This document shows, piece after piece, positions 1-64,000 of a stretch of DNA of 64,000 nucleotides. The stretch covers positions 27,527 through 91,526 of the forward strand of contig JAHJEV010000004.1 of the NCBI GenBank assembly GCA_018825365.1, in the 5' to 3' direction. The number at the start of each line of letters is the position of its first letter. Positions within the stretch are counted from its first letter, which is position 1. The translations under genes and the position numbers were made by a program. The notes under the pieces are model-generated. The model did not search any database and was not told where the DNA came from. It saw only the letters and a list, made by a program, of their open reading frames with translations. The stretch comes from Patescibacteria group bacterium (GTDB lineage: Bacteria; Patescibacteriota; WWE3; UBA101185; UBA10185).

Positions 1-14
1 AATGATCGGGGTTA

Positions 15-1037
15 TCATTCTTTGTCCTTCACAAAACTTTTCCCAAACTGCCTCACACACACGTTGAATAATTTAACATCTGAGTAAATACCTTCTTTTG
101 ATACTCTGGTATCAAATACGAGTCCCACTTCCCCACCCACAGTGTGAATATCCAACGATCCAAGAGTAGAATTTTTTATATGAAGTTTAGCGGGTGAATC
201 TAATTTAAGAGGCACAACATCTACCCGATCTTTTGCTATTTCAAAAAACCGATCTTCTCCAACGGATGTTTTTAATAGACATTCGACAGGACCCTCACAA
301 CAAATAAATGTTCCCACACTTTCAATGTACTTTTCCATATCTATATCCAAACTTTTATCATACATTTTCATTGATTGTACTAGTGGAAATGCGTTATTTC
401 GGTCGATATAAACATCGTAAACAGCAGGTTTTTTAATCATGTCCAATATCATAATGTAGTCTAGCTCTCTATTAAAAGTTCTCTGAAAGAATCTTCCTCC
501 GGAAAATAGTATCTTATTTTTGTTGTCAGTTTTCAAACCTGCGGGTATCCCAAGAATTATTTTTTTATCAATCTCACTTTGAATTGAAATATCATCTACT
601 ATAATGTGCGGGTAAATACAAAGATTTTCTAAAGTATCGCTTTGTTCATCGTAATTTTTTACTGCCAAGTCACCCTGATGGGAAGACATGAAAAACGAGT
701 TAGGAGTAACATGAGACTCCCCACTTATTACAACAGGAAAGTAGTTATCACAATCCCTAACCAAATCTTGTATGCCAACCTCAAGCTTTGGTTTTACGGA
801 AAATTCCGGTGGGTTATTGAAAGAGGAAACAACTAAATCGCATGCGGATGCTTTTGCTTGGTTGTTCGCAAGAACTGTATCCAATACACCTTGACAAAAC
901 TCCTTTTCTGAACATTGGTTTCCAAATAAACTCTCTGAGTAAACATAAGGAAAAGGAAAAATATTGATATGTTTCTTATCTTTTATAAAAAGAAAGCTCG
1001 CATTTGAGGTATCAAAGTAAGCAGCTAACGTGGGCAT
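15..1037 (-). CDS. hypothetical protein (340 aa), no confident family assignment
   Basis: Long uninterrupted ORF; coding-like composition; no diagnostic motif recognised by eye. Confidence 0.5.
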   Translation of the reverse strand: MPTLAAYFDTSNASFLFIKDKKHINIFPFPYVYSESLFGNQCSEKEFCQGVLDTVLANNQAKASACDLVVSSFNNPPEFSVKPKLEVGIQDLVRDCDNYFPVVISGESHVTPNSFFMSSHQGDLAVKNYDEQSDTLENLCIYPHIIVDDISIQSEIDKKIILGIPAGLKTDNKNKILFSGGRFFQRTFNRELDYIMILDMIKKPAVYDVYIDRNNAFPLVQSMKMYDKSLDIDMEKYIESVGTFICCEGPVECLLKTSVGEDRFFEIAKDRVDVVPLKLDSPAKLHIKNSTLGSLDIHTVGGEVGLVFDTRVSKEGIYSDVKLFNVCVRQFGKSFVKDKE

Positions 1038-1056
1038 GAATATATAATAACAAGGG

Positions 1057-1308
1057 TTAGATAGCGTGTCTATCAGTATAAGGCAAAAGCCCCATGTATC
1101 TTGCCTTCTTTATTTCTTTTGCTAGAAGCCTCTGATTTTTGGCAGTAAGACCACTATATTTTTGAGGAAGAACCTTTCCTCTTTCGTTTATAAATCTTCG
1201 CAAAACCAACACTTCCTTATAATCAGGTTTAGTGCCTGTTTCTGTGAAGTAACAGACTTTTGGTCTAAATATTCTTTCTCTTTTTCTTACAGTTTTTTCT
1301 TTCTTCAT
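1057..1308 (-). CDS. rpsR: 30S ribosomal protein S18
   Basis: 83 aa; '...LRRFINERGKVLPQKYSGLTAKNQRLLAKEIKKARYMGLLPY' matches the conserved S18 core; sits in the S6-SSB-S18 arrangement. Confidence 0.9.
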   Translation of the reverse strand: MKKEKTVRKRERIFRPKVCYFTETGTKPDYKEVLVLRRFINERGKVLPQKYSGLTAKNQRLLAKEIKKARYMGLLPYTDRHAI

Positions 1309-1364
1309 ATTTTAAAAAGGTCTCCCCCCGCACCTTTTAGGCACGGGGGCTAAATTCACTTAAG

Positions 1365-1862
1365 TTATTTCTTGGACTTTTTCTTGTCGTCCTTTTCGTC
1401 GCTGTCTAAATCTCCAAGATCCAAATCTCCAAGATCATCGAGATTTACACTTTCCTCCAGATTTGCTTCTTCTGACTCTGGGATTTCAACATCTATCATG
1501 TCTTCTTCAGTTCCTTCTTCTCCGGTTCTTTTTGGAGTCAAAATAATCATGTCGTCAATTACAACTTCTGTCTTGTATCTTTTCTTTCCGTCTTCCCCAA
1601 CCCAATCTCTGGTTTGAAGTCTTCCTTCAACAAAAACCTTGATGCCTTTTCTCAAAAGCTGACCACAGATTTCTGCTAGTTTATTCCAGGCAACGACGTT
1701 GTGGAAATCAACAGATTGTTTCTTTTCTCCTTGCGTAACCCACTCTCTATTTGTGGCGATTACGAAACTTGCTACTCCGTTCCCCTGAGGGGTATATCTC
1801 ATCTCAGGATCCCTTGTAAGGTTACCTATCAGCATTACTTTGTTTAGATTCCTAGATGCCAT
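1365..1862 (-). CDS. ssb: single-stranded DNA-binding protein
   Basis: OB-fold N-terminus 'MASRNLNKVMLIGNLTRDPEMRYTPQGNGVASF' plus acidic D/E-rich C-terminal tail; between rpsF and rpsR. Confidence 0.9.
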   Translation of the reverse strand: MASRNLNKVMLIGNLTRDPEMRYTPQGNGVASFVIATNREWVTQGEKKQSVDFHNVVAWNKLAEICGQLLRKGIKVFVEGRLQTRDWVGEDGKKRYKTEVVIDDMIILTPKRTGEEGTEEDMIDVEIPESEEANLEESVNLDDLGDLDLGDLDSDEKDDKKKSKK

Positions 1863-1885
1863 GGTGCCTCCTTGCCTCCTTCAGC

Positions 1886-2167
1886 TCATTTCTGGACAGT
1901 AACTAGATATCTCACTAAACCTGAAAGGAGGTTTAGCTTACCTTTAAATTTGGTTACTGCAGAGGGTTCGAGCTCGAAAACAATTACGTCGAAGTAACCC
2001 TCTGTATCGTGTTTAATCTCATATGAAAGTTTTCTTTTTCCCCAAAAGTTTTGGTCAAGAACTTTTCCACCACAGGAGGTGATTATCTCCTGCAACTTTG
2101 AGGAGAGATCTTTAGATCCCTGATCTCCAAGTGTTACTTTATAAATTGTCATTATCTCGTATTTCAT
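1886..2167 (-). CDS. rpsF: 30S ribosomal protein S6
   Basis: 93 aa, 'YEIMTIY...' S6-like start; conserved operon position upstream of ssb-rpsR. Confidence 0.8.
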   Translation of the reverse strand: MKYEIMTIYKVTLGDQGSKDLSSKLQEIITSCGGKVLDQNFWGKRKLSYEIKHDTEGYFDVIVFELEPSAVTKFKGKLNLLSGLVRYLVTVQK

Positions 2168-2336
2168 AACTATCTTGCTACAACGAAGTAATTATATATT
2201 ACAAACATTACCTGTAAACCCTCAAATTCTATCCTAGTTAGACTTTAGTAAATGTTTAAGTAAAGGAGTAGAAAGATGAAGCTTCCTGGGATAGTACATA
2301 AAATAAAGAAAAAAGGCAAATGCTTTATCAAATTGC

Positions 2337-3461
2337 CTAAACCGAGAAGTTAAAAAAAATCACATCACCATCTCTTACCACATACTGCTTTCCCTCAAGT
2401 CTTACTAAGCCCTTTTCCTTAGCTTTTTTATATGATTCAACAGTTTTTAAGACCTCAAAACTTATAACTTCGGCTGAAATAAAGCCCCTTTCGAAGTCTG
2501 TGTGTACCTTTCCAGCCGCCTGGGGAGCTCTCAAACCTTTTTTTATAGTCCAAGAATGAACTTCCTTAGGTTTCATAGTAAAATAACACTCAAGATCAAG
2601 CAGTTGGTAACACTTTTTGATTAATTTATCCAATCCAGCTTCCTTAATACCAAGCACAGAAAGGTAATCAACTCTCTCTTTTTCGTCAAAACTTGCAAGA
2701 TCCGCCTCTATTTTTGCGCAAATTCTGATTGTGTTTTCATTGTTATTAGGTCCTAAAACAGCAGTCTGATTACTTTTTTCCTTCAATTTATCCTCAGACA
2801 CATTTAAAACATAAATTACCGGTTTTGTAGAGAGTAAATTAAGGCTTTTTGATATTTCTTTTTCGTTTTCTGAAAAATCTGAGTCTGTTGGAAGAAGTCC
2901 TTTGTCCAGAAAGGCCTTTATCTTTTGTGCAACTTCTAGTTTTCTCGATGATTCTGGGGTCTTTGAAACCTTTACATCTTTTTCAAGGTTAGAAATCACC
3001 TTCTCTATTATTTGAAGGTCTGAAAGTATAAGTTCGGTACTTACAACTTGAGAGTCATTTATAGGATCGATAGAACCTGCTCTTATTACATTTGGATCTT
3101 CAAAGTCTCGAACAACGTGAGCTATCGCATCCACCTCTCTAATATGGCCTAAGAATTCATTTCCCAAACCCTCTCCTTGCGAGGCCCCTTTTACAAGACC
3201 GGCGATGTCATAGAATTTTATAACTGAGGGAACTACCTTTTCCGGAATTTGCTTATCAGTTCTTGGATTATCGTTTCTTACATACTGACATAAAAGTTCT
3301 ATTCTCTCGTCCGGGACATCAACAATACCTACATTTGGTTCTATGGTTGCAAAAGGATAGTTAGCAACAAGTGCTGCCTGCCTTTTTAGTAAAGCATTAA
3401 AAAGCGTTGATTTTCCAACATTCGGGAGCCCAATTATTCCTATGGAAAGGTGAGAATTCAT
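2337..3461 (-). CDS. ychF: ribosome-binding ATPase YchF (OLA1 family GTPase)
   Basis: P-loop 'GIIGLPNVGKSTLFNAL'; N-terminus 'ANYPFATIEPNVGIV'; C-terminal TGS-like domain; 374 aa. Confidence 0.9.
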   Translation of the reverse strand: MNSHLSIGIIGLPNVGKSTLFNALLKRQAALVANYPFATIEPNVGIVDVPDERIELLCQYVRNDNPRTDKQIPEKVVPSVIKFYDIAGLVKGASQGEGLGNEFLGHIREVDAIAHVVRDFEDPNVIRAGSIDPINDSQVVSTELILSDLQIIEKVISNLEKDVKVSKTPESSRKLEVAQKIKAFLDKGLLPTDSDFSENEKEISKSLNLLSTKPVIYVLNVSEDKLKEKSNQTAVLGPNNNENTIRICAKIEADLASFDEKERVDYLSVLGIKEAGLDKLIKKCYQLLDLECYFTMKPKEVHSWTIKKGLRAPQAAGKVHTDFERGFISAEVISFEVLKTVESYKKAKEKGLVRLEGKQYVVRDGDVIFFNFSV

Positions 3462-3925
3462 TTTACTTTCTCCATATCCTGTTCACATATATAAAGCCTA
3501 TCTACACCGTGTTTTTCAAGTTCTTTCCTATATTTTTCATAATATTCATGCACCTTATCGGGCAACCAGAAACTTTTTGCCAAGGAATATTTTTCTGAGG
3601 AAGATAGCGACTTATAGTAGTCCCTTTGCCCCAGGCGTAACTCGAGGGTTTCCCAAAACTCAAAATCGCTAAATTCACGAACTATTTCCTCTTCCCTTAG
3701 ACACAGAGAATTTTCCGGTAATCTGGATCCATGAAGATCTTCAATTAAGTCGTCAAATTCCAGCTCTACAGCTATATTCAACATATAACCCATGCCTTCT
3801 TCTAATTGTTTGAGTTTCTTTTTATTTTCTTCGGAAACCAATTCTCGCACAAAATCCCCAACCATGAATGTCAATAGAATTTCTGAAAATTTATTTTTTG
3901 TAATTTTATGTTTGTTAGTCATCAT
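3458..3925 (-). CDS. hypothetical protein (155 aa), overlaps start of ychF by 4 nt
   Basis: ORF translationally coupled to the flanking genes; no motif recognised. Confidence 0.45.
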   Translation of the reverse strand: MMTNKHKITKNKFSEILLTFMVGDFVRELVSEENKKKLKQLEEGMGYMLNIAVELEFDDLIEDLHGSRLPENSLCLREEEIVREFSDFEFWETLELRLGQRDYYKSLSSSEKYSLAKSFWLPDKVHEYYEKYRKELEKHGVDRLYICEQDMEKVK

Positions 3926-3942
3926 TAAAACCGAATACTACT

Positions 3943-4986
3943 CTATTCTAGAATATAAAACACATTCCTTCCTCCACCTCTTTTAGCAAGTACGTTATAC
4001 TTACAAAGAGTTTCTAACACTTGATATGCTGTTTTGTTGCTTACATTCAACAATTCCCTAACTTTTTTATTAGTGACTGAAGCATTTTTTCTGACATATT
4101 CAACTATCTTCATATGCTTTTCACCTAAAGCTATTTGGTTGAACCCCATATCTCGTGATTTACCTCCTGTTAACAGCATTATTTTCTTTCTTACAGCCTC
4201 TAAGCTTACATCTACACCCTCACAAAAGTATTCTAGCCATTCGGTTAATTCTCTTTTTGTAGAATTAACTGTCTTGAGTGCGGCGTAATAACCTGGTCTG
4301 TCTGAGTTATAAAAATCGTCCAAAGCAAAGAAACGTTTAGTATCAAAGCCACTTTTCAAAAGTATGTAAGTGGCTAGAATACGAGCCGTTCTGCCGTTAC
4401 CATCAATGAAAGGGTGTATTCTAACAAACTCGTAATGAACTATACCCGCAACTAATACCGGATTTAGTTTCTTAAAATCAATTTCGTTAATAAAATCGAG
4501 GAAGTCCTCCATAAGCTCGGGGACTTCCCTAGTAGCAGGAGGTTTGTATGTAATTTCACCTGTAAATCTATTCCCAACTATGACATATTGATTGCCATGT
4601 CTGTATTTGCCACTGTACTCAGGGTTATCCAATGTTTTTGTTGTAATCATTTTGTGAAGTTTCAAAATATCTTTATTCGTTATTTTCTCTACCATAATTA
4701 ACTTATCCAAGTATTTAAGCGCATCAAAGTAGTTTAGAACTTCTTGTCTGTCTTTTCCAAAAGCAGTTACTTCTCTACCTATTTCAAGATTGCTTACTTC
4801 TTCGTAGGAAAGACTGTTTCCTTCAATACTAGTACTGGCGTGAGCACTTCTTATTAGGGCTTCACGTCTTAGGTCCAATTCCCATTTCGGAACCAATGGC
4901 GCGTTTATAATCACTTCCCTTGCAGCACTGATTTTTGTGAGATGGTCTAGTATTAAATGTGTTATTTGATAGCGAGGTTTGAGCAT
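3943..4986 (-). CDS. Fic/DOC family protein (putative AMPylating toxin) with C-terminal winged-helix domain
   Basis: Canonical Fic motif 'HPFIDGNGRTARIL' (HPFx[DE]GNGR). Confidence 0.85.
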   Translation of the reverse strand: MLKPRYQITHLILDHLTKISAAREVIINAPLVPKWELDLRREALIRSAHASTSIEGNSLSYEEVSNLEIGREVTAFGKDRQEVLNYFDALKYLDKLIMVEKITNKDILKLHKMITTKTLDNPEYSGKYRHGNQYVIVGNRFTGEITYKPPATREVPELMEDFLDFINEIDFKKLNPVLVAGIVHYEFVRIHPFIDGNGRTARILATYILLKSGFDTKRFFALDDFYNSDRPGYYAALKTVNSTKRELTEWLEYFCEGVDVSLEAVRKKIMLLTGGKSRDMGFNQIALGEKHMKIVEYVRKNASVTNKKVRELLNVSNKTAYQVLETLCKYNVLAKRGGGRNVFYILE

Positions 4987-5287
4987 TAAGTAGATTGTAT
5001 ATTATTCATTACCTACATACAATAGTTTCTTTATGTTTCCATTACAACACATACATTACTATCATTACTCTATATTCTTCTCAATCGTTACCTACATTGC
5101 AACTTCTGAAGGTAGTGCCTTCACAATTCTTCCGTTCTCACCTCGTTCAACTATTACCCTACTCTTCAAAGGCTCGGGAAGTTCTATTTTTATTTTAAAA
5201 GGAATCCTTTTCTTGGAATTTCCGGGGAATAAATATTTCACTATGCTCAGTGATTCCCTATAGATAAGGACATGAGGTGATTATATC

Positions 5288-5653
5288 TTATATCGAATCG
5301 GAAATATGTACCTTACCAAAATAACCTAGTTTAAGAAGTTTCAAATCCTTTGTAATGAAAATGTCACAATTTGCCTCAGACGCAGAGTGTAATTGGACGT
5401 TGTCCTCAAAATCCGATGTGGGTCCCAAAACTGATTTTTTGGCTATAGAGGATGTGTAGTCTACAAAATTAAATGTGTTAAACATTTCTAATAAGCTGCT
5501 ATTGGGAACAAAACGTTTATATATGTATATCCAAATTTCTATGGAAATAGTTGACACAAATAAATCTTCTCCGTCCAACGCTTTTGCCAAGAGTTTATCT
5601 CTGCTTTCCATGAAATCTATATAAATATTTGCGTCAAGAAACACTTTGGCCAT
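5288..5653 (-). CDS. PIN-domain protein (VapC-like toxin)
   Basis: N-terminal 'KVFLDANIYIDF' acidic PIN signature; 121 aa; overlaps the upstream antitoxin-like ORF by 20 nt. Confidence 0.7.
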   Translation of the reverse strand: MAKVFLDANIYIDFMESRDKLLAKALDGEDLFVSTISIEIWIYIYKRFVPNSSLLEMFNTFNFVDYTSSIAKKSVLGPTSDFEDNVQLHSASEANCDIFITKDLKLLKLGYFGKVHISDSI

Positions 5654-5903
5654 ATTTCTCTTTCAAATGTTTTGCATAAATCTTTTCCCTTTCCTCATAT
5701 GTATACTGAACCTTTGAAGGTGGGACAGCTTTATGTAGTTTATTTAGTTGTTTAAGCGAGAATATTTTATTACTTTCTTCATAAGGCCCTACTACCCCTA
5801 TAACCTTCGATCTATGTAGTAGGTATGTGTTTTCCCCTCTTTTCAAAGAATCCCTCAATGCCGAGGATTTCTTCCTTAATTCTGTAGTAGAAATGTAGTT
5901 CAT
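5634..5903 (-). CDS. antitoxin-like protein (Phd/YefM-type) partner of the PIN protein
   Basis: 89 aa; 'ISTTELRKKSSALRDSLKRGENTYLLHRSKVIGVVGPYEE' resembles Phd/YefM antitoxin N-terminus; operon position 5' of the PIN gene. Confidence 0.55.
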   Translation of the reverse strand: MNYISTTELRKKSSALRDSLKRGENTYLLHRSKVIGVVGPYEESNKIFSLKQLNKLHKAVPPSKVQYTYEEREKIYAKHLKEKYGQSVS

Positions 5904-5909
5904 AGTTGG

Positions 5910-5948
5910 ATTTTATGTACATTTAAGTGTACTGTCAAGAGTACACTT
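5910..5948 (-). promoter_or_regulatory. consensus sigma70 promoter (minus strand TTGACA-17-TAAAAT) overlapped by a perfect 10-bp inverted repeat, likely TA-operon operator
   Basis: Plus-strand 'TAAGTGTACT gtcaag AGTACACTTA'; on the minus strand -35 TTGACA (5933-5938), 17-nt spacer, -10 TAAAAT (5910-5915), immediately upstream of the antitoxin start at 5903. Confidence 0.55.
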
Positions 5949-6096
5949 AGATTAATTTCGTAGTATTCATTACCTAAATGACCGGCCCACCGGCTTAGTT
6001 TTTACTATTTCTCCCCTTTCGATCATCTCAACAATAATCCTTTCTTTCAAAGACTAGAGCAATTTAATCGAAAAATGGAACTGAACTTTTTTAATA

Positions 6097-6393
6097 TTAC
6101 TGTCTATACTTTGCCTTGTATTTTTCCGACGCATCTTCTCTCACTCTATCAGCCAGGTAAATCTTAATAAGAGATTGATATGGTATGTCTAGTGCGTTTG
6201 CTTTTTCTTTCACCCTGCGCAAAATATGCTCCGGGATCCTAATAGAAACAGGTTTGGAGGTGGACTTGAGATTTGGAAAACTCGCAGGTTCTAGATCCGA
6301 AGCATTAATGTATTCGGAAAGATTAATCTTTGACCAAAATTCTCTTTCTTGATCTTCATTTTCAAATTTAGGTACTTTTATCTGTTTTTTCAT
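6097..6393 (-). CDS. brnA: BrnA antitoxin (CopG/RHH-like, BrnA family)
   Basis: 98 aa; 'EDQEREFWSKINLSEYINASDLEP...' typical of BrnA; 4-nt overlap with upstream BrnT. Confidence 0.75.
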   Translation of the reverse strand: MKKQIKVPKFENEDQEREFWSKINLSEYINASDLEPASFPNLKSTSKPVSIRIPEHILRRVKEKANALDIPYQSLIKIYLADRVREDASEKYKAKYRQ

Positions 6394-6674
6394 AAGTACA
6401 AACCTTCTTCCTTTTTGTTTAGATCACTCGCGGAAATAACTCTTACTTTGTTATTTCTCAAGGTAAAAACAATAAATAACACCCTATCAAATAATGTTTT
6501 TCCAATTAACAAATAGCGCTCTTCTTTTCCAGAATGAAACATATCTTTTACTACCTTTATCCTGTGACCAAAAAACACCTCCTCAATCTCTTCATTTGCG
6601 ACGTCATGCCCTTTCAGGTTTTTATCTATATTTCCCTTATCCCATTGGAATTCTATTGGTGAAGATAGGATCAC
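6390..6674 (-). CDS. brnT: BrnT toxin (DUF497 ribonuclease toxin)
   Basis: 94 aa; 'FQWDKGNIDKNLKGHDVANEEIEEVF...RVISASDLNKKEEGLY' matches the BrnT/DUF497 pattern (FEWDxxKxxxNxxKHGVxFEEA ... RIISARxAxxxE). Confidence 0.8.
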   Translation of the reverse strand: MILSSPIEFQWDKGNIDKNLKGHDVANEEIEEVFFGHRIKVVKDMFHSGKEERYLLIGKTLFDRVLFIVFTLRNNKVRVISASDLNKKEEGLYL

Positions 6675-6951
6675 GGTTACAATTGTATATACTAGACACT
6701 ACGTTGTCAATAGCAGGGGGTTCAATTTTAATTTGGAGTTTAGAGAAAATAGGTTTCCTAGAAACACAGGAAAATAATGCTAAACACCTAGCCCAGCTAA
6801 TAAACTCCCTCTCGCAATTTATATTTACTTTAGATATAATCCCTGTGCAATGTGGATTTTTACTCTTTAACTCAATATTAAATAGAAACCGTTAGCTCGG
6901 TTTTCTTTCGTATCATTTTTCTTAAAAAGTTAATATATTTGAAAGGATTCT

Positions 6952-8013
6952 ATGAAGGTCATTAGTCGTATAAAAACAATTGAAAATATCTTGAATAAGA
7001 TGAACGCACCACCCTACCGCAAAAGGCAGGTCTATGAGGGTATTTACAGACAACATTTGGAAACATTCAGTGATCTTACATCTGTACCGAAAGATTTAAG
7101 GGCTGCTCTTGCACAAAAACTCGGCGAGAGAGTTTTGTGTCTCACAAGTATTTGTGAAACTCAAGATAATCAAGCAGACAAAGTACTATTTGAAACACAG
7201 GATAAAAACAAAATAGAGGCTGTACTGATGACGTTTAAACCAAACGAGGAACGTACAGAAGATCACCAGTCCCTTTGCGTATCATCCCAATCCGGGTGTG
7301 CTTTGGGCTGCAGGTTTTGTGCCACGGGGGCAGTAGGATTCAAAAAGAACCTTTCGGCAGATGAGATTACAGACCAAGTATTATATTTCTTACAACAAGG
7401 CAAAGTCGTTAACAACGTCTCTTTCATGGGTATGGGCGAGCCTTTTGCCAATCCAAATCTCTTTGACGCGCTAAAGATCTTAACAGATAAGGACAAGCTA
7501 GGGTACGGGCAGCGGCATATCAGTATTTCCACAGTCGGTATAGTCCCCGGAATTCAAAGGCTACAAAAAGAGTTTCCGGGAGTTAGTCTGGCTTTTTCTT
7601 TGCACTCACCTTTTCCAAAGCAAAGACTTCAACTCATGCCTGTAACAAAAATACACCCAATAGATGCTGTCATGAAAGCGTTAAAAGATTTTGTCAACGA
7701 GACAAACAAAAAGGTTTTTATCGCCTATGTTCTTCTTGAAAATGTGAACGATTCTATCGACCACGCAAAGGAGATTGCCCATTTAATTAAAAATCAAGGT
7801 GATAAGCATTATCTGTACCATGTCAACCTGATACGGTTTAATCCGGGTTCTACCTTCGGGTTGTTTAAAAAACCATCTACGGCAAGAGTGAGTACTTTTA
7901 GAAAGGCATTAGACCGCTACGGCATTAAAAACACCCTAAGGCAGGGTTTTGGTGTAAAGATTAATGCAGCCTGTGGACAACTTTACGCTAATTATGAAAG
8001 GGCAGTTAAATGA
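6952..8013 (+). CDS. rlmN: 23S rRNA (adenine2503-C2)-methyltransferase RlmN (radical SAM)
   Basis: 'SSQSGCALGCRFCATG' radical-SAM CxxxCxxC cluster plus RlmN/Cfr family overall pattern; 353 aa. Confidence 0.9.
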   Translation: MKVISRIKTIENILNKMNAPPYRKRQVYEGIYRQHLETFSDLTSVPKDLRAALAQKLGERVLCLTSICETQDNQADKVLFETQDKNKIEAVLMTFKPNEERTEDHQSLCVSSQSGCALGCRFCATGAVGFKKNLSADEITDQVLYFLQQGKVVNNVSFMGMGEPFANPNLFDALKILTDKDKLGYGQRHISISTVGIVPGIQRLQKEFPGVSLAFSLHSPFPKQRLQLMPVTKIHPIDAVMKALKDFVNETNKKVFIAYVLLENVNDSIDHAKEIAHLIKNQGDKHYLYHVNLIRFNPGSTFGLFKKPSTARVSTFRKALDRYGIKNTLRQGFGVKINAACGQLYANYERAVK

Positions 8014-8570
8014 GAATTAACCAAATCCTCAATTTCCTCTTTCAACCCCTTGTTATGTGGAGTTTCCAAAACATAATTATAGTCGTTTTGTAACTCACTT
8101 TTTGATCTTATACTTTTCTTACCCACGACTTTCATCCCAAGTGTTTCACAAAAATGAACAACGTTGTTTGTACATCTATCTATGTACTTTGGCTCATCGG
8201 CACCGACGCACATAACTATAGCTTTCTTCTTACTAAACTCGTTCTGCTTGTTTGCAGTAAAAAAAACACTGCATCTATCCATAAAGTTTTTGAATATCCC
8301 CGGAGGCATGCCAAAGTAGTTTGGGGATACAAAAACAAATCCGTCCGCCGCCTCCATTTTCTCCATTATTTCCACCATGTCATCTTTTTGTTGGCATTCA
8401 AGGTTTTTATTACAATATTCAACACATCCCTTGCAGTGACCGACATTTCTTTTTCTCAAAAGAATCACCTCATTTTCTATTCCCTTTTCTTTAAGAAAAG
8501 ATTGGATAAACAAGACTAGAGTTTCGGAATTACCTTTCCTTGGACTCCCACAGATGCTTAAAATTTTCAC
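7992..8570 (-). CDS. NADPH-dependent FMN reductase-like / iron-sulfur flavoprotein
   Basis: 'MKILSICGSPRKGNSETL' flavodoxin-like NADPH-FMN reductase N-terminus; Cys cluster 'CKGCVEYC'. Confidence 0.7.
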   Translation of the reverse strand: MKILSICGSPRKGNSETLVLFIQSFLKEKGIENEVILLRKRNVGHCKGCVEYCNKNLECQQKDDMVEIMEKMEAADGFVFVSPNYFGMPPGIFKNFMDRCSVFFTANKQNEFSKKKAIVMCVGADEPKYIDRCTNNVVHFCETLGMKVVGKKSIRSKSELQNDYNYVLETPHNKGLKEEIEDLVNSHLTALS

Positions 8571-8891
8571 AGGAATATTTTACCACTACAGAAGGGGAAA
8601 TGGGGAGAATTGTCTATACGCCGTGGTATTTTCTATTTTAAATAGATGCACTAAATAAGCTTTGGGATATTTGGTTTAGTTAGTACATGTACTCCATTTT
8701 ACTGGTTCATGTACCAACAGGGTATGATCACCCAAACAATCGCACCTTTACAAAGCTCTAAAAATATATTACTATCGTACAGTTATGCAAAAAGTGCTTA
8801 GCAGATGGTTTCATAGATATTTTAAACCTACCGAATCGGCGGGAGTGTCGTCTGTAGTCTAATTAAGCACATTTATATCTGAGATCCAGGC

Positions 8892-8918
8892 AACCCGCTG
8901 AAAAAGGCGGGTTTTTTA
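8892..8918 (+). terminator. rho-independent terminator (AACCCGC-tgaaaaag-GCGGGTT + T6) in an ORF-free 480-nt intergenic region
   Basis: Perfect 7-bp stem, 8-nt loop, TTTTTT tract; a weak possible promoter (TTACTG-18-TATGAT) lies about 170 nt upstream; no ORF of 60 aa or more. Confidence 0.6.
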
Positions 8919-9055
8919 GTTGTCTTAAGAAGGTTTACTGGGATTTGAGCGCTATGAAGCAAATACTTTTATAAAGCTCAAAACCGGGTAAATCTAAACA
9001 GAAACCGGACTGTACCCGAATTAATCCGGCAGCACTTTAAAAAAATGGAGAAAAA

Positions 9056-10366
9056 ATGAACATCTCAATGTTGGAGTCCGATATCCATGCTCATCGCTTC
9101 GTTCTAGAACTACTAGGAAAACCAAGCGAGAAAGATTTAGGTCTGTGGATATATCAAGAAGGAGGTCCGAAAACCATAGCAGTTTTTAGTCTAGCTTCCA
9201 GCCAAATGTTTCTCAAAGTTGGGAAAAGTAAATTAGCAGACCCCCACTCTTTAAAGGCAAATATCACCATTTGGGAACAAAAAGACATGCTCCCAAAACG
9301 CGGTGAAACTGCAAAGTGGGGACAACCAACAAAAGATTGGAATAAGGCTACAAGGAAAACTGTCACCCCATCTATAATGATTAATGCGGACATATTTGTC
9401 GCTTTAAATCAAAACACAGAACTCAACGACCTAGACCTTAATAGTCTAAAGGCTCAGCTCATAAGCTTGTCGAAAGTTTCCCTACCTGCAAATACTGAGG
9501 GACGAGCCGGGCACATTGCGTATACTTGTTTACCCCAGAATCGCGTGGTATATCCATCCAAGCTCAATGCTGTCTCAAAAAACGTTGATTTTATCTGGTA
9601 TGGAACTTCTGGATCGACGAACTTGGCCGAGTTATTACTCACCCTCGCACTTGGTTTTAAGTTAGAAAAGCCTGCAAAGTTTGATAACTACGGGGCCTCT
9701 AACGAAGAAAATCTTGCCGGGCAACTGGCCATGATTGGGTTTACCGATAGTCTATCCAGAAACACTGGAATAAACTTTGATCTCACAGTAACATCCACAG
9801 CCGAATGCATTCTTGAGAAGGTCAGCAAACCCATAAAAGATATTGCATGGGAGGTTGAAAAATCGCTGAGGCATTCGGTTGGATTGTGCCATCGCCTAGG
9901 AGAAAAATCAATAGCAACTGATTCATTCTCTTGGCTAAATCAAAATGGATGGAAAACCATAAAACAGCTGCACTCTGAGGGGTATAGTTTTGGCGGGGCA
10001 ATAATTTACTGGGCGTTTTATGCTCAGTCCAAAACAGGCAACCCGCCATTCTGCGCCATATTATATGATGGCTCCAAAGGTGCGGTTCACAAGCTGGCTG
10101 CCCAGTGGATGAAACCACCACACGGCTTGTGGATTTGCCCTACCGGTAACTTCCAAATTCTCCGAAAAGGTTATAAAAACCCCTACGAAGAATTCCACAT
10201 CCCAACCTTTCTCCAAACCCTTGAGCAAAAAGGTAATACAGCTCAAGTGCTTACCCAACTTTGGGAACTGGCTCTTGAAAGAGTACCTCTATCTCCCGAA
10301 AAAGTTGGAAGCGTTGTTATCGTTTTGGTCAATAACGACGGCAGTATTGAAGTGCAAAAAAGTTGA
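9056..10366 (+). CDS. hypothetical protein (436 aa), locally higher GC
   Basis: Long ORF with RBS-like 'GGAG' upstream; no recognisable motif. Confidence 0.5.
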   Translation: MNISMLESDIHAHRFVLELLGKPSEKDLGLWIYQEGGPKTIAVFSLASSQMFLKVGKSKLADPHSLKANITIWEQKDMLPKRGETAKWGQPTKDWNKATRKTVTPSIMINADIFVALNQNTELNDLDLNSLKAQLISLSKVSLPANTEGRAGHIAYTCLPQNRVVYPSKLNAVSKNVDFIWYGTSGSTNLAELLLTLALGFKLEKPAKFDNYGASNEENLAGQLAMIGFTDSLSRNTGINFDLTVTSTAECILEKVSKPIKDIAWEVEKSLRHSVGLCHRLGEKSIATDSFSWLNQNGWKTIKQLHSEGYSFGGAIIYWAFYAQSKTGNPPFCAILYDGSKGAVHKLAAQWMKPPHGLWICPTGNFQILRKGYKNPYEEFHIPTFLQTLEQKGNTAQVLTQLWELALERVPLSPEKVGSVVIVLVNNDGSIEVQKS

Positions 10367-10486
10367 CCACTCAAAGGGAAGTCTGTTAGAGCGCAAGATA
10401 AATGCAATAACAGGCTTCCCGATGAATATTACAAATCTCAAATTAACGATCTCTGCCATAGAGCAGGATAGATCACAGAAAAACGT

Positions 10487-11191
10487 ATGAAACAGAAAAA
10501 CTTAAAAAAATTATTAATATTCAGCGCCCACCCGGACGACAACTTATCATGTGCGGGTACTGCCCTATTTCTCAAAGACGCAGGCTTTGAAATATCGGAA
10601 GTCGTATTTACTGGCGGTGAAAAAAGTATCAATTTATCGCAAAATAAGAAAACATTACCAAAAATAAGGAAAAAGGAGCTGGCAGACGCATCTAAAATAC
10701 TTGGAACAAAAAACATATACATGCTGGGGCAACCAGATAGTAACGTGGCAAGGACAACAAAACTGCTCGACAAAGTCATAAGTATTATCCGAAAAGAAAA
10801 ACCAACGATTGTTATAAGCGAAAACCCAAATGACTATCACTACGATCATCAGCAAGTCGGGAAAATTGTAACAGAAGCCGTAGAGCGTGCGGGCTGGGGA
10901 ATAAACCCAAAATTGGGTAAGAAGCATAAAACCCCAGTTGGTTTGTACATGGGAACACTCATAGAAAACGAAAGATCAGACATTCTCGTGGATATTACTA
11001 AGTACTGGAATCAGAAGATAAAGATGATGGAGACGTATGGATCACAGTTAGGGTCCGGTTCCTATGACTTTAATGAAGGACTCGCTAAGTATTTCGGATA
11101 CTACATACGTGTTAAGTATGCAGAAAGTTTCGAAATAATGAAAAACTATGCCATAAGACTCAACCAGTTGATAGAAATACTGTCCCAATGA
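10487..11191 (+). CDS. PIG-L / LmbE family N-acetylglucosaminyl deacetylase
   Basis: 'LIFSAHPDDNLSCAG' (AHPDDE-type motif) and 'HYDHQ' downstream; 234 aa. Confidence 0.8.
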   Translation: MKQKNLKKLLIFSAHPDDNLSCAGTALFLKDAGFEISEVVFTGGEKSINLSQNKKTLPKIRKKELADASKILGTKNIYMLGQPDSNVARTTKLLDKVISIIRKEKPTIVISENPNDYHYDHQQVGKIVTEAVERAGWGINPKLGKKHKTPVGLYMGTLIENERSDILVDITKYWNQKIKMMETYGSQLGSGSYDFNEGLAKYFGYYIRVKYAESFEIMKNYAIRLNQLIEILSQ

Positions 11192-12327
11192 AGGAAACCA
11201 TGGATAACAAAAACAAAATTAAAATCTTAATAACGCAGGACTGTAATCCCCTCAAAGGGACAGGTATTTCTGTGGCAACCTATGGTGTAGCGAAGGAACT
11301 AGCAAAACTAGATTTTGAAGTTACATTTGCAACATATGATGTACCAAACAAGCTTGTAAAAGATCCGGGCAGTGGTGTAAATATAGTCAAACTCAACACT
11401 ATTCAAGATCTAACACAAAAAATTAAGGGTTCTGACGTAGTGATACCGGTAGTAAGTTTTTCTTCTGTCTTTAAGGCGTTCGGCACAACCGTATCCAAAA
11501 TATGTGAGAATGAGCATAAGCCATACATGCCCTGGGTGCACACATCTCTTCAAAACAGTAAGTTCAACAATATATATAACATCAAGGATTACGTCCAAGA
11601 AACTTCGATATTTTTGATGGCTGAGATGTTTAAAAGCCCATTCTGCAAAAAAATATTGGCTGTGAGTGAAGCAGTTAGAGATTCGGTTGTATCCTTAAGC
11701 GTACCCCCAAACAAAGTAGAGGTTATACTTAACGGGCTTGATTTGGTTAAAATAGGGAAAGAGCTGGAAACCCCAATTCAGAAAACAAACGATGTGATTT
11801 GCATACAACGTCTACACCCAGAAAAAGGAAGTCCATTGACCATTGCAGTATTTGCAAATCTGAAGAAACTAATCCCTGATTTTAAAGCGATAGTAGTTGG
11901 AGATGGTGAGGATATCGATATGGTTCAGTCACTAATCAAAATGTTCGGGCTGACAAAAAATATTACTACTATCCCTACCGTCATAAACGGCGAGCTTATA
12001 AAGTTAATTCAAAAGTCAAAGGTGTTTTTAAGCACATCGCTAACCGAATCATTTGGATTAGCAATTGCTGAGAGCATGTATATAGGAACACCGGTGGTAG
12101 CACCAAATATCGAAGGTCCAAAAGAACTATTAGAAAATGGGCTAAATGGGTTTGTTTTCGACTCTGGGGACACCCTAACACCAGCTAAAATAATTGCCGG
12201 TATTCTAAATAATGAAATAGTTACTGTAGAAAAAACAAAAAATGCAGTACAAAAAATCGAGCATGACTGCGATATAACAATACAAAGTGAGAAGCTTGCG
12301 CGGTTAATTAAAAAAACCTTAACTTAA
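11188..12327 (+). CDS. glycosyltransferase family 4 (GT-B, GT1/GT4-like)
   Basis: C-terminal 'SLTESFGLAIAESMYIGTPVVAPNIEGPKELLENGLNGFVF' (EX7E-type GT4 signature); 4-nt overlap with the deacetylase gene. Confidence 0.8.
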   Translation: MKETMDNKNKIKILITQDCNPLKGTGISVATYGVAKELAKLDFEVTFATYDVPNKLVKDPGSGVNIVKLNTIQDLTQKIKGSDVVIPVVSFSSVFKAFGTTVSKICENEHKPYMPWVHTSLQNSKFNNIYNIKDYVQETSIFLMAEMFKSPFCKKILAVSEAVRDSVVSLSVPPNKVEVILNGLDLVKIGKELETPIQKTNDVICIQRLHPEKGSPLTIAVFANLKKLIPDFKAIVVGDGEDIDMVQSLIKMFGLTKNITTIPTVINGELIKLIQKSKVFLSTSLTESFGLAIAESMYIGTPVVAPNIEGPKELLENGLNGFVFDSGDTLTPAKIIAGILNNEIVTVEKTKNAVQKIEHDCDITIQSEKLARLIKKTLT

Positions 12328-12347
12328 GTTAAATCTTCTTAGGTTTC

Positions 12348-13487
12348 TTAGCGCAACGTTGCATTAAGTTTTTCCATCAACAAAGAGTAAAACCTCAGAT
12401 TGTGAATAGTCGCAAGCCGATACGCTGTCATATCTTCTATTCTAAATAGATGCGCTAAGTAGGCTCTAGAATATTTTTTACACAGTAAACAATCGCACGC
12501 TTTACTTATGGGATCCGTGTCAGTGTAATACTTTTGTTTATCCGGAACGAAATAACTATAAAACCTTTCCTTTCTAACATCTATCTCGTCCATAGAGTCG
12601 GCATTAAAAACATACAACCTTCTGTGTCTTGCATCTCTTGTTGGAAGCACACAATCGAATATGTAAAATCCTAAATCAAAACATTTAACAATCTCATCCG
12701 GTTTTCCCACTCCCAAACCATAAAGCATGTAATTCGCCGGAGAGTTTTCCGCAATTACCCTTGGAACATCAAAATTAAACTTTCCCGTATCCATAATCGG
12801 CCAACCTCCATAACCCAAACCGTCAAACCCTATTTCAACAAGCTTTTTTGTGCAGTATTCTCTTAAATCCAGAAAATCTCCTCCCTGAACAACCCCAAGC
12901 AGGTAAGGTCTTTCACTTTTCTGTAATTCCATCTCCTTGCAGATTTTTAAAAACTCATCTTTGGATCTTTTTGCCCACAAAAGTGTTCTTTCAACCGATA
13001 CTTTGGCTTGCCCATAGTTTGCTTTTGGATCCGTAAAATCATCAAGAACCACACACATATCCGGCTTAAGAAGCATTTGAAATTTAATAGAAATCTCCGG
13101 GGTTAGTTTTAGCTTTTTGTCCCCCTGAGGTTTGAATGTGACACCCTCATTTGTAACCGAACCTTTATTTTTGGATGATTTTGCCAAAGTCATAACCTGA
13201 AACCCACCAGAATCTGATATAACTGCCCCGTTCCATGACATAAATTGTCTTATTCCATTATGCTTTTCCAGTATTTTTTGACCTAAATCTCTATACAAGT
13301 GGTATGTGTTAACCAAAATTCCCGGTGTTTTGGTGCTTTCTATATCAGTTGAATCAAGTGTCCTTAAAACTGCCTTTGTGGCATCCGGAAAAAACACAGG
13401 CAGCGGAACCATGTTTTGTCTGGAACGAAACTTCAGGGTGCTTCTTTTTTCTATCTTTTTTGACTCCACATGGGAAATATTACACAT
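12348..13487 (-). CDS. tgt: queuine tRNA-ribosyltransferase (tRNA-guanine transglycosylase)
   Basis: 'LGVGKPDEIVKCFDLGFYIFDCVLPTRDARHRRLYVF' and Zn site 'CDCLLCKKYSRAYLAHLF'. Confidence 0.9.
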   Translation of the reverse strand: MCNISHVESKKIEKRSTLKFRSRQNMVPLPVFFPDATKAVLRTLDSTDIESTKTPGILVNTYHLYRDLGQKILEKHNGIRQFMSWNGAVISDSGGFQVMTLAKSSKNKGSVTNEGVTFKPQGDKKLKLTPEISIKFQMLLKPDMCVVLDDFTDPKANYGQAKVSVERTLLWAKRSKDEFLKICKEMELQKSERPYLLGVVQGGDFLDLREYCTKKLVEIGFDGLGYGGWPIMDTGKFNFDVPRVIAENSPANYMLYGLGVGKPDEIVKCFDLGFYIFDCVLPTRDARHRRLYVFNADSMDEIDVRKERFYSYFVPDKQKYYTDTDPISKACDCLLCKKYSRAYLAHLFRIEDMTAYRLATIHNLRFYSLLMEKLNATLR

Positions 13488-13535
13488 AAAGGTGAAAATG
13501 AAAAGTGAAAACTAGATCTAATCTATCAAAAAATT

Positions 13536-14150
13536 CTATCTTTCCTGGGATTTTAAAATGAATATCTTTATCGCCTCACCTTGTCTTTCTTTTTCTATTC
13601 CGTTAAGTACCATTTTCCAGTCTTTGATTAGATCTTGGAGCCTCTCATACAAAATCGCGGCTGCCTCGTTTCTGTTTTCAATTGTATTTCTACTCACTTT
13701 TGCATTGGCAAAAAGACCTGTAATTGTATGCTTGTATAAAACGGCGTTCGCTACCTTATTTACGTTTTGTCCGCCTGGGCCTCCCGCTTTGTACTGACTG
13801 TAGTCCAAATCTTCCGTTTTTATGTACGGCTCATTAAATTCAAGTGATTTTAACAACCAATCGGTATATCTATCAATATTTCTTTGATTAACTTCTGGAT
13901 TGTCTGATTTTGGAAAGTGTTCCAGAGATTTTACTACTTTGTCTTCTGCCTCTTTTCTCCTTGAGATTTCCGCATCTTCAATGTTTGATTTTGCTATTGC
14001 GGCGTTTGTTTTGCTTCGGGATGGACCCCCACCACCTCTTTTTCCTCCCCCATCTCCTCTTAATTCTTCTTCTATCTTCTCTCCAAATTCCTCCAGATCG
14101 TCTGCGGGTAAGTTTATGCTTAAGTTTGAAATCGAAAGTACTTTTGCCAT
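13536..14150 (-). CDS. peptide chain release factor-like protein (GGQ-domain only) with Gly-rich N-terminal region
   Basis: 'YKAGGPGGQNVNKVANAVLYKHTITGLFANAKVSRNTIENRNEAAAIL' matches the RF-1 domain (GGQ motif); N-terminal ~130 aa unlike RF1/RF2 domains 1-2; start taken at the internal Met (MAKVL...). Confidence 0.6.
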   Translation of the reverse strand: MAKVLSISNLSINLPADDLEEFGEKIEEELRGDGGGKRGGGGPSRSKTNAAIAKSNIEDAEISRRKEAEDKVVKSLEHFPKSDNPEVNQRNIDRYTDWLLKSLEFNEPYIKTEDLDYSQYKAGGPGGQNVNKVANAVLYKHTITGLFANAKVSRNTIENRNEAAAILYERLQDLIKDWKMVLNGIEKERQGEAIKIFILKSQER

Positions 14151-14206
14151 ATAAAAATTATAGCAATAATAAGTACCAACAAGAAACAAAAAACCGGAAT
14201 TTTGAT

Positions 14207-14470
14207 TTATTCCGGTTCAATTGGTATCCCTAATGCACCCCAATCTGGGATCTGGGCTAAATCAGGATTAGATTCCACATGGACTTTAAATTCCTCCAAA
14301 GTAAGCGGCTTTTTAAACCCCACCCACAATATGCCAAAGCCTATTCTTTGAAGAATCGCACGCATTTTCTCTTCGGAGTGAAAAACCCCGGGATTGTGGT
14401 TTAAAACAAATACCCATTTGTACAAGCCTCCGCCCCAAACAACTTTTTCCAGGTAGTTAATGATGACCAT
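14207..14470 (-). CDS. hypothetical protein (87 aa)
   Basis: ORF only. Confidence 0.3.
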   Translation of the reverse strand: MVIINYLEKVVWGGGLYKWVFVLNHNPGVFHSEEKMRAILQRIGFGILWVGFKKPLTLEEFKVHVESNPDLAQIPDWGALGIPIEPE

Positions 14471-14520
14471 GCTTCTCTCCTTCTTATATCTGATCTTGGA
14501 AACCGATTATATGTCTATAG

Positions 14521-14940
14521 TTACTCCAAATCAATAACAGCAGCTAAACATTGGGCAATATGTTTCAGATCTCTCTCTGACCCAAGTTTAGCTAAATGTA
14601 GTATCCTTCCAGGCATGGGAAATAGTCTCAACCCTCTTTTTCTTTCATTTTCCCTCTTGTAATCAAGGGTTTCTTGATTGGTAGCTGTGGTTAAATCTAT
14701 ATGAACCCACTCTTTTGTTTTGGGGTTATAAATAACACAATCTCCCCCTCCATTTAAGTCTTCCTCTTCAGCAGTCCTTCTAAAAACAATGCGGTCAAAT
14801 TCCTTTTTCTGTAATTCGTCTTCCTTGGTTACCTCTTTTAACCCGAACTTATCTTTCAAAATAGTGTATAGGTCGTCTTCTGCCTCATGACCTTTATCTA
14901 CAGCCTCCGTACTATAAACAATGCCAGCGTTATTGATCAT
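14521..14940 (-). CDS. hypothetical protein (139 aa)
   Basis: ORF with coding-like composition. Confidence 0.45.
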   Translation of the reverse strand: MINNAGIVYSTEAVDKGHEAEDDLYTILKDKFGLKEVTKEDELQKKEFDRIVFRRTAEEEDLNGGGDCVIYNPKTKEWVHIDLTTATNQETLDYKRENERKRGLRLFPMPGRILHLAKLGSERDLKHIAQCLAAVIDLE

Positions 14941-15001
14941 ACAAATAAATTAAATCATAAGCATCTTCTAATCTCAACAAAAATCCACTATTATTAACTT
15001 A

Positions 15002-16957
15002 ATGCCCAGCAAAACAAACTTTGTTAAAAAACTACTAACCCTGTCTCTTTTTTCAATCATAGGTTTGTTCCTTAGTTTTAATACCTTTGCAGCCGATATC
15101 AGCGCTCCAATAACGTCAGCAACCAAAGATCCTTCTGAGCCAAACGGTAACAATAATTGGTATGTAACACCCGTAGAAATAACATTAGAATCAACGGATC
15201 TTGGTAGCGGAGTGAAGGAAATAAACTATAAAATAGACTCACTTGCTTGGCAGAAAGTTGATTTTTCAAACTCATTAAATCTCGCCCCAAACCCATCCTT
15301 TGAATTCTCCGACGAAAATCCACCGATAAACACCAAAGACTGGGTCGTCGGAACGATAGATGAATTCGTTAATTACACAAGAGACGCATCAGAATATAAA
15401 CCGGGTTTTGAAACAACTTCTGTAAAAATAACATCGACAGGCTCATCCTGGCACTCAATAAACCATGCTGATACCTTTGCCGTTGCAACCCCATACAGCA
15501 ACATGAACGCGTATGCGTGGATTAAGACCGGTGGTGTAGCCGGTAGCGCATACTTTAAAGTTTATGCAGTCTCCCAAGATCTTTTAGGAGTAAAAACTGT
15601 AACCCCACTTGCCACAAGTTCAACACTATCCGGAACCAACGACTGGACACAAGTATCGGTAAATTTTGTCGTCAGTGTCCCAAATGCAATAGGAGTTTAC
15701 ATAGAAATAGGGCTTGATGGCACAGGAACTATTTGGACAGATGCCGTAAATATAAGCAACTCTTTAAACCCTTCAACAACTTTTACTGTCTCTTCTGATT
15801 CCGAGCTTCACACAGTTTTGTACTATGCGGTTGATAGAGCAGGAAACATTGAGGCAACAAAAACTCTAACCTTCAAGTTAGATCAGACTCCCCCGGGTAA
15901 CTGGAGAAATTCCGGAGCTGTAAGGGGACTTTTTGGATCGGATCACGAACTTTATGTATGGACCAATATAGATGATCTTACATCCGGTATATCCACTCTC
16001 ACAGACAAGTTTCAATACACAACCGACGACACTTCGGGATTTGGCATTTATACTAATTTGTTGTACTGCAACACCCCGTGGTTATCGGGTCATTGGGCCG
16101 CATTAATAAGTCCTCCCTTTATACCCGGAGTTCATTCAGCGTATTTAATTACTCCGAAAGTTGACTTTTGCAATAGCAATTGGAAAATCTGCAAATATGT
16201 TAGGTTTTATGCGGAAGATATGGCTGGAAACACAGCTGAAAAGGACATGTGTATTAATGGCCCCTGGATCAAAGTACGTGGAAAAGGAATTGTCAGATCC
16301 GATAGCACCATAGATATGCTTTCAGAAGCTGAAGATTACAACACTGATGGATTAATAGAAACCTTCGGCATGTATTCCAGCTTTTTTGACTCCTCGACAC
16401 ATTACCACGCAGCGGAAGCTCCTACCCCGCCTGATTATGACTACGATAAATTCTCAGCAATAACAACATCCTCCAAAACAACTATATCCACATCCGGAAA
16501 TTTAGTTTCTTCTTCCGGAGTTTATAAGATTGATGGAAACTACGTAGTAACGTCAGGAAAAATACCTGGCAACTATGGCAGTGCAACCTTCAATCAAATA
16601 GTTTTTGTGGACGGCGATTTGCGTATATCCAACAATATTAAGGTTGCCAGCGGTTCGACCGCACTTTTTATAGTTAAAGGAAATGTAGAAATATCTAAGA
16701 ATGTTGATAAGATAAGTGTTGGAATTATATCCAACGGAACAATATCGACAGCCTACGATATAACAGAGGGAGGGTTTTGCTCCACATTAGTAATGAAAGG
16801 TATTTTCATCGCAAATAAGTTTTTATTTACAAGAACCCTGCAAGGAACAAAAAATGATAAATACCCATCTGAAGATATAACCTACGAACCAAAATACGCA
16901 ATAAAGCTAGTTGACTATATGGGATTAAATGCCATTAAGTGGCTGTCTTCTGACTAA
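15002..16957 (+). CDS. secreted hypothetical protein (651 aa) with N-terminal signal peptide
   Basis: 'MPSKTNFVKKLLTLSLFSIIGLFLSFNTFAADIS' signal peptide; S/T-rich; no catalytic motif seen. Confidence 0.6.
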   Translation: MPSKTNFVKKLLTLSLFSIIGLFLSFNTFAADISAPITSATKDPSEPNGNNNWYVTPVEITLESTDLGSGVKEINYKIDSLAWQKVDFSNSLNLAPNPSFEFSDENPPINTKDWVVGTIDEFVNYTRDASEYKPGFETTSVKITSTGSSWHSINHADTFAVATPYSNMNAYAWIKTGGVAGSAYFKVYAVSQDLLGVKTVTPLATSSTLSGTNDWTQVSVNFVVSVPNAIGVYIEIGLDGTGTIWTDAVNISNSLNPSTTFTVSSDSELHTVLYYAVDRAGNIEATKTLTFKLDQTPPGNWRNSGAVRGLFGSDHELYVWTNIDDLTSGISTLTDKFQYTTDDTSGFGIYTNLLYCNTPWLSGHWAALISPPFIPGVHSAYLITPKVDFCNSNWKICKYVRFYAEDMAGNTAEKDMCINGPWIKVRGKGIVRSDSTIDMLSEAEDYNTDGLIETFGMYSSFFDSSTHYHAAEAPTPPDYDYDKFSAITTSSKTTISTSGNLVSSSGVYKIDGNYVVTSGKIPGNYGSATFNQIVFVDGDLRISNNIKVASGSTALFIVKGNVEISKNVDKISVGIISNGTISTAYDITEGGFCSTLVMKGIFIANKFLFTRTLQGTKNDKYPSEDITYEPKYAIKLVDYMGLNAIKWLSSD

Positions 16958-18387
16958 AACTTCTTCTTTATCTTGTAAGTTCCATCCGGTAAATCTTCGA
17001 TAATATATCCCAAATCTACAGCCTCTCTTCTCAAAACATCGGCTTTATCCCAAATTCCATTTTTCCTATACTCTTTCCTCATCTTAGCTATATCAGAAAT
17101 GTTATCCGGTATCTCATACCCAATGTGTTCATCAAGTTTTAATCCCATAAACTCATCCAGTTTCAAAATAGTATTAAGCTTAGAAGATTCGGGGATATTG
17201 CTCTTTAAAAGCTCCCAAACTACCGCCAAAGCCTCAGGCATATTCAAATCATCGTCCAGTGCATCTTTGAATTTCTTAACGTATTTTTCGGATATTTCAG
17301 CATTCGGGTCCTGTTCGTAACTTCCTATTATTTCATATATTTTTCTTAAAGAATTTTGGGCATTCTGCATTGATTCCCAAGTGAAATTAAGAGGTGCTCT
17401 ATAACTTGCGGTCATAAATAAGTATCTTAAATCCATTGCGGTGTAACCTCTCAGTTTTATATCATTTAGAGTATAAACATTACCCAAACTCTTACTCATC
17501 TTCCCCCCATCAATACTTAGAAATGCTCCATGAACCCAGTAATTTACGAATTTTTTGCCTGTTGCACACTCACTTTGAGCAATTTCGTTCTGATGGTGAA
17601 TCATTTTTAAGTCTTCTCCGCCCACATGAATATCTATGCTATCCCCAAGCTCAGCCAAAACCATAGCAGAACATTCAAGATGCCAGCCCGGGAAACCCAC
17701 GCCCCAGGGAGACTGCCATTCTTGTTGTCTCTTTTTGTCTTTCGGGGAAAATTTCCATAATGCAAAGTCTGTAGAATTTTTCTTTTCCGGATTTACTTCT
17801 ACCCTAGCACCTTCCTTGACATCTTCAACCGACAAGCCTGACAATTCTCCGTATTTTTTAAACTTGGAAGTATCAAAATATACCCCATCAGATGTTTCAT
17901 ATGTGTAGCCTTTCTCTTCAAGCGTGGCTATTAGATCTATCTGGTTGTCTATATACTCCGAAGCTTTTGTAAACTTTCTTGGTTGAGTGAGATTAAATTC
18001 TTTGTAATCACTTAAAAAGCTGTCTATATAAAATTTGGTGATTTCTTTGGCTGTTTTTCCTTCTTCCAGAGCCTGTTTTTCAACTTTATCCTCCCCGCCT
18101 TCCGGGTCATCCCCTACCTCAAAAAGATGCCCCACATCAGTCAAATTCATTATAAAATCAGTCTTTAATCCATTGAGATTTAAAACTCTATTTACTAAAT
18201 CGGCAAGTAGGTAGGTTCTCCAATTACCGATATGAGAATGTACGTAAACTGTAGGTCCACAGCAATAAATTTTCACTTTTTCCAGGTCAATCGGTTTGAA
18301 ATCTTCGACTTGTTTAGTAAGTGAGTTATAGATTCTCATATTGAGTAAAATTTTATCACAAAGACTCGAAAGATTCCTAAGTATCAA
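16954..18387 (-). CDS. cysS: cysteine--tRNA ligase
   Basis: 'CGPTVYVHSHIGNWRTY' (HIGH-type) and 'KMSKSLGN' (KMSKS) motifs; 477 aa. Confidence 0.9.
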   Translation of the reverse strand: MILRNLSSLCDKILLNMRIYNSLTKQVEDFKPIDLEKVKIYCCGPTVYVHSHIGNWRTYLLADLVNRVLNLNGLKTDFIMNLTDVGHLFEVGDDPEGGEDKVEKQALEEGKTAKEITKFYIDSFLSDYKEFNLTQPRKFTKASEYIDNQIDLIATLEEKGYTYETSDGVYFDTSKFKKYGELSGLSVEDVKEGARVEVNPEKKNSTDFALWKFSPKDKKRQQEWQSPWGVGFPGWHLECSAMVLAELGDSIDIHVGGEDLKMIHHQNEIAQSECATGKKFVNYWVHGAFLSIDGGKMSKSLGNVYTLNDIKLRGYTAMDLRYLFMTASYRAPLNFTWESMQNAQNSLRKIYEIIGSYEQDPNAEISEKYVKKFKDALDDDLNMPEALAVVWELLKSNIPESSKLNTILKLDEFMGLKLDEHIGYEIPDNISDIAKMRKEYRKNGIWDKADVLRREAVDLGYIIEDLPDGTYKIKKKF

Positions 18388-18398
18388 TTACCACTAAA

Positions 18399-19043
18399 TT
18401 ATATTTCTAATCTGCCGTCCAAAGCGCGGCTCAAAGTAATATCATCTGCATATTCAATGTCCCCTCCAACCGGAAGGCCTCTTGCAATTCGTGTTATTTT
18501 TACCTTATCTGAACCTATACCTCTTTCTCTTATTAGCTTTGCGATGTACATCGCTGTCGACTCACCTTCCATGTTCGTATTCATTGCCAATATAACCTCA
18601 ATAGTCTTCATCGCATCTACTGAGTCAAAAGAGTTCTCACTAATCAAACTTCCTAATCTGTCAAGAAGTTCTTTAATAAAAATTTCTTCCGGACCAATGT
18701 TGTTAAGAGGATCAATAATTCCATGAAGGACGTGGTAAACACCTTTGTAATTTGTTTTTTCTAAAGCAAAGGCATCTAACGGATGCGAAACAACCGCAAT
18801 TAATCTTTTTTCTCTAGTAGGATCACCACAAACTGAACATATATCATATTCTGTTACATTTTTACATATGGAACAGAGCTTGGTTCCTTTTTTTAAACCC
18901 ACCAAGGATTCACTGAATTTTTCTAATTCTTCTTGGGGAAAATGTAGCAGGAAAAATGTAAGCCTTTGAGCAGTCTTAGGACCAATACCCGGGAGTCTTT
19001 CAAAGTATTCTATTAAGCTGGATATTGGTTTAGGTAATTTCAC
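18399..19043 (-). CDS. recR: recombination protein RecR
   Basis: 'LIEYFERLPGIGPKTAQRLTFFLL' HhH N-terminus and C4 Zn finger 'CSICKN...CSVCGD', Toprim region. Confidence 0.9.
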   Translation of the reverse strand: MKLPKPISSLIEYFERLPGIGPKTAQRLTFFLLHFPQEELEKFSESLVGLKKGTKLCSICKNVTEYDICSVCGDPTREKRLIAVVSHPLDAFALEKTNYKGVYHVLHGIIDPLNNIGPEEIFIKELLDRLGSLISENSFDSVDAMKTIEVILAMNTNMEGESTAMYIAKLIRERGIGSDKVKITRIARGLPVGGDIEYADDITLSRALDGRLEI

Positions 19044-19154
19044 GTTAGTATTTTATCATACAATAAATTCAAAGATTTATTATTCCCACGTTATAAACCC
19101 CTCTCCTCCACAAAAATCCTTGGCTAGCCATTAGGGAACAAGTTTGAACTACCG

Positions 19155-19772
19155 TTAAATAAGGTTGTTAAAGAAAGAATATTCCAACTTTGAGCCAAAT
19201 ACTTCCTTAAAAACTAATTTAAGTTTTCTCGTTTCTGTTATCCCACTTTGCTTTTTCAGAAATTCAAAAAGCTTATCTTTCCCATAATTATCGACAAGAA
19301 GCTTAATGGCATTCCCGGATTCCTGATATATTCTCTTTCCGTTCAAAAACCCACTGAACTTTTTAGGCATCGGAAATCTATCTAATTGGCCTGCCACATA
19401 TATTGACACACCCTCGTTAAACCAAGTAAATTTGCTTTGTCCAAAAGCCATTTGGAAGAAGGAGTGGCCCAATTCGTGCTTGATAAGCTTTGCAATATCG
19501 TATTCCGAACCATTGTGACAGCTTTCTTTGGATATGTTTTTCGGGCTTAGAACAAAAATTGCCATTTTCCCCCAACTCCATCCTACGACCCAATTCTCAG
19601 TCCTCTCTTCTCTAAGCAAATCTATACTTTTTCTGTCATCTACTACAAACACTTTAGGAGTGTTATGAACCCACCTTTTATTGAAAAACTTATTAAGTTC
19701 CCTTATCGCTTTGTTTTTGTACCTTTGAAGTTTGGGATCAGCCAGGAGAGTAACTTTGAAGATGGAATTCAT
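19155..19772 (-). CDS. hypothetical protein with HExxH motif (possible MA-clan metallopeptidase-like)
   Basis: 'LIKHELGHSFF' HExxH; otherwise no match recognised. Confidence 0.4.
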   Translation of the reverse strand: MNSIFKVTLLADPKLQRYKNKAIRELNKFFNKRWVHNTPKVFVVDDRKSIDLLREERTENWVVGWSWGKMAIFVLSPKNISKESCHNGSEYDIAKLIKHELGHSFFQMAFGQSKFTWFNEGVSIYVAGQLDRFPMPKKFSGFLNGKRIYQESGNAIKLLVDNYGKDKLFEFLKKQSGITETRKLKLVFKEVFGSKLEYSFFNNLI

Positions 19773-19866
19773 TTTTAGATATTACATTAACAATACTGTT
19801 ATTACAATTAAAAGCTGCGGTTGCCCACAAGGAACGAGTTCTAACTATAAGTGATAAAGATTGAAA

Positions 19867-20925
19867 TTATTGTGTGGCAGACTCTAACAATTCAATTTTT
19901 CTATTTGCTGGGTCAAACTGCACCTTTATTCCTAATGGCAGTATCCATTGTGGATCGGTATGCCCAAAGTCTAGATCTGTTACAACAAGCAAGTCGTTTC
20001 TTCCGAACTCTCCCTTAATTATCTTCAAAACTGATTCCCTAAGTTTCTGATTCAGTTCATCTGTATAATCTCTAGCTCTACCAAAAACAACACCATTTAT
20101 TTGATCAAAGATTCCTTGTATACCGTAATTTCTCAGCATATATTCAATGTTAGATATAGTTGGAACATCTTCAGATGTTTCAAAAAACAAAATTTTTCCT
20201 GTCCAAAAGTCTTTGGTCGGCCAGTATTTTGTGCCCTTAAGAAACTCAAGAACTTCAATACACCCTCCAAATAAAACACCTTCGATAGCTTCTTTACCTT
20301 GTAACCAACTATAAGGAGGAGATTTTATTGATTCTTTTATCAATCCAGTGTTATTTTTATTACCCCAATCCGGATATCCATTTGAAAAGGTGTCAAACTT
20401 TGGGTAGATATAATTACTTGAGTCTCCCATTAGAAGTGTTCTAATACCTTCGTGCCAGCTTTTTGGAAAACAACTTGCCTGAGAAAAACCTGCCATGATA
20501 GAGGAACCGTTAAATGTTACTAAACCCCATGAATTCAACAATGTTGTTAATGTCGCGGTATCACTATATCCTAACAATATTTTTGGGTTATTAACTATCA
20601 CTTCCTCTTTCAAATATTCAAGAATTCTTACGGAGTCGCTGCCACCAATAGAAGTAATAATTGCTTTTATATCTTTATTTGCAAACGCATCATTAATATC
20701 TTTGGCTCTTAATTCTGGGTGGTGATAAATTTTGTCTGCAGACATTCTTGCAGTTGGGTATTCAACTATCTCAAACTTTAGTTGTTCTGATAAATATTTT
20801 AGTCCATTTTCATATATATAGGGGTAAACTGATGGACCTCCCCAAGATGGGGACATGGTAGCAACTTTATCGCCTTTTTTTAACCTTTTTGGTTTTATAA
20901 ACGTCACAATGGAATGATACCGCAA
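19867..20925 (-). CDS. LD-carboxypeptidase (peptidase S66, LdcA/MccF family)
   Basis: 'ILLGYSDTATLTTLL' (GYSDxTAL nucleophile motif) and overall S66 architecture; 352 aa. Confidence 0.8.
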   Translation of the reverse strand: MRYHSIVTFIKPKRLKKGDKVATMSPSWGGPSVYPYIYENGLKYLSEQLKFEIVEYPTARMSADKIYHHPELRAKDINDAFANKDIKAIITSIGGSDSVRILEYLKEEVIVNNPKILLGYSDTATLTTLLNSWGLVTFNGSSIMAGFSQASCFPKSWHEGIRTLLMGDSSNYIYPKFDTFSNGYPDWGNKNNTGLIKESIKSPPYSWLQGKEAIEGVLFGGCIEVLEFLKGTKYWPTKDFWTGKILFFETSEDVPTISNIEYMLRNYGIQGIFDQINGVVFGRARDYTDELNQKLRESVLKIIKGEFGRNDLLVVTDLDFGHTDPQWILPLGIKVQFDPANRKIELLESATQ

Positions 20926-21006
20926 CTCGAATTTAGTGTAAATAAAGGTAAAAATACCCGAGGGATTGGACTCTATACTATCTTCCTTTAAATCCCATTA
21001 TTATCC

Positions 21007-22635
21007 CTAACTTTTTGCAACGATAGGAAGTCCCCCATCAAAAGCCTCAAGAATAGACTTCTTATCAACACTCACAGGAATAGAAATATTCATATCAGTC
21101 AAAATTCCCGACTCGCCTTTCTTCAATTTCTTTGGTTTGTCGGCACTTATTACACACTTCGCCCCAAGGCATATCCCAAAAACCGACTTACTCAAATCCT
21201 CAAGAATTTTTCGGGTTCTCATGCTTTCCAATCTTTCTTTGTGGAACGGGTAAAAAACCTCAAGAATCAATAAATTTCCCTCAACACCAACAGGCTTGCT
21301 TGAATTTAAAAGCGCGGTCAAGGAGTGATTCAAATCTCTACTCTTCTTAACAAACATGTCCCACTTTGTCATAACTTTTTTAAGAGAAATAACCGGTTTT
21401 GTGATTTTTTCCTTTTCGACATTCTTACTTTTTTCCACCCTTTTTTCTTTCAAAGCTTTTTCGATCTCAGGAGATTTTTTTGACTCTGAAATTTTTGTTT
21501 CCCCCATCTCTTTTGACTTTGGTCCATTTTTGTCTTCGGGCCCGTCACGACCCTCTCCGCCAGTCACATCTTCATCATCATTTTTTCCACAAATCTCAAC
21601 CACGGCTAATTCAACCGGAAGCTGGGGAATAAAGGAACTTCTGATATTTTTATGAGCCTCAAGTAAAATTCCAACCGTCTTAATAAGCCACCCCATCTCA
21701 ACTTTCTTTGCCTGCTGCCTTGTCGCTTCAACAATCTCATCCGTAACCTCTGCCGTACCCTCAGGAACACCTGATTTCACAAAAAGTAACGTTCTTAAAT
21801 ACTTTAAAAGCTCCCCTACCCAAACATAAAGATCTATCCCCTCTCCGTAAACATCACTAATGATATCCAAGGCTTTAGAAGCTTTACCGGCAATAAGTAA
21901 ATCAACACATTCAATATATTTTTCTTTTGAACTGGTACTTAACAGGGAATCCACACTTATTTCTCCCTCAGCAACCTGCTGAAGTAGTGTTTCTGCGTCT
22001 CTAAAGCCCCCCAGCGACGCCTCAGCTATCTTTTTAAGCTCCACGTCGGATATCTTTATCTCCTCACTTTTTACTATTTGCTTTAACTTCTCTAGTATCT
22101 GTGGAACACTCGCCCTTTTGAATCTAAAAACCTGACATCTTGATTTTATAGTCGCTGGAACTTTATGATCCTCCGTGGTACACAAAATAAAATTGGTGTT
22201 TCTTGGTGGTTCCTCCAGGGTTTTTAACAAAGCATTGAAAGCCTCGGTAGTAAGCATATGAACTTCATCTATGATATAAACTTTTTTCTTTCCCATTGTT
22301 GGGGCTAGCTTTATCCTATCTTTTAGCTGCCTTATATCGTCAATCCCCCTGTTGCTTGCAGCGTCTATTTCAATAAGATCCACAAAAGATCCGATTTTGA
22401 TGGATTCGCAATTGCTGCATTTATCACAGGGTTCTCCGCTTGCTTTTGGTTTTAGACAATTTAAGGATTTTGCAAGAATTCTGGCAAGTGTCGTTTTACC
22501 TGTTCCTCTTGGCCCGACAAAAAGATAAGCATGCACAGTTTTTCCTGACTGCAGCTGCTTAGAAAGCACATCTGCAGCTTCGTTAGGACGACAAACTTCA
22601 CTGAATTTTTGCGGGCGATATTTTGTATAGAACAT
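21007..22635 (-). CDS. dnaX: DNA polymerase III subunit gamma/tau
   Basis: 'FVGPRGTGKTTLARILAKSLNC' Walker A, Zn module 'CDKCSNC', 'DEVHMLT' Walker B. Confidence 0.9.
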   Translation of the reverse strand: MFYTKYRPQKFSEVCRPNEAADVLSKQLQSGKTVHAYLFVGPRGTGKTTLARILAKSLNCLKPKASGEPCDKCSNCESIKIGSFVDLIEIDAASNRGIDDIRQLKDRIKLAPTMGKKKVYIIDEVHMLTTEAFNALLKTLEEPPRNTNFILCTTEDHKVPATIKSRCQVFRFKRASVPQILEKLKQIVKSEEIKISDVELKKIAEASLGGFRDAETLLQQVAEGEISVDSLLSTSSKEKYIECVDLLIAGKASKALDIISDVYGEGIDLYVWVGELLKYLRTLLFVKSGVPEGTAEVTDEIVEATRQQAKKVEMGWLIKTVGILLEAHKNIRSSFIPQLPVELAVVEICGKNDDEDVTGGEGRDGPEDKNGPKSKEMGETKISESKKSPEIEKALKEKRVEKSKNVEKEKITKPVISLKKVMTKWDMFVKKSRDLNHSLTALLNSSKPVGVEGNLLILEVFYPFHKERLESMRTRKILEDLSKSVFGICLGAKCVISADKPKKLKKGESGILTDMNISIPVSVDKKSILEAFDGGLPIVAKS

Positions 22636-22725
22636 AACTGCCTAAAAAATAGTATAGAACCTACAGATTTCCAAACCACTAATGATGGTTGAAATAAATA
22701 TTAAATGATGACGAGAAAACGGGAC

Positions 22726-23223
22726 TTAAAAAACAATTTCTGAAACTTTGCTTTTAATTTTTTCCAACTGCTCGTCAGTAAAATTTTGCAATACCCAATC
22801 ATCCGTGGGAATATTTTTATCTTCTGATTTTCCCACCCCTACCCTAATTCTCCAAAAATCCTGCGAGGAAAGTTTCTCGATAATACTTTCCACCCCCTTA
22901 TGGCCTGCGGAGCTTACACCAAGTTGTTTTTTGATTTCCCCAAACTGTAAATCTACATCATCATGAATAACTACTAAATCACTAGTATCTACTTTGTAAA
23001 AATTTAAAATCTTAAAAACGGCTTCGCCTGATTTATTCATGTAAGTCTGAGGTTTAGCTAATATAAAATCTTTTGAAACGGCTATTTCTGCGTTAAATTT
23101 TGAGGAGTTTTCCCAGGACAGTGAGTTTTTTGATGCGATTTCGTCAACAATAATAAAACCCGTGTTATGTCTGTTTTTGAAGTATTTTTCTCCGGGATTA
23201 CCCAGTCCTACAATTAGTTTCAT
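22726..23223 (-). CDS. pth: peptidyl-tRNA hydrolase
   Basis: 'MKLIVGLGNPGEKYFKNRHNTGF' canonical Pth N-terminus. Confidence 0.9.
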   Translation of the reverse strand: MKLIVGLGNPGEKYFKNRHNTGFIIVDEIASKNSLSWENSSKFNAEIAVSKDFILAKPQTYMNKSGEAVFKILNFYKVDTSDLVVIHDDVDLQFGEIKKQLGVSSAGHKGVESIIEKLSSQDFWRIRVGVGKSEDKNIPTDDWVLQNFTDEQLEKIKSKVSEIVF

Positions 23224-23549
23224 TTTTCATCCTTTGAAACTTCAGGATCTTCATGGTCTATACCTAAAAGGTGTAAAACCCCATGTCCGACTAAATCTGA
23301 TATTTCCTGCTCAACAGAATTGCCATATTCTTTGCACTGCCTCTGCGCCTGCTCTTTGTTCACGACAACATCTCCCAAATAATATGTTCCGTCCTCCTGC
23401 TCTTGGTTGATATCAAAGGATAAAACATCTGTGGGGAAATCTTTTTTTCTGTACTTATTGCTTAGTTTTTTTATTTCCTCATCACTAACAATACTCACAG
23501 AAACATACAGTTTTTTCTTCCCCAGGAAATCTTTTGCTTTTGAGTTCAT
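23220..23549 (-). CDS. ybeY: rRNA maturation RNase YbeY (short form)
   Basis: 'HGVLHLLGIDHE' (H3xH5xH Zn motif); 109 aa. Confidence 0.85.
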   Translation of the reverse strand: MNSKAKDFLGKKKLYVSVSIVSDEEIKKLSNKYRKKDFPTDVLSFDINQEQEDGTYYLGDVVVNKEQAQRQCKEYGNSVEQEISDLVGHGVLHLLGIDHEDPEVSKDEK

Positions 23550-23558
23550 AGATCTAAA

Positions 23559-23891
23559 TTACTTTCCCCTATTTGCCATTGGGTTTGGGGTTTCAAGATC
23601 AAACGGGAACAATTTAGCAAACTCCAAATAAACCCCAAGCTCTGCTTTTTCTTTTTCCAAAAGGTCGGTTCTTCCAGCCTTTTCGCATGTTTCAATGCCT
23701 TCTTTTCTGTTTTTGACCTCTTTTCTAAGTACTTTAAACACATCTTCATCAGTCATTTCTTTTTTCTGACCGAAAAGCTCAATCTCTTTGTTTTTTACCT
23801 GGGAAAAGAAAAACCTCAACACACCCAACCTTAGGGTGTCACCAGCTTTTTGATATTCTACAAGTTTAGATCTTAAATCATCTATTACCAT
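23559..23891 (-). CDS. GatB/YqeY domain protein
   Basis: 110 aa; YqeY-like helical pattern; located between ybeY and rpsU as in many bacteria. Confidence 0.7.
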   Translation of the reverse strand: MVIDDLRSKLVEYQKAGDTLRLGVLRFFFSQVKNKEIELFGQKKEMTDEDVFKVLRKEVKNRKEGIETCEKAGRTDLLEKEKAELGVYLEFAKLFPFDLETPNPMANRGK

Positions 23892-24080
23892 CTATTTATT
23901 TCTTTCCAAATAAAATCTTCTTTTTAGTTCTTTAGATTTTCTTCGTTTTACCTCACTTGGCTTAACATAATGTTCTCGATCTTTTAACTCCTGAAGTATT
24001 CCGGCTCGAAGTACCTCTTTGTTAAATCTTCTTAACGCTTGATCTAAACTCTCGCCGTGTCTTACTTTAACTTTTGTCAT
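23892..24080 (-). CDS. rpsU: 30S ribosomal protein S21
   Basis: 62 aa, 'VKVRHGESLDQALRRFNKEV...' basic S21 pattern. Confidence 0.85.
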   Translation of the reverse strand: MTKVKVRHGESLDQALRRFNKEVLRAGILQELKDREHYVKPSEVKRRKSKELKRRFYLERNK

Positions 24081-24468
24081 ATTATTTCATCAAATATTAT
24101 GCTCGAGCTTATCACTCAAAGCATCTGTTTGATATGGTCTGTAAAAACAGACCGGCAGAAAACACCTCCAAACCTTTATTTTAAATTGCTATTACAATAA
24201 ACGTACAGCACATCTCGCCTAATATTCTGTCTTCCTCTATTAGCAGTCTTTAATATTAACTGCCGCTAGATGTGACGCTAGATATTAATTTCAGTCAAAT
24301 GCGATTAGAAAATACAGTATAGAGAAATTAAATTTTCAATATACATATAAAGTATAATCACACACGTAAGACAAATGCAAAACTTATACCACGAAGATTA
24401 AATTGAAACAACAACTAATAGGTCTCCTGCTCATTTTGTTGAGATGAAAACATTTTGTGCGCAAAATA

Positions 24469-25632
24469 TTATAAAGACAGGTCTTTAAGAGTTATTAAAA
24501 GCATGAGCCCGAGAAGTATATACATACCTACTTTATGGACATTCGCCTCAAAGGAAGGTTTTACTCTCTTTCTGGTAATCATTTCGTAAACTTTAAACGC
24601 GATTCTGCCGCCGTCTAGCGCCGGGATTGGCAAAATATTGCTAAAGGCAAAACCCAAAGATATGATGGCAAGCGTATCTATTACACTTAACGCTAGTTTC
24701 GATCCACCAGCTTTAAACACACTTACCATAATATTAAAAACCCCAACCGGCCCAACCATAGTTTCCGAAACAGGCCCTACACTTTTGTCTTGAACCGAAA
24801 TTCCAATAATTTTTCCAAAGGATATCAATGAGTAGCTTAAAAGATTATATGCATGCAGGGGTCCTGAAAATATCTTCTCCAAGGTACTGTCATAAGAAAT
24901 AGATTTAGCTTCCCCGGTATAAACGCCAATAATACTGTCGCCCTCACTTGCACTCTCCGGCTTTAAGTTAGGTTTTGGAGTTACAGTGTAACTTTCTATC
25001 TTGGTGTAACTCCTATCTCTCATATCCAAAGCTTCAATCTTAACCGATAAACCTGATTTCCCCATCAAAGCTTCTCTCTCATCCTGGATATTTTTAATTT
25101 CCTGGCCGTCAATTCTAATAATCGCCTCTCCTATCTGCATACCCGCTTCCTTAGCTGCAGAATCATCCGTCATGTCAAAAATTACTGTGTTGTATGAGTG
25201 TTCGGTTCCAAATCTGAACTCATGATCAAAAATCATAGGAATATAAAAGCTTTTAAAGCCATTGACAAAGAAGAATATGTAAAACAGGAAAACTGCCACT
25301 AGGGTATTCATTATTATTCCAGCTGTTAGTATCAAAGCTTGAATTCTTGGAGGTTTTGAGATAAAGCTTCCCGGATCTTTAACATACTCTTTTTCTTCTT
25401 TGTCACTTTCGACTTCCTCTCCTGCAATTCTTACAAACCCACCTAAAGGAAGTACATTTATAGAATACAAAGTCTCACCAATCTTTCTGCCCCATATTCT
25501 TGGAGGGTACCCGATCCCAAACTCCTCCACCCTCACACCATTTTTTCTTGCAGCAATAAAGTGACCAAACTCATGTATGAGAATTAATGAAGAAAGGACC
25601 AGAATGATTAAAATAAATGTGAGAAAGGTCAT
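24469..25632 (-). CDS. rseP: RIP metalloprotease RseP (site-2 protease, M50 with PDZ)
   Basis: 'ILIHEFGHFIAARKNGVRVEEFGIGYPP' HExxH in TM1, PDZ region, C-terminal 'LNILPIPALDGG' LDG motif. Confidence 0.9.
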   Translation of the reverse strand: MTFLTFILIILVLSSLILIHEFGHFIAARKNGVRVEEFGIGYPPRIWGRKIGETLYSINVLPLGGFVRIAGEEVESDKEEKEYVKDPGSFISKPPRIQALILTAGIIMNTLVAVFLFYIFFFVNGFKSFYIPMIFDHEFRFGTEHSYNTVIFDMTDDSAAKEAGMQIGEAIIRIDGQEIKNIQDEREALMGKSGLSVKIEALDMRDRSYTKIESYTVTPKPNLKPESASEGDSIIGVYTGEAKSISYDSTLEKIFSGPLHAYNLLSYSLISFGKIIGISVQDKSVGPVSETMVGPVGVFNIMVSVFKAGGSKLALSVIDTLAIISLGFAFSNILPIPALDGGRIAFKVYEMITRKRVKPSFEANVHKVGMYILLGLMLLITLKDLSL

Positions 25633-25642
25633 AACACCAAAG

Positions 25643-26212
25643 CTAGATTGTCATTAGCTCCTCTTTTTTGTCGTTTCCAAGTTTATCCGCCTGATCAATA
25701 AAATCTTTAACGGTCTTTTCGACCTCTTCTTTCTGCTTAAATTTTTCGTCTTCGCCGATTATCTTTTCCGTAAAATCTTTTTCTATATCTTTCATTGCAT
25801 CCTGCCTAATATTTCTAATTGAGTTTTTGCAGATCTCAACTTTTTCGGACACATCTTTGGTGAATTCTTTTCTTCTTTCTTCGGTTAAGGCTGGTACTGT
25901 AACTCTTATTCTGTCGGCTTCTTTTGCCGCCCCAAGACCTAGATTACTGTTTCTCACTCCACTTATTACTGCGTCCATAGTACTTTTGTCCCACGGAATG
26001 ACAGCAAGGTTGTGTGGATCCATAACGGTTATAGAACCAATCTCTTTTATGGTCATTATGCTTCCGCTGTAAACCTCAACTGAGATATCTGCAATAAGTG
26101 CCGGAGAGACTCTTCCTGTTCTTATTTGGGAAAGTTCTGATTTTAAAAATTCAACTGACTTACTAAGTTTCGATTTTAAATCGGAGGTGTTCATATATCT
26201 GAATAATAGCAA
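25643..26212 (-). CDS. frr: ribosome recycling factor
   Basis: RRF family pattern ('...IRTGRVSPALIADISVEVYG...'); position next to tsf/rpsB. Confidence 0.85.
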   Translation of the reverse strand: MLLFRYMNTSDLKSKLSKSVEFLKSELSQIRTGRVSPALIADISVEVYSGSIMTIKEIGSITVMDPHNLAVIPWDKSTMDAVISGVRNSNLGLGAAKEADRIRVTVPALTEERRKEFTKDVSEKVEICKNSIRNIRQDAMKDIEKDFTEKIIGEDEKFKQKEEVEKTVKDFIDQADKLGNDKKEELMTI

Positions 26213-26221
26213 AAAAGGAGT

Positions 26222-26680
26222 TTATTCTCCAACAGAAAACTTCGTGAATTTCACTATTTCTATTTTCTCACCAGTTTTGGCTGAAGTTTCGTTCACAAGG
26301 TCCTGGATTTTTTTGGAGGGGTCTCTAATGTATTCAGACTCCAAAAGTTTCTCAACGCTGTCAAGGTCTTCTGTGCAAACCTGCATTGAAACCTCCTGGC
26401 AAAGCTTTTTAAAATCATCTGTTTTGGCAACAAAATCGGTCTCACAGCCAATTAAAACAAGACTTCCGACCTTCCCACCGTTGTGAATATATGAAAAAAC
26501 CAAACCATCTTTTGCCACTCTGTCTGACTTTTTAGCTGCTTTTGAAGCTGCCCTTTTCATAAGTTCCTCCTTAGCTTTATCAAAATCTCCACTGGTTTCT
26601 TCCAGCATGCTTTTGATTTCCAAAATACCAGCGCCTGTTTCTTCTCTTAAGCGTTTAAGTTTTTCAACGTCAATTGCCAT
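26222..26680 (-). CDS. tsf: elongation factor Ts (short, CPR-like form)
   Basis: 'AIDVEKLKRLREETGAGILEIKSMLEE' UBA-like EF-Ts N-terminus; immediately downstream of rpsB. Confidence 0.8.
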   Translation of the reverse strand: MAIDVEKLKRLREETGAGILEIKSMLEETSGDFDKAKEELMKRAASKAAKKSDRVAKDGLVFSYIHNGGKVGSLVLIGCETDFVAKTDDFKKLCQEVSMQVCTEDLDSVEKLLESEYIRDPSKKIQDLVNETSAKTGEKIEIVKFTKFSVGE

Positions 26681-26692
26681 AAAATCTCCTTT

Positions 26693-27610
26693 TTAAATTT
26701 TACTCACTTTTTTCTTCTTCACCACTTTCTTTTCTTCTTCCGGTTTATCTTCAGCTACCTTTGCCTTTTCTGCTTTTTCCTCTTCCAGTTTTTCAGCTAC
26801 TTCTTTTGCAATCTTTTCGGCTTCTTTAGCTATTCTTTCAACCTCTTTAGCTGCCTCTTCTGCCGCCTCTTTGGCTTCTTTTTCTCTTTGTTTTTCAAGT
26901 TTTTCAGCAGCTTTTCCAAACTCCTTATAACCTTCCTCTATCGCTTCCGATATGGCTTTAACGATAAGTGCCACTGATTTTATAGCATCATCATTTGCAG
27001 GTATCGGGTAACTTACTTCCGTTGGATTTGCGTTTGTATCGACAATGGAAACCACCGGAACATTTGATATCTTTGCCTCTCTGATTGCCGTTTTTTCCCT
27101 TTTAGGATCTATGACAAACAGGACTTGCGGGGCATCTTTAAGATCAACTATACCTCCGTATGCGATAGTTAATTTTTCAATATCTCTGTCGATCCAAAGC
27201 CTCTCCTTTTTTGTGTAAATATCAAACTTCCCCTCTTGCTTTCCTTTGATCATGTCCAAAAGTTTGCTTAAATTCTTTTTAATAGTTTCAAAATTTGTAA
27301 TGGTTCCGCCCACCCATCTTTCATTTACATATTTCGCACCGCACCTTTTTGCCTCATTTTCTATAATATCTTTAGTCTGTCTTTTTGTTCCGACAAAAAC
27401 TATTGATTTGCCTAATTTTGCCTGCTCAAATAGAAACTCACAGGCTTTTTTTAAGCATTCTTCTGTTTTTTCAAGATCAATTATGTGGGTGTTTTTGTTT
27501 ACAGAATATATATAAGGCTCCATTTTTGGATGCCATCTTCTTACTTGATGACCAAAATGAGCTCCCGCGTCGAGCAGGTCTTGGATACTAGGTATTTTAT
27601 ATTTTGGCAT
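26693..27610 (-). CDS. rpsB: 30S ribosomal protein S2 with charged (E/K-rich) C-terminal extension
   Basis: 'MPKYKIPSIQDLLDAGAHFGHQVRRWHPKM' canonical S2 start. Confidence 0.9.
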   Translation of the reverse strand: MPKYKIPSIQDLLDAGAHFGHQVRRWHPKMEPYIYSVNKNTHIIDLEKTEECLKKACEFLFEQAKLGKSIVFVGTKRQTKDIIENEAKRCGAKYVNERWVGGTITNFETIKKNLSKLLDMIKGKQEGKFDIYTKKERLWIDRDIEKLTIAYGGIVDLKDAPQVLFVIDPKREKTAIREAKISNVPVVSIVDTNANPTEVSYPIPANDDAIKSVALIVKAISEAIEEGYKEFGKAAEKLEKQREKEAKEAAEEAAKEVERIAKEAEKIAKEVAEKLEEEKAEKAKVAEDKPEEEKKVVKKKKVSKI

Positions 27611-27814
27611 TTTTTAATTTTATGAGGGAAAATGCGAAGGTGAGTGATTAGCCTTCTAATCAAATCGATCGGATTCCCCTCTTTTCCTTTTGAAACCAAC
27701 TAAATGTTTGTTTCTCACCTAAGCCCGTAAAACGGGAGAGAGATTCAGGTCAGGTGTAAGTTATCATACGAGGGTTAGTTTGGCAATGACGTTAATAAAC
27801 CCCTGCCCTCTTTC

Positions 27815-29983
27815 TTATATTAATGAGGTAACAGACTCCCTCTTCTTTCCTCTTTTTACCTTTTCACCATCCCCTTCTAGCTTTGGGTTTTTCCAGCTAC
27901 TGTAATCACAATCCGGGTATCTGCTACACCCGAAAAAGTTCCTTCTTTTGGCTTTTTTGATAACTACATCGCCCTTTCCACACTTAGGACATTTCATGCC
28001 AATCTTATCCATAAAATTCTGGGTGGTTTTACACTTGGGATAGTTACTACACGCTATAAACTTTCCAAATCTTCCCTGTTTTAAAATCATTAGACCGTCC
28101 TCGCAGTTCGGACACTTGCCATAATCCTTCTTTTCATCTTCGCCACCTCCCGTTTCCCCGGCCAAAGGTTTTGCATATTTGCAATCCGGATACCCCGAGC
28201 AACTTAGGAATTTCCCATACTTCCCAAGTTTAAAGACTAATGTTTTACCACAATCCGGACATTTTTCATCACTATCTCCAAGATTTGTGACTTCTCTTTT
28301 GGAAAGAGACTTATCTTTTTCTTCTAATATTTTGATGAAAGGTTCATAAAATTCTCTGATAAGAGGAACCCACTTTTTCTTTCCTTCCGCTACTTGATCT
28401 AGATTTGCCTCCATATCGGCGGTAAAGCTAAAATCAACAATGTTGGGAAAATGTTCGACTAAAAGGTCTACCACAACATAAGCAACATCTTTTGGTAAAA
28501 ATGCCTTGCCTTCTTTTTCAACATATCCTCTTGTCTGAATAGTCGTTAGTGTTGGAGCGTATGTAGAAGGTCTACCAACCCCAATCTCCTCCATCTTTTT
28601 TATAAGAGTTGCATCTGTGTACCTAGCCAGTGGTTGTGTGAAATGCTGTTCGGATGTTAGTGATTTTAATACCAACATGTCATTTCCTGACAAATTGGGT
28701 AATTGAATTTGAGCGTCGTCCCCATTAGACTCAATTCCCAAAAACTTCCCTACTACGTGCCACCCATCAAACTTAACTTGGGAGCCGATGGCCTTAAAAA
28801 GATACCCTTTACCTGAAATCACGCTCACTGAAGTCTGATCATAAACTACAGGCTCCATCTGACACTCAAGAGATCTTTTCCAAATAAGTGAGTAAACTTT
28901 TAACTCATCCGGCTTTAGTTTTTTGCCGCTTTTTCCCGGTATGAAAAGCACATTCGTTGGTCTTATCGCTTCATGGGCCTCTTGTGCGTTTTTGGACTTT
29001 GTTTTGTAAAAAACTCCTTTTTCAGGCAAATAACTCTTCCCAAATTGACTTCCTATAAAATCTCTCGCGCTATTTACGAAAGCTGGAGACAAACTAAGCG
29101 AGTCGGTTCTATGGTAAGTAATGTATCCCTCTTCAAACAAAGATTGTGCGGCTAACATGGTTCTTTTAGCGGTAAATCCAAAGACATTTGAGCCGGCCTG
29201 CTGCAGCGCTGATGTGCTCAAAGGAGCGTAAGGTCTTATCTCTCTTTTTGATTTTTGAATAGAAGAAACCAAAAACGTATCATCTCTTAGGTCATCCTCA
29301 AGTTTTTTTGCACTCTCTTTATTTGCTATTTCAAGTTTTTTATCCTGCTTTTCAGCTAACTGAGCTTCAAAATTCTCTTTCCCGTTGGTTTCAAAAAGAC
29401 CTTTCATTGTCCAGTATTCTTCAGGCTTAAACACCTGTCTTTCTCTTTCTCTTTCAACAACCAAGCGTACAGCAACGCTTTGAACCCTTCCGGCAGATAA
29501 TCCATACATTACTTTTTTCCATAAGAGGGGAGACAATTTGTAACCAACAAGACGATCCAGCACTCTTCTTGCCTGTTGGGCATCTACCAAATCCATATTT
29601 ATTTCACCGAGTTTTGAAAAAGCTTCTTTTACTGCGGATTCTGTTAACTCATGAAAAACTACCCTTCCGAATTTTAAATTTCCCTTTTTGGGTTTCAAAA
29701 GCTCCTCTAAATGCCACGCAATAGCCTCGCCCTCCCGATCGGGGTCTGTTGCAAGAATTATTTCCTCAGCATCCTTGGCTTGCTTTTTAAGAAGGGTGAT
29801 GGTTTTTTTGGCTTTAGCAGGGACGGCATATTCAGGTTCATAATTATGCTCAATATCAACACCTAATCCACTTTTAGGAAGATCCCTAATATGTCCCATT
29901 GACGCTTCTATTTTGTAATCCTTTGGCAGGATTGTTGATAGAGTCTTGGCCTTTGTGGGTGACTCGACAATTACCAATTTCAT
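27815..29983 (-). CDS. topA: DNA topoisomerase I with C-terminal Zn-ribbon repeats
   Basis: Toprim 'MKLVIVESPTKAKT', active-site region, multiple C4 Zn ribbons ('CPDCGK','CPNCEDG','CPKCGKG'). Confidence 0.9.
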   Translation of the reverse strand: MKLVIVESPTKAKTLSTILPKDYKIEASMGHIRDLPKSGLGVDIEHNYEPEYAVPAKAKKTITLLKKQAKDAEEIILATDPDREGEAIAWHLEELLKPKKGNLKFGRVVFHELTESAVKEAFSKLGEINMDLVDAQQARRVLDRLVGYKLSPLLWKKVMYGLSAGRVQSVAVRLVVERERERQVFKPEEYWTMKGLFETNGKENFEAQLAEKQDKKLEIANKESAKKLEDDLRDDTFLVSSIQKSKREIRPYAPLSTSALQQAGSNVFGFTAKRTMLAAQSLFEEGYITYHRTDSLSLSPAFVNSARDFIGSQFGKSYLPEKGVFYKTKSKNAQEAHEAIRPTNVLFIPGKSGKKLKPDELKVYSLIWKRSLECQMEPVVYDQTSVSVISGKGYLFKAIGSQVKFDGWHVVGKFLGIESNGDDAQIQLPNLSGNDMLVLKSLTSEQHFTQPLARYTDATLIKKMEEIGVGRPSTYAPTLTTIQTRGYVEKEGKAFLPKDVAYVVVDLLVEHFPNIVDFSFTADMEANLDQVAEGKKKWVPLIREFYEPFIKILEEKDKSLSKREVTNLGDSDEKCPDCGKTLVFKLGKYGKFLSCSGYPDCKYAKPLAGETGGGEDEKKDYGKCPNCEDGLMILKQGRFGKFIACSNYPKCKTTQNFMDKIGMKCPKCGKGDVVIKKAKRRNFFGCSRYPDCDYSSWKNPKLEGDGEKVKRGKKRESVTSLI

Positions 29984-30081
29984 AATTTTAACTTTTAAAT
30001 AATACCATGAAGTAAAAATATCAAAGCGAAGTGCTTTTTTCAGAACAATAAATATTATCAGAAAAATGCTAAAATAACGGC

Positions 30082-30618
30082 ATGGCGGTGAGAAAAGTTA
30101 TTACTACACCAAATCCAATCTTAAACAAAAAAGCTCAAAAAGTGAGTGACATTGATAATGATGTGAGAAGTATCGCCCAAGATCTTCTGGACACCATAAA
30201 GGTAGAAAAAGATCCTGAGGGCGCAGGACTTGCTGCAACACAACTTGGAGAGTCAAAAAGAATATGCGTTGTGAGGCATTTCTATGAAGATCCGATAAAC
30301 CCGGAAAAAATTCAATCAGATGATTTGGTTCTTATTAACCCAAAAATTATCTCCCACTCCAAAGAAACGCAAACCGATTGGGAAGCGTGTTTAAGTGTTC
30401 CAGATAAGTATGGTTTGGTTGAAAGATTTGAAAAGATAAAGCTAACTGCTAAAGATTTAAATGGAGATACTCTTAAGATTAAGGCCGGGAGCTTCTTTGC
30501 AAGGACTATACAGCACGAGGTTAATCATTTAGACGGCATACTTTTCACATCAAAAGTGATTGGAAAAACCATATCTGAAAAAGAGTTTGACAAAATTATA
30601 GAAATGGAGAACAAATGA
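30082..30618 (+). CDS. def: peptide deformylase
   Basis: 'GAGLAATQLG', 'EACLSVP', 'QHEVNHLDG' three PDF motifs. Confidence 0.9.
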   Translation: MAVRKVITTPNPILNKKAQKVSDIDNDVRSIAQDLLDTIKVEKDPEGAGLAATQLGESKRICVVRHFYEDPINPEKIQSDDLVLINPKIISHSKETQTDWEACLSVPDKYGLVERFEKIKLTAKDLNGDTLKIKAGSFFARTIQHEVNHLDGILFTSKVIGKTISEKEFDKIIEMENK

Positions 30619-31565
30619 AAAAAAATTTAAATGTAGTATTTTTTGGAACATCGGACAGATCAATCTCAATCTTAAAATCGCTTAAGAAAAGCTTTAACTT
30701 ACAGTTATGTGTGACAAAAACTGACACTAAAGTTGGTAGAAATCAAGAAAAAAGAGAAACTGCTGTTAAGAAATGGGCAATAAAAAATAGTATTAAGTTT
30801 GCAGAAGTCTCGTCACTAAAAGACAAGGATTTAGAGCAAGTTGCCAAACAAATTGAAAAACTAAAACCCGACTTTGGGGTAGTTACGGATTTCAGTTATA
30901 TAATCCCGCCTGAAATAATAAAGATTTTTGACACTAAACTTATAAACATACATTTTTCACTTTTACCCAAATACAGGGGGGCCAGTCCGGTCCAATTTTC
31001 GATACTAAACGGCGACGAAATGACAGGAATTACATTTTATATTGTGGATGAGAGAATGGATACTGGCAACATAATCAGCCAGATTGGGTATAAAATGTGT
31101 AGTAAAGAAACATCGGGGGAGCTTTACGACATACTTTTTAAAATCGCAGCCGACAAATTACCAGAAATTTTAGAAAAATATTCTCTTTCTCAGATCACTC
31201 CCCTTCCCCAAGATAAAGAATCGGCAACTTACACTTTCTCAAAAACACATCCTAAAAGCACATTCATTTATAAAGAAGATGCACAAATAAATTGGGTCCA
31301 AAAACCGGAAGAAATTGAAAGAATGATACGAGCGTTCAACCCATGGCCCATCGCCTGGAGCTATTTGAAAGATTTGGAAAAAACAAAATGCCTATCAAAC
31401 AGCAAAATAAATATGAAAGAAACTGTCAACAAAAACTTAAAAGTGAAAATATATAGCTCTGATGTTGTAGAGGAAAAACTAAGTATTAAAGAATTACAAA
31501 TAGAAGGGAAAAACAAAATGACCTGGGAAGATTTCAAAAACGGTTACTTAGCTCCTGTTAAATGA
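30615..31565 (+). CDS. fmt: methionyl-tRNA formyltransferase
   Basis: Formyl-transferase N-domain ('NIHFSLLPKYRGASPVQ'), C-terminal domain; 4-nt overlap with def. Confidence 0.9.
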   Translation: MKKNLNVVFFGTSDRSISILKSLKKSFNLQLCVTKTDTKVGRNQEKRETAVKKWAIKNSIKFAEVSSLKDKDLEQVAKQIEKLKPDFGVVTDFSYIIPPEIIKIFDTKLINIHFSLLPKYRGASPVQFSILNGDEMTGITFYIVDERMDTGNIISQIGYKMCSKETSGELYDILFKIAADKLPEILEKYSLSQITPLPQDKESATYTFSKTHPKSTFIYKEDAQINWVQKPEEIERMIRAFNPWPIAWSYLKDLEKTKCLSNSKINMKETVNKNLKVKIYSSDVVEEKLSIKELQIEGKNKMTWEDFKNGYLAPVK

Positions 31566-31813
31566 GCCTTGATATCTTCTTGCTGTTTGTTTGCTGAAGC
31601 GGCCAATAACTCTCTTTCTTCCTTTACTATCCTCTTTAAGCACGAGGAACAAAGTCTAAATTTAACTTTCACACCATTTATTAAAAATCTTTTAATCCTA
31701 AGATTTGCAGATTTTCTGTTGATGGTTCTTCTGGAAACACGATTGCCAATCCCTCTATGAACTAAATTTCCTTTTTGATAAGTTTTTCCGCAGATTTCAC
31801 ACACTCTTGACAT
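31544..31813 (-). CDS. rpmB: 50S ribosomal protein L28
   Basis: 'MSRVCEICGKTYQKGNLVHRGIGNRVSRRTINRKSANL' L28 pattern. Confidence 0.75.
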   Translation of the reverse strand: MSRVCEICGKTYQKGNLVHRGIGNRVSRRTINRKSANLRIKRFLINGVKVKFRLCSSCLKRIVKEERELLAASANKQQEDIKAHLTGAK

Positions 31814-31930
31814 AACATTGTGAATTAAAGCACATAGGGAGTTTAAAAGTCAACCAATTTTGACGCTTATGGGCAAAAATAAAGGTCGGATTTAAAGAAA
31901 TATCCGACCTTTTAGATCGCTAACCACTAT

Positions 31931-32221
31931 TTATGGTAACGATCCCTCCTCGAATCTTATAAAAATTCCGCAGTAGTCAGGACCGGCACACGATCTGCTG
32001 GCAGAGCACGTATCTCGAAATTGACATGTTTGCATGGGATCCGTTTCTGCCTCGGGCTTCTCGCATTCAAAATGCACACCAGCAGCGGGGGTCCCAAATA
32101 TTTGTTTCAGTTCCCTCCACAACCCCTCTGACTTGTAAGACTTTTTGCGATTTTCCTTCTTCCCCATTCTGAAAGAATCTCCACTGACACTTCCCTTTTT
32201 CCTACTACCTTTCTTTTTCAT
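31931..32221 (-). CDS. hypothetical small protein, Lys-rich N-terminus and Cys-rich C-terminus (or mis-called GC-rich non-coding segment)
   Basis: 96-aa ORF; locally GC-rich with many inverted repeats; no homology recognised. Confidence 0.3.
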   Translation of the reverse strand: MKKKGSRKKGSVSGDSFRMGKKENRKKSYKSEGLWRELKQIFGTPAAGVHFECEKPEAETDPMQTCQFRDTCSASRSCAGPDYCGIFIRFEEGSLP

Positions 32222-32383
32222 TTTTTCTCTCCTTTTCTAATCAGAATAGTTGGTCCAAACATAGTAACACCAAAACGTTGTCAAATCAACTTATTAAAAC
32301 TTTTCCCTATCAAAAAATACAAAAATAAGTTAATATGCTAAAATCTTAAAGCAGGGGCTACCTTGATAATTAAGCGTAGATTG

Positions 32384-32458
32384 GCCGTCTTAGCTCAACG
32401 GTAGAGCAGACGCTTTGTAAGCGCCAGGTTGTGAGTTCGATTCTCACAGACGGCTCCA
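32384..32458 (+). tRNA. tRNA-Thr (anticodon UGU), CCA encoded
   Basis: Cloverleaf: acceptor GCCGTCT/AGACGGC, D-arm GCTC..GAGC, anticodon loop TTTGTAA, T-arm GTGAG-TTCGATT-CTCAC, 3' CCA. Confidence 0.8.
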
Positions 32459-32487
32459 GTTTAAATTTCGAAAGAAGGTAGAAAAAT

Positions 32488-32787
32488 GTGAAAGGTTTTA
32501 TTGATTTTATTAGAAAACAAGGAGTAGTAGGCCTCGCAGTAGGTTTTATATTGGGCGGTGCTGTATCGGGTCTTGTCTCATCCATCGTTATGGATCTAAT
32601 CAATCCATTAATAGGTTTAGTGCTTGGGAAAGCCGGTAATCTTCAAACTGCTTTCATCAGTGTTGGATCCGCAAAACTAATGGTAGGAAATTTCATAGCT
32701 ACATTAATTGACTTTATAGTCATAGCTTTAGTCGTTTACTTTGGTGTTAAGTCTCTGGGTCTGGATAAACTAGACAAGAAAGACTAA
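32488..32787 (+). CDS. mscL: large-conductance mechanosensitive channel
   Basis: 'FIDFIRKQGVVGLAVGFILGGAVSGLVSSIVMDLINPLIG' canonical MscL TM1; GTG start. Confidence 0.85.
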   Translation: MKGFIDFIRKQGVVGLAVGFILGGAVSGLVSSIVMDLINPLIGLVLGKAGNLQTAFISVGSAKLMVGNFIATLIDFIVIALVVYFGVKSLGLDKLDKKD

Positions 32788-32803
32788 ATTGACAAAACAC
32801 AGT

Positions 32804-32878
32804 GCCTGGGTAGTTCAGTGGTAGAACGCTTCCATGGTAAGGAAGAAGTCGAGAGTTCGACTCTCTCCCCAGGCTCCA
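32804..32878 (+). tRNA. tRNA-Thr (anticodon GGU), CCA encoded
   Basis: Acceptor GCCTGGG/CCCAGGC, anticodon stem CTTCC/GGAAG with loop ATGGTAA, T-arm GAGAG-TTCGACT-CTCTC, CCA. Confidence 0.75.
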
Positions 32879-32978
32879 TTATTTGTATCTTTGTTTGCTT
32901 TTTTTAAATATCAAAAAATCCGAGTAGTTAATTGAGGTATTTAAATTACTTTAACCCAGCATCCAAATATCCCATAGC

Positions 32979-33007
32979 TTGACAATGAAAATTAGAAAAG
33001 ATATAAT
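32979..33007 (+). promoter_or_regulatory. perfect-consensus sigma70 promoter TTGACA-17-TATAAT
   Basis: -35 TTGACA at 32979-32984, 17-nt spacer, -10 TATAAT at 33002-33007; no ORF downstream on this strand. Confidence 0.6.
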
Positions 33008-33013
33008 CCTGGT

Positions 33014-33219
33014 ACCTTGAATAGGTAGCTCGCTTCTGCATTACCAAGTTTGTAAGGGTTAAATGGGGTGATTGAACCAGGCTTTAGTAGCTTTAGTGGT
33101 GTATTTACTAGTAGTGATTTAGTGTCAACCTACCCCATCCCCACGGCAATGGCAATGTATGAGCTACCTTAAAAGAATTCGACCGTGTACATATCTGCTC
33201 TTTGTATACGGTCTTTTTT
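33014..33219 (+). ncRNA. candidate ~205-nt small non-coding RNA (consensus promoter to intrinsic terminator), family unknown
   Basis: Bounded by the promoter above and the terminator GACCGTGTACA...TGTATACGGTC + T6 (33181-33219); no ORF of 60 aa or more; internal pairing CCTGGT/ACCAGG. Confidence 0.4.
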
Positions 33220-33323
33220 GTTTCTCCCCCGATAACAATCGCTTTTAAACCTTCCCCTACTCTAATTTTGTACAAAAAAATCCGGCCTTTGAAAAATTAA
33301 TTCCAAAAAGCCGGATGGTGAGG

Positions 33324-33686
33324 TTAAGAAGATTCTCCGTTCTCCTCTTCCTCTTCATTCCCGTCTTTTTTCTTTTTTGTAAGCTTGATTTTCGAGCCCC
33401 CAAACATTTGACCGATTGATAGCCCAATGGGAATCATACGAACTATCAACTCGAATCTCAGATGCTGGAAGTCCTTCGTGTACAAACCAGCCAACCAAGA
33501 AGGGCTTACAGAAAAGCTACAAAAAAAGACAAACACCAAGATGAGGATGGCCCATCTTAGTCTGATATCGGGGTTTAATAATTTCCCGATAATAATGTAC
33601 CCCAAAAGAAAGGATGCTACCAAAACCAGCAAACCCCCTAAGGATACCGCAAGAGCCCCTTTCCCAATAAGTAAGAATGCGTCCAT
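33324..33686 (-). CDS. small integral membrane protein (120 aa, ~3-4 TM helices, acidic C-terminal tail)
   Basis: Hydrophobic segments; ORF. Confidence 0.5.
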   Translation of the reverse strand: MDAFLLIGKGALAVSLGGLLVLVASFLLGYIIIGKLLNPDIRLRWAILILVFVFFCSFSVSPSWLAGLYTKDFQHLRFELIVRMIPIGLSIGQMFGGSKIKLTKKKKDGNEEEEENGESS

Positions 33687-33767
33687 CTTTTCTCTCCTTT
33701 ATTTTATAGGATATAGCAATTGTAAGCCAAAACAGCCTTTTTGTCGAAACTATGGGACTATGCTAGT

Positions 33768-33803
33768 AATTGAAAAAAAGAAAAACCTCGCAATTGCGAG
33801 GTT
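33768..33803 (-). terminator. intrinsic terminator/attenuator hairpin (AACCTCGC-aatt-GCGAGGTT + T-rich tract on minus strand) inside a ~370-nt structured leader
   Basis: Perfect 8-bp palindrome at 33784-33803, followed on the minus strand by TTTTTCTTTTTTT; upstream minus-strand GNRA hairpin CGAAAC-GAAA-GTTTCG and other helices. Confidence 0.5.
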
Positions 33804-34054
33804 ATAATATCTCCCCGATGTGTCGATCCACCAAGATCGGATCTCCGTTTGAGTTTAGATGGGTTCCAAGAATCGAAACTTTCGTTTCGAGAACTTTAGA
33901 TCCCGCTCGAAGATCTAACGATGGAAGATACTACACGACCTTCGGTTTACCCGAGCACACCAGGTTTGCTCGTTTGAGCATTAATAAAATCTTAGCAACA
34001 TCAAGGACATTTGTCAATCTTGCCGTCTTTAGTATTTGCCTTTATAAAGGGAGA

Positions 34055-34657
34055 TTATAACCCTAGTAATTTCATTGATAAATCAACCAAAGGTGACAGT
34101 ATAAGAGAGGTCGTATTCGTGAAAACTAGAAACAACAAAATGAACATTCCATACCTTTGGATCTCTTGCCACTGTATAGCTAAATTCATGGGAAGAAATC
34201 CATACACAATTTTATTTCCATCTAAAGGACCAACTGGAATTAAGTTAAAAATTCCTAAAATAAGATTATAAAAAACTACTAAGTACAAAAAACCTCCGAG
34301 TAAACTACCTGCGCTGACAAGTCTTATTATTAGCGAAGCAGTAATTGCCAATATAAAATTAGAGGCTGGTCCGGCAAGAGAAATGAGTGCGGCATCCCTT
34401 CTTGGATTTTTTAAATTTAAAGGGTTAAAAGGAACAGGCTTTCCCCAACCAAACCTTGCAACAAGAAGAAATAGTGTACCCAAAGGATCTAAATGCGCGA
34501 GTGGGTTTAACGTTAATCTCCCCATGTTTTTCGCGGTCGGGTCACCAAGCTTATCAGCAACAAAAGCATGTGAAAACTCATGGAAAGTCAAAGACACTAT
34601 TAAGGCTACCATTAATAGTATTCCCAACTGCGGATTTTGAGTAAAAATATCTAGCAT
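34055..34657 (-). CDS. site-2 protease family membrane metallopeptidase (M50B-like)
   Basis: 'FHEFSHAFVADKLGDPTAKNMGRLTLNPLAHLDPLGT' HExxH within TM and downstream 'NPLAHLD' motif typical of the SpoIVFB/S2P family. Confidence 0.75.
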   Translation of the reverse strand: MLDIFTQNPQLGILLMVALIVSLTFHEFSHAFVADKLGDPTAKNMGRLTLNPLAHLDPLGTLFLLVARFGWGKPVPFNPLNLKNPRRDAALISLAGPASNFILAITASLIIRLVSAGSLLGGFLYLVVFYNLILGIFNLIPVGPLDGNKIVYGFLPMNLAIQWQEIQRYGMFILLFLVFTNTTSLILSPLVDLSMKLLGL

Positions 34658-34671
34658 ATCCTTCCAGCATT

Positions 34672-34706
34672 ATATCATTGAGCTTAAAAAAGAATCATGC
34701 TAAAAT
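34672..34706 (+). promoter_or_regulatory. sigma70-like promoter (TTGAGC-17-TAAAAT) for the secE-nusG-rplK-rplA cluster
   Basis: Good -35/-10 with 17-nt spacing; overlaps the ORF-caller's upstream ATG, so the true secE start is probably at or after 34705. Confidence 0.45.
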
Positions 34707-34899
34707 GTGCGGCGTGAGCAAGGTCATTAAATTCTTCAACCAGTCATTAGAAGAACTGAAAAAAATTCAGTGGCCCAGTAAGAAAGAAACCGTCCGACTT
34801 ACAGGCCTCGTCATTGGAATCAGCGCATTCGCTGGTTTGGTGATAATGTTATTTGACTATATATTTAAAAGGTTGTTGACCTTGCTACTTACAAAATAA
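34705..34899 (+). CDS. secE: preprotein translocase subunit SecE
   Basis: Single C-terminal TM 'LTGLVIGISAFAGLVIMLFDYIF' preceded by 'KIQWPSKKETV'; immediately upstream of nusG. Confidence 0.75.
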   Translation: MCGVSKVIKFFNQSLEELKKIQWPSKKETVRLTGLVIGISAFAGLVIMLFDYIFKRLLTLLLTK

Positions 34900-34901
34900 A
34901 T

Positions 34902-35633
34902 ATGGATCAAAACATGGACCAAACAAATCCAAATACAAATGATCAAAGTACCGATCAAAACGATCAGGTTAGCCCCGCTGTACCTGAAGAAACTACTGTT
35001 GAACAGCCTGAAAATAAAACGGAGGAAAAAGAGGCAGGTGAAGTAGAGGAAGAAAAGGAAGAAGAAGCTGATGAAGAAACTGTCATTGTTGTAAACAAAG
35101 ATGTAGCAGAAAGTGCTCATTGGTACGTTGTCCACACATATTCTGGACACGAAAGCAAGGTTGCTGTGACACTAAAAGAAAGGGTTGTAGCGTCGGGTCA
35201 TTCAGATAAAGTGTTTAAAATTTTTGTTCCCCACCAGCAAAAAATAGTTGTGTCAGAAGGCAAAAAAAGATCGGTTGATGAAAAACTTTTCCCCGGGTAC
35301 TTAATGATACTGATGACCATGGATGACGAAAGCTGGTACATAGTAAGATCGACACCAGGGGTAACGGGATTTGTAGGCATGGGCTCAGAACCCACTCCCC
35401 TTCCTGAATCAGAAGTGCGAACCTTAATGAAATTTGCTAAGATGGAGGCTCCGAAATTTGAAGCCAAATTTAGAGTCGGAGATTCTGTAAAAGTAAACGA
35501 CGGACCTTTTAAAGATTTCTTGGGTAAGGTGGATGAGGTTAACGAAGAACAAGGAAAAGTAAGAGTGTTGATTTCAGTTTTTGGAAGGGAAACTCCGCTG
35601 GAATTGGACTTCGCCCAAGTCTCCCAACTTTAA
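34902..35633 (+). CDS. nusG: transcription termination/antitermination factor NusG with acidic N-terminal extension
   Basis: NGN domain 'WYVVHTYSGHESKV' and KOW motif 'FRVGDSVKVNDGPFKDFLGKV'. Confidence 0.9.
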   Translation: MDQNMDQTNPNTNDQSTDQNDQVSPAVPEETTVEQPENKTEEKEAGEVEEEKEEEADEETVIVVNKDVAESAHWYVVHTYSGHESKVAVTLKERVVASGHSDKVFKIFVPHQQKIVVSEGKKRSVDEKLFPGYLMILMTMDDESWYIVRSTPGVTGFVGMGSEPTPLPESEVRTLMKFAKMEAPKFEAKFRVGDSVKVNDGPFKDFLGKVDEVNEEQGKVRVLISVFGRETPLELDFAQVSQL

Positions 35634-35653
35634 TTTGATAGAGGAAATAAAAT

Positions 35654-36094
35654 ATGCCGACAGTTAAAAAAGGTAAAAAAATAAAAGCAATAGTAAAACT
35701 TGCAATTGAAGCCGCAAAAGCAACCCCGGCACCTCCGGTTGGCCCCGCACTTGGCCAACATGGAGTTCCTATTATGGAATTTTGCAAGGAATTTAACGCC
35801 AGAACAACAAAAATGGAAGGCAACGTTATACCAGTTTTGTTAACTGTTTTTGAAGACAGGACTTTCAAATTTATAACAAAAACTCCGGTTTCTACGCACT
35901 TAATCAAAAAGGCGTTACAAATTCAAAAAGGTTCCGCAACCCCCAACAAGGAAAAAGTTGGAAAACTTACAAAGTCACAGCTTGAAGAAATCGCAAAAGT
36001 AAAAATGCCGGATTTAAATACTAAAACATTGGAAGAAGCCGTAAAAATAATTGAAGGGACCGCAAAGTCCATGGGAATTGAGGTTGAAAAATGA
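35654..36094 (+). CDS. rplK: 50S ribosomal protein L11
   Basis: '[36 protein letters not shown]' canonical L11. Confidence 0.9.
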
Positions 36095-36735
36095 AAAAAG
36101 AAAGAGAATCACAAGCATACCCAGTTGGCGAAGCTATCAAAAAAGTAAAAGCCGGATCAAAGGCTAAGTTTGATGCAACAGTTGAACTTCACATAAATCT
36201 TGATATTGATCCTGTTAAACAAAATGTCAGATTTCAAGCCAACCTTCCACATGGAACAGGAAAGACAAAGAAAGTTGCAGTTTTATCTTCTAAAAAAGTT
36301 CCCACCGCGGACATTTCTCTTAGCGAAACAGACCTTCCGAAAATTGAAAGCGGGGAAATCAAACCAAAAATCGATTTTGAAGTTCTTATAACAGAACCAA
36401 AGTACATGCCAATACTTGCAAAATATGCAAAAGTTCTTGGTCCCGCAGGTGTAATGCCAAATCCCAAAAACGGAACTGTCTCAGATGACGTTGAAAAAGC
36501 TATAGAGCAAATCAAAAAAGGGAAAGTGGACATTAAAACCGAAAAGGATGCCCCGATAATCCACACTATAGTAGGTAAAGTTAATTTCGAAGATAAAGCT
36601 TTAGAAGAAAACCTGATGGAAGTTATAAATATCCTGAAACAGAATAAGCCTCCAAAGACAAACCCGATCTGGATTAAAAGTATCTACATCGCCTCTTCGA
36701 TGGGACCGTCAGTTAAAGTTGCTTTGGAACTATAA
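36091..36735 (+). CDS. rplA: 50S ribosomal protein L1
   Basis: L1 pattern; 4-nt overlap with rplK. Confidence 0.9.
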
Positions 36736-36747
36736 ATTCAACCTCAT

Positions 36748-37014
36748 CTAAATTCCGATATAGATATCAACTTTGTTAGCTATTACGTATAAAACGCCTT
36801 TTTCAAAATCAAATCTTTTTTCTGTAGGAAGCCCCTTATCGATAATGACGTAGTCCCTCACTAACGTAATAAAATTAGTATGCAGTAAGAGAATGTCAAA
36901 AACACCACTTTCATTCTTTGAGGTCAGTGTTAATACATTGCCGTCATAGAGTATCTTATTTTTTGATTTTATAGAAACATATAATTGCTTTGATTTGCCC
37001 AAAACATCTGTCAT
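36748..37014 (-). CDS. atpC: F1Fo ATP synthase subunit epsilon
   Basis: 88 aa directly downstream of atpD; 'SGVFDILLLHTNFITLV' beta-sandwich region. Confidence 0.7.
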   Translation of the reverse strand: MTDVLGKSKQLYVSIKSKNKILYDGNVLTLTSKNESGVFDILLLHTNFITLVRDYVIIDKGLPTEKRFDFEKGVLYVIANKVDIYIGI

Positions 37015-37018
37015 GGTG

Positions 37019-39275
<2,257 letters not shown>

Positions 39276-39279
<4 letters not shown>

Positions 39280-40781
39280 GGTCTAACTTTCTCCAAATAA
39301 TCTATAATTTCCTTGTGTTGAGCACTAATCTTACCCAATAGCTGGTTAAAATCCTCGCAGGAATCTATTAGTTTTTTAACCTTCCCTTTGAAAACGGGAT
39401 CTTTGTCATACAGTTTCTGCGCTTGTGACTTGTAAAACCCAATCTTACCCTGAGTTTCCTCTCTCAAAACGCCAGACCATATGAGAACAAAGAGAACTAT
39501 CTGGACATCAGTCGAGTATATTTCCTCGGTTGTCTGGTCAAAAAATTGATTGAGCCTCTTTCCCATTTCTAAAGTCGACTTAATACCCTCATTAAGCTCC
39601 GCTCCGAAGTGAATAAACCTTTCAGTTTTACTATGCAAATAGAAAAAGCTTGAAAGCTCTCTATTAATACCCCATCTGACTTTGTTTTGAGTTTGCCTGC
39701 CAACTCTAGTGACGGAAAGGAAATAATTAATAGCGGGCCTTTTCCCCTCCCTGTAAACAGCCTGGTCGAAAAAAATATGCCCGTCTGTTATAGACATCAA
39801 ATTGGTTTGAATGTAGCCGGTTATGTCACCTTCTATCGCCTCGGCAAGAGGGAGACATGTTATGGATGCAGCTTTGTTGTTCCCAATTTTGAAATTCCCC
39901 GCGCGTTCCAAAAGTCTTGAGTGTGCGTAAAATACATCTCCAGGATATGAGTCTCGTCCAGGAAACTTTTTTGAAATAAGTGACAATTCCCTATAATACT
40001 TAGCATGAGTAGACAAATCATCCAAAATTACTAGGACATCTTTACCTTTATCTCGAAAATATTCAGCTATTGTCATAGCAGTATAAGGTGTTAGGTATAT
40101 GTATCCAATTGGATCCGATGAAGCAGAGCCTACAATTATTACCCTATCTCGTAAACCAAGATTCTTCAGCTGTTCTTCAATTTTTTTAATTGAGTGTTTC
40201 TTCTTCCCGATTGCAGCATAAATACAAATTGTTCCAAGTTTTGCCTGAGACATGAGAGTTTGCAAAACAAAGGTAGTTTTACCGGTATTTCGGTCTCCTA
40301 TAATAAGCTCTCTCTGACCCTTACCCAGCGGTATTAGAAAATCAACCATCGAAACTCCGGTTTCCATGGAAACACTAATCCTTTGTCTCATATCAATTGT
40401 TGGCGGTACAGAATCAATGTTTCTGTGCTCTTCTATGCCAACAATAACTTTGTTTTCATAAAGAGACTCGCCCAAAGAGTTTAATACTCCCCCCAAAAGT
40501 CCCTCCCCCACCGGAATTTGAAGTATCTCGGCAGACCGTGATACCTGTGTCCCAACAGAAACCGCCTCGCTACTAAAAACCATAATCTCAACATAGTCAT
40601 CCAAAAGAGAGGTTACAACACCCATACACCCAGATTCAAAATAAACTAGTTCCGAAAGTCTCGCATTAGGCAAACCATTAACATAGACAACGGGATGCTT
40701 GACTTCCTCAACAAACCCAGTTTCCTTTGTTTTATCTAAACACGCAGCATATTTTTCCTTATAAGTATTGGTTAATGACAT
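39276..40781 (-). CDS. atpA: F1Fo ATP synthase subunit alpha
   Basis: 'IGDRNTGKTTFVLQTL' alpha-type P-loop; 501 aa. Confidence 0.9.
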
Positions 40782-41259
40782 CTTTTGTCCTAAGATAATT
40801 AGCGATAACTGAATTAAATGTTAAATTGACATACTTACCACCAATAAAAAACTTCGCCCCACCTTTAAGTTTGGGGTTTAATTCAATATCCAACACAAAG
40901 TTTCCAAAACCAGACTCCTTTATTGTTTCGTGGGCTTCGTTTATAAAATCCTGTGACGGTTCGAATGCAATTTCTATTTTTACAAGTTCAGCCCCAGACA
41001 CCAGCTTTGTTAACTCCTCAAGCACTGCTCTAACGGACTTGGGACTCACATTTCCTGAGATCTGCCTGCAGATTTTTTCAAACCACAAAGGTTTAACTTT
41101 GTACTCTGCCTTTAACACAGCCTCACTAATGCATTTATCTACAATGTTTTTATCAAACTTCTCAGTCCCATACGTTTTTTCTATTACCATGCCAGCAAAT
41201 TCATAAAATTCATTCGCCTCATCTTTTGTTTTTATCAGAGATATAAAATCTTCCTTCAT
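40759..41259 (-). CDS. atpH: F1Fo ATP synthase subunit delta (OSCP)
   Basis: 166 aa upstream of atpA in operon order. Confidence 0.65.
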   Translation of the reverse strand: MKEDFISLIKTKDEANEFYEFAGMVIEKTYGTEKFDKNIVDKCISEAVLKAEYKVKPLWFEKICRQISGNVSPKSVRAVLEELTKLVSGAELVKIEIAFEPSQDFINEAHETIKESGFGNFVLDIELNPKLKGGAKFFIGGKYVNLTFNSVIANYLRTKDVINQYL

Positions 41260-41310
41260 AATCTTTAAACCTGTCTTCTGGTCCGCAATTTGTGAAATAT
41301 TGTTACAAAA

Positions 41311-42099
41311 TTACTTACCAGCACCAGGACGAACTGCTTCTCTCATCCCGGATTTCCTAAGTTCTTCCTTCAACATGCTTATTACTAACTTTTCTTGCTT
41401 AACTTGGTCCAAATCTTGCTTTATCACTTCGGCATATACGTTCGCCAGAATATCGAATATCCTGTTGTTAAGGTTTTTTAACTTCTCTGCCTTATATGCC
41501 TCTATTTCCTGCTCAATGGTTGCATATTCAGCCTGGACCTTGTCTTCAAGTTGACCCGTAGCCTCCAGGGTCTCTTTTTTGATAGCCTCTTTAAAATCTG
41601 TTACACCTTTCAAAGCCTCCTTTTTCATTGATTCCGTAGCCTCGTACAGTGTTCTGATATTATCTTCCTTGCCCTCTTCCACCGCATTTTTGTATGAATT
41701 AAGCAAATCTTTTGATAAATCCGCTAGAGATTTTTCCTGTTTTTCATATATGTTGTAAAGGTTATTATCGAGTTTTTCTTTACTTTCTTTGGATATCGTA
41801 TATGTGCTATTCAAAATACTCTGCGCCTTTGATTGGGCCCTTCCTAAGATCTTTAGAGAGTCTGCTTTAGCCCTATCTAATATCTTCAAGGCATCTTGAT
41901 AAGCACCTGCGCTTAAATTCTCACCCTCACATGATCCCCTGTTAAGTTTTCTCCTGCCCATTTTCTTACCTTTAGCAACAAGCAAGGAATAAGCTAAAAG
42001 AAGAAATCCTGTAAACAATAAGGCTAGCGCCAAAGTATCAAAATCAGCTCGACCGGAAACTATTATTTTGTCAGAAAATATAAAGGGCAGTGATTTCAT
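41311..42099 (-). CDS. atpF: F1Fo ATP synthase subunit b (long form)
   Basis: Single N-terminal TM followed by a long charged coiled coil; operon position. Confidence 0.6.
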   Translation of the reverse strand: MKSLPFIFSDKIIVSGRADFDTLALALLFTGFLLLAYSLLVAKGKKMGRRKLNRGSCEGENLSAGAYQDALKILDRAKADSLKILGRAQSKAQSILNSTYTISKESKEKLDNNLYNIYEKQEKSLADLSKDLLNSYKNAVEEGKEDNIRTLYEATESMKKEALKGVTDFKEAIKKETLEATGQLEDKVQAEYATIEQEIEAYKAEKLKNLNNRIFDILANVYAEVIKQDLDQVKQEKLVISMLKEELRKSGMREAVRPGAGK

Positions 42100-42153
42100 A
42101 AGAATATTATATCTATGACTTTAGTTAATGCAAAGGTTAAATAAAAATCAATA

Positions 42154-43005
<852 letters not shown>

Positions 43006-44099
43006 TCAATATCATTAGTGAACTGCAATTAAAATGTTCGAATAAACAACAGACACACAACTACGATGCACAAACAGGAAATAAACAGAAATATAAAAAT
43101 TAATACAACAATGCCCTCAGTAAAAACTTTACCAAATATTGTCACTACGATATTTGGTAGGGTTGAAAATAACCCACAAAATACTGAAACAACTATAAAA
43201 TTATAAAATCCGAACAAAAAATACACCGAAAACTAAAAATACTCCAGCAACAAGAAAAAATCGAGTCAAAAGTATCTTATAGCCACTAAAATCTCTCTAC
43301 TTATGCTATAAGCCTACAAATTTTGACCGCATAAATTTACTATGAACCCCTACATTATTGATGGGCTTGAAAAATAAATACTCATTACTCACTAACTCAA
43401 CATTGATATAAAAAACATCTCGTAAATTATTGCAACCACAACCAACACACAAGTTAACGTTCCGGTTTCAAAATTAAGGCCGCAGAATGCCCTATTTTGA
43501 ATTTATTTGCAATTCTGGACCCAATATACCTTCAAACATAAAACACGGGATTTTAGAGGGCAAAAATCACCGCGATTTTTCAGAAAACTAAAAAAGTACC
43601 GGTGTTTCTACCGAGGCTAACAATGGGTCAATTATCTAAACAAAATAAGGAACTACTAAGATCTGAGCAATGTAAATATATATAAACAAAATTGCATATA
43701 AACTAATTTTTAATATTTTTGCCAAGTGCATTAAAAACAACCCCAACAAACGAATATTTGAATTTGAGTATTTAAATTATCCGATAAAATGCATCAGAAA
43801 ATAAAAAATTAAACCTTGTTATTTATTAACATAATAGCAACATACCCCACTCTACCAAGGTTGTTTTATGCTCCCAAGCAACGTATTTAGAATAACCATT
43901 CGAACCTTGCTTTTTATTGTAACAAAAGCAAAATGCCCCACTCTAACAAAGTAGTGTGTATACTTCTAAACCAAGGTTTTTGATACAAAACACATTTTAG
44001 AAATTATCTATAACGAACTAATAGAAAACATAGCAAAAGTGGTATGAGTAAAATCGTATCCCAAAACCTTATCAAATGTTATCACATAAAGAAAAGTAC

Positions 44100-44128
44100 T
44101 TGACATTGACACTGAATATTACTAAAAT
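44100..44128 (+). promoter_or_regulatory. perfect-consensus sigma70 promoter TTGACA-17-TAAAAT driving the giant gene
   Basis: -35 TTGACA (44100-44105), 17-nt spacer, -10 TAAAAT (44123-44128), ~55 nt upstream of the 44182 start; end of a 1.2-kb AT-rich non-coding region. Confidence 0.6.
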
Positions 44129-44181
44129 ATTTATAACATTACTAAACATCATTGTAGCAATATTTAGTAAGGTTTTTTTCA

Positions 44182-47100
44182 ATGAGCCTGCCTGCCCAAG
44201 AAAACGCACAAAGAAATAATGACACAAAGTATGACTTCCAAAGATTTGGAAGTTTAAAAGTTTCTCAAGCCGCAAAAATTTTAGGTATATCCCCTTCCTC
44301 ACTTAGACGCTTCGAAAAAGAAGAAAGAATTACCTCGGAAAGAGCCCCCGGAAATAACTATAGAACCTACAGATTGGATCTAGTAAACAGGCTAAAAGCC
44401 GAGCTACAAAACGATGGTACCAACAAACAGCTTCTGGTCAAGAGGAAAAAACTTAGAAAAACTCAGAAATACTCCCCAGAAAAAATAAATACAGGTCTAA
44501 TAAAAACCAAACCAGGGATAATACCTTCCCCAGCCCCAGTATTTAACATGGATATACCTTCGGCGCCATACCATGTCAAACCTTATGTACCAGTATCCCC
44601 CTCGCTAGAAAAACTAGACGAATCGATTAAGACAAAGGGTGACAAAGAGGAAAACTTGAACTTACCGGAGGTAGTTCCTTCATATGAAAAAATAGTCACA
44701 TACAAACCAGCAGTAGCCAAATTAAGTTTAGGCAGAGTTTTCGCCTTGATATCTACTCTCGTACTAGTATCCACAATCCTTATTTTCCCCGTGAACTTTT
44801 CAAAAGTTCTTTCAGATTTTAGATCTAAAGTTCAAAACGGACTTGTCAACGCTAAGAATCTGTCAAATGTTCTTAGTACTTTAAACTTTGGATCAAAAAA
44901 GCTAGCTGAAAAGAAATCAACTGCCCCAAGTGAACTTTTGGCAAATGTACTTGCCGCAAGTGCCCGAGTTTCAAATTACGTTTACAACATCAATATTCCA
45001 GTATTTTTCAAAAAACCAGCAACATTTGAAGACACCCTAACGGCAGAGCAGCTGGCAACTTTCAACGCCGCTATTACCACAACCAATGTAACTTTCAAAG
45101 GCACCGGTTTAATAAATAACCTTTTAGGTATTGATGTAGTAACAAAAACCACACTCGAAAGAGACTTGGATATTGACGGACAGATAACAAGCACAGGAAT
45201 GGGAGACACGGTAATAAGCAAGGGAATTATAACAGGACCGATGCTCAATTCAAACATAACATATTCCGGTAAATTTAATTTTTCAGGAACAATTGCACTA
45301 AAAGGAACAACAATTACATCAACAGCAGCCGAGCTTAATCAACTGGCAGGACTTTCATATGAAAGCGGCGGCATATTTTACGGAGACGGGACCGGATTTT
45401 ATCAGGATACTTCTTATCTGTTTTGGGACAGCACAAACAAAAATCTAGGTATAGGAACTAGTTCTCCCACTGCAACTCTAGAAATAATAAGCTCGGGAAC
45501 AGGTACCTCTACGTCAACTTTATGGACTAAGAATTCTACTGGAACAACAGGTTTATTTGTACAAAATAGTGGGAATGTGGGTGTCGGAACTACAGCCCCG
45601 GCCACAGCTTTGGAAATCGGTGGAAGCGGAAATCTAAGAATAGGAGGATTAACTGCTTTATCCGGTGTATATACAGATGCTGACAAAACCCTGGTCTCTA
45701 CCCCACCTACTTCAGGAACTTTAGGCTATTGGCAAAGAAACGGAACTTATGTTTCTCCAGCGACAATCACTGACAATGTAGGTATTGGTACCACCGCTCC
45801 TTCAGCACTTCTTGAAGTAAACGGTACCTCATGGCTTCGAGGTGGAACAGCACCTACTTCAGGTTTGTTCGTAAATTCAAGTGGCAACGTCGGCATCGGA
45901 ACAACAAACCCGGGAGCTAAACTGGACGTACGGGGAGGATTGAATACTGGAACCAATGGAACAGAATTTACAGTTTCTGACACTGGTATAGTTACTGCAG
46001 CCACCTCATTTCTAGCTCCAACTTTTGATACTGCTACCGGAGTGGCTATGAATATCGGAACTGCCACTCAAACTGCCCTCACCCTTGGTAGGGCGGGAGC
46101 AACCACAACCATTAACGGTTCCGGCTTAACGGTTGGGCCAACCGCTTGGACCGCAACTCCAACTATCTCCGGACTGATTACCGCTACCTCCGGCTTAACT
46201 GCCAATGGAGCTTTAACCGCTAACAGCACTTTCACGCTTGGAGATGATGGAGACCTCGGATCGATTGATACTTCTGACTGGAATATCACAACAACTGGAG
46301 CAATGACCGGAATTTCAGGAATTGCTAATGATGGTGCCTACACTCAATCAGGAACATCGGCTAACACTTTTACTGGAACCTCAACTTTTTCCAATGCCAC
46401 CTACTCCGCCTTTTTTACCGGTGGTAACGTAGGTATCGGCACGACAGAGCCAGGCAGCAAGTTGGAAGTTGCGGGAACCTTTACCGTTTCCGGCAGCAAC
46501 CTAACCACTCTCGGAGGCAATCTGACAGTTACCGGTACTACTTGGACAGCCACCCCGACAATTTCCGGTTTAGTAACCATGACCTCAGGTTTTGACAGCA
46601 ACGCCGCCTCAACCGTCTCTTCCTTAACCATAGATGCCAACACTGGAAATGCTCTAACTATTTCCGGAACCGGTTTTACCACTGACATTACCCTCCAAAA
46701 CGGGGAAACAATTGACAATGACACTGACGGCACAATCTTACTCACCGCTCCCACCACTAAAACTTCAGGCAATCTGTATGCGGGAACATCAGGGACAGGA
46801 ACAATCACCTCAGGTTTAATTAACGGTCAAACTATATCCTCCGCCGCTAATTTCACCGGCACCGGAATTTTTGCTTCAACTCTAACTGCTTCCAATGGCT
46901 TAACTTTAACTACCGGAGCTTTGAATTTGACATCAACTTCCGGCACAGTTAACCTAGCAACGACTTTTAACCAAGTGGGCGCTACAACCATCAACACTTC
47001 AGGCACTGCCAACACTACTATCGGCAATACCGCAGGCGGGACAATCACAATCGGTGCCGCCTCCGGAAGCGATCTTGCCTTAAATGACGCCCAATGGTCA

Positions 47101-50100
47101 ATTACCGGGGCCGGAGCGGCCAACTTTACTGGTTTAACTTCATCAGGAACAATTACCTTTTCCGGCTTGACCGCTTCAAGAGGAGTATTTACCGCTACCG
47201 GAGGGCAATTAGCTACTTCGGCTACTTCCCAATACCTAATTGACTCTCTTTCCGACGAAACAGGGTCGGGAGCTTTGGTCTTTAGTAACAGCCCGGCAAT
47301 TACCACCCCGACCATCACCACTTCAGCTACCGTGCCTTTATTAATTGGTGGTACAGCTGCCAACAGCACTTTGACTTTGAGATCCACTTCGGGTACGGGC
47401 ATAACCGGAGCTGACATTCTTTTCCAGACCGGTAACAACGGGGCTACTGAAGCCATGAGAATTTTGAACTCGGGCAATGTGGGTATTGGGACGACCAATC
47501 CACAGTATGCTCTTGAAGTAGGAGGAAGCGGGAATGTGAGAATCGGAGGACTTAGTGCCTCAATGGGAGTATATACCGATGCAAATAAGCAGCTAACTTC
47601 CACTCCTCCTACCTCCGGGGGTTTAGGATACTGGACAAGAAGTGGTACTACTCTTTGGCCTACCGCAAATACGGATAATCTAACCACTCTTGGCAACATT
47701 GGCATAGGCACCACCTCCCCCACCTCTTCTCTTCATCTTAATGCGTCTGCCCCCAGTGGCATTATATTTAATCTTGCCTATGGTGCATCCACAGTAATTG
47801 ACAACGATCTTACCGGCGCCAAGTTTAACCTTGATGACGGCACAGTCGTTGCAACCAACCAGAATATCACAGGCTTGGAGGTAAAGTTGCCAACCGTCAC
47901 CAACACCCATACAACAGGCACCAAAACGCTCAAAGGATTTTATGTAAACTTCGGAACCGGATCAGGCTTAAACCAAACCGGCGTCGGCGGCACCACCACC
48001 TACAATGCCCTTCACGTGGATCTTCCCGCCCTTACCCAAACGGCCGGAACGTTAAACATTAATGGTTTGTATGTGAACTCTCCGTCCAGTATCACAACCG
48101 GCGGTACGGCAAGCGGTCTTTATATAAACTCCACAGGAGTTAATGCAGGCGCGCTGTACGGGGTGAATGTAAGTAATATAACGGCAGGCGCGGGAACCGA
48201 ACGGGCGATTAACATAGGGAGTGGCTGGGACAGCGTTTTAGCAGTAAACGGTACCGTGATAATAAGCGGCTCGGGAGTAACCCAAACAGCCGGCGGCGGC
48301 ACCGGTTTTTCCACGTATACCAAAGGAGATGTCCTATACTCGGACGCGGCCAACTCGCTTGCTAAACTTGGCATTGGCACTGTCAATCAAGTTCTCTCCG
48401 TTACCGCAGGAGGAGTGCCGGGTTGGGGAACTATGGACGGTACAAGCTGTGTCAACTGTCTTATTAGCAACCCCACCGGAGATCAAATCATTGCTCCTAC
48501 CGGACAGGGTACGACAGGACTAGTTGTTCGCCAGACCTCAACCTCCTCTCCTACCGATGATATTTTTGCTGTTACCAATAGCGCCGGTGATAATAAATAT
48601 TTTTATGTTGACTACGCGGGCGTTGTCAATATCCCAAGTATCGGCTCCTCCAGCGGAGACCAGCTAACTATTGAACCAGGAACAGACAAATACGCCCTTA
48701 AACTTCTGGGCACCAATGTGGCGGCAAACAGCCTTCAGCTTATTGACAGCTACAACACTTCGGGCACCATTTTTGATCTTGACTACCCAGCGGCAAGAAC
48801 GCTTTCAGGCGCACTTGTTGGTATGGATATTGACCTTTCCACCAATCTAACAGTAACAAACCAAAGCGTAACCGCTCAAAAAATTACTTTACCCACTTTT
48901 ACCAATACAAATACCACAGGTACCAAGTCGTATTTGGGTATGCAAATTGCTCCCCCGGGAGCTGGCGGTGTTAACCAAAATGGTATTGGTGGAACAAGCG
49001 AGTACATTTTGGCGGATCTTACCATGCCTGCTCTTACCCAAACAGCAGGAACGCTTAATGCCTACGGGGTCAAAATCATAACACCTTCGTCCATCACCAC
49101 CGGCGGTACTGCTTATGGGGTTAATATAAACGCAAGCGGAGTCGGAGCAGGCACGCTTTACGGGATGAATGTAAGTAATATAGCGGCAGGCGCGGGAACC
49201 GAACGGGCGATAAACATCGGCACAGGCTGGGATTATGGTATCTACTCGGAAACCACAGGCAACTCCTACTTTGCAGGCAGTGTTGGCATCGGAACAACAA
49301 ATCCCACCGCAGCTCTTGATGTTGCTGGAGGAATAAAAGCAACTACATTTAATGGCAATATTATCTCCACAGGTACTGGAACTTTAACACTGGGGGCTTC
49401 AAAAACTTTAACTGTTAATGATTCCACTGTTTTGAATACTAATACCGTTACCTTCGGAGGAACAGAAATATTAACTTTAACCGCAGGAAAGAATGTAACC
49501 TTTGCTGATTCCTTTACCACCTCGGGATCAAATTCTCTCACACTAACAACTACCGGGTCAACCAATACAACCCTGCCAACCACAGGAACTCTTGCTACCT
49601 TAGCCGGAATAGAAACATTCAGCAGCAAAACATTTAGCGGAAATACATACTTTCCTGGATCTGGTATCTGGGATGCAGGAGGCAACATCGGCATCGGGAC
49701 GACAGCTCCGAAGAACAAGCTAGATGTATTTGGTGCTATGGCTATAGGGTCATACGCAGGTGTGAATACGGCACCGAGCAACGGGATGATAATATCTGGC
49801 AACGTCGGCATCGGGACGACGGGACCGGGGGCGACCCTGCACGTTCAAAAAGGTGCTGGTGTAACGGCGGTATCAGACAGCAACGCAGTGTTTCAACTCA
49901 CATCTGATGGTAATGCATCAAATATGTGGTTTAACATTAAGACAGGAGCCAATGGTGGAACCAATGGGACATTTGGATTTGCTGAAGCTGGGACTATTAA
50001 GGGCGGAATATTATGGGACGTGGCAAACGCCTCATTTAATTTATCTAGTGACGTAAACACTACAGCGACTTCAAGGCAAGTGATTATTAAAGCAGGCAAC

Positions 50101-53100
50101 GTCGGCATCGGGACGACGGGTCCCGTGGCCAATTTACACATTGTTGGCTCAACCTTGTTTGGCTCCTTAGCCGTGGCCGACAAGGTCACTGGCGGAAACA
50201 TCGGTACCGCCGCTGCCACCGTTGATATATATACCAGCTTCAATCTGTCCCAGGCCACCGCGGGCCAAACCATTACCCTGCCCGATCCAACTAATACCAC
50301 GGCCGGCAGATTAGTCTATCTTTCCAATACCGGTTCGGCCACCTTTACTTTTTACAACTCCACGGTTAAAGTCGGCGATACCACCGCGGCCATTTGGGAC
50401 AGTGACTCCTGGAACCTGGCCGGCGGCGGCGGTTTGGCTCAAGGCACGGTTGATAATGCTACTTTAAGATGGAACAACTCAACCACTCAGTGGGTGGAAA
50501 ATACCAGTATTCTTACCGCGTTAAATCCAACAGCCGTAGGTTCTTATGGGTTGTCAGTTGGCAATTCTGGCGCTGTTGCCGGAACCGGATATGGCATTTA
50601 CACCACAAAGACCGGGGGCTCAACTACTAATGTAGCTTTGTATGCATCGGCATCCGGTGGCGCTGCAAATTATGCTGCCATTTTTGATTCAGGAAATGTC
50701 GGCATCGGGACAACTGCTCCCACATATAAACTGGATACCCAACTGGCAAGTAATGGAATAATTGCAAGATTTTCAGCAACAGATGCAAGTTTACTTATAG
50801 GAGCAGATGCTAGTGGTGGATATATACAACCAGGAACAGTAGATAAAACTACAATATATCAATCAAACGGCACATCAGCAGTAGTAACTGTAGACGCTAA
50901 CAAAGTAGGTATAGGAACGACTGCTCCATCAACAAAATTAGATGTGAATGGCACGATTACCAGCCAGACCGGAGCTGTAAACTCCAATGTGGCTGACTCT
51001 TCAACCGCCATCGCCTTTTTACTGGCATCCAATAATACTTTATCCACCCAGGGCGCCAAACTCCTTTCTTTGAAAAACGCCTCAACGGAAAAGTTTTACA
51101 TTGACAAAGACGGCAATCTCTATACGGCCGGCACCATTCTGGCCGGCAATGGCACCGGCATACTGATGATTAACAAATCCGGCGGCACGGTCGCTAAGCG
51201 CAGTTTAGTCGTCATTGACATCACCACCAACTCCGCCTTTGCCACTACCACCACCGCCTACGCCAAATCCAGTTTTGGCGTGATTACCGGCGTCGGGCTT
51301 GGAGTAGCCTATGACGCCGATGGCGACGGCGCGTGCGACGCCGAAGATGTCTGCATGGTGGCGGTTGGCGGCGAAGTGGAAGTTCTTCTGACCAACGCGT
51401 CTACCGCCGTTAAAGGCGACTATATTTATACCTCGGCCACGGCCGGTTCGGGCGTGTCCAGCGCCAAGCAGTTTGACGGCCTTATCGGCATCGTCAGCAA
51501 CACGGCCGGCTCTGCTTCCGGCTATGGCAAAATGATTTTTAAAGTCCAGCCCCAGGTCTCCGGCTCGCAGTTTTTAACTAAAGAAGACACAGCTTTGGCT
51601 AATGGCGGTTATGTGGAGATAGTCCACAATCAGAGCACTAATGATGTGGTGACCAATGGGTGGGTGTACAACACAACCACCAGTAAATGGGAAATAGTTG
51701 GTGATAGTGGGGATGCAATTGGTGGAACAGTAACATATAAAGATGGATATACCATCCATACATTTACCAGTAGCGGAACCTTCACGCCAGTTAGTGCTGG
51801 AAATGTTGAAGTTTATGCTTGGGGTGGTGGCGCAGGTGGTGGGTATAACGCCGGTGCCGGAGGTGGTGGAGGAGCAGCTAATGGTACAGTAACAGTTGCG
51901 GCATCTTCTTATGTTGTTACTGTTGGTGGCGGTGGATTATCTAGGGCACCGGATGCTGGTCCTGGACCAGCAGTTGTTGGTGGAGGTGGTTTAGCAGGTA
52001 ATCTTGGTTATGGTGGTCAAGGCGGAGGTTTATCTGGAATTTTTATAGGATCTTCTTCTCAAGTCAATGCTCGCTTAATGGCTGGTGGGGGCGGTGGTGG
52101 TGCTTACGAAGGTGCTAATGGCGGTGCTGGAGGCGGCACTAATGGCGTTGCTGGTGGCAACGGTTTAGATGCTGGTGGTGGTGGAGGAACACAATCTGCT
52201 GGTGGCACATCTGTTTCCTCTACCGGTTCTGCGCTACAGGGAGGTTCTTCTGGTGCTCAAGGTGATGGTGGCGGTAGCGGTGGTGGAGGTGGTGGTTATT
52301 GGGGTGGAGGAGCTGGTAGTAATACCAATCCTGGTTCTGCTGGTGGTGGCGGTGCAGGATTTTATAACCCAACTTATGCTTCCTCTGTAACATTAACTGC
52401 AGGTTCTGGAACAACACCTGGTGATTCAGGTAATTCTTTAAGAGGTTCTGCTGGTAATGGAGGTGCGGCTGGTAATAATGCAGGTACAGCCGGCATTGTC
52501 ATTGTTAGATATCTGACGAATTCGTTGAGCGCTTTCAAAATCACCCAGCAGGATACCAATACGGTTCGGCTTTATAATTATTCCGGCGCGACGCAATATG
52601 TCAGGTTAAATGTTATTCCTTCCGGCGGCGGCGGTTCGCCGGGCGGCGGCGCCGGGCTCTACACCAATAACAACGCCTCCGTTGCCAACGGCTCCTACAT
52701 CGACGTGGCGCACAACCAGAACACCGCCGACCTGGTAAGCAACGGGTGGATTTACAATACAGCTACTAGCAAATGGGAACAGATTGACAAAGATAGTAGT
52801 GATGCCACTGGCGGAACAATAACATATAGCGGTGGATATACCATTCATACTTTTACAAGTAGCGGAACATTCACACCACCAAATAATGGAAATGTTGAAT
52901 ATCTTGTGGTTGGAGGAGGAGGAGGAGGTCATACGGGAGGTGGTGGGGCGGGTGGATATTTGACTGGAACAGATTCATTATCCGCAACCTCTTACAATGT
53001 TATAGTTGGAGCAACAGTGGGCGCATATACAACTGGAAACAATAGTTCATTCAATGGCAAAATAGCTTCTGGCGGAGGTCTTGGAGGAAATGTAGGTGAA

Positions 53101-56076
53101 GCAGGGGGAGATGGAGGTTCGGGTGGTGGTGCGGGTGCGGGTGGTGGTGTGTATGCACATGGTCACGCAACTGGTACTCCGAGTAGCCAAGGTCATGATG
53201 GGGGCATAAACTATAATAGCTCTCCTTATCCTGCTGGTGGTGGCGGTGGCGCAGATACAGTAGGTTCAGATGGAACGTCTAATGGAGGTGGAAATGGGGG
53301 CGCAGGACTAACATCAAGTATTAGTGGAAGTTCAGTAGGTTATGCAGGTGGGGGTGGGGGTTATAGTCAAGATACAAAACCTCCAGGAACTGCGTCCCAT
53401 GGAGGAGGAGCAGGAGTAGGGCAAACGGGCACTCCCAATGCTGGCACACCTAATACTGGCGGAGGCGGCGGCGGCGGACAGAATGGTGGTGCAGGTGGTT
53501 CCGGCATTGTCATTGTCAGATATTTAACCAATTCTTTAAGTGCTTTCAAAATCACCCAGCTCGATACCAACACGGTACGGCTCTACAACTACTCCGGTAC
53601 TACTCAAAACTTACGGCTTGATGTCATTACCGGAGGATTGGGCCGAAACGCCGGCACCGTGTCTTTGGCGCCGGCTGCCGCCGACGTTGACAGCCAGGAT
53701 AACTCCAACAGCATCTGGATCAACAAAACCGGAGCCGGGGGCTTGCTGCTCAAGCTCCAATCTGCGGCTGCGGATGTTCTCACTTTGGCCAAGAGCGGCC
53801 TGATGACCTTGGCCGGCAGTTTCGTTCCCGCTACCAACGATACCTATGATTTGGGTTCGGACGCCTTGAGATGGCAGTCTGCCTACATCGGGCCCGGGAC
53901 AGTGCACATTGGCACCTCCACCGCTGATGAGTACACTATGTCATATGACACAACTAACAACCGCTTGGGTTTCAATGTCAACGGTTCGGGCGATGCGGAA
54001 ATCGTCTTTGATTCCTCCGGCAACGTCGGCATCGGGACGACGGGACCAGAATCTAAACTACATGTTATGTTTAATAGCGCAGGTACAATCACAGGTTTTT
54101 CCGACGCATTAATTGTTGAAAACAACGCGAATGCTTATTTGAACCTCATTGGTTCAACTTCTGGAATAAAGGCGATTACTTTTGGAGACCCAACTGCCGG
54201 TGTGGTAGATGGTCAAATCACCTACAATGCCCTCGCTACTGACATGCTTGACTTTCGTGTTGCTGGTAATTCTGTAAAGATGGTGATTGACTCTTCCGGC
54301 AACGTCGGCATCGGGACGACGACGCCTGCAGCTAGAACACACATAGTCAATACTACAGCTACCGCACTAAGGTTGGATGTAAATGATGCATTTTCTTATG
54401 CGGAGTTTTATACTGGTGCAACATATCGTGGAAATATAACATATCAGGCGGCAAGTACTGCTTTGCGATTGACTGCTGGAACAGCACAGAACTTACTCTT
54501 AACTGCTGCGGATAGTAATGATAAAGGGATATTTATAAAAACAGACGGCAATGTCGGCATCGGTACAACAGCTCCGAAGAACAAGCTAGATGTATTTGGT
54601 GCTATGGCTATAGGGTCATACGCAGGTGTGAATACGGCACCGAGCAACGGGATGATAATATCTGGCAACGTCGGCATCGGGACGACGGGGCCGGGGGGCA
54701 AGTTAAGCATTTATGATACGTCAGCCGGTGCTAACGATAGGGTACAGATAGTCAGCGATCTAAGTTCGAGCGTGGACCAGTTGGTACTCCATCATTATGG
54801 GACGGCAGGAACTCAGCTTGCGTCATTTTGGAGAGGCAGGGGCACTTTCTCTTCACCAACAGCTTTATCGAATGGTGATGCAATCGGTCAATTTAATTTC
54901 GTAGGATATGACACAAGTAACACGGCTCAGACAGGGGCAGGATTCGGGGCAGTAGTAGATGCGGCTCCAGGAGCTGGAAGCGTTCCTATTGCAATAAGAT
55001 TTTTAACAGGTACCACAGGAGGTGGGACGGAACGGGTCAGAATTGATAGTACCGGCAACGTCGGCATCGGGACGACGGGGCCAGTGAGCTCGCTAGAAAT
55101 AAAAGGTCCGAACACTGTAAATACTCCGCGCTTAACGCTCAACCAACTTTATAACGCAGGAGCGTCGGCGTGGGGTATTGATTTCACTCGCACCTACGAC
55201 ACCGGTGGTGACGGACAAAACGCGGGGTACATTCGTATTGGCCGTGCCGGGGGAACCTCAAATTCGGGTATGTTTTTTGGGCTTGGTGACCAAGGTACAG
55301 TCGCAGATAGAATGACTATTCTTCCAAGCGGCAACGTCGGCATCGGGACGACAGGTCCAGGGTATACATTAACAGTTGCAGGTACTGCCTGGGTTACAAG
55401 CGGCGCCTGGTCTGGTTCGGATGTTAGATGGAAAGAAAATATTCAGCCTATAGCAGGAGCCTTGGACAAAGTACTGCAACTCTCCGGAGTTTTCTATAAC
55501 TGGAGAAAAGACGAGTTTCCAGAAAATAAATTTGATGACAAAACTCACTTGGGGTTAATTGCTCAGGATGTAGAAAAAATTGTTCCCGAACTGGTAACCA
55601 CAGGACCAGACGGCTATAAAGGTCTTGATTATAATGGATTAGCGCCTCTTTTAATTGGGGCCGTACAGGAACAGCAGGGGCAAATCTCGCTGCTGTCAGG
55701 ACAGCTGGTAAGCTTATCAAATATCGTCCGTGTTGAAGGCTCGTGCGTTACCGGTGACACATTGCTTCCCATCCGCCGCCGACGCAAAAGTCTAAGTGGT
55801 CTGGAATCCGAGGACGACAATGGGTTATTTGATTACCTGTTGATCCGTATCGATGAAATACTACCTGGCGATGAAGTCTCGTCCTTAAATGAGTTTACAG
55901 GCTCTCTAGAATGGCATAAAATAAATGCCTCGATGGATATGGATATTAAGGAAGTTTTTGAGCTTACAACCAAATCAGGAAAAGTAATCAGGACAACAGC
56001 CAAGCATCCTTACTTAACTTTGTTGGAAGATAAATTGGAAGGTAACCCTGTAGTTAGTAAAGAAGGAATAAAATAA
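44182..56076 (+). CDS. giant (3964 aa) cell-surface protein: N-terminal HTH, single TM, tail-fibre-like 'GNVGIGTTxP' repeat array, tandem Gly-rich modules, peptidase-S74 intramolecular chaperone domain, C-terminal split-intein N-fragment
   Basis: Single uninterrupted ORF. HTH 'LKVSQAAKILGISPSSLRRFEKEERI' (aa 22-50). TM 'RVFALISTLVLVSTILIFPV' (aa ~184-204). Many 'SGNVGIGTT(A/N/G)P..KL(D/E)V' repeats. S74 motif 'SDVRWKENIQPIAGALDKVLQLSGVFYNWRKDE...LIAQDVEKIVPELV'. Final 110 aa 'CVTGDTLL...VIRTTAKHPYLT...' are intein blocks A and B. Confidence 0.85.
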   Translation: MSLPAQENAQRNNDTKYDFQRFGSLKVSQAAKILGISPSSLRRFEKEERITSERAPGNNYRTYRLDLVNRLKAELQNDGTNKQLLVKRKKLRKTQKYSPEKINTGLIKTKPGIIPSPAPVFNMDIPSAPYHVKPYVPVSPSLEKLDESIKTKGDKEENLNLPEVVPSYEKIVTYKPAVAKLSLGRVFALISTLVLVSTILIFPVNFSKVLSDFRSKVQNGLVNAKNLSNVLSTLNFGSKKLAEKKSTAPSELLANVLAASARVSNYVYNINIPVFFKKPATFEDTLTAEQLATFNAAITTTNVTFKGTGLINNLLGIDVVTKTTLERDLDIDGQITSTGMGDTVISKGIITGPMLNSNITYSGKFNFSGTIALKGTTITSTAAELNQLAGLSYESGGIFYGDGTGFYQDTSYLFWDSTNKNLGIGTSSPTATLEIISSGTGTSTSTLWTKNSTGTTGLFVQNSGNVGVGTTAPATALEIGGSGNLRIGGLTALSGVYTDADKTLVSTPPTSGTLGYWQRNGTYVSPATITDNVGIGTTAPSALLEVNGTSWLRGGTAPTSGLFVNSSGNVGIGTTNPGAKLDVRGGLNTGTNGTEFTVSDTGIVTAATSFLAPTFDTATGVAMNIGTATQTALTLGRAGATTTINGSGLTVGPTAWTATPTISGLITATSGLTANGALTANSTFTLGDDGDLGSIDTSDWNITTTGAMTGISGIANDGAYTQSGTSANTFTGTSTFSNATYSAFFTGGNVGIGTTEPGSKLEVAGTFTVSGSNLTTLGGNLTVTGTTWTATPTISGLVTMTSGFDSNAASTVSSLTIDANTGNALTISGTGFTTDITLQNGETIDNDTDGTILLTAPTTKTSGNLYAGTSGTGTITSGLINGQTISSAANFTGTGIFASTLTASNGLTLTTGALNLTSTSGTVNLATTFNQVGATTINTSGTANTTIGNTAGGTITIGAASGSDLALNDAQWSITGAGAANFTGLTSSGTITFSGLTASRGVFTATGGQLATSATSQYLIDSLSDETGSGALVFSNSPAITTPTITTSATVPLLIGGTAANSTLTLRSTSGTGITGADILFQTGNNGATEAMRILNSGNVGIGTTNPQYALEVGGSGNVRIGGLSASMGVYTDANKQLTSTPPTSGGLGYWTRSGTTLWPTANTDNLTTLGNIGIGTTSPTSSLHLNASAPSGIIFNLAYGASTVIDNDLTGAKFNLDDGTVVATNQNITGLEVKLPTVTNTHTTGTKTLKGFYVNFGTGSGLNQTGVGGTTTYNALHVDLPALTQTAGTLNINGLYVNSPSSITTGGTASGLYINSTGVNAGALYGVNVSNITAGAGTERAINIGSGWDSVLAVNGTVIISGSGVTQTAGGGTGFSTYTKGDVLYSDAANSLAKLGIGTVNQVLSVTAGGVPGWGTMDGTSCVNCLISNPTGDQIIAPTGQGTTGLVVRQTSTSSPTDDIFAVTNSAGDNKYFYVDYAGVVNIPSIGSSSGDQLTIEPGTDKYALKLLGTNVAANSLQLIDSYNTSGTIFDLDYPAARTLSGALVGMDIDLSTNLTVTNQSVTAQKITLPTFTNTNTTGTKSYLGMQIAPPGAGGVNQNGIGGTSEYILADLTMPALTQTAGTLNAYGVKIITPSSITTGGTAYGVNINASGVGAGTLYGMNVSNIAAGAGTERAINIGTGWDYGIYSETTGNSYFAGSVGIGTTNPTAALDVAGGIKATTFNGNIISTGTGTLTLGASKTLTVNDSTVLNTNTVTFGGTEILTLTAGKNVTFADSFTTSGSNSLTLTTTGSTNTTLPTTGTLATLAGIETFSSKTFSGNTYFPGSGIWDAGGNIGIGTTAPKNKLDVFGAMAIGSYAGVNTAPSNGMIISGNVGIGTTGPGATLHVQKGAGVTAVSDSNAVFQLTSDGNASNMWFNIKTGANGGTNGTFGFAEAGTIKGGILWDVANASFNLSSDVNTTATSRQVIIKAGNVGIGTTGPVANLHIVGSTLFGSLAVADKVTGGNIGTAAATVDIYTSFNLSQATAGQTITLPDPTNTTAGRLVYLSNTGSATFTFYNSTVKVGDTTAAIWDSDSWNLAGGGGLAQGTVDNATLRWNNSTTQWVENTSILTALNPTAVGSYGLSVGNSGAVAGTGYGIYTTKTGGSTTNVALYASASGGAANYAAIFDSGNVGIGTTAPTYKLDTQLASNGIIARFSATDASLLIGADASGGYIQPGTVDKTTIYQSNGTSAVVTVDANKVGIGTTAPSTKLDVNGTITSQTGAVNSNVADSSTAIAFLLASNNTLSTQGAKLLSLKNASTEKFYIDKDGNLYTAGTILAGNGTGILMINKSGGTVAKRSLVVIDITTNSAFATTTTAYAKSSFGVITGVGLGVAYDADGDGACDAEDVCMVAVGGEVEVLLTNASTAVKGDYIYTSATAGSGVSSAKQFDGLIGIVSNTAGSASGYGKMIFKVQPQVSGSQFLTKEDTALANGGYVEIVHNQSTNDVVTNGWVYNTTTSKWEIVGDSGDAIGGTVTYKDGYTIHTFTSSGTFTPVSAGNVEVYAWGGGAGGGYNAGAGGGGGAANGTVTVAASSYVVTVGGGGLSRAPDAGPGPAVVGGGGLAGNLGYGGQGGGLSGIFIGSSSQVNARLMAGGGGGGAYEGANGGAGGGTNGVAGGNGLDAGGGGGTQSAGGTSVSSTGSALQGGSSGAQGDGGGSGGGGGGYWGGGAGSNTNPGSAGGGGAGFYNPTYASSVTLTAGSGTTPGDSGNSLRGSAGNGGAAGNNAGTAGIVIVRYLTNSLSAFKITQQDTNTVRLYNYSGATQYVRLNVIPSGGGGSPGGGAGLYTNNNASVANGSYIDVAHNQNTADLVSNGWIYNTATSKWEQIDKDSSDATGGTITYSGGYTIHTFTSSGTFTPPNNGNVEYLVVGGGGGGHTGGGGAGGYLTGTDSLSATSYNVIVGATVGAYTTGNNSSFNGKIASGGGLGGNVGEAGGDGGSGGGAGAGGGVYAHGHATGTPSSQGHDGGINYNSSPYPAGGGGGADTVGSDGTSNGGGNGGAGLTSSISGSSVGYAGGGGGYSQDTKPPGTASHGGGAGVGQTGTPNAGTPNTGGGGGGGQNGGAGGSGIVIVRYLTNSLSAFKITQLDTNTVRLYNYSGTTQNLRLDVITGGLGRNAGTVSLAPAAADVDSQDNSNSIWINKTGAGGLLLKLQSAAADVLTLAKSGLMTLAGSFVPATNDTYDLGSDALRWQSAYIGPGTVHIGTSTADEYTMSYDTTNNRLGFNVNGSGDAEIVFDSSGNVGIGTTGPESKLHVMFNSAGTITGFSDALIVENNANAYLNLIGSTSGIKAITFGDPTAGVVDGQITYNALATDMLDFRVAGNSVKMVIDSSGNVGIGTTTPAARTHIVNTTATALRLDVNDAFSYAEFYTGATYRGNITYQAASTALRLTAGTAQNLLLTAADSNDKGIFIKTDGNVGIGTTAPKNKLDVFGAMAIGSYAGVNTAPSNGMIISGNVGIGTTGPGGKLSIYDTSAGANDRVQIVSDLSSSVDQLVLHHYGTAGTQLASFWRGRGTFSSPTALSNGDAIGQFNFVGYDTSNTAQTGAGFGAVVDAAPGAGSVPIAIRFLTGTTGGGTERVRIDSTGNVGIGTTGPVSSLEIKGPNTVNTPRLTLNQLYNAGASAWGIDFTRTYDTGGDGQNAGYIRIGRAGGTSNSGMFFGLGDQGTVADRMTILPSGNVGIGTTGPGYTLTVAGTAWVTSGAWSGSDVRWKENIQPIAGALDKVLQLSGVFYNWRKDEFPENKFDDKTHLGLIAQDVEKIVPELVTTGPDGYKGLDYNGLAPLLIGAVQEQQGQISLLSGQLVSLSNIVRVEGSCVTGDTLLPIRRRRKSLSGLESEDDNGLFDYLLIRIDEILPGDEVSSLNEFTGSLEWHKINASMDMDIKEVFELTTKSGKVIRTTAKHPYLTLLEDKLEGNPVVSKEGIK
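49705..49824 (+). repeat. ~120-nt perfect intragenic direct repeat, copy 1 (copy 2 at 54571-54690)
   Basis: Identical stretch 'gctccgaagaacaagctagatgtatttggtgctatggctatagggtcatacgcaggtgtgaatacggcaccgagcaacgggatgataatatctggcaacgtcggcatcgggacgacggg' at both sites. Confidence 0.8.
54571..54690 (+). repeat. ~120-nt perfect intragenic direct repeat, copy 2
   Basis: See copy 1; 4.87 kb apart in the same reading frame, encoding 'APKNKLDVFGAMAIGSYAGVNTAPSNGMIISGNVGIGTTGPG'. Confidence 0.8.
55417..55743 (+). other. peptidase S74 / intramolecular chaperone auto-processing domain (sub-feature of the giant CDS)
   Basis: 'SDVRWKENI...FYNWRKDEFPENKFDDKTHLGLIAQDVEKIVPELV' matches the tail-spike/endosialidase C-terminal chaperone domain (SDxRxK Ser-Lys dyad region). 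Confidence 0.7.
55744..56073 (+). other. split-intein N-terminal fragment (Int-N; Hint blocks A and B), DnaE-split-intein-like
   Basis: Block A 'CVTGDTLL' at the extein/intein junction (…VEGS|C); block B 'GKVIRTTAKHPYLT', close to the cyanobacterial DnaE Int-N block B 'GSVIRATSDHRFLT' as recalled; ORF stops 20 aa later, as in natural Int-N. Confidence 0.75.
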
Positions 56077-56201
56077 ATGAGTAAATTTTTAAACAGTTTT
56101 TTAACTAAATATCTCACGATTACAAGAGGAAGTGCCAAAATTTCCCAAACTAGTGAGATTGGGACCTCGCCAATCCGTGAGATGGGGGAGACTAAAAATC
56201 T

Positions 56202-56780
56202 ATGAAAATTAACCAAAATATGAAAAAATTCCAAAAAACTCTGGAATTAAAAGGCAAAACGGCTGTCCTCATTGATTGGGCTAACGTTCACGGATGGGCA
56301 GAATTGGGTCACTCTGAAGTTAATCTAAAAAAGTTGTTTAAATACTTAAGAGGGTACAAAAAGATTAAAGCAATAAATCTATATTTCGGTAAGGATACTC
56401 ATCCAAAATCAAAAAAGTTTTTAGGTGAAGCGAAGAAAATAGGTTTTAAGGTAATCACAAAACCAGTTAAATATATCAAGGTGGCTGTATTCCAAAATAA
56501 ACCAATTTTCCGACGAAAGTGCGACTTTGATATGGAAATTTGTATTGATATTCACAAACATTTAAGCCAAAATTATGATAGTTTCATTTTCTTTTCTGGC
56601 GATGGGGACTTTGAGCCTCTTTATAGACTATTAATCGAAAGACATAAACAGGTTATTGTAATATATGGACAAGGCCATCTGGGAAGGGAGATTTACTCAA
56701 TAAAACAGGGGTTATATAAACTCGATATTAATAAGTTGGGGTCAGTAAAAAATGACCCCCCGGTTTCCCGGAGGGCGTGA
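56202..56780 (+). CDS. NYN-domain (LabA/YacP-like) protein
   Basis: 'KTAVLIDWANVHG' N-terminal acidic motif and 'FFSGDGDFEPL' NYN signature; 192 aa. Confidence 0.7.
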   Translation: MKINQNMKKFQKTLELKGKTAVLIDWANVHGWAELGHSEVNLKKLFKYLRGYKKIKAINLYFGKDTHPKSKKFLGEAKKIGFKVITKPVKYIKVAVFQNKPIFRRKCDFDMEICIDIHKHLSQNYDSFIFFSGDGDFEPLYRLLIERHKQVIVIYGQGHLGREIYSIKQGLYKLDINKLGSVKNDPPVSRRA

Positions 56781-56906
56781 TTAAAAGTATGTTAACAAAA
56801 CTAGCCAGAAAAGTCAAATTAGGAAAGATCGGCAAAGACCGCTTAACTCAGGAATTTATACCTGGCGATCAGCGATTCGAGCCGATTAGTAGGTAAAGGA
56901 TAACGT

Positions 56907-58232
56907 ATGTCTAAATTTTTATCAAATATTTTTAATTTAATGAAGGCCCATAAACCTGGGGTCCCCGACCTCGCTAAATCGCCTATAGGTGGTGATGTAC
57001 CAACTACACCGAACAAGCAAGACGGACATCTCACCTCCGCTCAGGGCAAGCCCATAATGGACTCTTTTGCCTGCCCTTACTGCGCAAGCAAACACTTTGT
57101 CAGAAGAGGTTTTAGACAGAAAAAAATGGAAAAAGTCCAGCTTTATCTTTGCCTGGAGTGCAACAAAACCTTTACCCAGCATATAACCCGCGGCAAACAC
57201 TATCCTTTACCGGTTGTTTTCGATGCTATCAGCACTTATAATCTTGGGTATTCTCTGGAAGAAACCTGCAGGATAATTAATAGCCGCACCGCCGGCGTTA
57301 CGTCAGCAGTTTCCGAGGCAGGTCCCGCACTTTCGGCATCGACTTTATCAAATTGGCTTAATGAAACATCAGAGCTCTGCCGATTTGAGCGCATGCGCGA
57401 ATATGCCCTGAAAAAATACTCGCCAGAAAATATGGTTGTTACCGCAACTCTCGCCCACCGACAGCTTTACCGCTACCGCTTCCATAGAGCCAAATGCGAA
57501 CTTATCATCACTGAAGATTTTAAACACCACCGCTTCGGGCCTTTGCAGGAATTTCTAGAAATGGTGCCCAGTGAGTGTCCGCACCAATATTTCCAAGAAG
57601 GCTTAAGGGCCAGTGAAGTGCCTTTGACCTTTTCCAAAACCCAAATGATCGTCAGAAGCAAGCAAAACTACGCCACTGCGCTTGCCACCTTTATCCTGCA
57701 GTCGGTCAAGGATAGAAAACTGCGCCATGACGCTATACAAAAATTTATGCTGGCCAACGACACGGTAACTGTCGCCACTGAAGTACCGGTTTACTTAACC
57801 CACGATGATTTGGAGCATTTGCAGACACAGCTAGGGTTTGAAATATATGACTCCCCCATTAAAGGAGCCCGTTCGGCCGCCTTGGAAGTGTGTACCGACC
57901 TGCCAAAATTAATCACTGGCCACATTGACATACTGCAAATAAGAAACGGCCAGATTCATATTTTGGATTTTAAACCTGACGCCGCAAAAGAACAGCCGAT
58001 TGAACAGCTGACTTTGTATGCTATGGCGCTGTCCAGACTTACCGGTTTAAGATTATTCGAGTTTAAATGCGCTTGGTTTGATGAAAAAGACTATTTTGAA
58101 TTTTATCCATTACATGTTTTACTTAAAACAAAGAAAAGTCAGAGACGCCGAAAAGTCTATACCATGGAAGGAGTTTATAAAATTAATCAGGATGAAAGAA
58201 AGGTAACAGAAATTAAACCTATACACCTATGA
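56907..58232 (+). CDS. Zn-ribbon + PD-(D/E)xK nuclease-fold protein (candidate free-standing homing endonuclease)
   Basis: N-terminal 'CPYCASKH...CLECNKTF' C4 ribbon; C-terminal 'ITGHIDILQIRNGQIHILDFKPD' (D...D/ExK-like core); locally higher GC than the genome. Confidence 0.55.
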   Translation: MSKFLSNIFNLMKAHKPGVPDLAKSPIGGDVPTTPNKQDGHLTSAQGKPIMDSFACPYCASKHFVRRGFRQKKMEKVQLYLCLECNKTFTQHITRGKHYPLPVVFDAISTYNLGYSLEETCRIINSRTAGVTSAVSEAGPALSASTLSNWLNETSELCRFERMREYALKKYSPENMVVTATLAHRQLYRYRFHRAKCELIITEDFKHHRFGPLQEFLEMVPSECPHQYFQEGLRASEVPLTFSKTQMIVRSKQNYATALATFILQSVKDRKLRHDAIQKFMLANDTVTVATEVPVYLTHDDLEHLQTQLGFEIYDSPIKGARSAALEVCTDLPKLITGHIDILQIRNGQIHILDFKPDAAKEQPIEQLTLYAMALSRLTGLRLFEFKCAWFDEKDYFEFYPLHVLLKTKKSQRRRKVYTMEGVYKINQDERKVTEIKPIHL

Positions 58233-58645
58233 CCTATCAAAAATCATACAGCCCTAAAAGACCGGTGAAAAGCTTCCAGGATTTGGAAGTGTACCAAAAG
58301 TTATTGGCTCTCTCAGTTGCTGTAGCCAAAAGAGTCAAATCCGAAAAAGTGACTGCCATTGCCTTAGATTTGCCGGTTAAGATAGCCACAGCTCACTCAT
58401 CGAGATTTGGTGATCAGACAAAGGCAATTTACGCTCTGGATGAAGTAATGCTTAATTGCAATCTGCTTGTTGTTTATTTGGAACAATACCGGGATATTGA
58501 AAATCCGTCTGCTAAAGAGGCAGAGAAGATTGAATCTGAATTTTTTGAGGAGCAGATTAAAAGTCTTTTGTCAGTCAGAATGAAAATTTTACATTTACAA
58601 AATTCGTGGAAGAAATTCGCCAAAGAATATGCCAAACAAAAATAA
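58229..58645 (+). CDS. four-helix-bundle protein (23S rRNA intervening-sequence protein family, TIGR02436-like)
   Basis: 'FQDLEVYQKLLALSVAVAKRV...' matches the four-helix-bundle/IVS protein N-terminus (FxDLxVWQKA); 138 aa; 4-nt overlap with upstream gene. Confidence 0.7.
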   Translation: MTYQKSYSPKRPVKSFQDLEVYQKLLALSVAVAKRVKSEKVTAIALDLPVKIATAHSSRFGDQTKAIYALDEVMLNCNLLVVYLEQYRDIENPSAKEAEKIESEFFEEQIKSLLSVRMKILHLQNSWKKFAKEYAKQK

Positions 58646-58883
58646 CAAGAAAAATTTAATAGACACCCACCCTGTAGGCAGGATCTTTAATATTGGCAAG
58701 GAAAAGGCCGTCTGGAAAAGAGTAACCGAGCTAAAACCCGGGGTAAAAATTGCTGTCGAAAAAGATGGAAACCTCGCTTGGGATGAAATTGTTGAAATAA
58801 AATCCGTCGGCCTCGAAAGAGTCTGGGACATTGAAGTTGAAGGCACGCATAACTTTGTCGGCAACGGTATCATCGCCCACAAT
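58629..58883 (+). other. Int-C portion (blocks F/G) of the split intein
   Basis: 'VWDIEVEGTHNFVGNGIIAHN' similar to the DnaE Int-C '[22 protein letters not shown]' as recalled; splice junction at 58883/58884. Confidence 0.75.
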
Positions 58884-60638
58884 ACTTTTCTCAACGATCT
58901 TGTTGGGATAGGAACTACAAATCCAGCAGATACAACCTTAAACTTATCAAGTACAAGCCCGTCTAGTATAAATATGCTGGATGTTGACGGAGTAATAAGA
59001 ATCAACCAATCAGTAGTCACCGACACAGTTTCAAACACCTTATACAACAACTCGGATGTATTAATGTGGAATGATAAACAAATATCAGCCGGACCTAACC
59101 TGTACTCGATAAACGGATCCGTTTCCAACGATGAGTATTTATCGCTACAACACAAACAGGGTACAACTGACATACTGGTCACAGCATGGGTAAACGACGG
59201 AACAAAATGGGTAAAGATTGCAAATCTAGGAGACCCGTCAGATACAACCGGGGATTACTACTTCACTACACCGGACAGCGATACGGTCCGTTTACACAAT
59301 AAATCCGGAAACTCACAGTCATTAAAACTAGACATATTCGTATCCGGAGCTAATGTTGCAGAGTGGTACACACTCGATAACACATTTGCTGACACTAGCA
59401 CAGCTTCAGATGTTTCAGATATCTCAGACACTTCGGATACTTCAGATGTTATAACTACCGGTACATCCCCAAGCACTGAAATTACCCTACCAGGTTCATC
59501 ACCTGATACCTCAATCACCGAGTCTACGTCCGTACCTAATACTGAAATTACTAAAATTGAATCCGGTGATGTTGTTGCACTATCTACAAATATTGACGAT
59601 TACGGAATGCCGATGATTAGAAAAACAAGCACCTATTACGACTCGAGTTTATTTGGAGTAGTTACTACAAGTGCCAGCCACGAAATGGGAATACAAAGAG
59701 ATGGAAGAAAACTTGTTGCCCTGTCAGGTAGAGTCCCTGTAAAGATAGATCCCGCTTCTTCAGATATTAAACCCGGAGACTTCATTACAGCATCATCTCT
59801 TGAGGGACATGCAACCAAAGCTGAAATGCCGGGAAGAGTCATTGGTACAGCGCTGCAGTCGTGGAATAAAAATTCCGGTGACAAAAAGGTACTGGTTTTA
59901 GTCAATCCAACATACAACTCACCTACCGCCCAAGCACTCACATCAGCTTTATCATCTGACAGCTCTACATCTGGAGATATTTCAAATGAAATGCTAACTC
60001 TAAGAGATCAGATAGTTGCCCTATCTAACAATCTTAAGGACACACTATCTTCCCTTGGGATGACATTAACTAAGGATGAGGTTTCAGAAAAAGACACGCT
60101 GGCTATTAACTCAGACATGCACATACTTGGGGATGTGACACTTACTAACCTGACCGTAACTGGCGATATTCAGGCAGGAATGGTCACAATTGACACACTT
60201 TCTAACTCAGTAGACGTGCTTGGATCTTCCTGCTATAACTCAGAAACTAATACAATCAATGACACATTATGTAATGATCAGGCTTTACATCTTCAAAAAT
60301 CTGGCTCCGGTATGATTGACATGTTCGACGGAAAGATAGTTGCCAAACCAAACGGAACATTGGTTATAGAAAACTCCATAGAAACCAAGAAACTTGTCAT
60401 CAACACATCTGATGTAGAATCCGCAGCTGCAGGAAAAACAACCATCAAAGCCGGTGACACCAGTATCACAATAGATACGAGCGCTGTAAATGACAAATCC
60501 ATAATCATGATAACTCCGGAAAGACCGGCTACTGTCGGAAGCAAATACAAGCAGGAAGGAAAGTTTGAAATAGTCTTGAAGGAGGCTCAGGCGGAGGATC
60601 TTGATATAAGCTGGATAATTGTGGATAGAAAAGATTAA
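58629..60638 (+). CDS. split-intein C-terminal fragment (Int-C, 85 aa) fused to the C-terminal extein of the tail-fibre-like surface protein (669 aa total)
   Basis: 'RVWDIEVEGTHNFVGNGIIAHN|TFLNDLVGIGTTNP...' carries intein blocks F and G ending in HN with +1 Thr; extein resumes the GIGTT repeat type of the upstream giant protein; S/T/D-rich linker; C-terminal globular region. Confidence 0.8.
   Translation: MPNKNNKKNLIDTHPVGRIFNIGKEKAVWKRVTELKPGVKIAVEKDGNLAWDEIVEIKSVGLERVWDIEVEGTHNFVGNGIIAHNTFLNDLVGIGTTNPADTTLNLSSTSPSSINMLDVDGVIRINQSVVTDTVSNTLYNNSDVLMWNDKQISAGPNLYSINGSVSNDEYLSLQHKQGTTDILVTAWVNDGTKWVKIANLGDPSDTTGDYYFTTPDSDTVRLHNKSGNSQSLKLDIFVSGANVAEWYTLDNTFADTSTASDVSDISDTSDTSDVITTGTSPSTEITLPGSSPDTSITESTSVPNTEITKIESGDVVALSTNIDDYGMPMIRKTSTYYDSSLFGVVTTSASHEMGIQRDGRKLVALSGRVPVKIDPASSDIKPGDFITASSLEGHATKAEMPGRVIGTALQSWNKNSGDKKVLVLVNPTYNSPTAQALTSALSSDSSTSGDISNEMLTLRDQIVALSNNLKDTLSSLGMTLTKDEVSEKDTLAINSDMHILGDVTLTNLTVTGDIQAGMVTIDTLSNSVDVLGSSCYNSETNTINDTLCNDQALHLQKSGSGMIDMFDGKIVAKPNGTLVIENSIETKKLVINTSDVESAAAGKTTIKAGDTSITIDTSAVNDKSIIMITPERPATVGSKYKQEGKFEIVLKEAQAEDLDISWIIVDRKD
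60486..60638 (+). repeat. 3'-terminal ~150 nt of the Int-C/extein gene (master copy of a thrice-repeated segment)
   Basis: Sequence 'taaatgacaaatccataatcatgataactccggaaagaccggctactgtcggaagcaaatacaagcaggaaggaaagtttgaaata...ctggataattgtggatagaaaagattaa' recurs at 62003-62152 and partly at 63579-63600. Confidence 0.8.
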
Positions 60639-60736
60639 ACTACTCAAAAAGCCACTGAATAGAAAACTTGGTTTTTGGTCTACTTTACTACTCATCACTT
60701 ATATTTAAGGTTGAGATAGTAAAATCTCCCGCAGAC

Positions 60737-61930
60737 TTACGTTGGATTATTTTCCGAGAGTATGCCAAATCTTCCCAAAATTAGCGGTAATTTTTCCATG
60801 TTGATAACTTCAACCGGAAGATGATATAGGGAAGTGAAAGCCTTAGATTTAGACGAACTCTTTGACCATTTTATCTCAAAAGCTTGTATTTCCCCTTTTG
60901 AATTTTTTACCACCAAGTCAACCTCGCTATTGTTTCTCGAACGCCAATAATAAAGCACACTTTGTTTGCCTAACAAAAGATTCCTCTTAGCAAATTCCGC
61001 AATAACCCAGTTTTCCCAAAGTTTACCGATATCTCCTCTATTGTTATTTTCCTGCATCTCACCAATCAGGGCATTCCTTACTCCTGTATCCCAAAAATAG
61101 ATTTTATTGCTTTTGGAAATTTCCTTTCGGGGATTGGTACTATACGCAGGTAGTTGAAAAATAACAAAAGTTTCTTCCAACAGATCTAGATATTTTACGA
61201 CTGTTTGTCTGGAAATACCCAAACTTCCAGCAATTTCATTAATCGAAACAACTGACCCAACTTGATAAGCTAAAAGAAGCAGAAGCTTTCTTAAGGTCCC
61301 CGGGCTTTTTACTAAACCAACTTGCAGGATATCTTTTAGAAGATAGTCAGAAATTAAATTATTAAGATACTCCCGTTTATCTAAAGTTTTAACTGCCTCA
61401 GGATAACTACCATAAATAAGACTGGTAAATAAAATTGAATCTGTTTGATCCCGAAAATTCCCTTTATCCAATCTCAATTCCGGCTGGTACCAGCTTTGGG
61501 AGGAAATTATCTCCGAAAAAGTTAATGGCGGCAAAAATAATTTAATATTTCTGCCGGTCAAAGTTTCTGCAGATTGATCAAGTAAATTCAAGCTAGACGA
61601 TCCTGACAGAATTATTTTGGTTGTAACCCCGAAATCGTACCATCCTTTCACTACTCTACTAATTTCGGGTACCCTCTGCGCCTCATCTACAATTAGAATT
61701 TCGGGGGAACCCAAAAGAGATAGGGAGGATTTCGGATCCAAGGGCACGGACGACAACAGCCTTTGTCTGTCAACCTCAATATCTAAATTAAGATAAGTAG
61801 TTCTTTCCAGCTTGAAGGCATTTTTCAAAAGCGTGGTTTTTCCAACCTGCCTAGCACCCAACAGCAACAGAACTTTTCCCGAGTCAAACCACTTCTTTAA
61901 ATTATCTTCTGCTAAGCGACTTATGTACAT
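60737..61930 (-). CDS. AAA+ ATPase (AAA_14 + DUF4143-type 'ATP-binding protein')
   Basis: Walker A 'LLLGARQVGKTTLL', Walker B 'ILIVDEAQ'; 397 aa. Confidence 0.8.
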   Translation of the reverse strand: MYISRLAEDNLKKWFDSGKVLLLLGARQVGKTTLLKNAFKLERTTYLNLDIEVDRQRLLSSVPLDPKSSLSLLGSPEILIVDEAQRVPEISRVVKGWYDFGVTTKIILSGSSSLNLLDQSAETLTGRNIKLFLPPLTFSEIISSQSWYQPELRLDKGNFRDQTDSILFTSLIYGSYPEAVKTLDKREYLNNLISDYLLKDILQVGLVKSPGTLRKLLLLLAYQVGSVVSINEIAGSLGISRQTVVKYLDLLEETFVIFQLPAYSTNPRKEISKSNKIYFWDTGVRNALIGEMQENNNRGDIGKLWENWVIAEFAKRNLLLGKQSVLYYWRSRNNSEVDLVVKNSKGEIQAFEIKWSKSSSKSKAFTSLYHLPVEVINMEKLPLILGRFGILSENNPT

Positions 61931-62002
61931 ATTTTGATAACTGCAGTTTACAATATATGTATCTATTTTGTCAAGTGTATGTAATCATAATCAGGATCTA
62001 TA

Positions 62003-62152
62003 AATGACACGTCCATAATCATGATAACTCCGGAAAGACCGGCTACTGTCGGAAGCAAATACAAGCAGGAAGGAAAGTTTGAAATAATCTTAAAAGAGGC
62101 TCAAACGGAGGATCTTGATATAAGCTGGATAATTGTGGATAGAAAAGATTAG
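62003..62152 (+). repeat. orphan near-identical copy of the last ~50 codons of the 58629..60638 gene
   Basis: Few substitutions relative to 60486-60638; in-frame translation preserved ('...MITPERPATVGSKYKQEGKFEIILKEAQTEDLDISWIIVDRKD*'). Confidence 0.8.
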
Positions 62153-62209
62153 AAAACTTAAGAGAAAATATATTAAAAGCCAAACCAGCGTTCCCCCGAT
62201 TAGTCTAAC

Positions 62210-63472
62210 TTAGAACTGCAGGTTATTCCCACTCACCAAACTATAAAATGGAAGAAAGTAAACACGAGTGCCACCTATTGTGGTTTCTTTGCTTTCACCA
62301 AGGTGAATAATATAACCCGCTTTTGGCTTATATTTCGCCAGAAAATTTCTAAACGAACGCGGAATTTCTATTTTTGAAATCTTCGCGTACTTAGCCTCCA
62401 TTGGTAACACATCCAGCCCTTTTTCTAAAACAAAATCCACTTCAGCCTGATCCCGTGTTCGCCAGAAGTGTATCTGAGTTGGTGAAAGCCCTAAACGCTC
62501 TCTCAGTAAATTAAAAACAACGTTTTCAAACAAGTGTCCGCCCAAATGGGCGGGAATCTCAGATAAGCCAAAAAGGCCCAGGAGCCAGTTTCGAAGCCCT
62601 GTATCATAAAAATAATAGGTGGGAGTCTTAGTAATTTCTTTTCGGGTGTTACGATAATATGGGGTAACTTTCTTGATGATGAAAGTCTGCTCTAAGTAGT
62701 ATAGGTAATGCTTAATGGTTCTTTCGTTAAGATCAACGGTTGAGGAAAGTTCAGCTATATTGACAAGACTTCCGATTTGGGAAGCAACTATTTTAAGAAG
62801 CTTGGTAAATGCATCTGTTTTCTCCAAGTTCAAAAGATCACGAATGTCTCGTTCGACATAGCTTCTGTAAATCTCCTGCATTTCTTCTTGTTTTGAAGTA
62901 ACTGAATCAGCAAGAACTACCCGCGGGTATCCTCCAAAAACCATGTATTCGGAAAAAAGACGCTCCGTCTTACCCTTTTCCAGCTCAAAAAAGTCTTGTA
63001 ATTTACCCTCATATAAATAATCGGTTCTAAAATTGACAAACTCCTCAAAGCTTATGGGCTCAATGCTAAACAGCCGCTTTCTGCCGGCCATCGACTCCAG
63101 AATCTTTGCTTTAAGCTCTAAACTGCCAGAGCCAGAAATAATGAACTTAAGAGGTAAGTTCATATCAAAAATACCTTTTAAAAAAAGCCCGACATTTTCC
63201 TTGCGTTGTATTTCATCAATGAAAACAAACGCCTTTTCTTTCCCTACTGCAAGCTCAATATGAGATAGCAATGTCGCCTGAGAGGTGAACTTAACCTTGT
63301 CCTCATCGTTATCCAAGCTCAACCAAACTGTTTTTTTGCCTTCTTCTTCTAGCTTCTTCTTCAAAATACGCATGAGGTATGTCTTACCAACCTGCCTCGG
63401 ACCAATAAGAATAGTCATTTGATCTGACCCCAGATGTTCTTCCAACCTAGTAAGTATTTTCCTCTTTATCAT
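62210..63472 (-). CDS. AAA+ ATPase (AAA_14 + DUF4143-type), paralogue of 60737..61930
   Basis: Walker A 'ILIGPRQVGKTYLM', Walker B 'FVFIDEIQ'; 420 aa. Confidence 0.8.
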   Translation of the reverse strand: MIKRKILTRLEEHLGSDQMTILIGPRQVGKTYLMRILKKKLEEEGKKTVWLSLDNDEDKVKFTSQATLLSHIELAVGKEKAFVFIDEIQRKENVGLFLKGIFDMNLPLKFIISGSGSLELKAKILESMAGRKRLFSIEPISFEEFVNFRTDYLYEGKLQDFFELEKGKTERLFSEYMVFGGYPRVVLADSVTSKQEEMQEIYRSYVERDIRDLLNLEKTDAFTKLLKIVASQIGSLVNIAELSSTVDLNERTIKHYLYYLEQTFIIKKVTPYYRNTRKEITKTPTYYFYDTGLRNWLLGLFGLSEIPAHLGGHLFENVVFNLLRERLGLSPTQIHFWRTRDQAEVDFVLEKGLDVLPMEAKYAKISKIEIPRSFRNFLAKYKPKAGYIIHLGESKETTIGGTRVYFLPFYSLVSGNNLQF

Positions 63473-63578
63473 ATATTACTATTTTAGTACCTTATTTATG
63501 GTAGTCAAGTACTAGAAAGGTCGCCCACTTTGGGATCTGGCAAAGTCTTTCCTGAGAATCTTGGCATAAACTGAGTAA

Positions 63579-63600
63579 TTGCGGATAGAAAAGATTAAGA
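63579..63600 (+). repeat. third, short degenerate copy of the gene 3' end ('AATTGCGGATAGAAAAGATTAAG')
   Basis: Matches 'AATTGTGGATAGAAAAGATTAA' at 60617-60638 and 62131-62152. Confidence 0.6.
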
Positions 63601-63875
63601 AACTCAAAGTGCTGTTTATTCCCCTGCCTCATAGACACACTCCCCCAAATTGTCAGGTTATAGGGATTAACAGTCCCTGTAATTGGAACATTACGGGGAC
63701 TTTAAATAACATTGGAAGTCGTAAATATTCCGACCTGCGATTATGTTTTTGCATTATGAAAGACAGTCTATTACCTAGAAACGGTTATATAAAAAAACTA
63801 GAATCATATCCTCAACCAAATAATCGTTTCATCTATCGACTCATTATGATGCGGTAATGCATATTGGTTAAAATC

Positions 63876-64000
63876 CTAAAGCGAGGAAACGATCTTCTTA
63901 AATAACTTCATCTTTTGTGTATCCTCCGGAGAAAATAAAAAGGGCTCCAATTTATGATAAAAACTTTCCGGAACTCCCTCAACTTTTAATTTCTCGGAAG
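63876..64000 (-). CDS. possible 3' end of a third minus-strand gene continuing beyond the window
   Basis: Open frame from the window edge to a TAG at 63876-63878; same relative position after the third repeat copy as the two AAA+ genes; cannot be verified. Confidence 0.2.
   Translation of the reverse strand, partial: SEKLKVEGVPESFYHKLEPFLFSPEDTQKMKLFKKIVSSL

Follow-up and report, generated by a model that had tools for sequence, protein, structure and literature searches.

Three copies of the 3' end of a giant surface-protein gene alternate with unrelated defence-type cassettes in a Patescibacteria group bacterium, and the locus is probably a small, fast-changing defence island shaped by homology-anchored illegitimate recombination that leaves copies of the gene tail behind. 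The island lies at the end of the 64,000-nt stretch of contig JAHJEV010000004.1 that was analysed here (the window) and measures ~4.7 kb on the window's contig, from the stop codon of the surface-protein gene to the leader of rplJ. It contains two PDC-S01 genes followed by an AbiEii/AbiEi pair. Gene calls in the island and directly beside it include no integrase, transposase, recombinase or phage gene, no tRNA is involved, and no methyltransferase was found in the island, the cargo being PDC-S01 and AbiE and not restriction-modification genes.

Gene-tail copies and the cassettes between them

The target gene (58629..60638, plus strand) is an open reading frame of 669 aa that constitutes the C-terminal piece of the giant, repeat-rich surface protein, and its N-terminus is the C-terminal half of an intein (Pfam Intein_splicing, residues 43-85; TIGR01443). 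In an AF2 model of the last 300 aa, a pLDDT of 74-88 was reached for residues 230-300 only, and the last ~70 residues of the protein are predicted to be a compact beta domain. Orthologues encoded on the related contigs L085, L089, and L090 share 54-61% aa identity with the target protein. The initial annotation, made from the letters of the window alone, had noticed that the last ~150 nt of this gene recur at 62003-62152 with the reading frame preserved. Repeat search and alignment confirmed this observation and gave the full extent as a 164-nt direct repeat (60484-60647 and 61998-62161, 93% identity, 1514 nt apart) that takes in the last 155 nt of the target gene (its final 51 codons and stop) and 9 nt beyond, with the frame kept.

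Copy 1 (60484..60647, plus strand; repeat family D1) is the working 3' end of the target gene. Copy 2 (61998..62161, plus strand) is an orphan gene tail with stop codons immediately upstream, but an ORF of 43 codons is still open in it, starting at an internal ATG and annotated as a 43-aa gene in the MAG. The third copy had been described as a 22-nt remnant at 63579-63600; it does exist, but its 22-nt core is located at 63576-63597 within a degraded gene tail of 55 nt (63554..63608, plus strand; 82% identity, in-frame TGA). The 22-nt pattern TAATTGTGGATAGAAAAGATTA is exact in copies 1 and 2 and has one mismatch in copy 3, with 0 matches expected by chance (100 shuffles), and the counterpart of copy 3 in the strain contig L102 is full length (166 nt). 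A search for a fourth repeat copy found none. The right ends of all copies fall 3-15 nt past the stop codon, that is, at a fixed boundary, and the left ends vary, lying at -155, -129, about -78, and about -48 as counted from the stop. Differences between copies 1 and 2 are clustered, and half of them are synonymous or conservative. Since independently made assemblies contain the same array with 99.9% identity (NCBI MAG contig JBDRTJ010000016.1, ENA ERZ27247117, and JGI Ga0180009_10007773) and its copies diverge by 7-18%, the array is not an assembly artefact, a concern that the initial annotation had raised. It is also present in three sets of NCBI protein accessions.

Copies 1 and 2 are each followed by a gene on the minus strand, ATPase-1 (60737..61930, 397 aa; AAA_14, wHTH, and DUF4143 of the PD-(D/E)XK type) and ATPase-2 (62210..63472, 420 aa; AAA_14 and DUF4143), with Pfam E values for AAA_14 and DUF4143 ranging from 1e-25 to 2e-43. 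Both were assigned to PDC-S01 by PADLOC (E 1e-111 for ATPase-1 and 2e-91 for ATPase-2), a candidate defence family combining an AAA+ ATPase, a wHTH, and a PD-(D/E)XK nuclease. Their earlier identification as AAA+ (DUF4143) ATPases thus stood (E 2e-43 each), but the term paralogous is misleading since the two proteins share only 30% identity and are no recent tandem duplicate; ATPase-2 is 52% identical to the ATPase that adjoins the orthologous target gene in L090. Among the "defence" gene families of prokaryotes, DUF4143/PDC-S01 reportedly ranks fourth in abundance. Its validation as a defence system is pending (PMC12988326), and one PDC-S01 member that was assayed did not protect against T4, T5 or T7 (bioRxiv 10.1101/2024.09.26.614923).

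The ATPase cassettes are compact, consisting of a promoter-like site, the ORF, and <100 nt. The promoter-like site of ATPase-1 (61945..61974, minus strand; TTGACA-18-TAAACT, 10/12 in the consensus scan) overlaps a palindrome at 61926-61961 (inverted repeat I1). That of ATPase-2, also found by consensus scan (TTGACT-16-TAAAAT, minus strand), is part of a ~50-nt motif at 63481..63530 that holds the inverted repeat TAGTAC..GTACTA and is ~95% conserved in L089, L090, and L102. Both sites may function as promoters, judging from their match to the consensus. The 3' flank of cassette 1 is an 89-nt spacer between copy 1 and the ATPase-1 stop (60648..60736), for which alignment revealed no similarity to the sequence after copies 2 and 3.

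The open frame that runs off the end of the window, previously suggested to be a further ATPase gene, turned out to be the 3' end of an AbiEii toxin gene (63876..64000, minus strand; seen in full on contigs L001 and L086), so that the AbiE portion inside the window amounts to the last 125 nt. Beyond the window, the source contig continues with AbiEi, the L10 leader (Rfam L10_leader, 10764-10901 on L086), and rplJ, followed by rplL. The adjacent AbiEi (E 2e-36) and AbiEii (E 2e-46) genes at 8243..9597 on L001 (PADLOC) show the arrangement of an AbiE type IV toxin-antitoxin system.

Variable cassette content and the copy 2 junction

The comparison with relatives in search of empty sites, as advised in the initial annotation, showed that the cassette content of the site is variable. 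L085 lacks the island, has a single tail, and its L10 leader, with rplJ next, begins 30 nt past the stop of the target orthologue; this contig is distant, its target protein being only 54-60% identical to that of the window. L089 and L090 hold other cassettes. In L089 the order is tail A, ATPase on the plus strand, tail B (93%), AbiE pair, tail C, AbiE pair, and rplJ, with repeats of 132 nt and about 85 nt; here the orientation of the ATPase relative to the target gene is opposite to that in the window, and an AbiE pair is likewise flanked by gene-tail copies. In L090 the order is ATPase, Fic, AbiE, and rplJ, and tail copies are absent. A conjugative element of Berkelbacteria carries the trio of PDC-S01, AbiE, and Fic as well. 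The search for a close relative in a clean pre-insertion state, with ATPase-1 alone or ATPase-2 alone missing, found none. Ribosomal protein L10 of the window genome and L089 share 62% identity, and the rplJ-proximal AbiE pairs of the same two genomes share 84-87% identity at the protein and 83.6% at the DNA level, with the homology beginning exactly at the AbiEii stop. Judged by these alignments, the AbiE cassette has been exchanged horizontally.

The left junction of copy 2 carries a fragment of an AbiE gene. A 19-nt AbiEii vestige (61981..61999, plus strand; GTAATCATAATCAGGATCT, with the minus-strand codons DPDYDY) is fused to the left end of the copy. In L102, whose ATPase-2 is 94% identical, a frameshifted AbiEii remnant of ~200 nt is joined to a full-length tail copy, and the final 19 nt of this remnant are the 19 nt that precede copy 2 in the window. 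The crossover falls within a ~10-nt microhomology, CT(T)GTNAATGA, common to AbiEii (as found in L090) and the target gene. Because the left junction of copy 2 is an AbiEii vestige joined at a microhomology, it argues for illegitimate recombination and not for integration by an integrase at an att site. The vestige is found to the left of ATPase-2 in the window (before copy 2) and to its right in L102, hence the history must have included further steps, for instance unequal crossing-over, replacement or deletion, and the order of the events cannot be uniquely reconstructed from these sequences.

How the cassettes recombined, in which order, and under what selection may be pictured as follows. 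The site is the interval that runs from the stop of the giant surface-protein gene to the rplJ promoter and leader, and it holds two unrelated PDC-S01 cassettes, each presumed to have its own promoter, and then the AbiE toxin-antitoxin pair. Cassettes would enter by recombination anchored in the conserved gene, with the other end closed illegitimately at short microhomologies, either by homology-facilitated illegitimate recombination or by a duplication with an equivalent junction. If the illegitimate end falls inside the tail of the recipient, the incoming DNA would bring an intact tail and the old tail would be displaced downstream as an orphan, and selection would allow only products with a complete C-terminal beta domain to survive. 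The orphan copies would afterwards decay and also be shortened by deletions, and they would offer 50-160 nt of homology for more cassette stacking, loss or exchange. A staggered break made by a nuclease would yield a similar end product, which counts against this explanation. If it is correct, a reduced Patescibacteria genome still acquires and shuffles defence genes at a fixed hotspot free of integrases, and the scars, among them the microhomology joint to a piece of the preceding cassette, let part of this history be read.

Alternative origins of the array

A local tandem duplication running from the interior of the gene tail into AbiEii, with later replacement of the cassettes and gene conversion of the tails, would make exactly the junction between AbiEii interior and gene interior that was observed. 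It would also agree with the tail copies resembling each other more within a genome than they resemble those of other genomes, and it has a precedent in L010, where a 1.46-kb tandem duplication (93% identical) includes a DUF4143 gene. We consider it rather unlikely, however, as the two ATPases are so dissimilar and cassettes have clearly been swapped between distant genomes. Moreover, such a duplication predicts like right flanks, whereas the right flanks of the orphan copy and the upstream copy in L102 are unrelated.

It is likewise unlikely, and slightly more so, that the PDC-S01 (DUF4143) genes are self-mobilising single-gene elements, whose own PD-(D/E)XK nuclease and AAA+ ATPase would make staggered breaks near gene ends and so produce long target-site duplications. 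The suggestion draws on a survey of 71 unrelated genomes, in which a flanking direct repeat (at least 40 bits) was found for 11 of 77 DUF4143 genes compared to 3 of 171 neighbouring genes (OR 9.3, p = 2e-4). The geometry of these repeats is consistent, with the upstream copy ending about 14-275 nt before the ATG, the downstream copy mostly starting at a distance of ~13 nt or less from the stop (310 nt at most), and sharp junctions. The compactness of the cassettes also fits, as does the conservation of the nuclease residues, since E336/D338/E352/K354 of ATPase-1 are invariant in a 19-sequence alignment together with the Walker A/B residues. On the other hand, the AbiE pair, which has no nuclease, is flanked alike in L089, the ATPase of L090 adjoins the gene without any duplication, copy 2 is joined to an AbiEii fragment and not to the end of an ATPase cassette, and 86% of the surveyed DUF4143 genes are free of such repeats. 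The fold of ATPase-1 (AF2 pLDDT 83; top PDB match 2QEN, followed by STAND and Orc1/Cdc6) also resembles sensor ATPases rather than transposases, its similarity to TnsC being weak. The broader proposition that DUF4143/PDC-S01 genes, never shown to defend, are primarily selfish single-gene mobile elements, which may use their own ATPase-nuclease to insert beside terminators and the 3' ends of genes and so produce long target duplications, and that the array represents two self-insertions, appears quite improbable. The roughly nine-fold excess of long flanking repeats at DUF4143 genes across phyla is a testable lead on how this abundant, uncharacterised family spreads.

The initial annotation had favoured successive integrations at an att site in the 3' end of the gene. 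Its idea that the repeats mark repeated additions of foreign genes holds, and inserted DNA flanked by direct repeats of a gene 3' end, successive events at one site, and a right boundary fixed near the stop codon are all features of such integration. That the repeats are attL/attR scars of integrative cassettes, whose recombinase would be encoded elsewhere, is in contrast very unlikely. Neither a recombinase nor a tRNA accompanies the island, repeat lengths differ between events, ATPase cassettes occur in either orientation, AbiE is flanked in the same way, one junction is a microhomology joint with a gene fragment, and other genomes show repeats at unrelated targets (PanE, unknown ORFs, and terminators). 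A related genome with the island but without repeats had been named as contrary evidence; L090 fits this description, which speaks against an obligatory att scar.

The other proposal, an orphan-module array for swapping the C-terminal tip of a polymorphic-toxin or CDI-like surface protein, is compatible with a giant surface-protein host, with tail fragments downstream of it, and with the 43-codon ORF kept in copy 2 and in L102, but can practically be dismissed, because what has been duplicated is the conserved tip, with little variation among the copies, stops lie upstream of copy 2 and inside copy 3, and ATPase-nuclease genes with their own promoter-like sites intervene in place of immunity genes, with no toxin domain present. 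The orphans of CDI, Rhs, and polymorphic-toxin loci encode toxin tips that diverge from one another, and a cognate immunity gene comes after each. Integron arrays possess an IntI integrase, attC imperfect palindromes at the cassette ends, and mostly promoterless cassettes; an integron origin is not supported, since the island has no integrase, its repeats are coding sequence of the neighbouring gene, and each cassette has a promoter-like site.

Relation to known systems

The closest known phenomenon is insertion with long target duplication, known from restriction-modification genes (Nobusato et al., 2000; Furuta, Abe and Kobayashi, 2010; PMC2853133). Around such genes, mostly from competent species, long target duplications of variable extent have been described that cross stop codons and come without mobility genes (PMC2853133). 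Furuta et al. (2010) looked for repeats >30 bp, a single-copy empty site, absence of mobility genes, an insert <20 kb, and restriction-modification cargo. The repeats of the window (164 nt and 55 nt) and of L089 exceed that length and the ~4.7-kb insert is small and free of mobility genes, but the cargo differs. Common to both are a small defence-type unit without integrase or transposase, direct repeats of tens to hundreds of bp with event-specific length, often across the stop of the neighbouring gene, and repeats that could allow amplification; the restriction-modification cases, too, include single-gene units (Type IV mcrA). Those cases have a single copy at the empty site, and the one empty site seen here, with one tail, is that of the distant L085. 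Our case departs from them in its PDC-S01 and AbiE cargo, its Patescibacteria host, the stacking of several events at one site, and a junction with an earlier-cassette fragment and microhomology that points to illegitimate recombination and not to a staggered cut.

Homology-facilitated illegitimate recombination has been demonstrated experimentally in Acinetobacter and Streptococcus; the contigs compared here yielded no donor-recipient pair. The island resembles it in the one-sided homologous anchor, the conserved gene, and the microhomology joint, and the process would account for a fixed boundary at the conserved gene end, a variable other boundary, and junctions inside unrelated genes. It was reportedly described for natural transformation by de Vries and Wackernagel in 2002.

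Some free-standing homing endonuclease genes of fungal mitochondria bring a new 3' end for the host gene and leave the old one as a downstream pseudogene. The likeness to our array consists in a nuclease gene inserted near the 3' end of another gene, an intact tail that replaces the old one, and the old one displaced downstream as an orphan. However, in the fungal cases the ORF mostly has the orientation of the host gene or forms an in-frame fusion with it, and cleavage of the empty allele is documented, whereas the cassettes of the window and L089 carry their own promoter-like sites, occur in either orientation, and share their behaviour with an AbiE pair. In Allomyces atp6, a free-standing homing endonuclease gene is said (Paquin and colleagues, in 1994) to have brought a replacement 3' end of the host gene.

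Most described defence hotspots involve integrase-bearing elements or show no target duplication. The island shares with defence islands beside core genes the variable defence or addiction genes (PDC-S01, AbiE, and Fic) placed between conserved genes, but unlike most such hotspots it is integrase-free and has duplications of the target tail. The island extends a poorly understood insertion mode with long target duplication from restriction-modification systems to PDC-S01 and AbiE cassettes.

Repeated gene ends and the island between the target gene and rplJ

The 3' end of the gene at 58629..60638 (+, 669 aa; the target gene) recurs downstream, as the initial annotation had recognized. Repeat search and alignment placed copy 1 at 60484-60647, comprising the last 51 codons, the stop codon and 9 nt beyond it, and copy 2 at 61998-62161 (93% identity, spacing 1514 nt), followed by a degraded copy 3 at 63554-63608 (55 nt, 82% identical, in-frame TGA). 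A 22-nt tail pattern occurred three times at no more than one mismatch, compared to zero expected from 100 shuffles, and no fourth copy or remnant rose above shuffled controls in either the AbiEi-rplJ promoter interval or the 268-nt spacer after copy 3. No relation of this spacer (63609-63875, from copy 3 to the AbiEii stop) to the gene tail or the compared loci could be detected, and its sole ORF (63579..63857, 92 codons) is doubtful. Since several independent assemblies contain the array at 99.9% identity, and since no two of its copies are the same, the assembly artefact considered in the initial annotation can be excluded. The differences between copies 1 and 2, about ten in all, are clustered and half of them are synonymous or conservative, a pattern suggestive of recombination between functional alleles rather than of steady decay.

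The frame leaving the window encodes AbiEii and is followed on contig JBDRTJ010000016.1 of the Patescibacteria MAG by AbiEi, the L10 leader and rplJ/rplL, hence it is not the further ATPase gene that had been thought possible. The interval from the target stop to rplJ is about 4.7 kb and holds two ATPase genes and an AbiE pair. In the collections searched, only three orthologous loci were present (L085, L089, and L090). L085 has nothing between the target stop and rplJ; after the stop comes the rplJ promoter, and the L10 leader, identified by an Rfam match of 73.6 bits, begins 30 nt from the stop. This distant relative thus has an empty site, of the kind that the initial annotation had proposed to look for. 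In L089, the gene end (tail A) is followed by a DUF4143 ATPase gene on the plus strand, opposite to the window ATPases, tail B (93%), an AbiE pair, tail C (about 85 nt) and a second AbiE pair. L090 carries an ATPase gene abutting the stop (52% identical to the second window ATPase), Fic and AbiE, without tail copies. A comparable island free of repeat flanks, which the initial annotation had regarded as counter-evidence, is present in L090. The L10 leader (RF00557), which lies directly upstream of rplJ at 10764-10901 of L086, a contig extending past the window (about window +65376..65513), and at 2668-2807 of L085, marks the island's right-hand limit, which is fixed.

The L10 protein of the window genome is 62-64% identical to those of L089 and L090 (70% between the latter two), whereas the rplJ-proximal AbiE pairs of the window and L089 are 84-87% identical, with DNA homology beginning exactly at the AbiEii stop. 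Together with the locus comparison, this indicates that cassettes are transferred between distant genomes and inserted at this single site, in agreement with the earlier proposal of successive insertions at the gene's 3' end, and that tail copies accompany some additions, not all, and are not specific to ATPase genes. GC content did not set the island apart, and the searches for target homologues turned up no close strain without a cassette.

The copy 2 joint and a proposed route of cassette gain

Most was learned about the joints from L102, a contig from a strain 94% identical in the second ATPase. To the right of this gene and a conserved promoter motif, L102 carries a frameshifted remnant of about 200 nt from the 3' end of an L090-type AbiEii gene, joined directly to a full-length tail copy (166 nt, 90%). 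The remnant ends in 19 nt, GTAATCATAATCAGGATCT (codons DPDYDY), that also stand unchanged directly before copy 2, their only occurrence in the window, and the crossover lies within a microhomology of about 10 nt, CT(T)GTNAATGA, that the target gene and AbiEii have in common. On its left, copy 2 is thus bounded by an illegitimate-recombination joint; judged by these alignments, this joint connects the interior of a former downstream gene to the target gene at -155 relative to the stop codon, and represents no att core and no ATPase cassette end. In L089, the promoter motif and an AbiEii remnant also precede tail C. The right ends of all tail copies fall 3-15 nt past the stop, at the border between conserved gene and variable island, and the left ends vary (-155, -129, about -78, and about -48). 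The variable left ends and the AbiEii-derived joint argue against the attL/attR reading offered previously, and the alternative of a CDI-like orphan-module array was not upheld. Copy 3 of the window appears to have arisen by deletion from a longer copy, comparable to that in L102.

The most likely mechanism, we infer, starts with incoming DNA from related strains that would carry the end of the conserved gene together with a different cassette. One crossover would occur within the homologous gene and the other end would be joined illegitimately at a microhomology. A joint downstream of the stop would give plain cassette addition or replacement, as in L090; with a joint inside the recipient tail, the old tail would become a displaced orphan. 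Persistence would be limited to products in which a tail remains intact. Orphan tails could later permit homologous stacking, loss and exchange, and deletions would erode them.

A purely local tandem duplication would yield the same kind of joint, but it leaves unexplained that in L102 the orphan and the upstream copy are followed on the right by unrelated sequences, and we consider it improbable that the array was built in this way. Such cassettes can be amplified locally, as shown by another Patescibacteria MAG (L010, 6910-10778), in which a 1.46-kb tandem duplication (93% identical) contains two small ORFs along with a DUF4143 ATPase gene. A reading in which DUF4143 genes drive their own insertion is disfavoured, since the AbiE cassette behaves alike, the L090 island is repeat-free and the copy 2 junction derives from AbiEii.

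The ATPase genes and the target protein

Between the tail copies, the minus-strand genes 60737..61930 (ATPase-1) and 62210..63472 (ATPase-2) each encode AAA_14 and DUF4143 domains and match the candidate defence family PDC-S01 of PADLOC (E 1e-111 and 2e-91). As they are only 30% identical, a recent tandem duplication of tail plus ATPase gene was ruled out. The Walker A/B residues and an E-D-E-K set were invariant in an alignment of 19 sequences. DUF4143 belongs to the PD-(D/E)XK nuclease families listed without an assigned function (PMC3424549), and PDC-S01 is reported as the fourth most common prokaryotic defence candidate, still unvalidated (PMC12988326); one representative is reported not to block T4, T5, or T7 (bioRxiv 10.1101/2024.09.26.614923). 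No sequence relatives were found in the PDB; the AlphaFold model of ATPase-1 (pLDDT 83) is closest in fold to the Pyrococcus Walker ATPase 2QEN, followed by STAND, Orc1/Cdc6, RFC, and TnsC-type AAA+ proteins.

For both ATPase genes, a putative strong promoter-like site lies in the interval that separates the ATG from the next tail copy. A palindrome with 22-nt arms (TACATATTTTGATAACTGCAGT / ACTGCAGTTTACAATATATGTA; 61926-61961) covers the start codon and -10 region of ATPase-1 and could be an autoregulatory operator for its wHTH domain. The conserved promoter motif, a non-coding stretch of about 50 nt (TTTAGTACCTTATTTATRGTAGTCAAGTACTAGAAARGTCG), was found at 63486-63530 of the window, at about 5250-5298 of L089, at 6490-6545 of L090, and in L102, always immediately left of an AbiEii gene or remnant. 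It is about 95% conserved across genomes whose L10 proteins share only 62-70% identity, its minus strand reads as a near-consensus promoter (TTGACT-16-TAAAAT) with an inverted repeat TAGTAC..GTACTA, and it may be a travelling promoter/operator.

The target gene opens with the C-terminal half of an intein and then continues, in GIGTTNP-type repeats, the architecture of the upstream giant repeat protein (44182..56076, 3964 aa), at the end of which the N-terminal intein half lies just past a Peptidase_S74 domain. Between the halves are genes for a NYN protein (56202..56780), a Zn-ribbon and PD-(D/E)XK nuclease (56907..58232), and a 138-aa helical protein (58229..58645). The arrangement at 44182-60638 resembles a fractured gene, its intein split and its nuclease genes free-standing; the orthologous L090 ORF runs unbroken for 1140 aa. 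A search for homologues of the C-terminal 300 aa gave a single protein out of 5.8 billion, plus two more metagenome loci. Structure prediction, as proposed initially for the C-terminal domain, was confident only for the last ~70 residues of these 300, a small beta domain, most of which the repeated tail covers.

Flanking repeats elsewhere and long target duplication

A wider survey covered DUF4143 genes in 80 genome loci spanning many phyla. Of 77 ATPase genes, 11 had copies of a direct repeat (40 bits or more) no further than 400 nt away on each side, compared to 3 of 171 other genes of 250-600 aa in the same loci (OR 9.3, p = 2e-4). The repeats were 33-140 nt long and 77-100% identical, with sharp junctions and a recurrent geometry; at least seven lay no more than 50 nt from the stop codon of a neighbour, and several included its terminator hairpin. 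Their targets were mutually unrelated (e.g., PanE in L057), and none of the 15 repeat-positive loci had a tRNA gene as target. Arrays of the form repeat-gene-repeat-gene-repeat were seen in a Patescibacteria locus beside corA (L063, 68-2792), where three copies of a repeat of about 90-110 nt surround a DUF4143 gene and an unannotated 254-aa ORF, and in Treponema (L024) and Flavobacteriaceae (L013), each with two tandem DUF4143 genes and repeats in between.

The closest ATPase-1 relative with many contigs (P0007, Berkelbacteria, 64% identical) occurred in one context only, a conjugative element with coupling protein, relaxase, and T4SS pilins (L091, 1-9191), and so gave no information on insertion sites. 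Its neighbours are PIN/RHH, AbiE, and Fic genes, the gene set of the chromosomal islands studied here; a 40-nt repeat (95%) surrounds the AbiE pair, recurs as a weak third copy 77 nt before the ATPase gene, and may be a shared promoter or operator. In a plasmid collection, 210 plasmids carried homologues; flanking repeats were absent from the four regions that were inspected, and one 'near' search found no empty site.

Full-text literature searches on DUF4143, COG1373, and PDC-S01 returned no title or abstract tying the family to mobility or to such insertion. For restriction-modification genes, "insertion with long target duplication" was described mostly from naturally competent species, with repeats >30 bp and of variable length, often across stop or start codons, without mobility genes and including single-gene units (Furuta, Abe and Kobayashi, 2010; PMC2853133). 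The flanking-repeat pattern of DUF4143 genes matches this mode. In conclusion, the array extends a known mode of defence-gene insertion to a new lineage and new cargo, and its junction is unusually legible.
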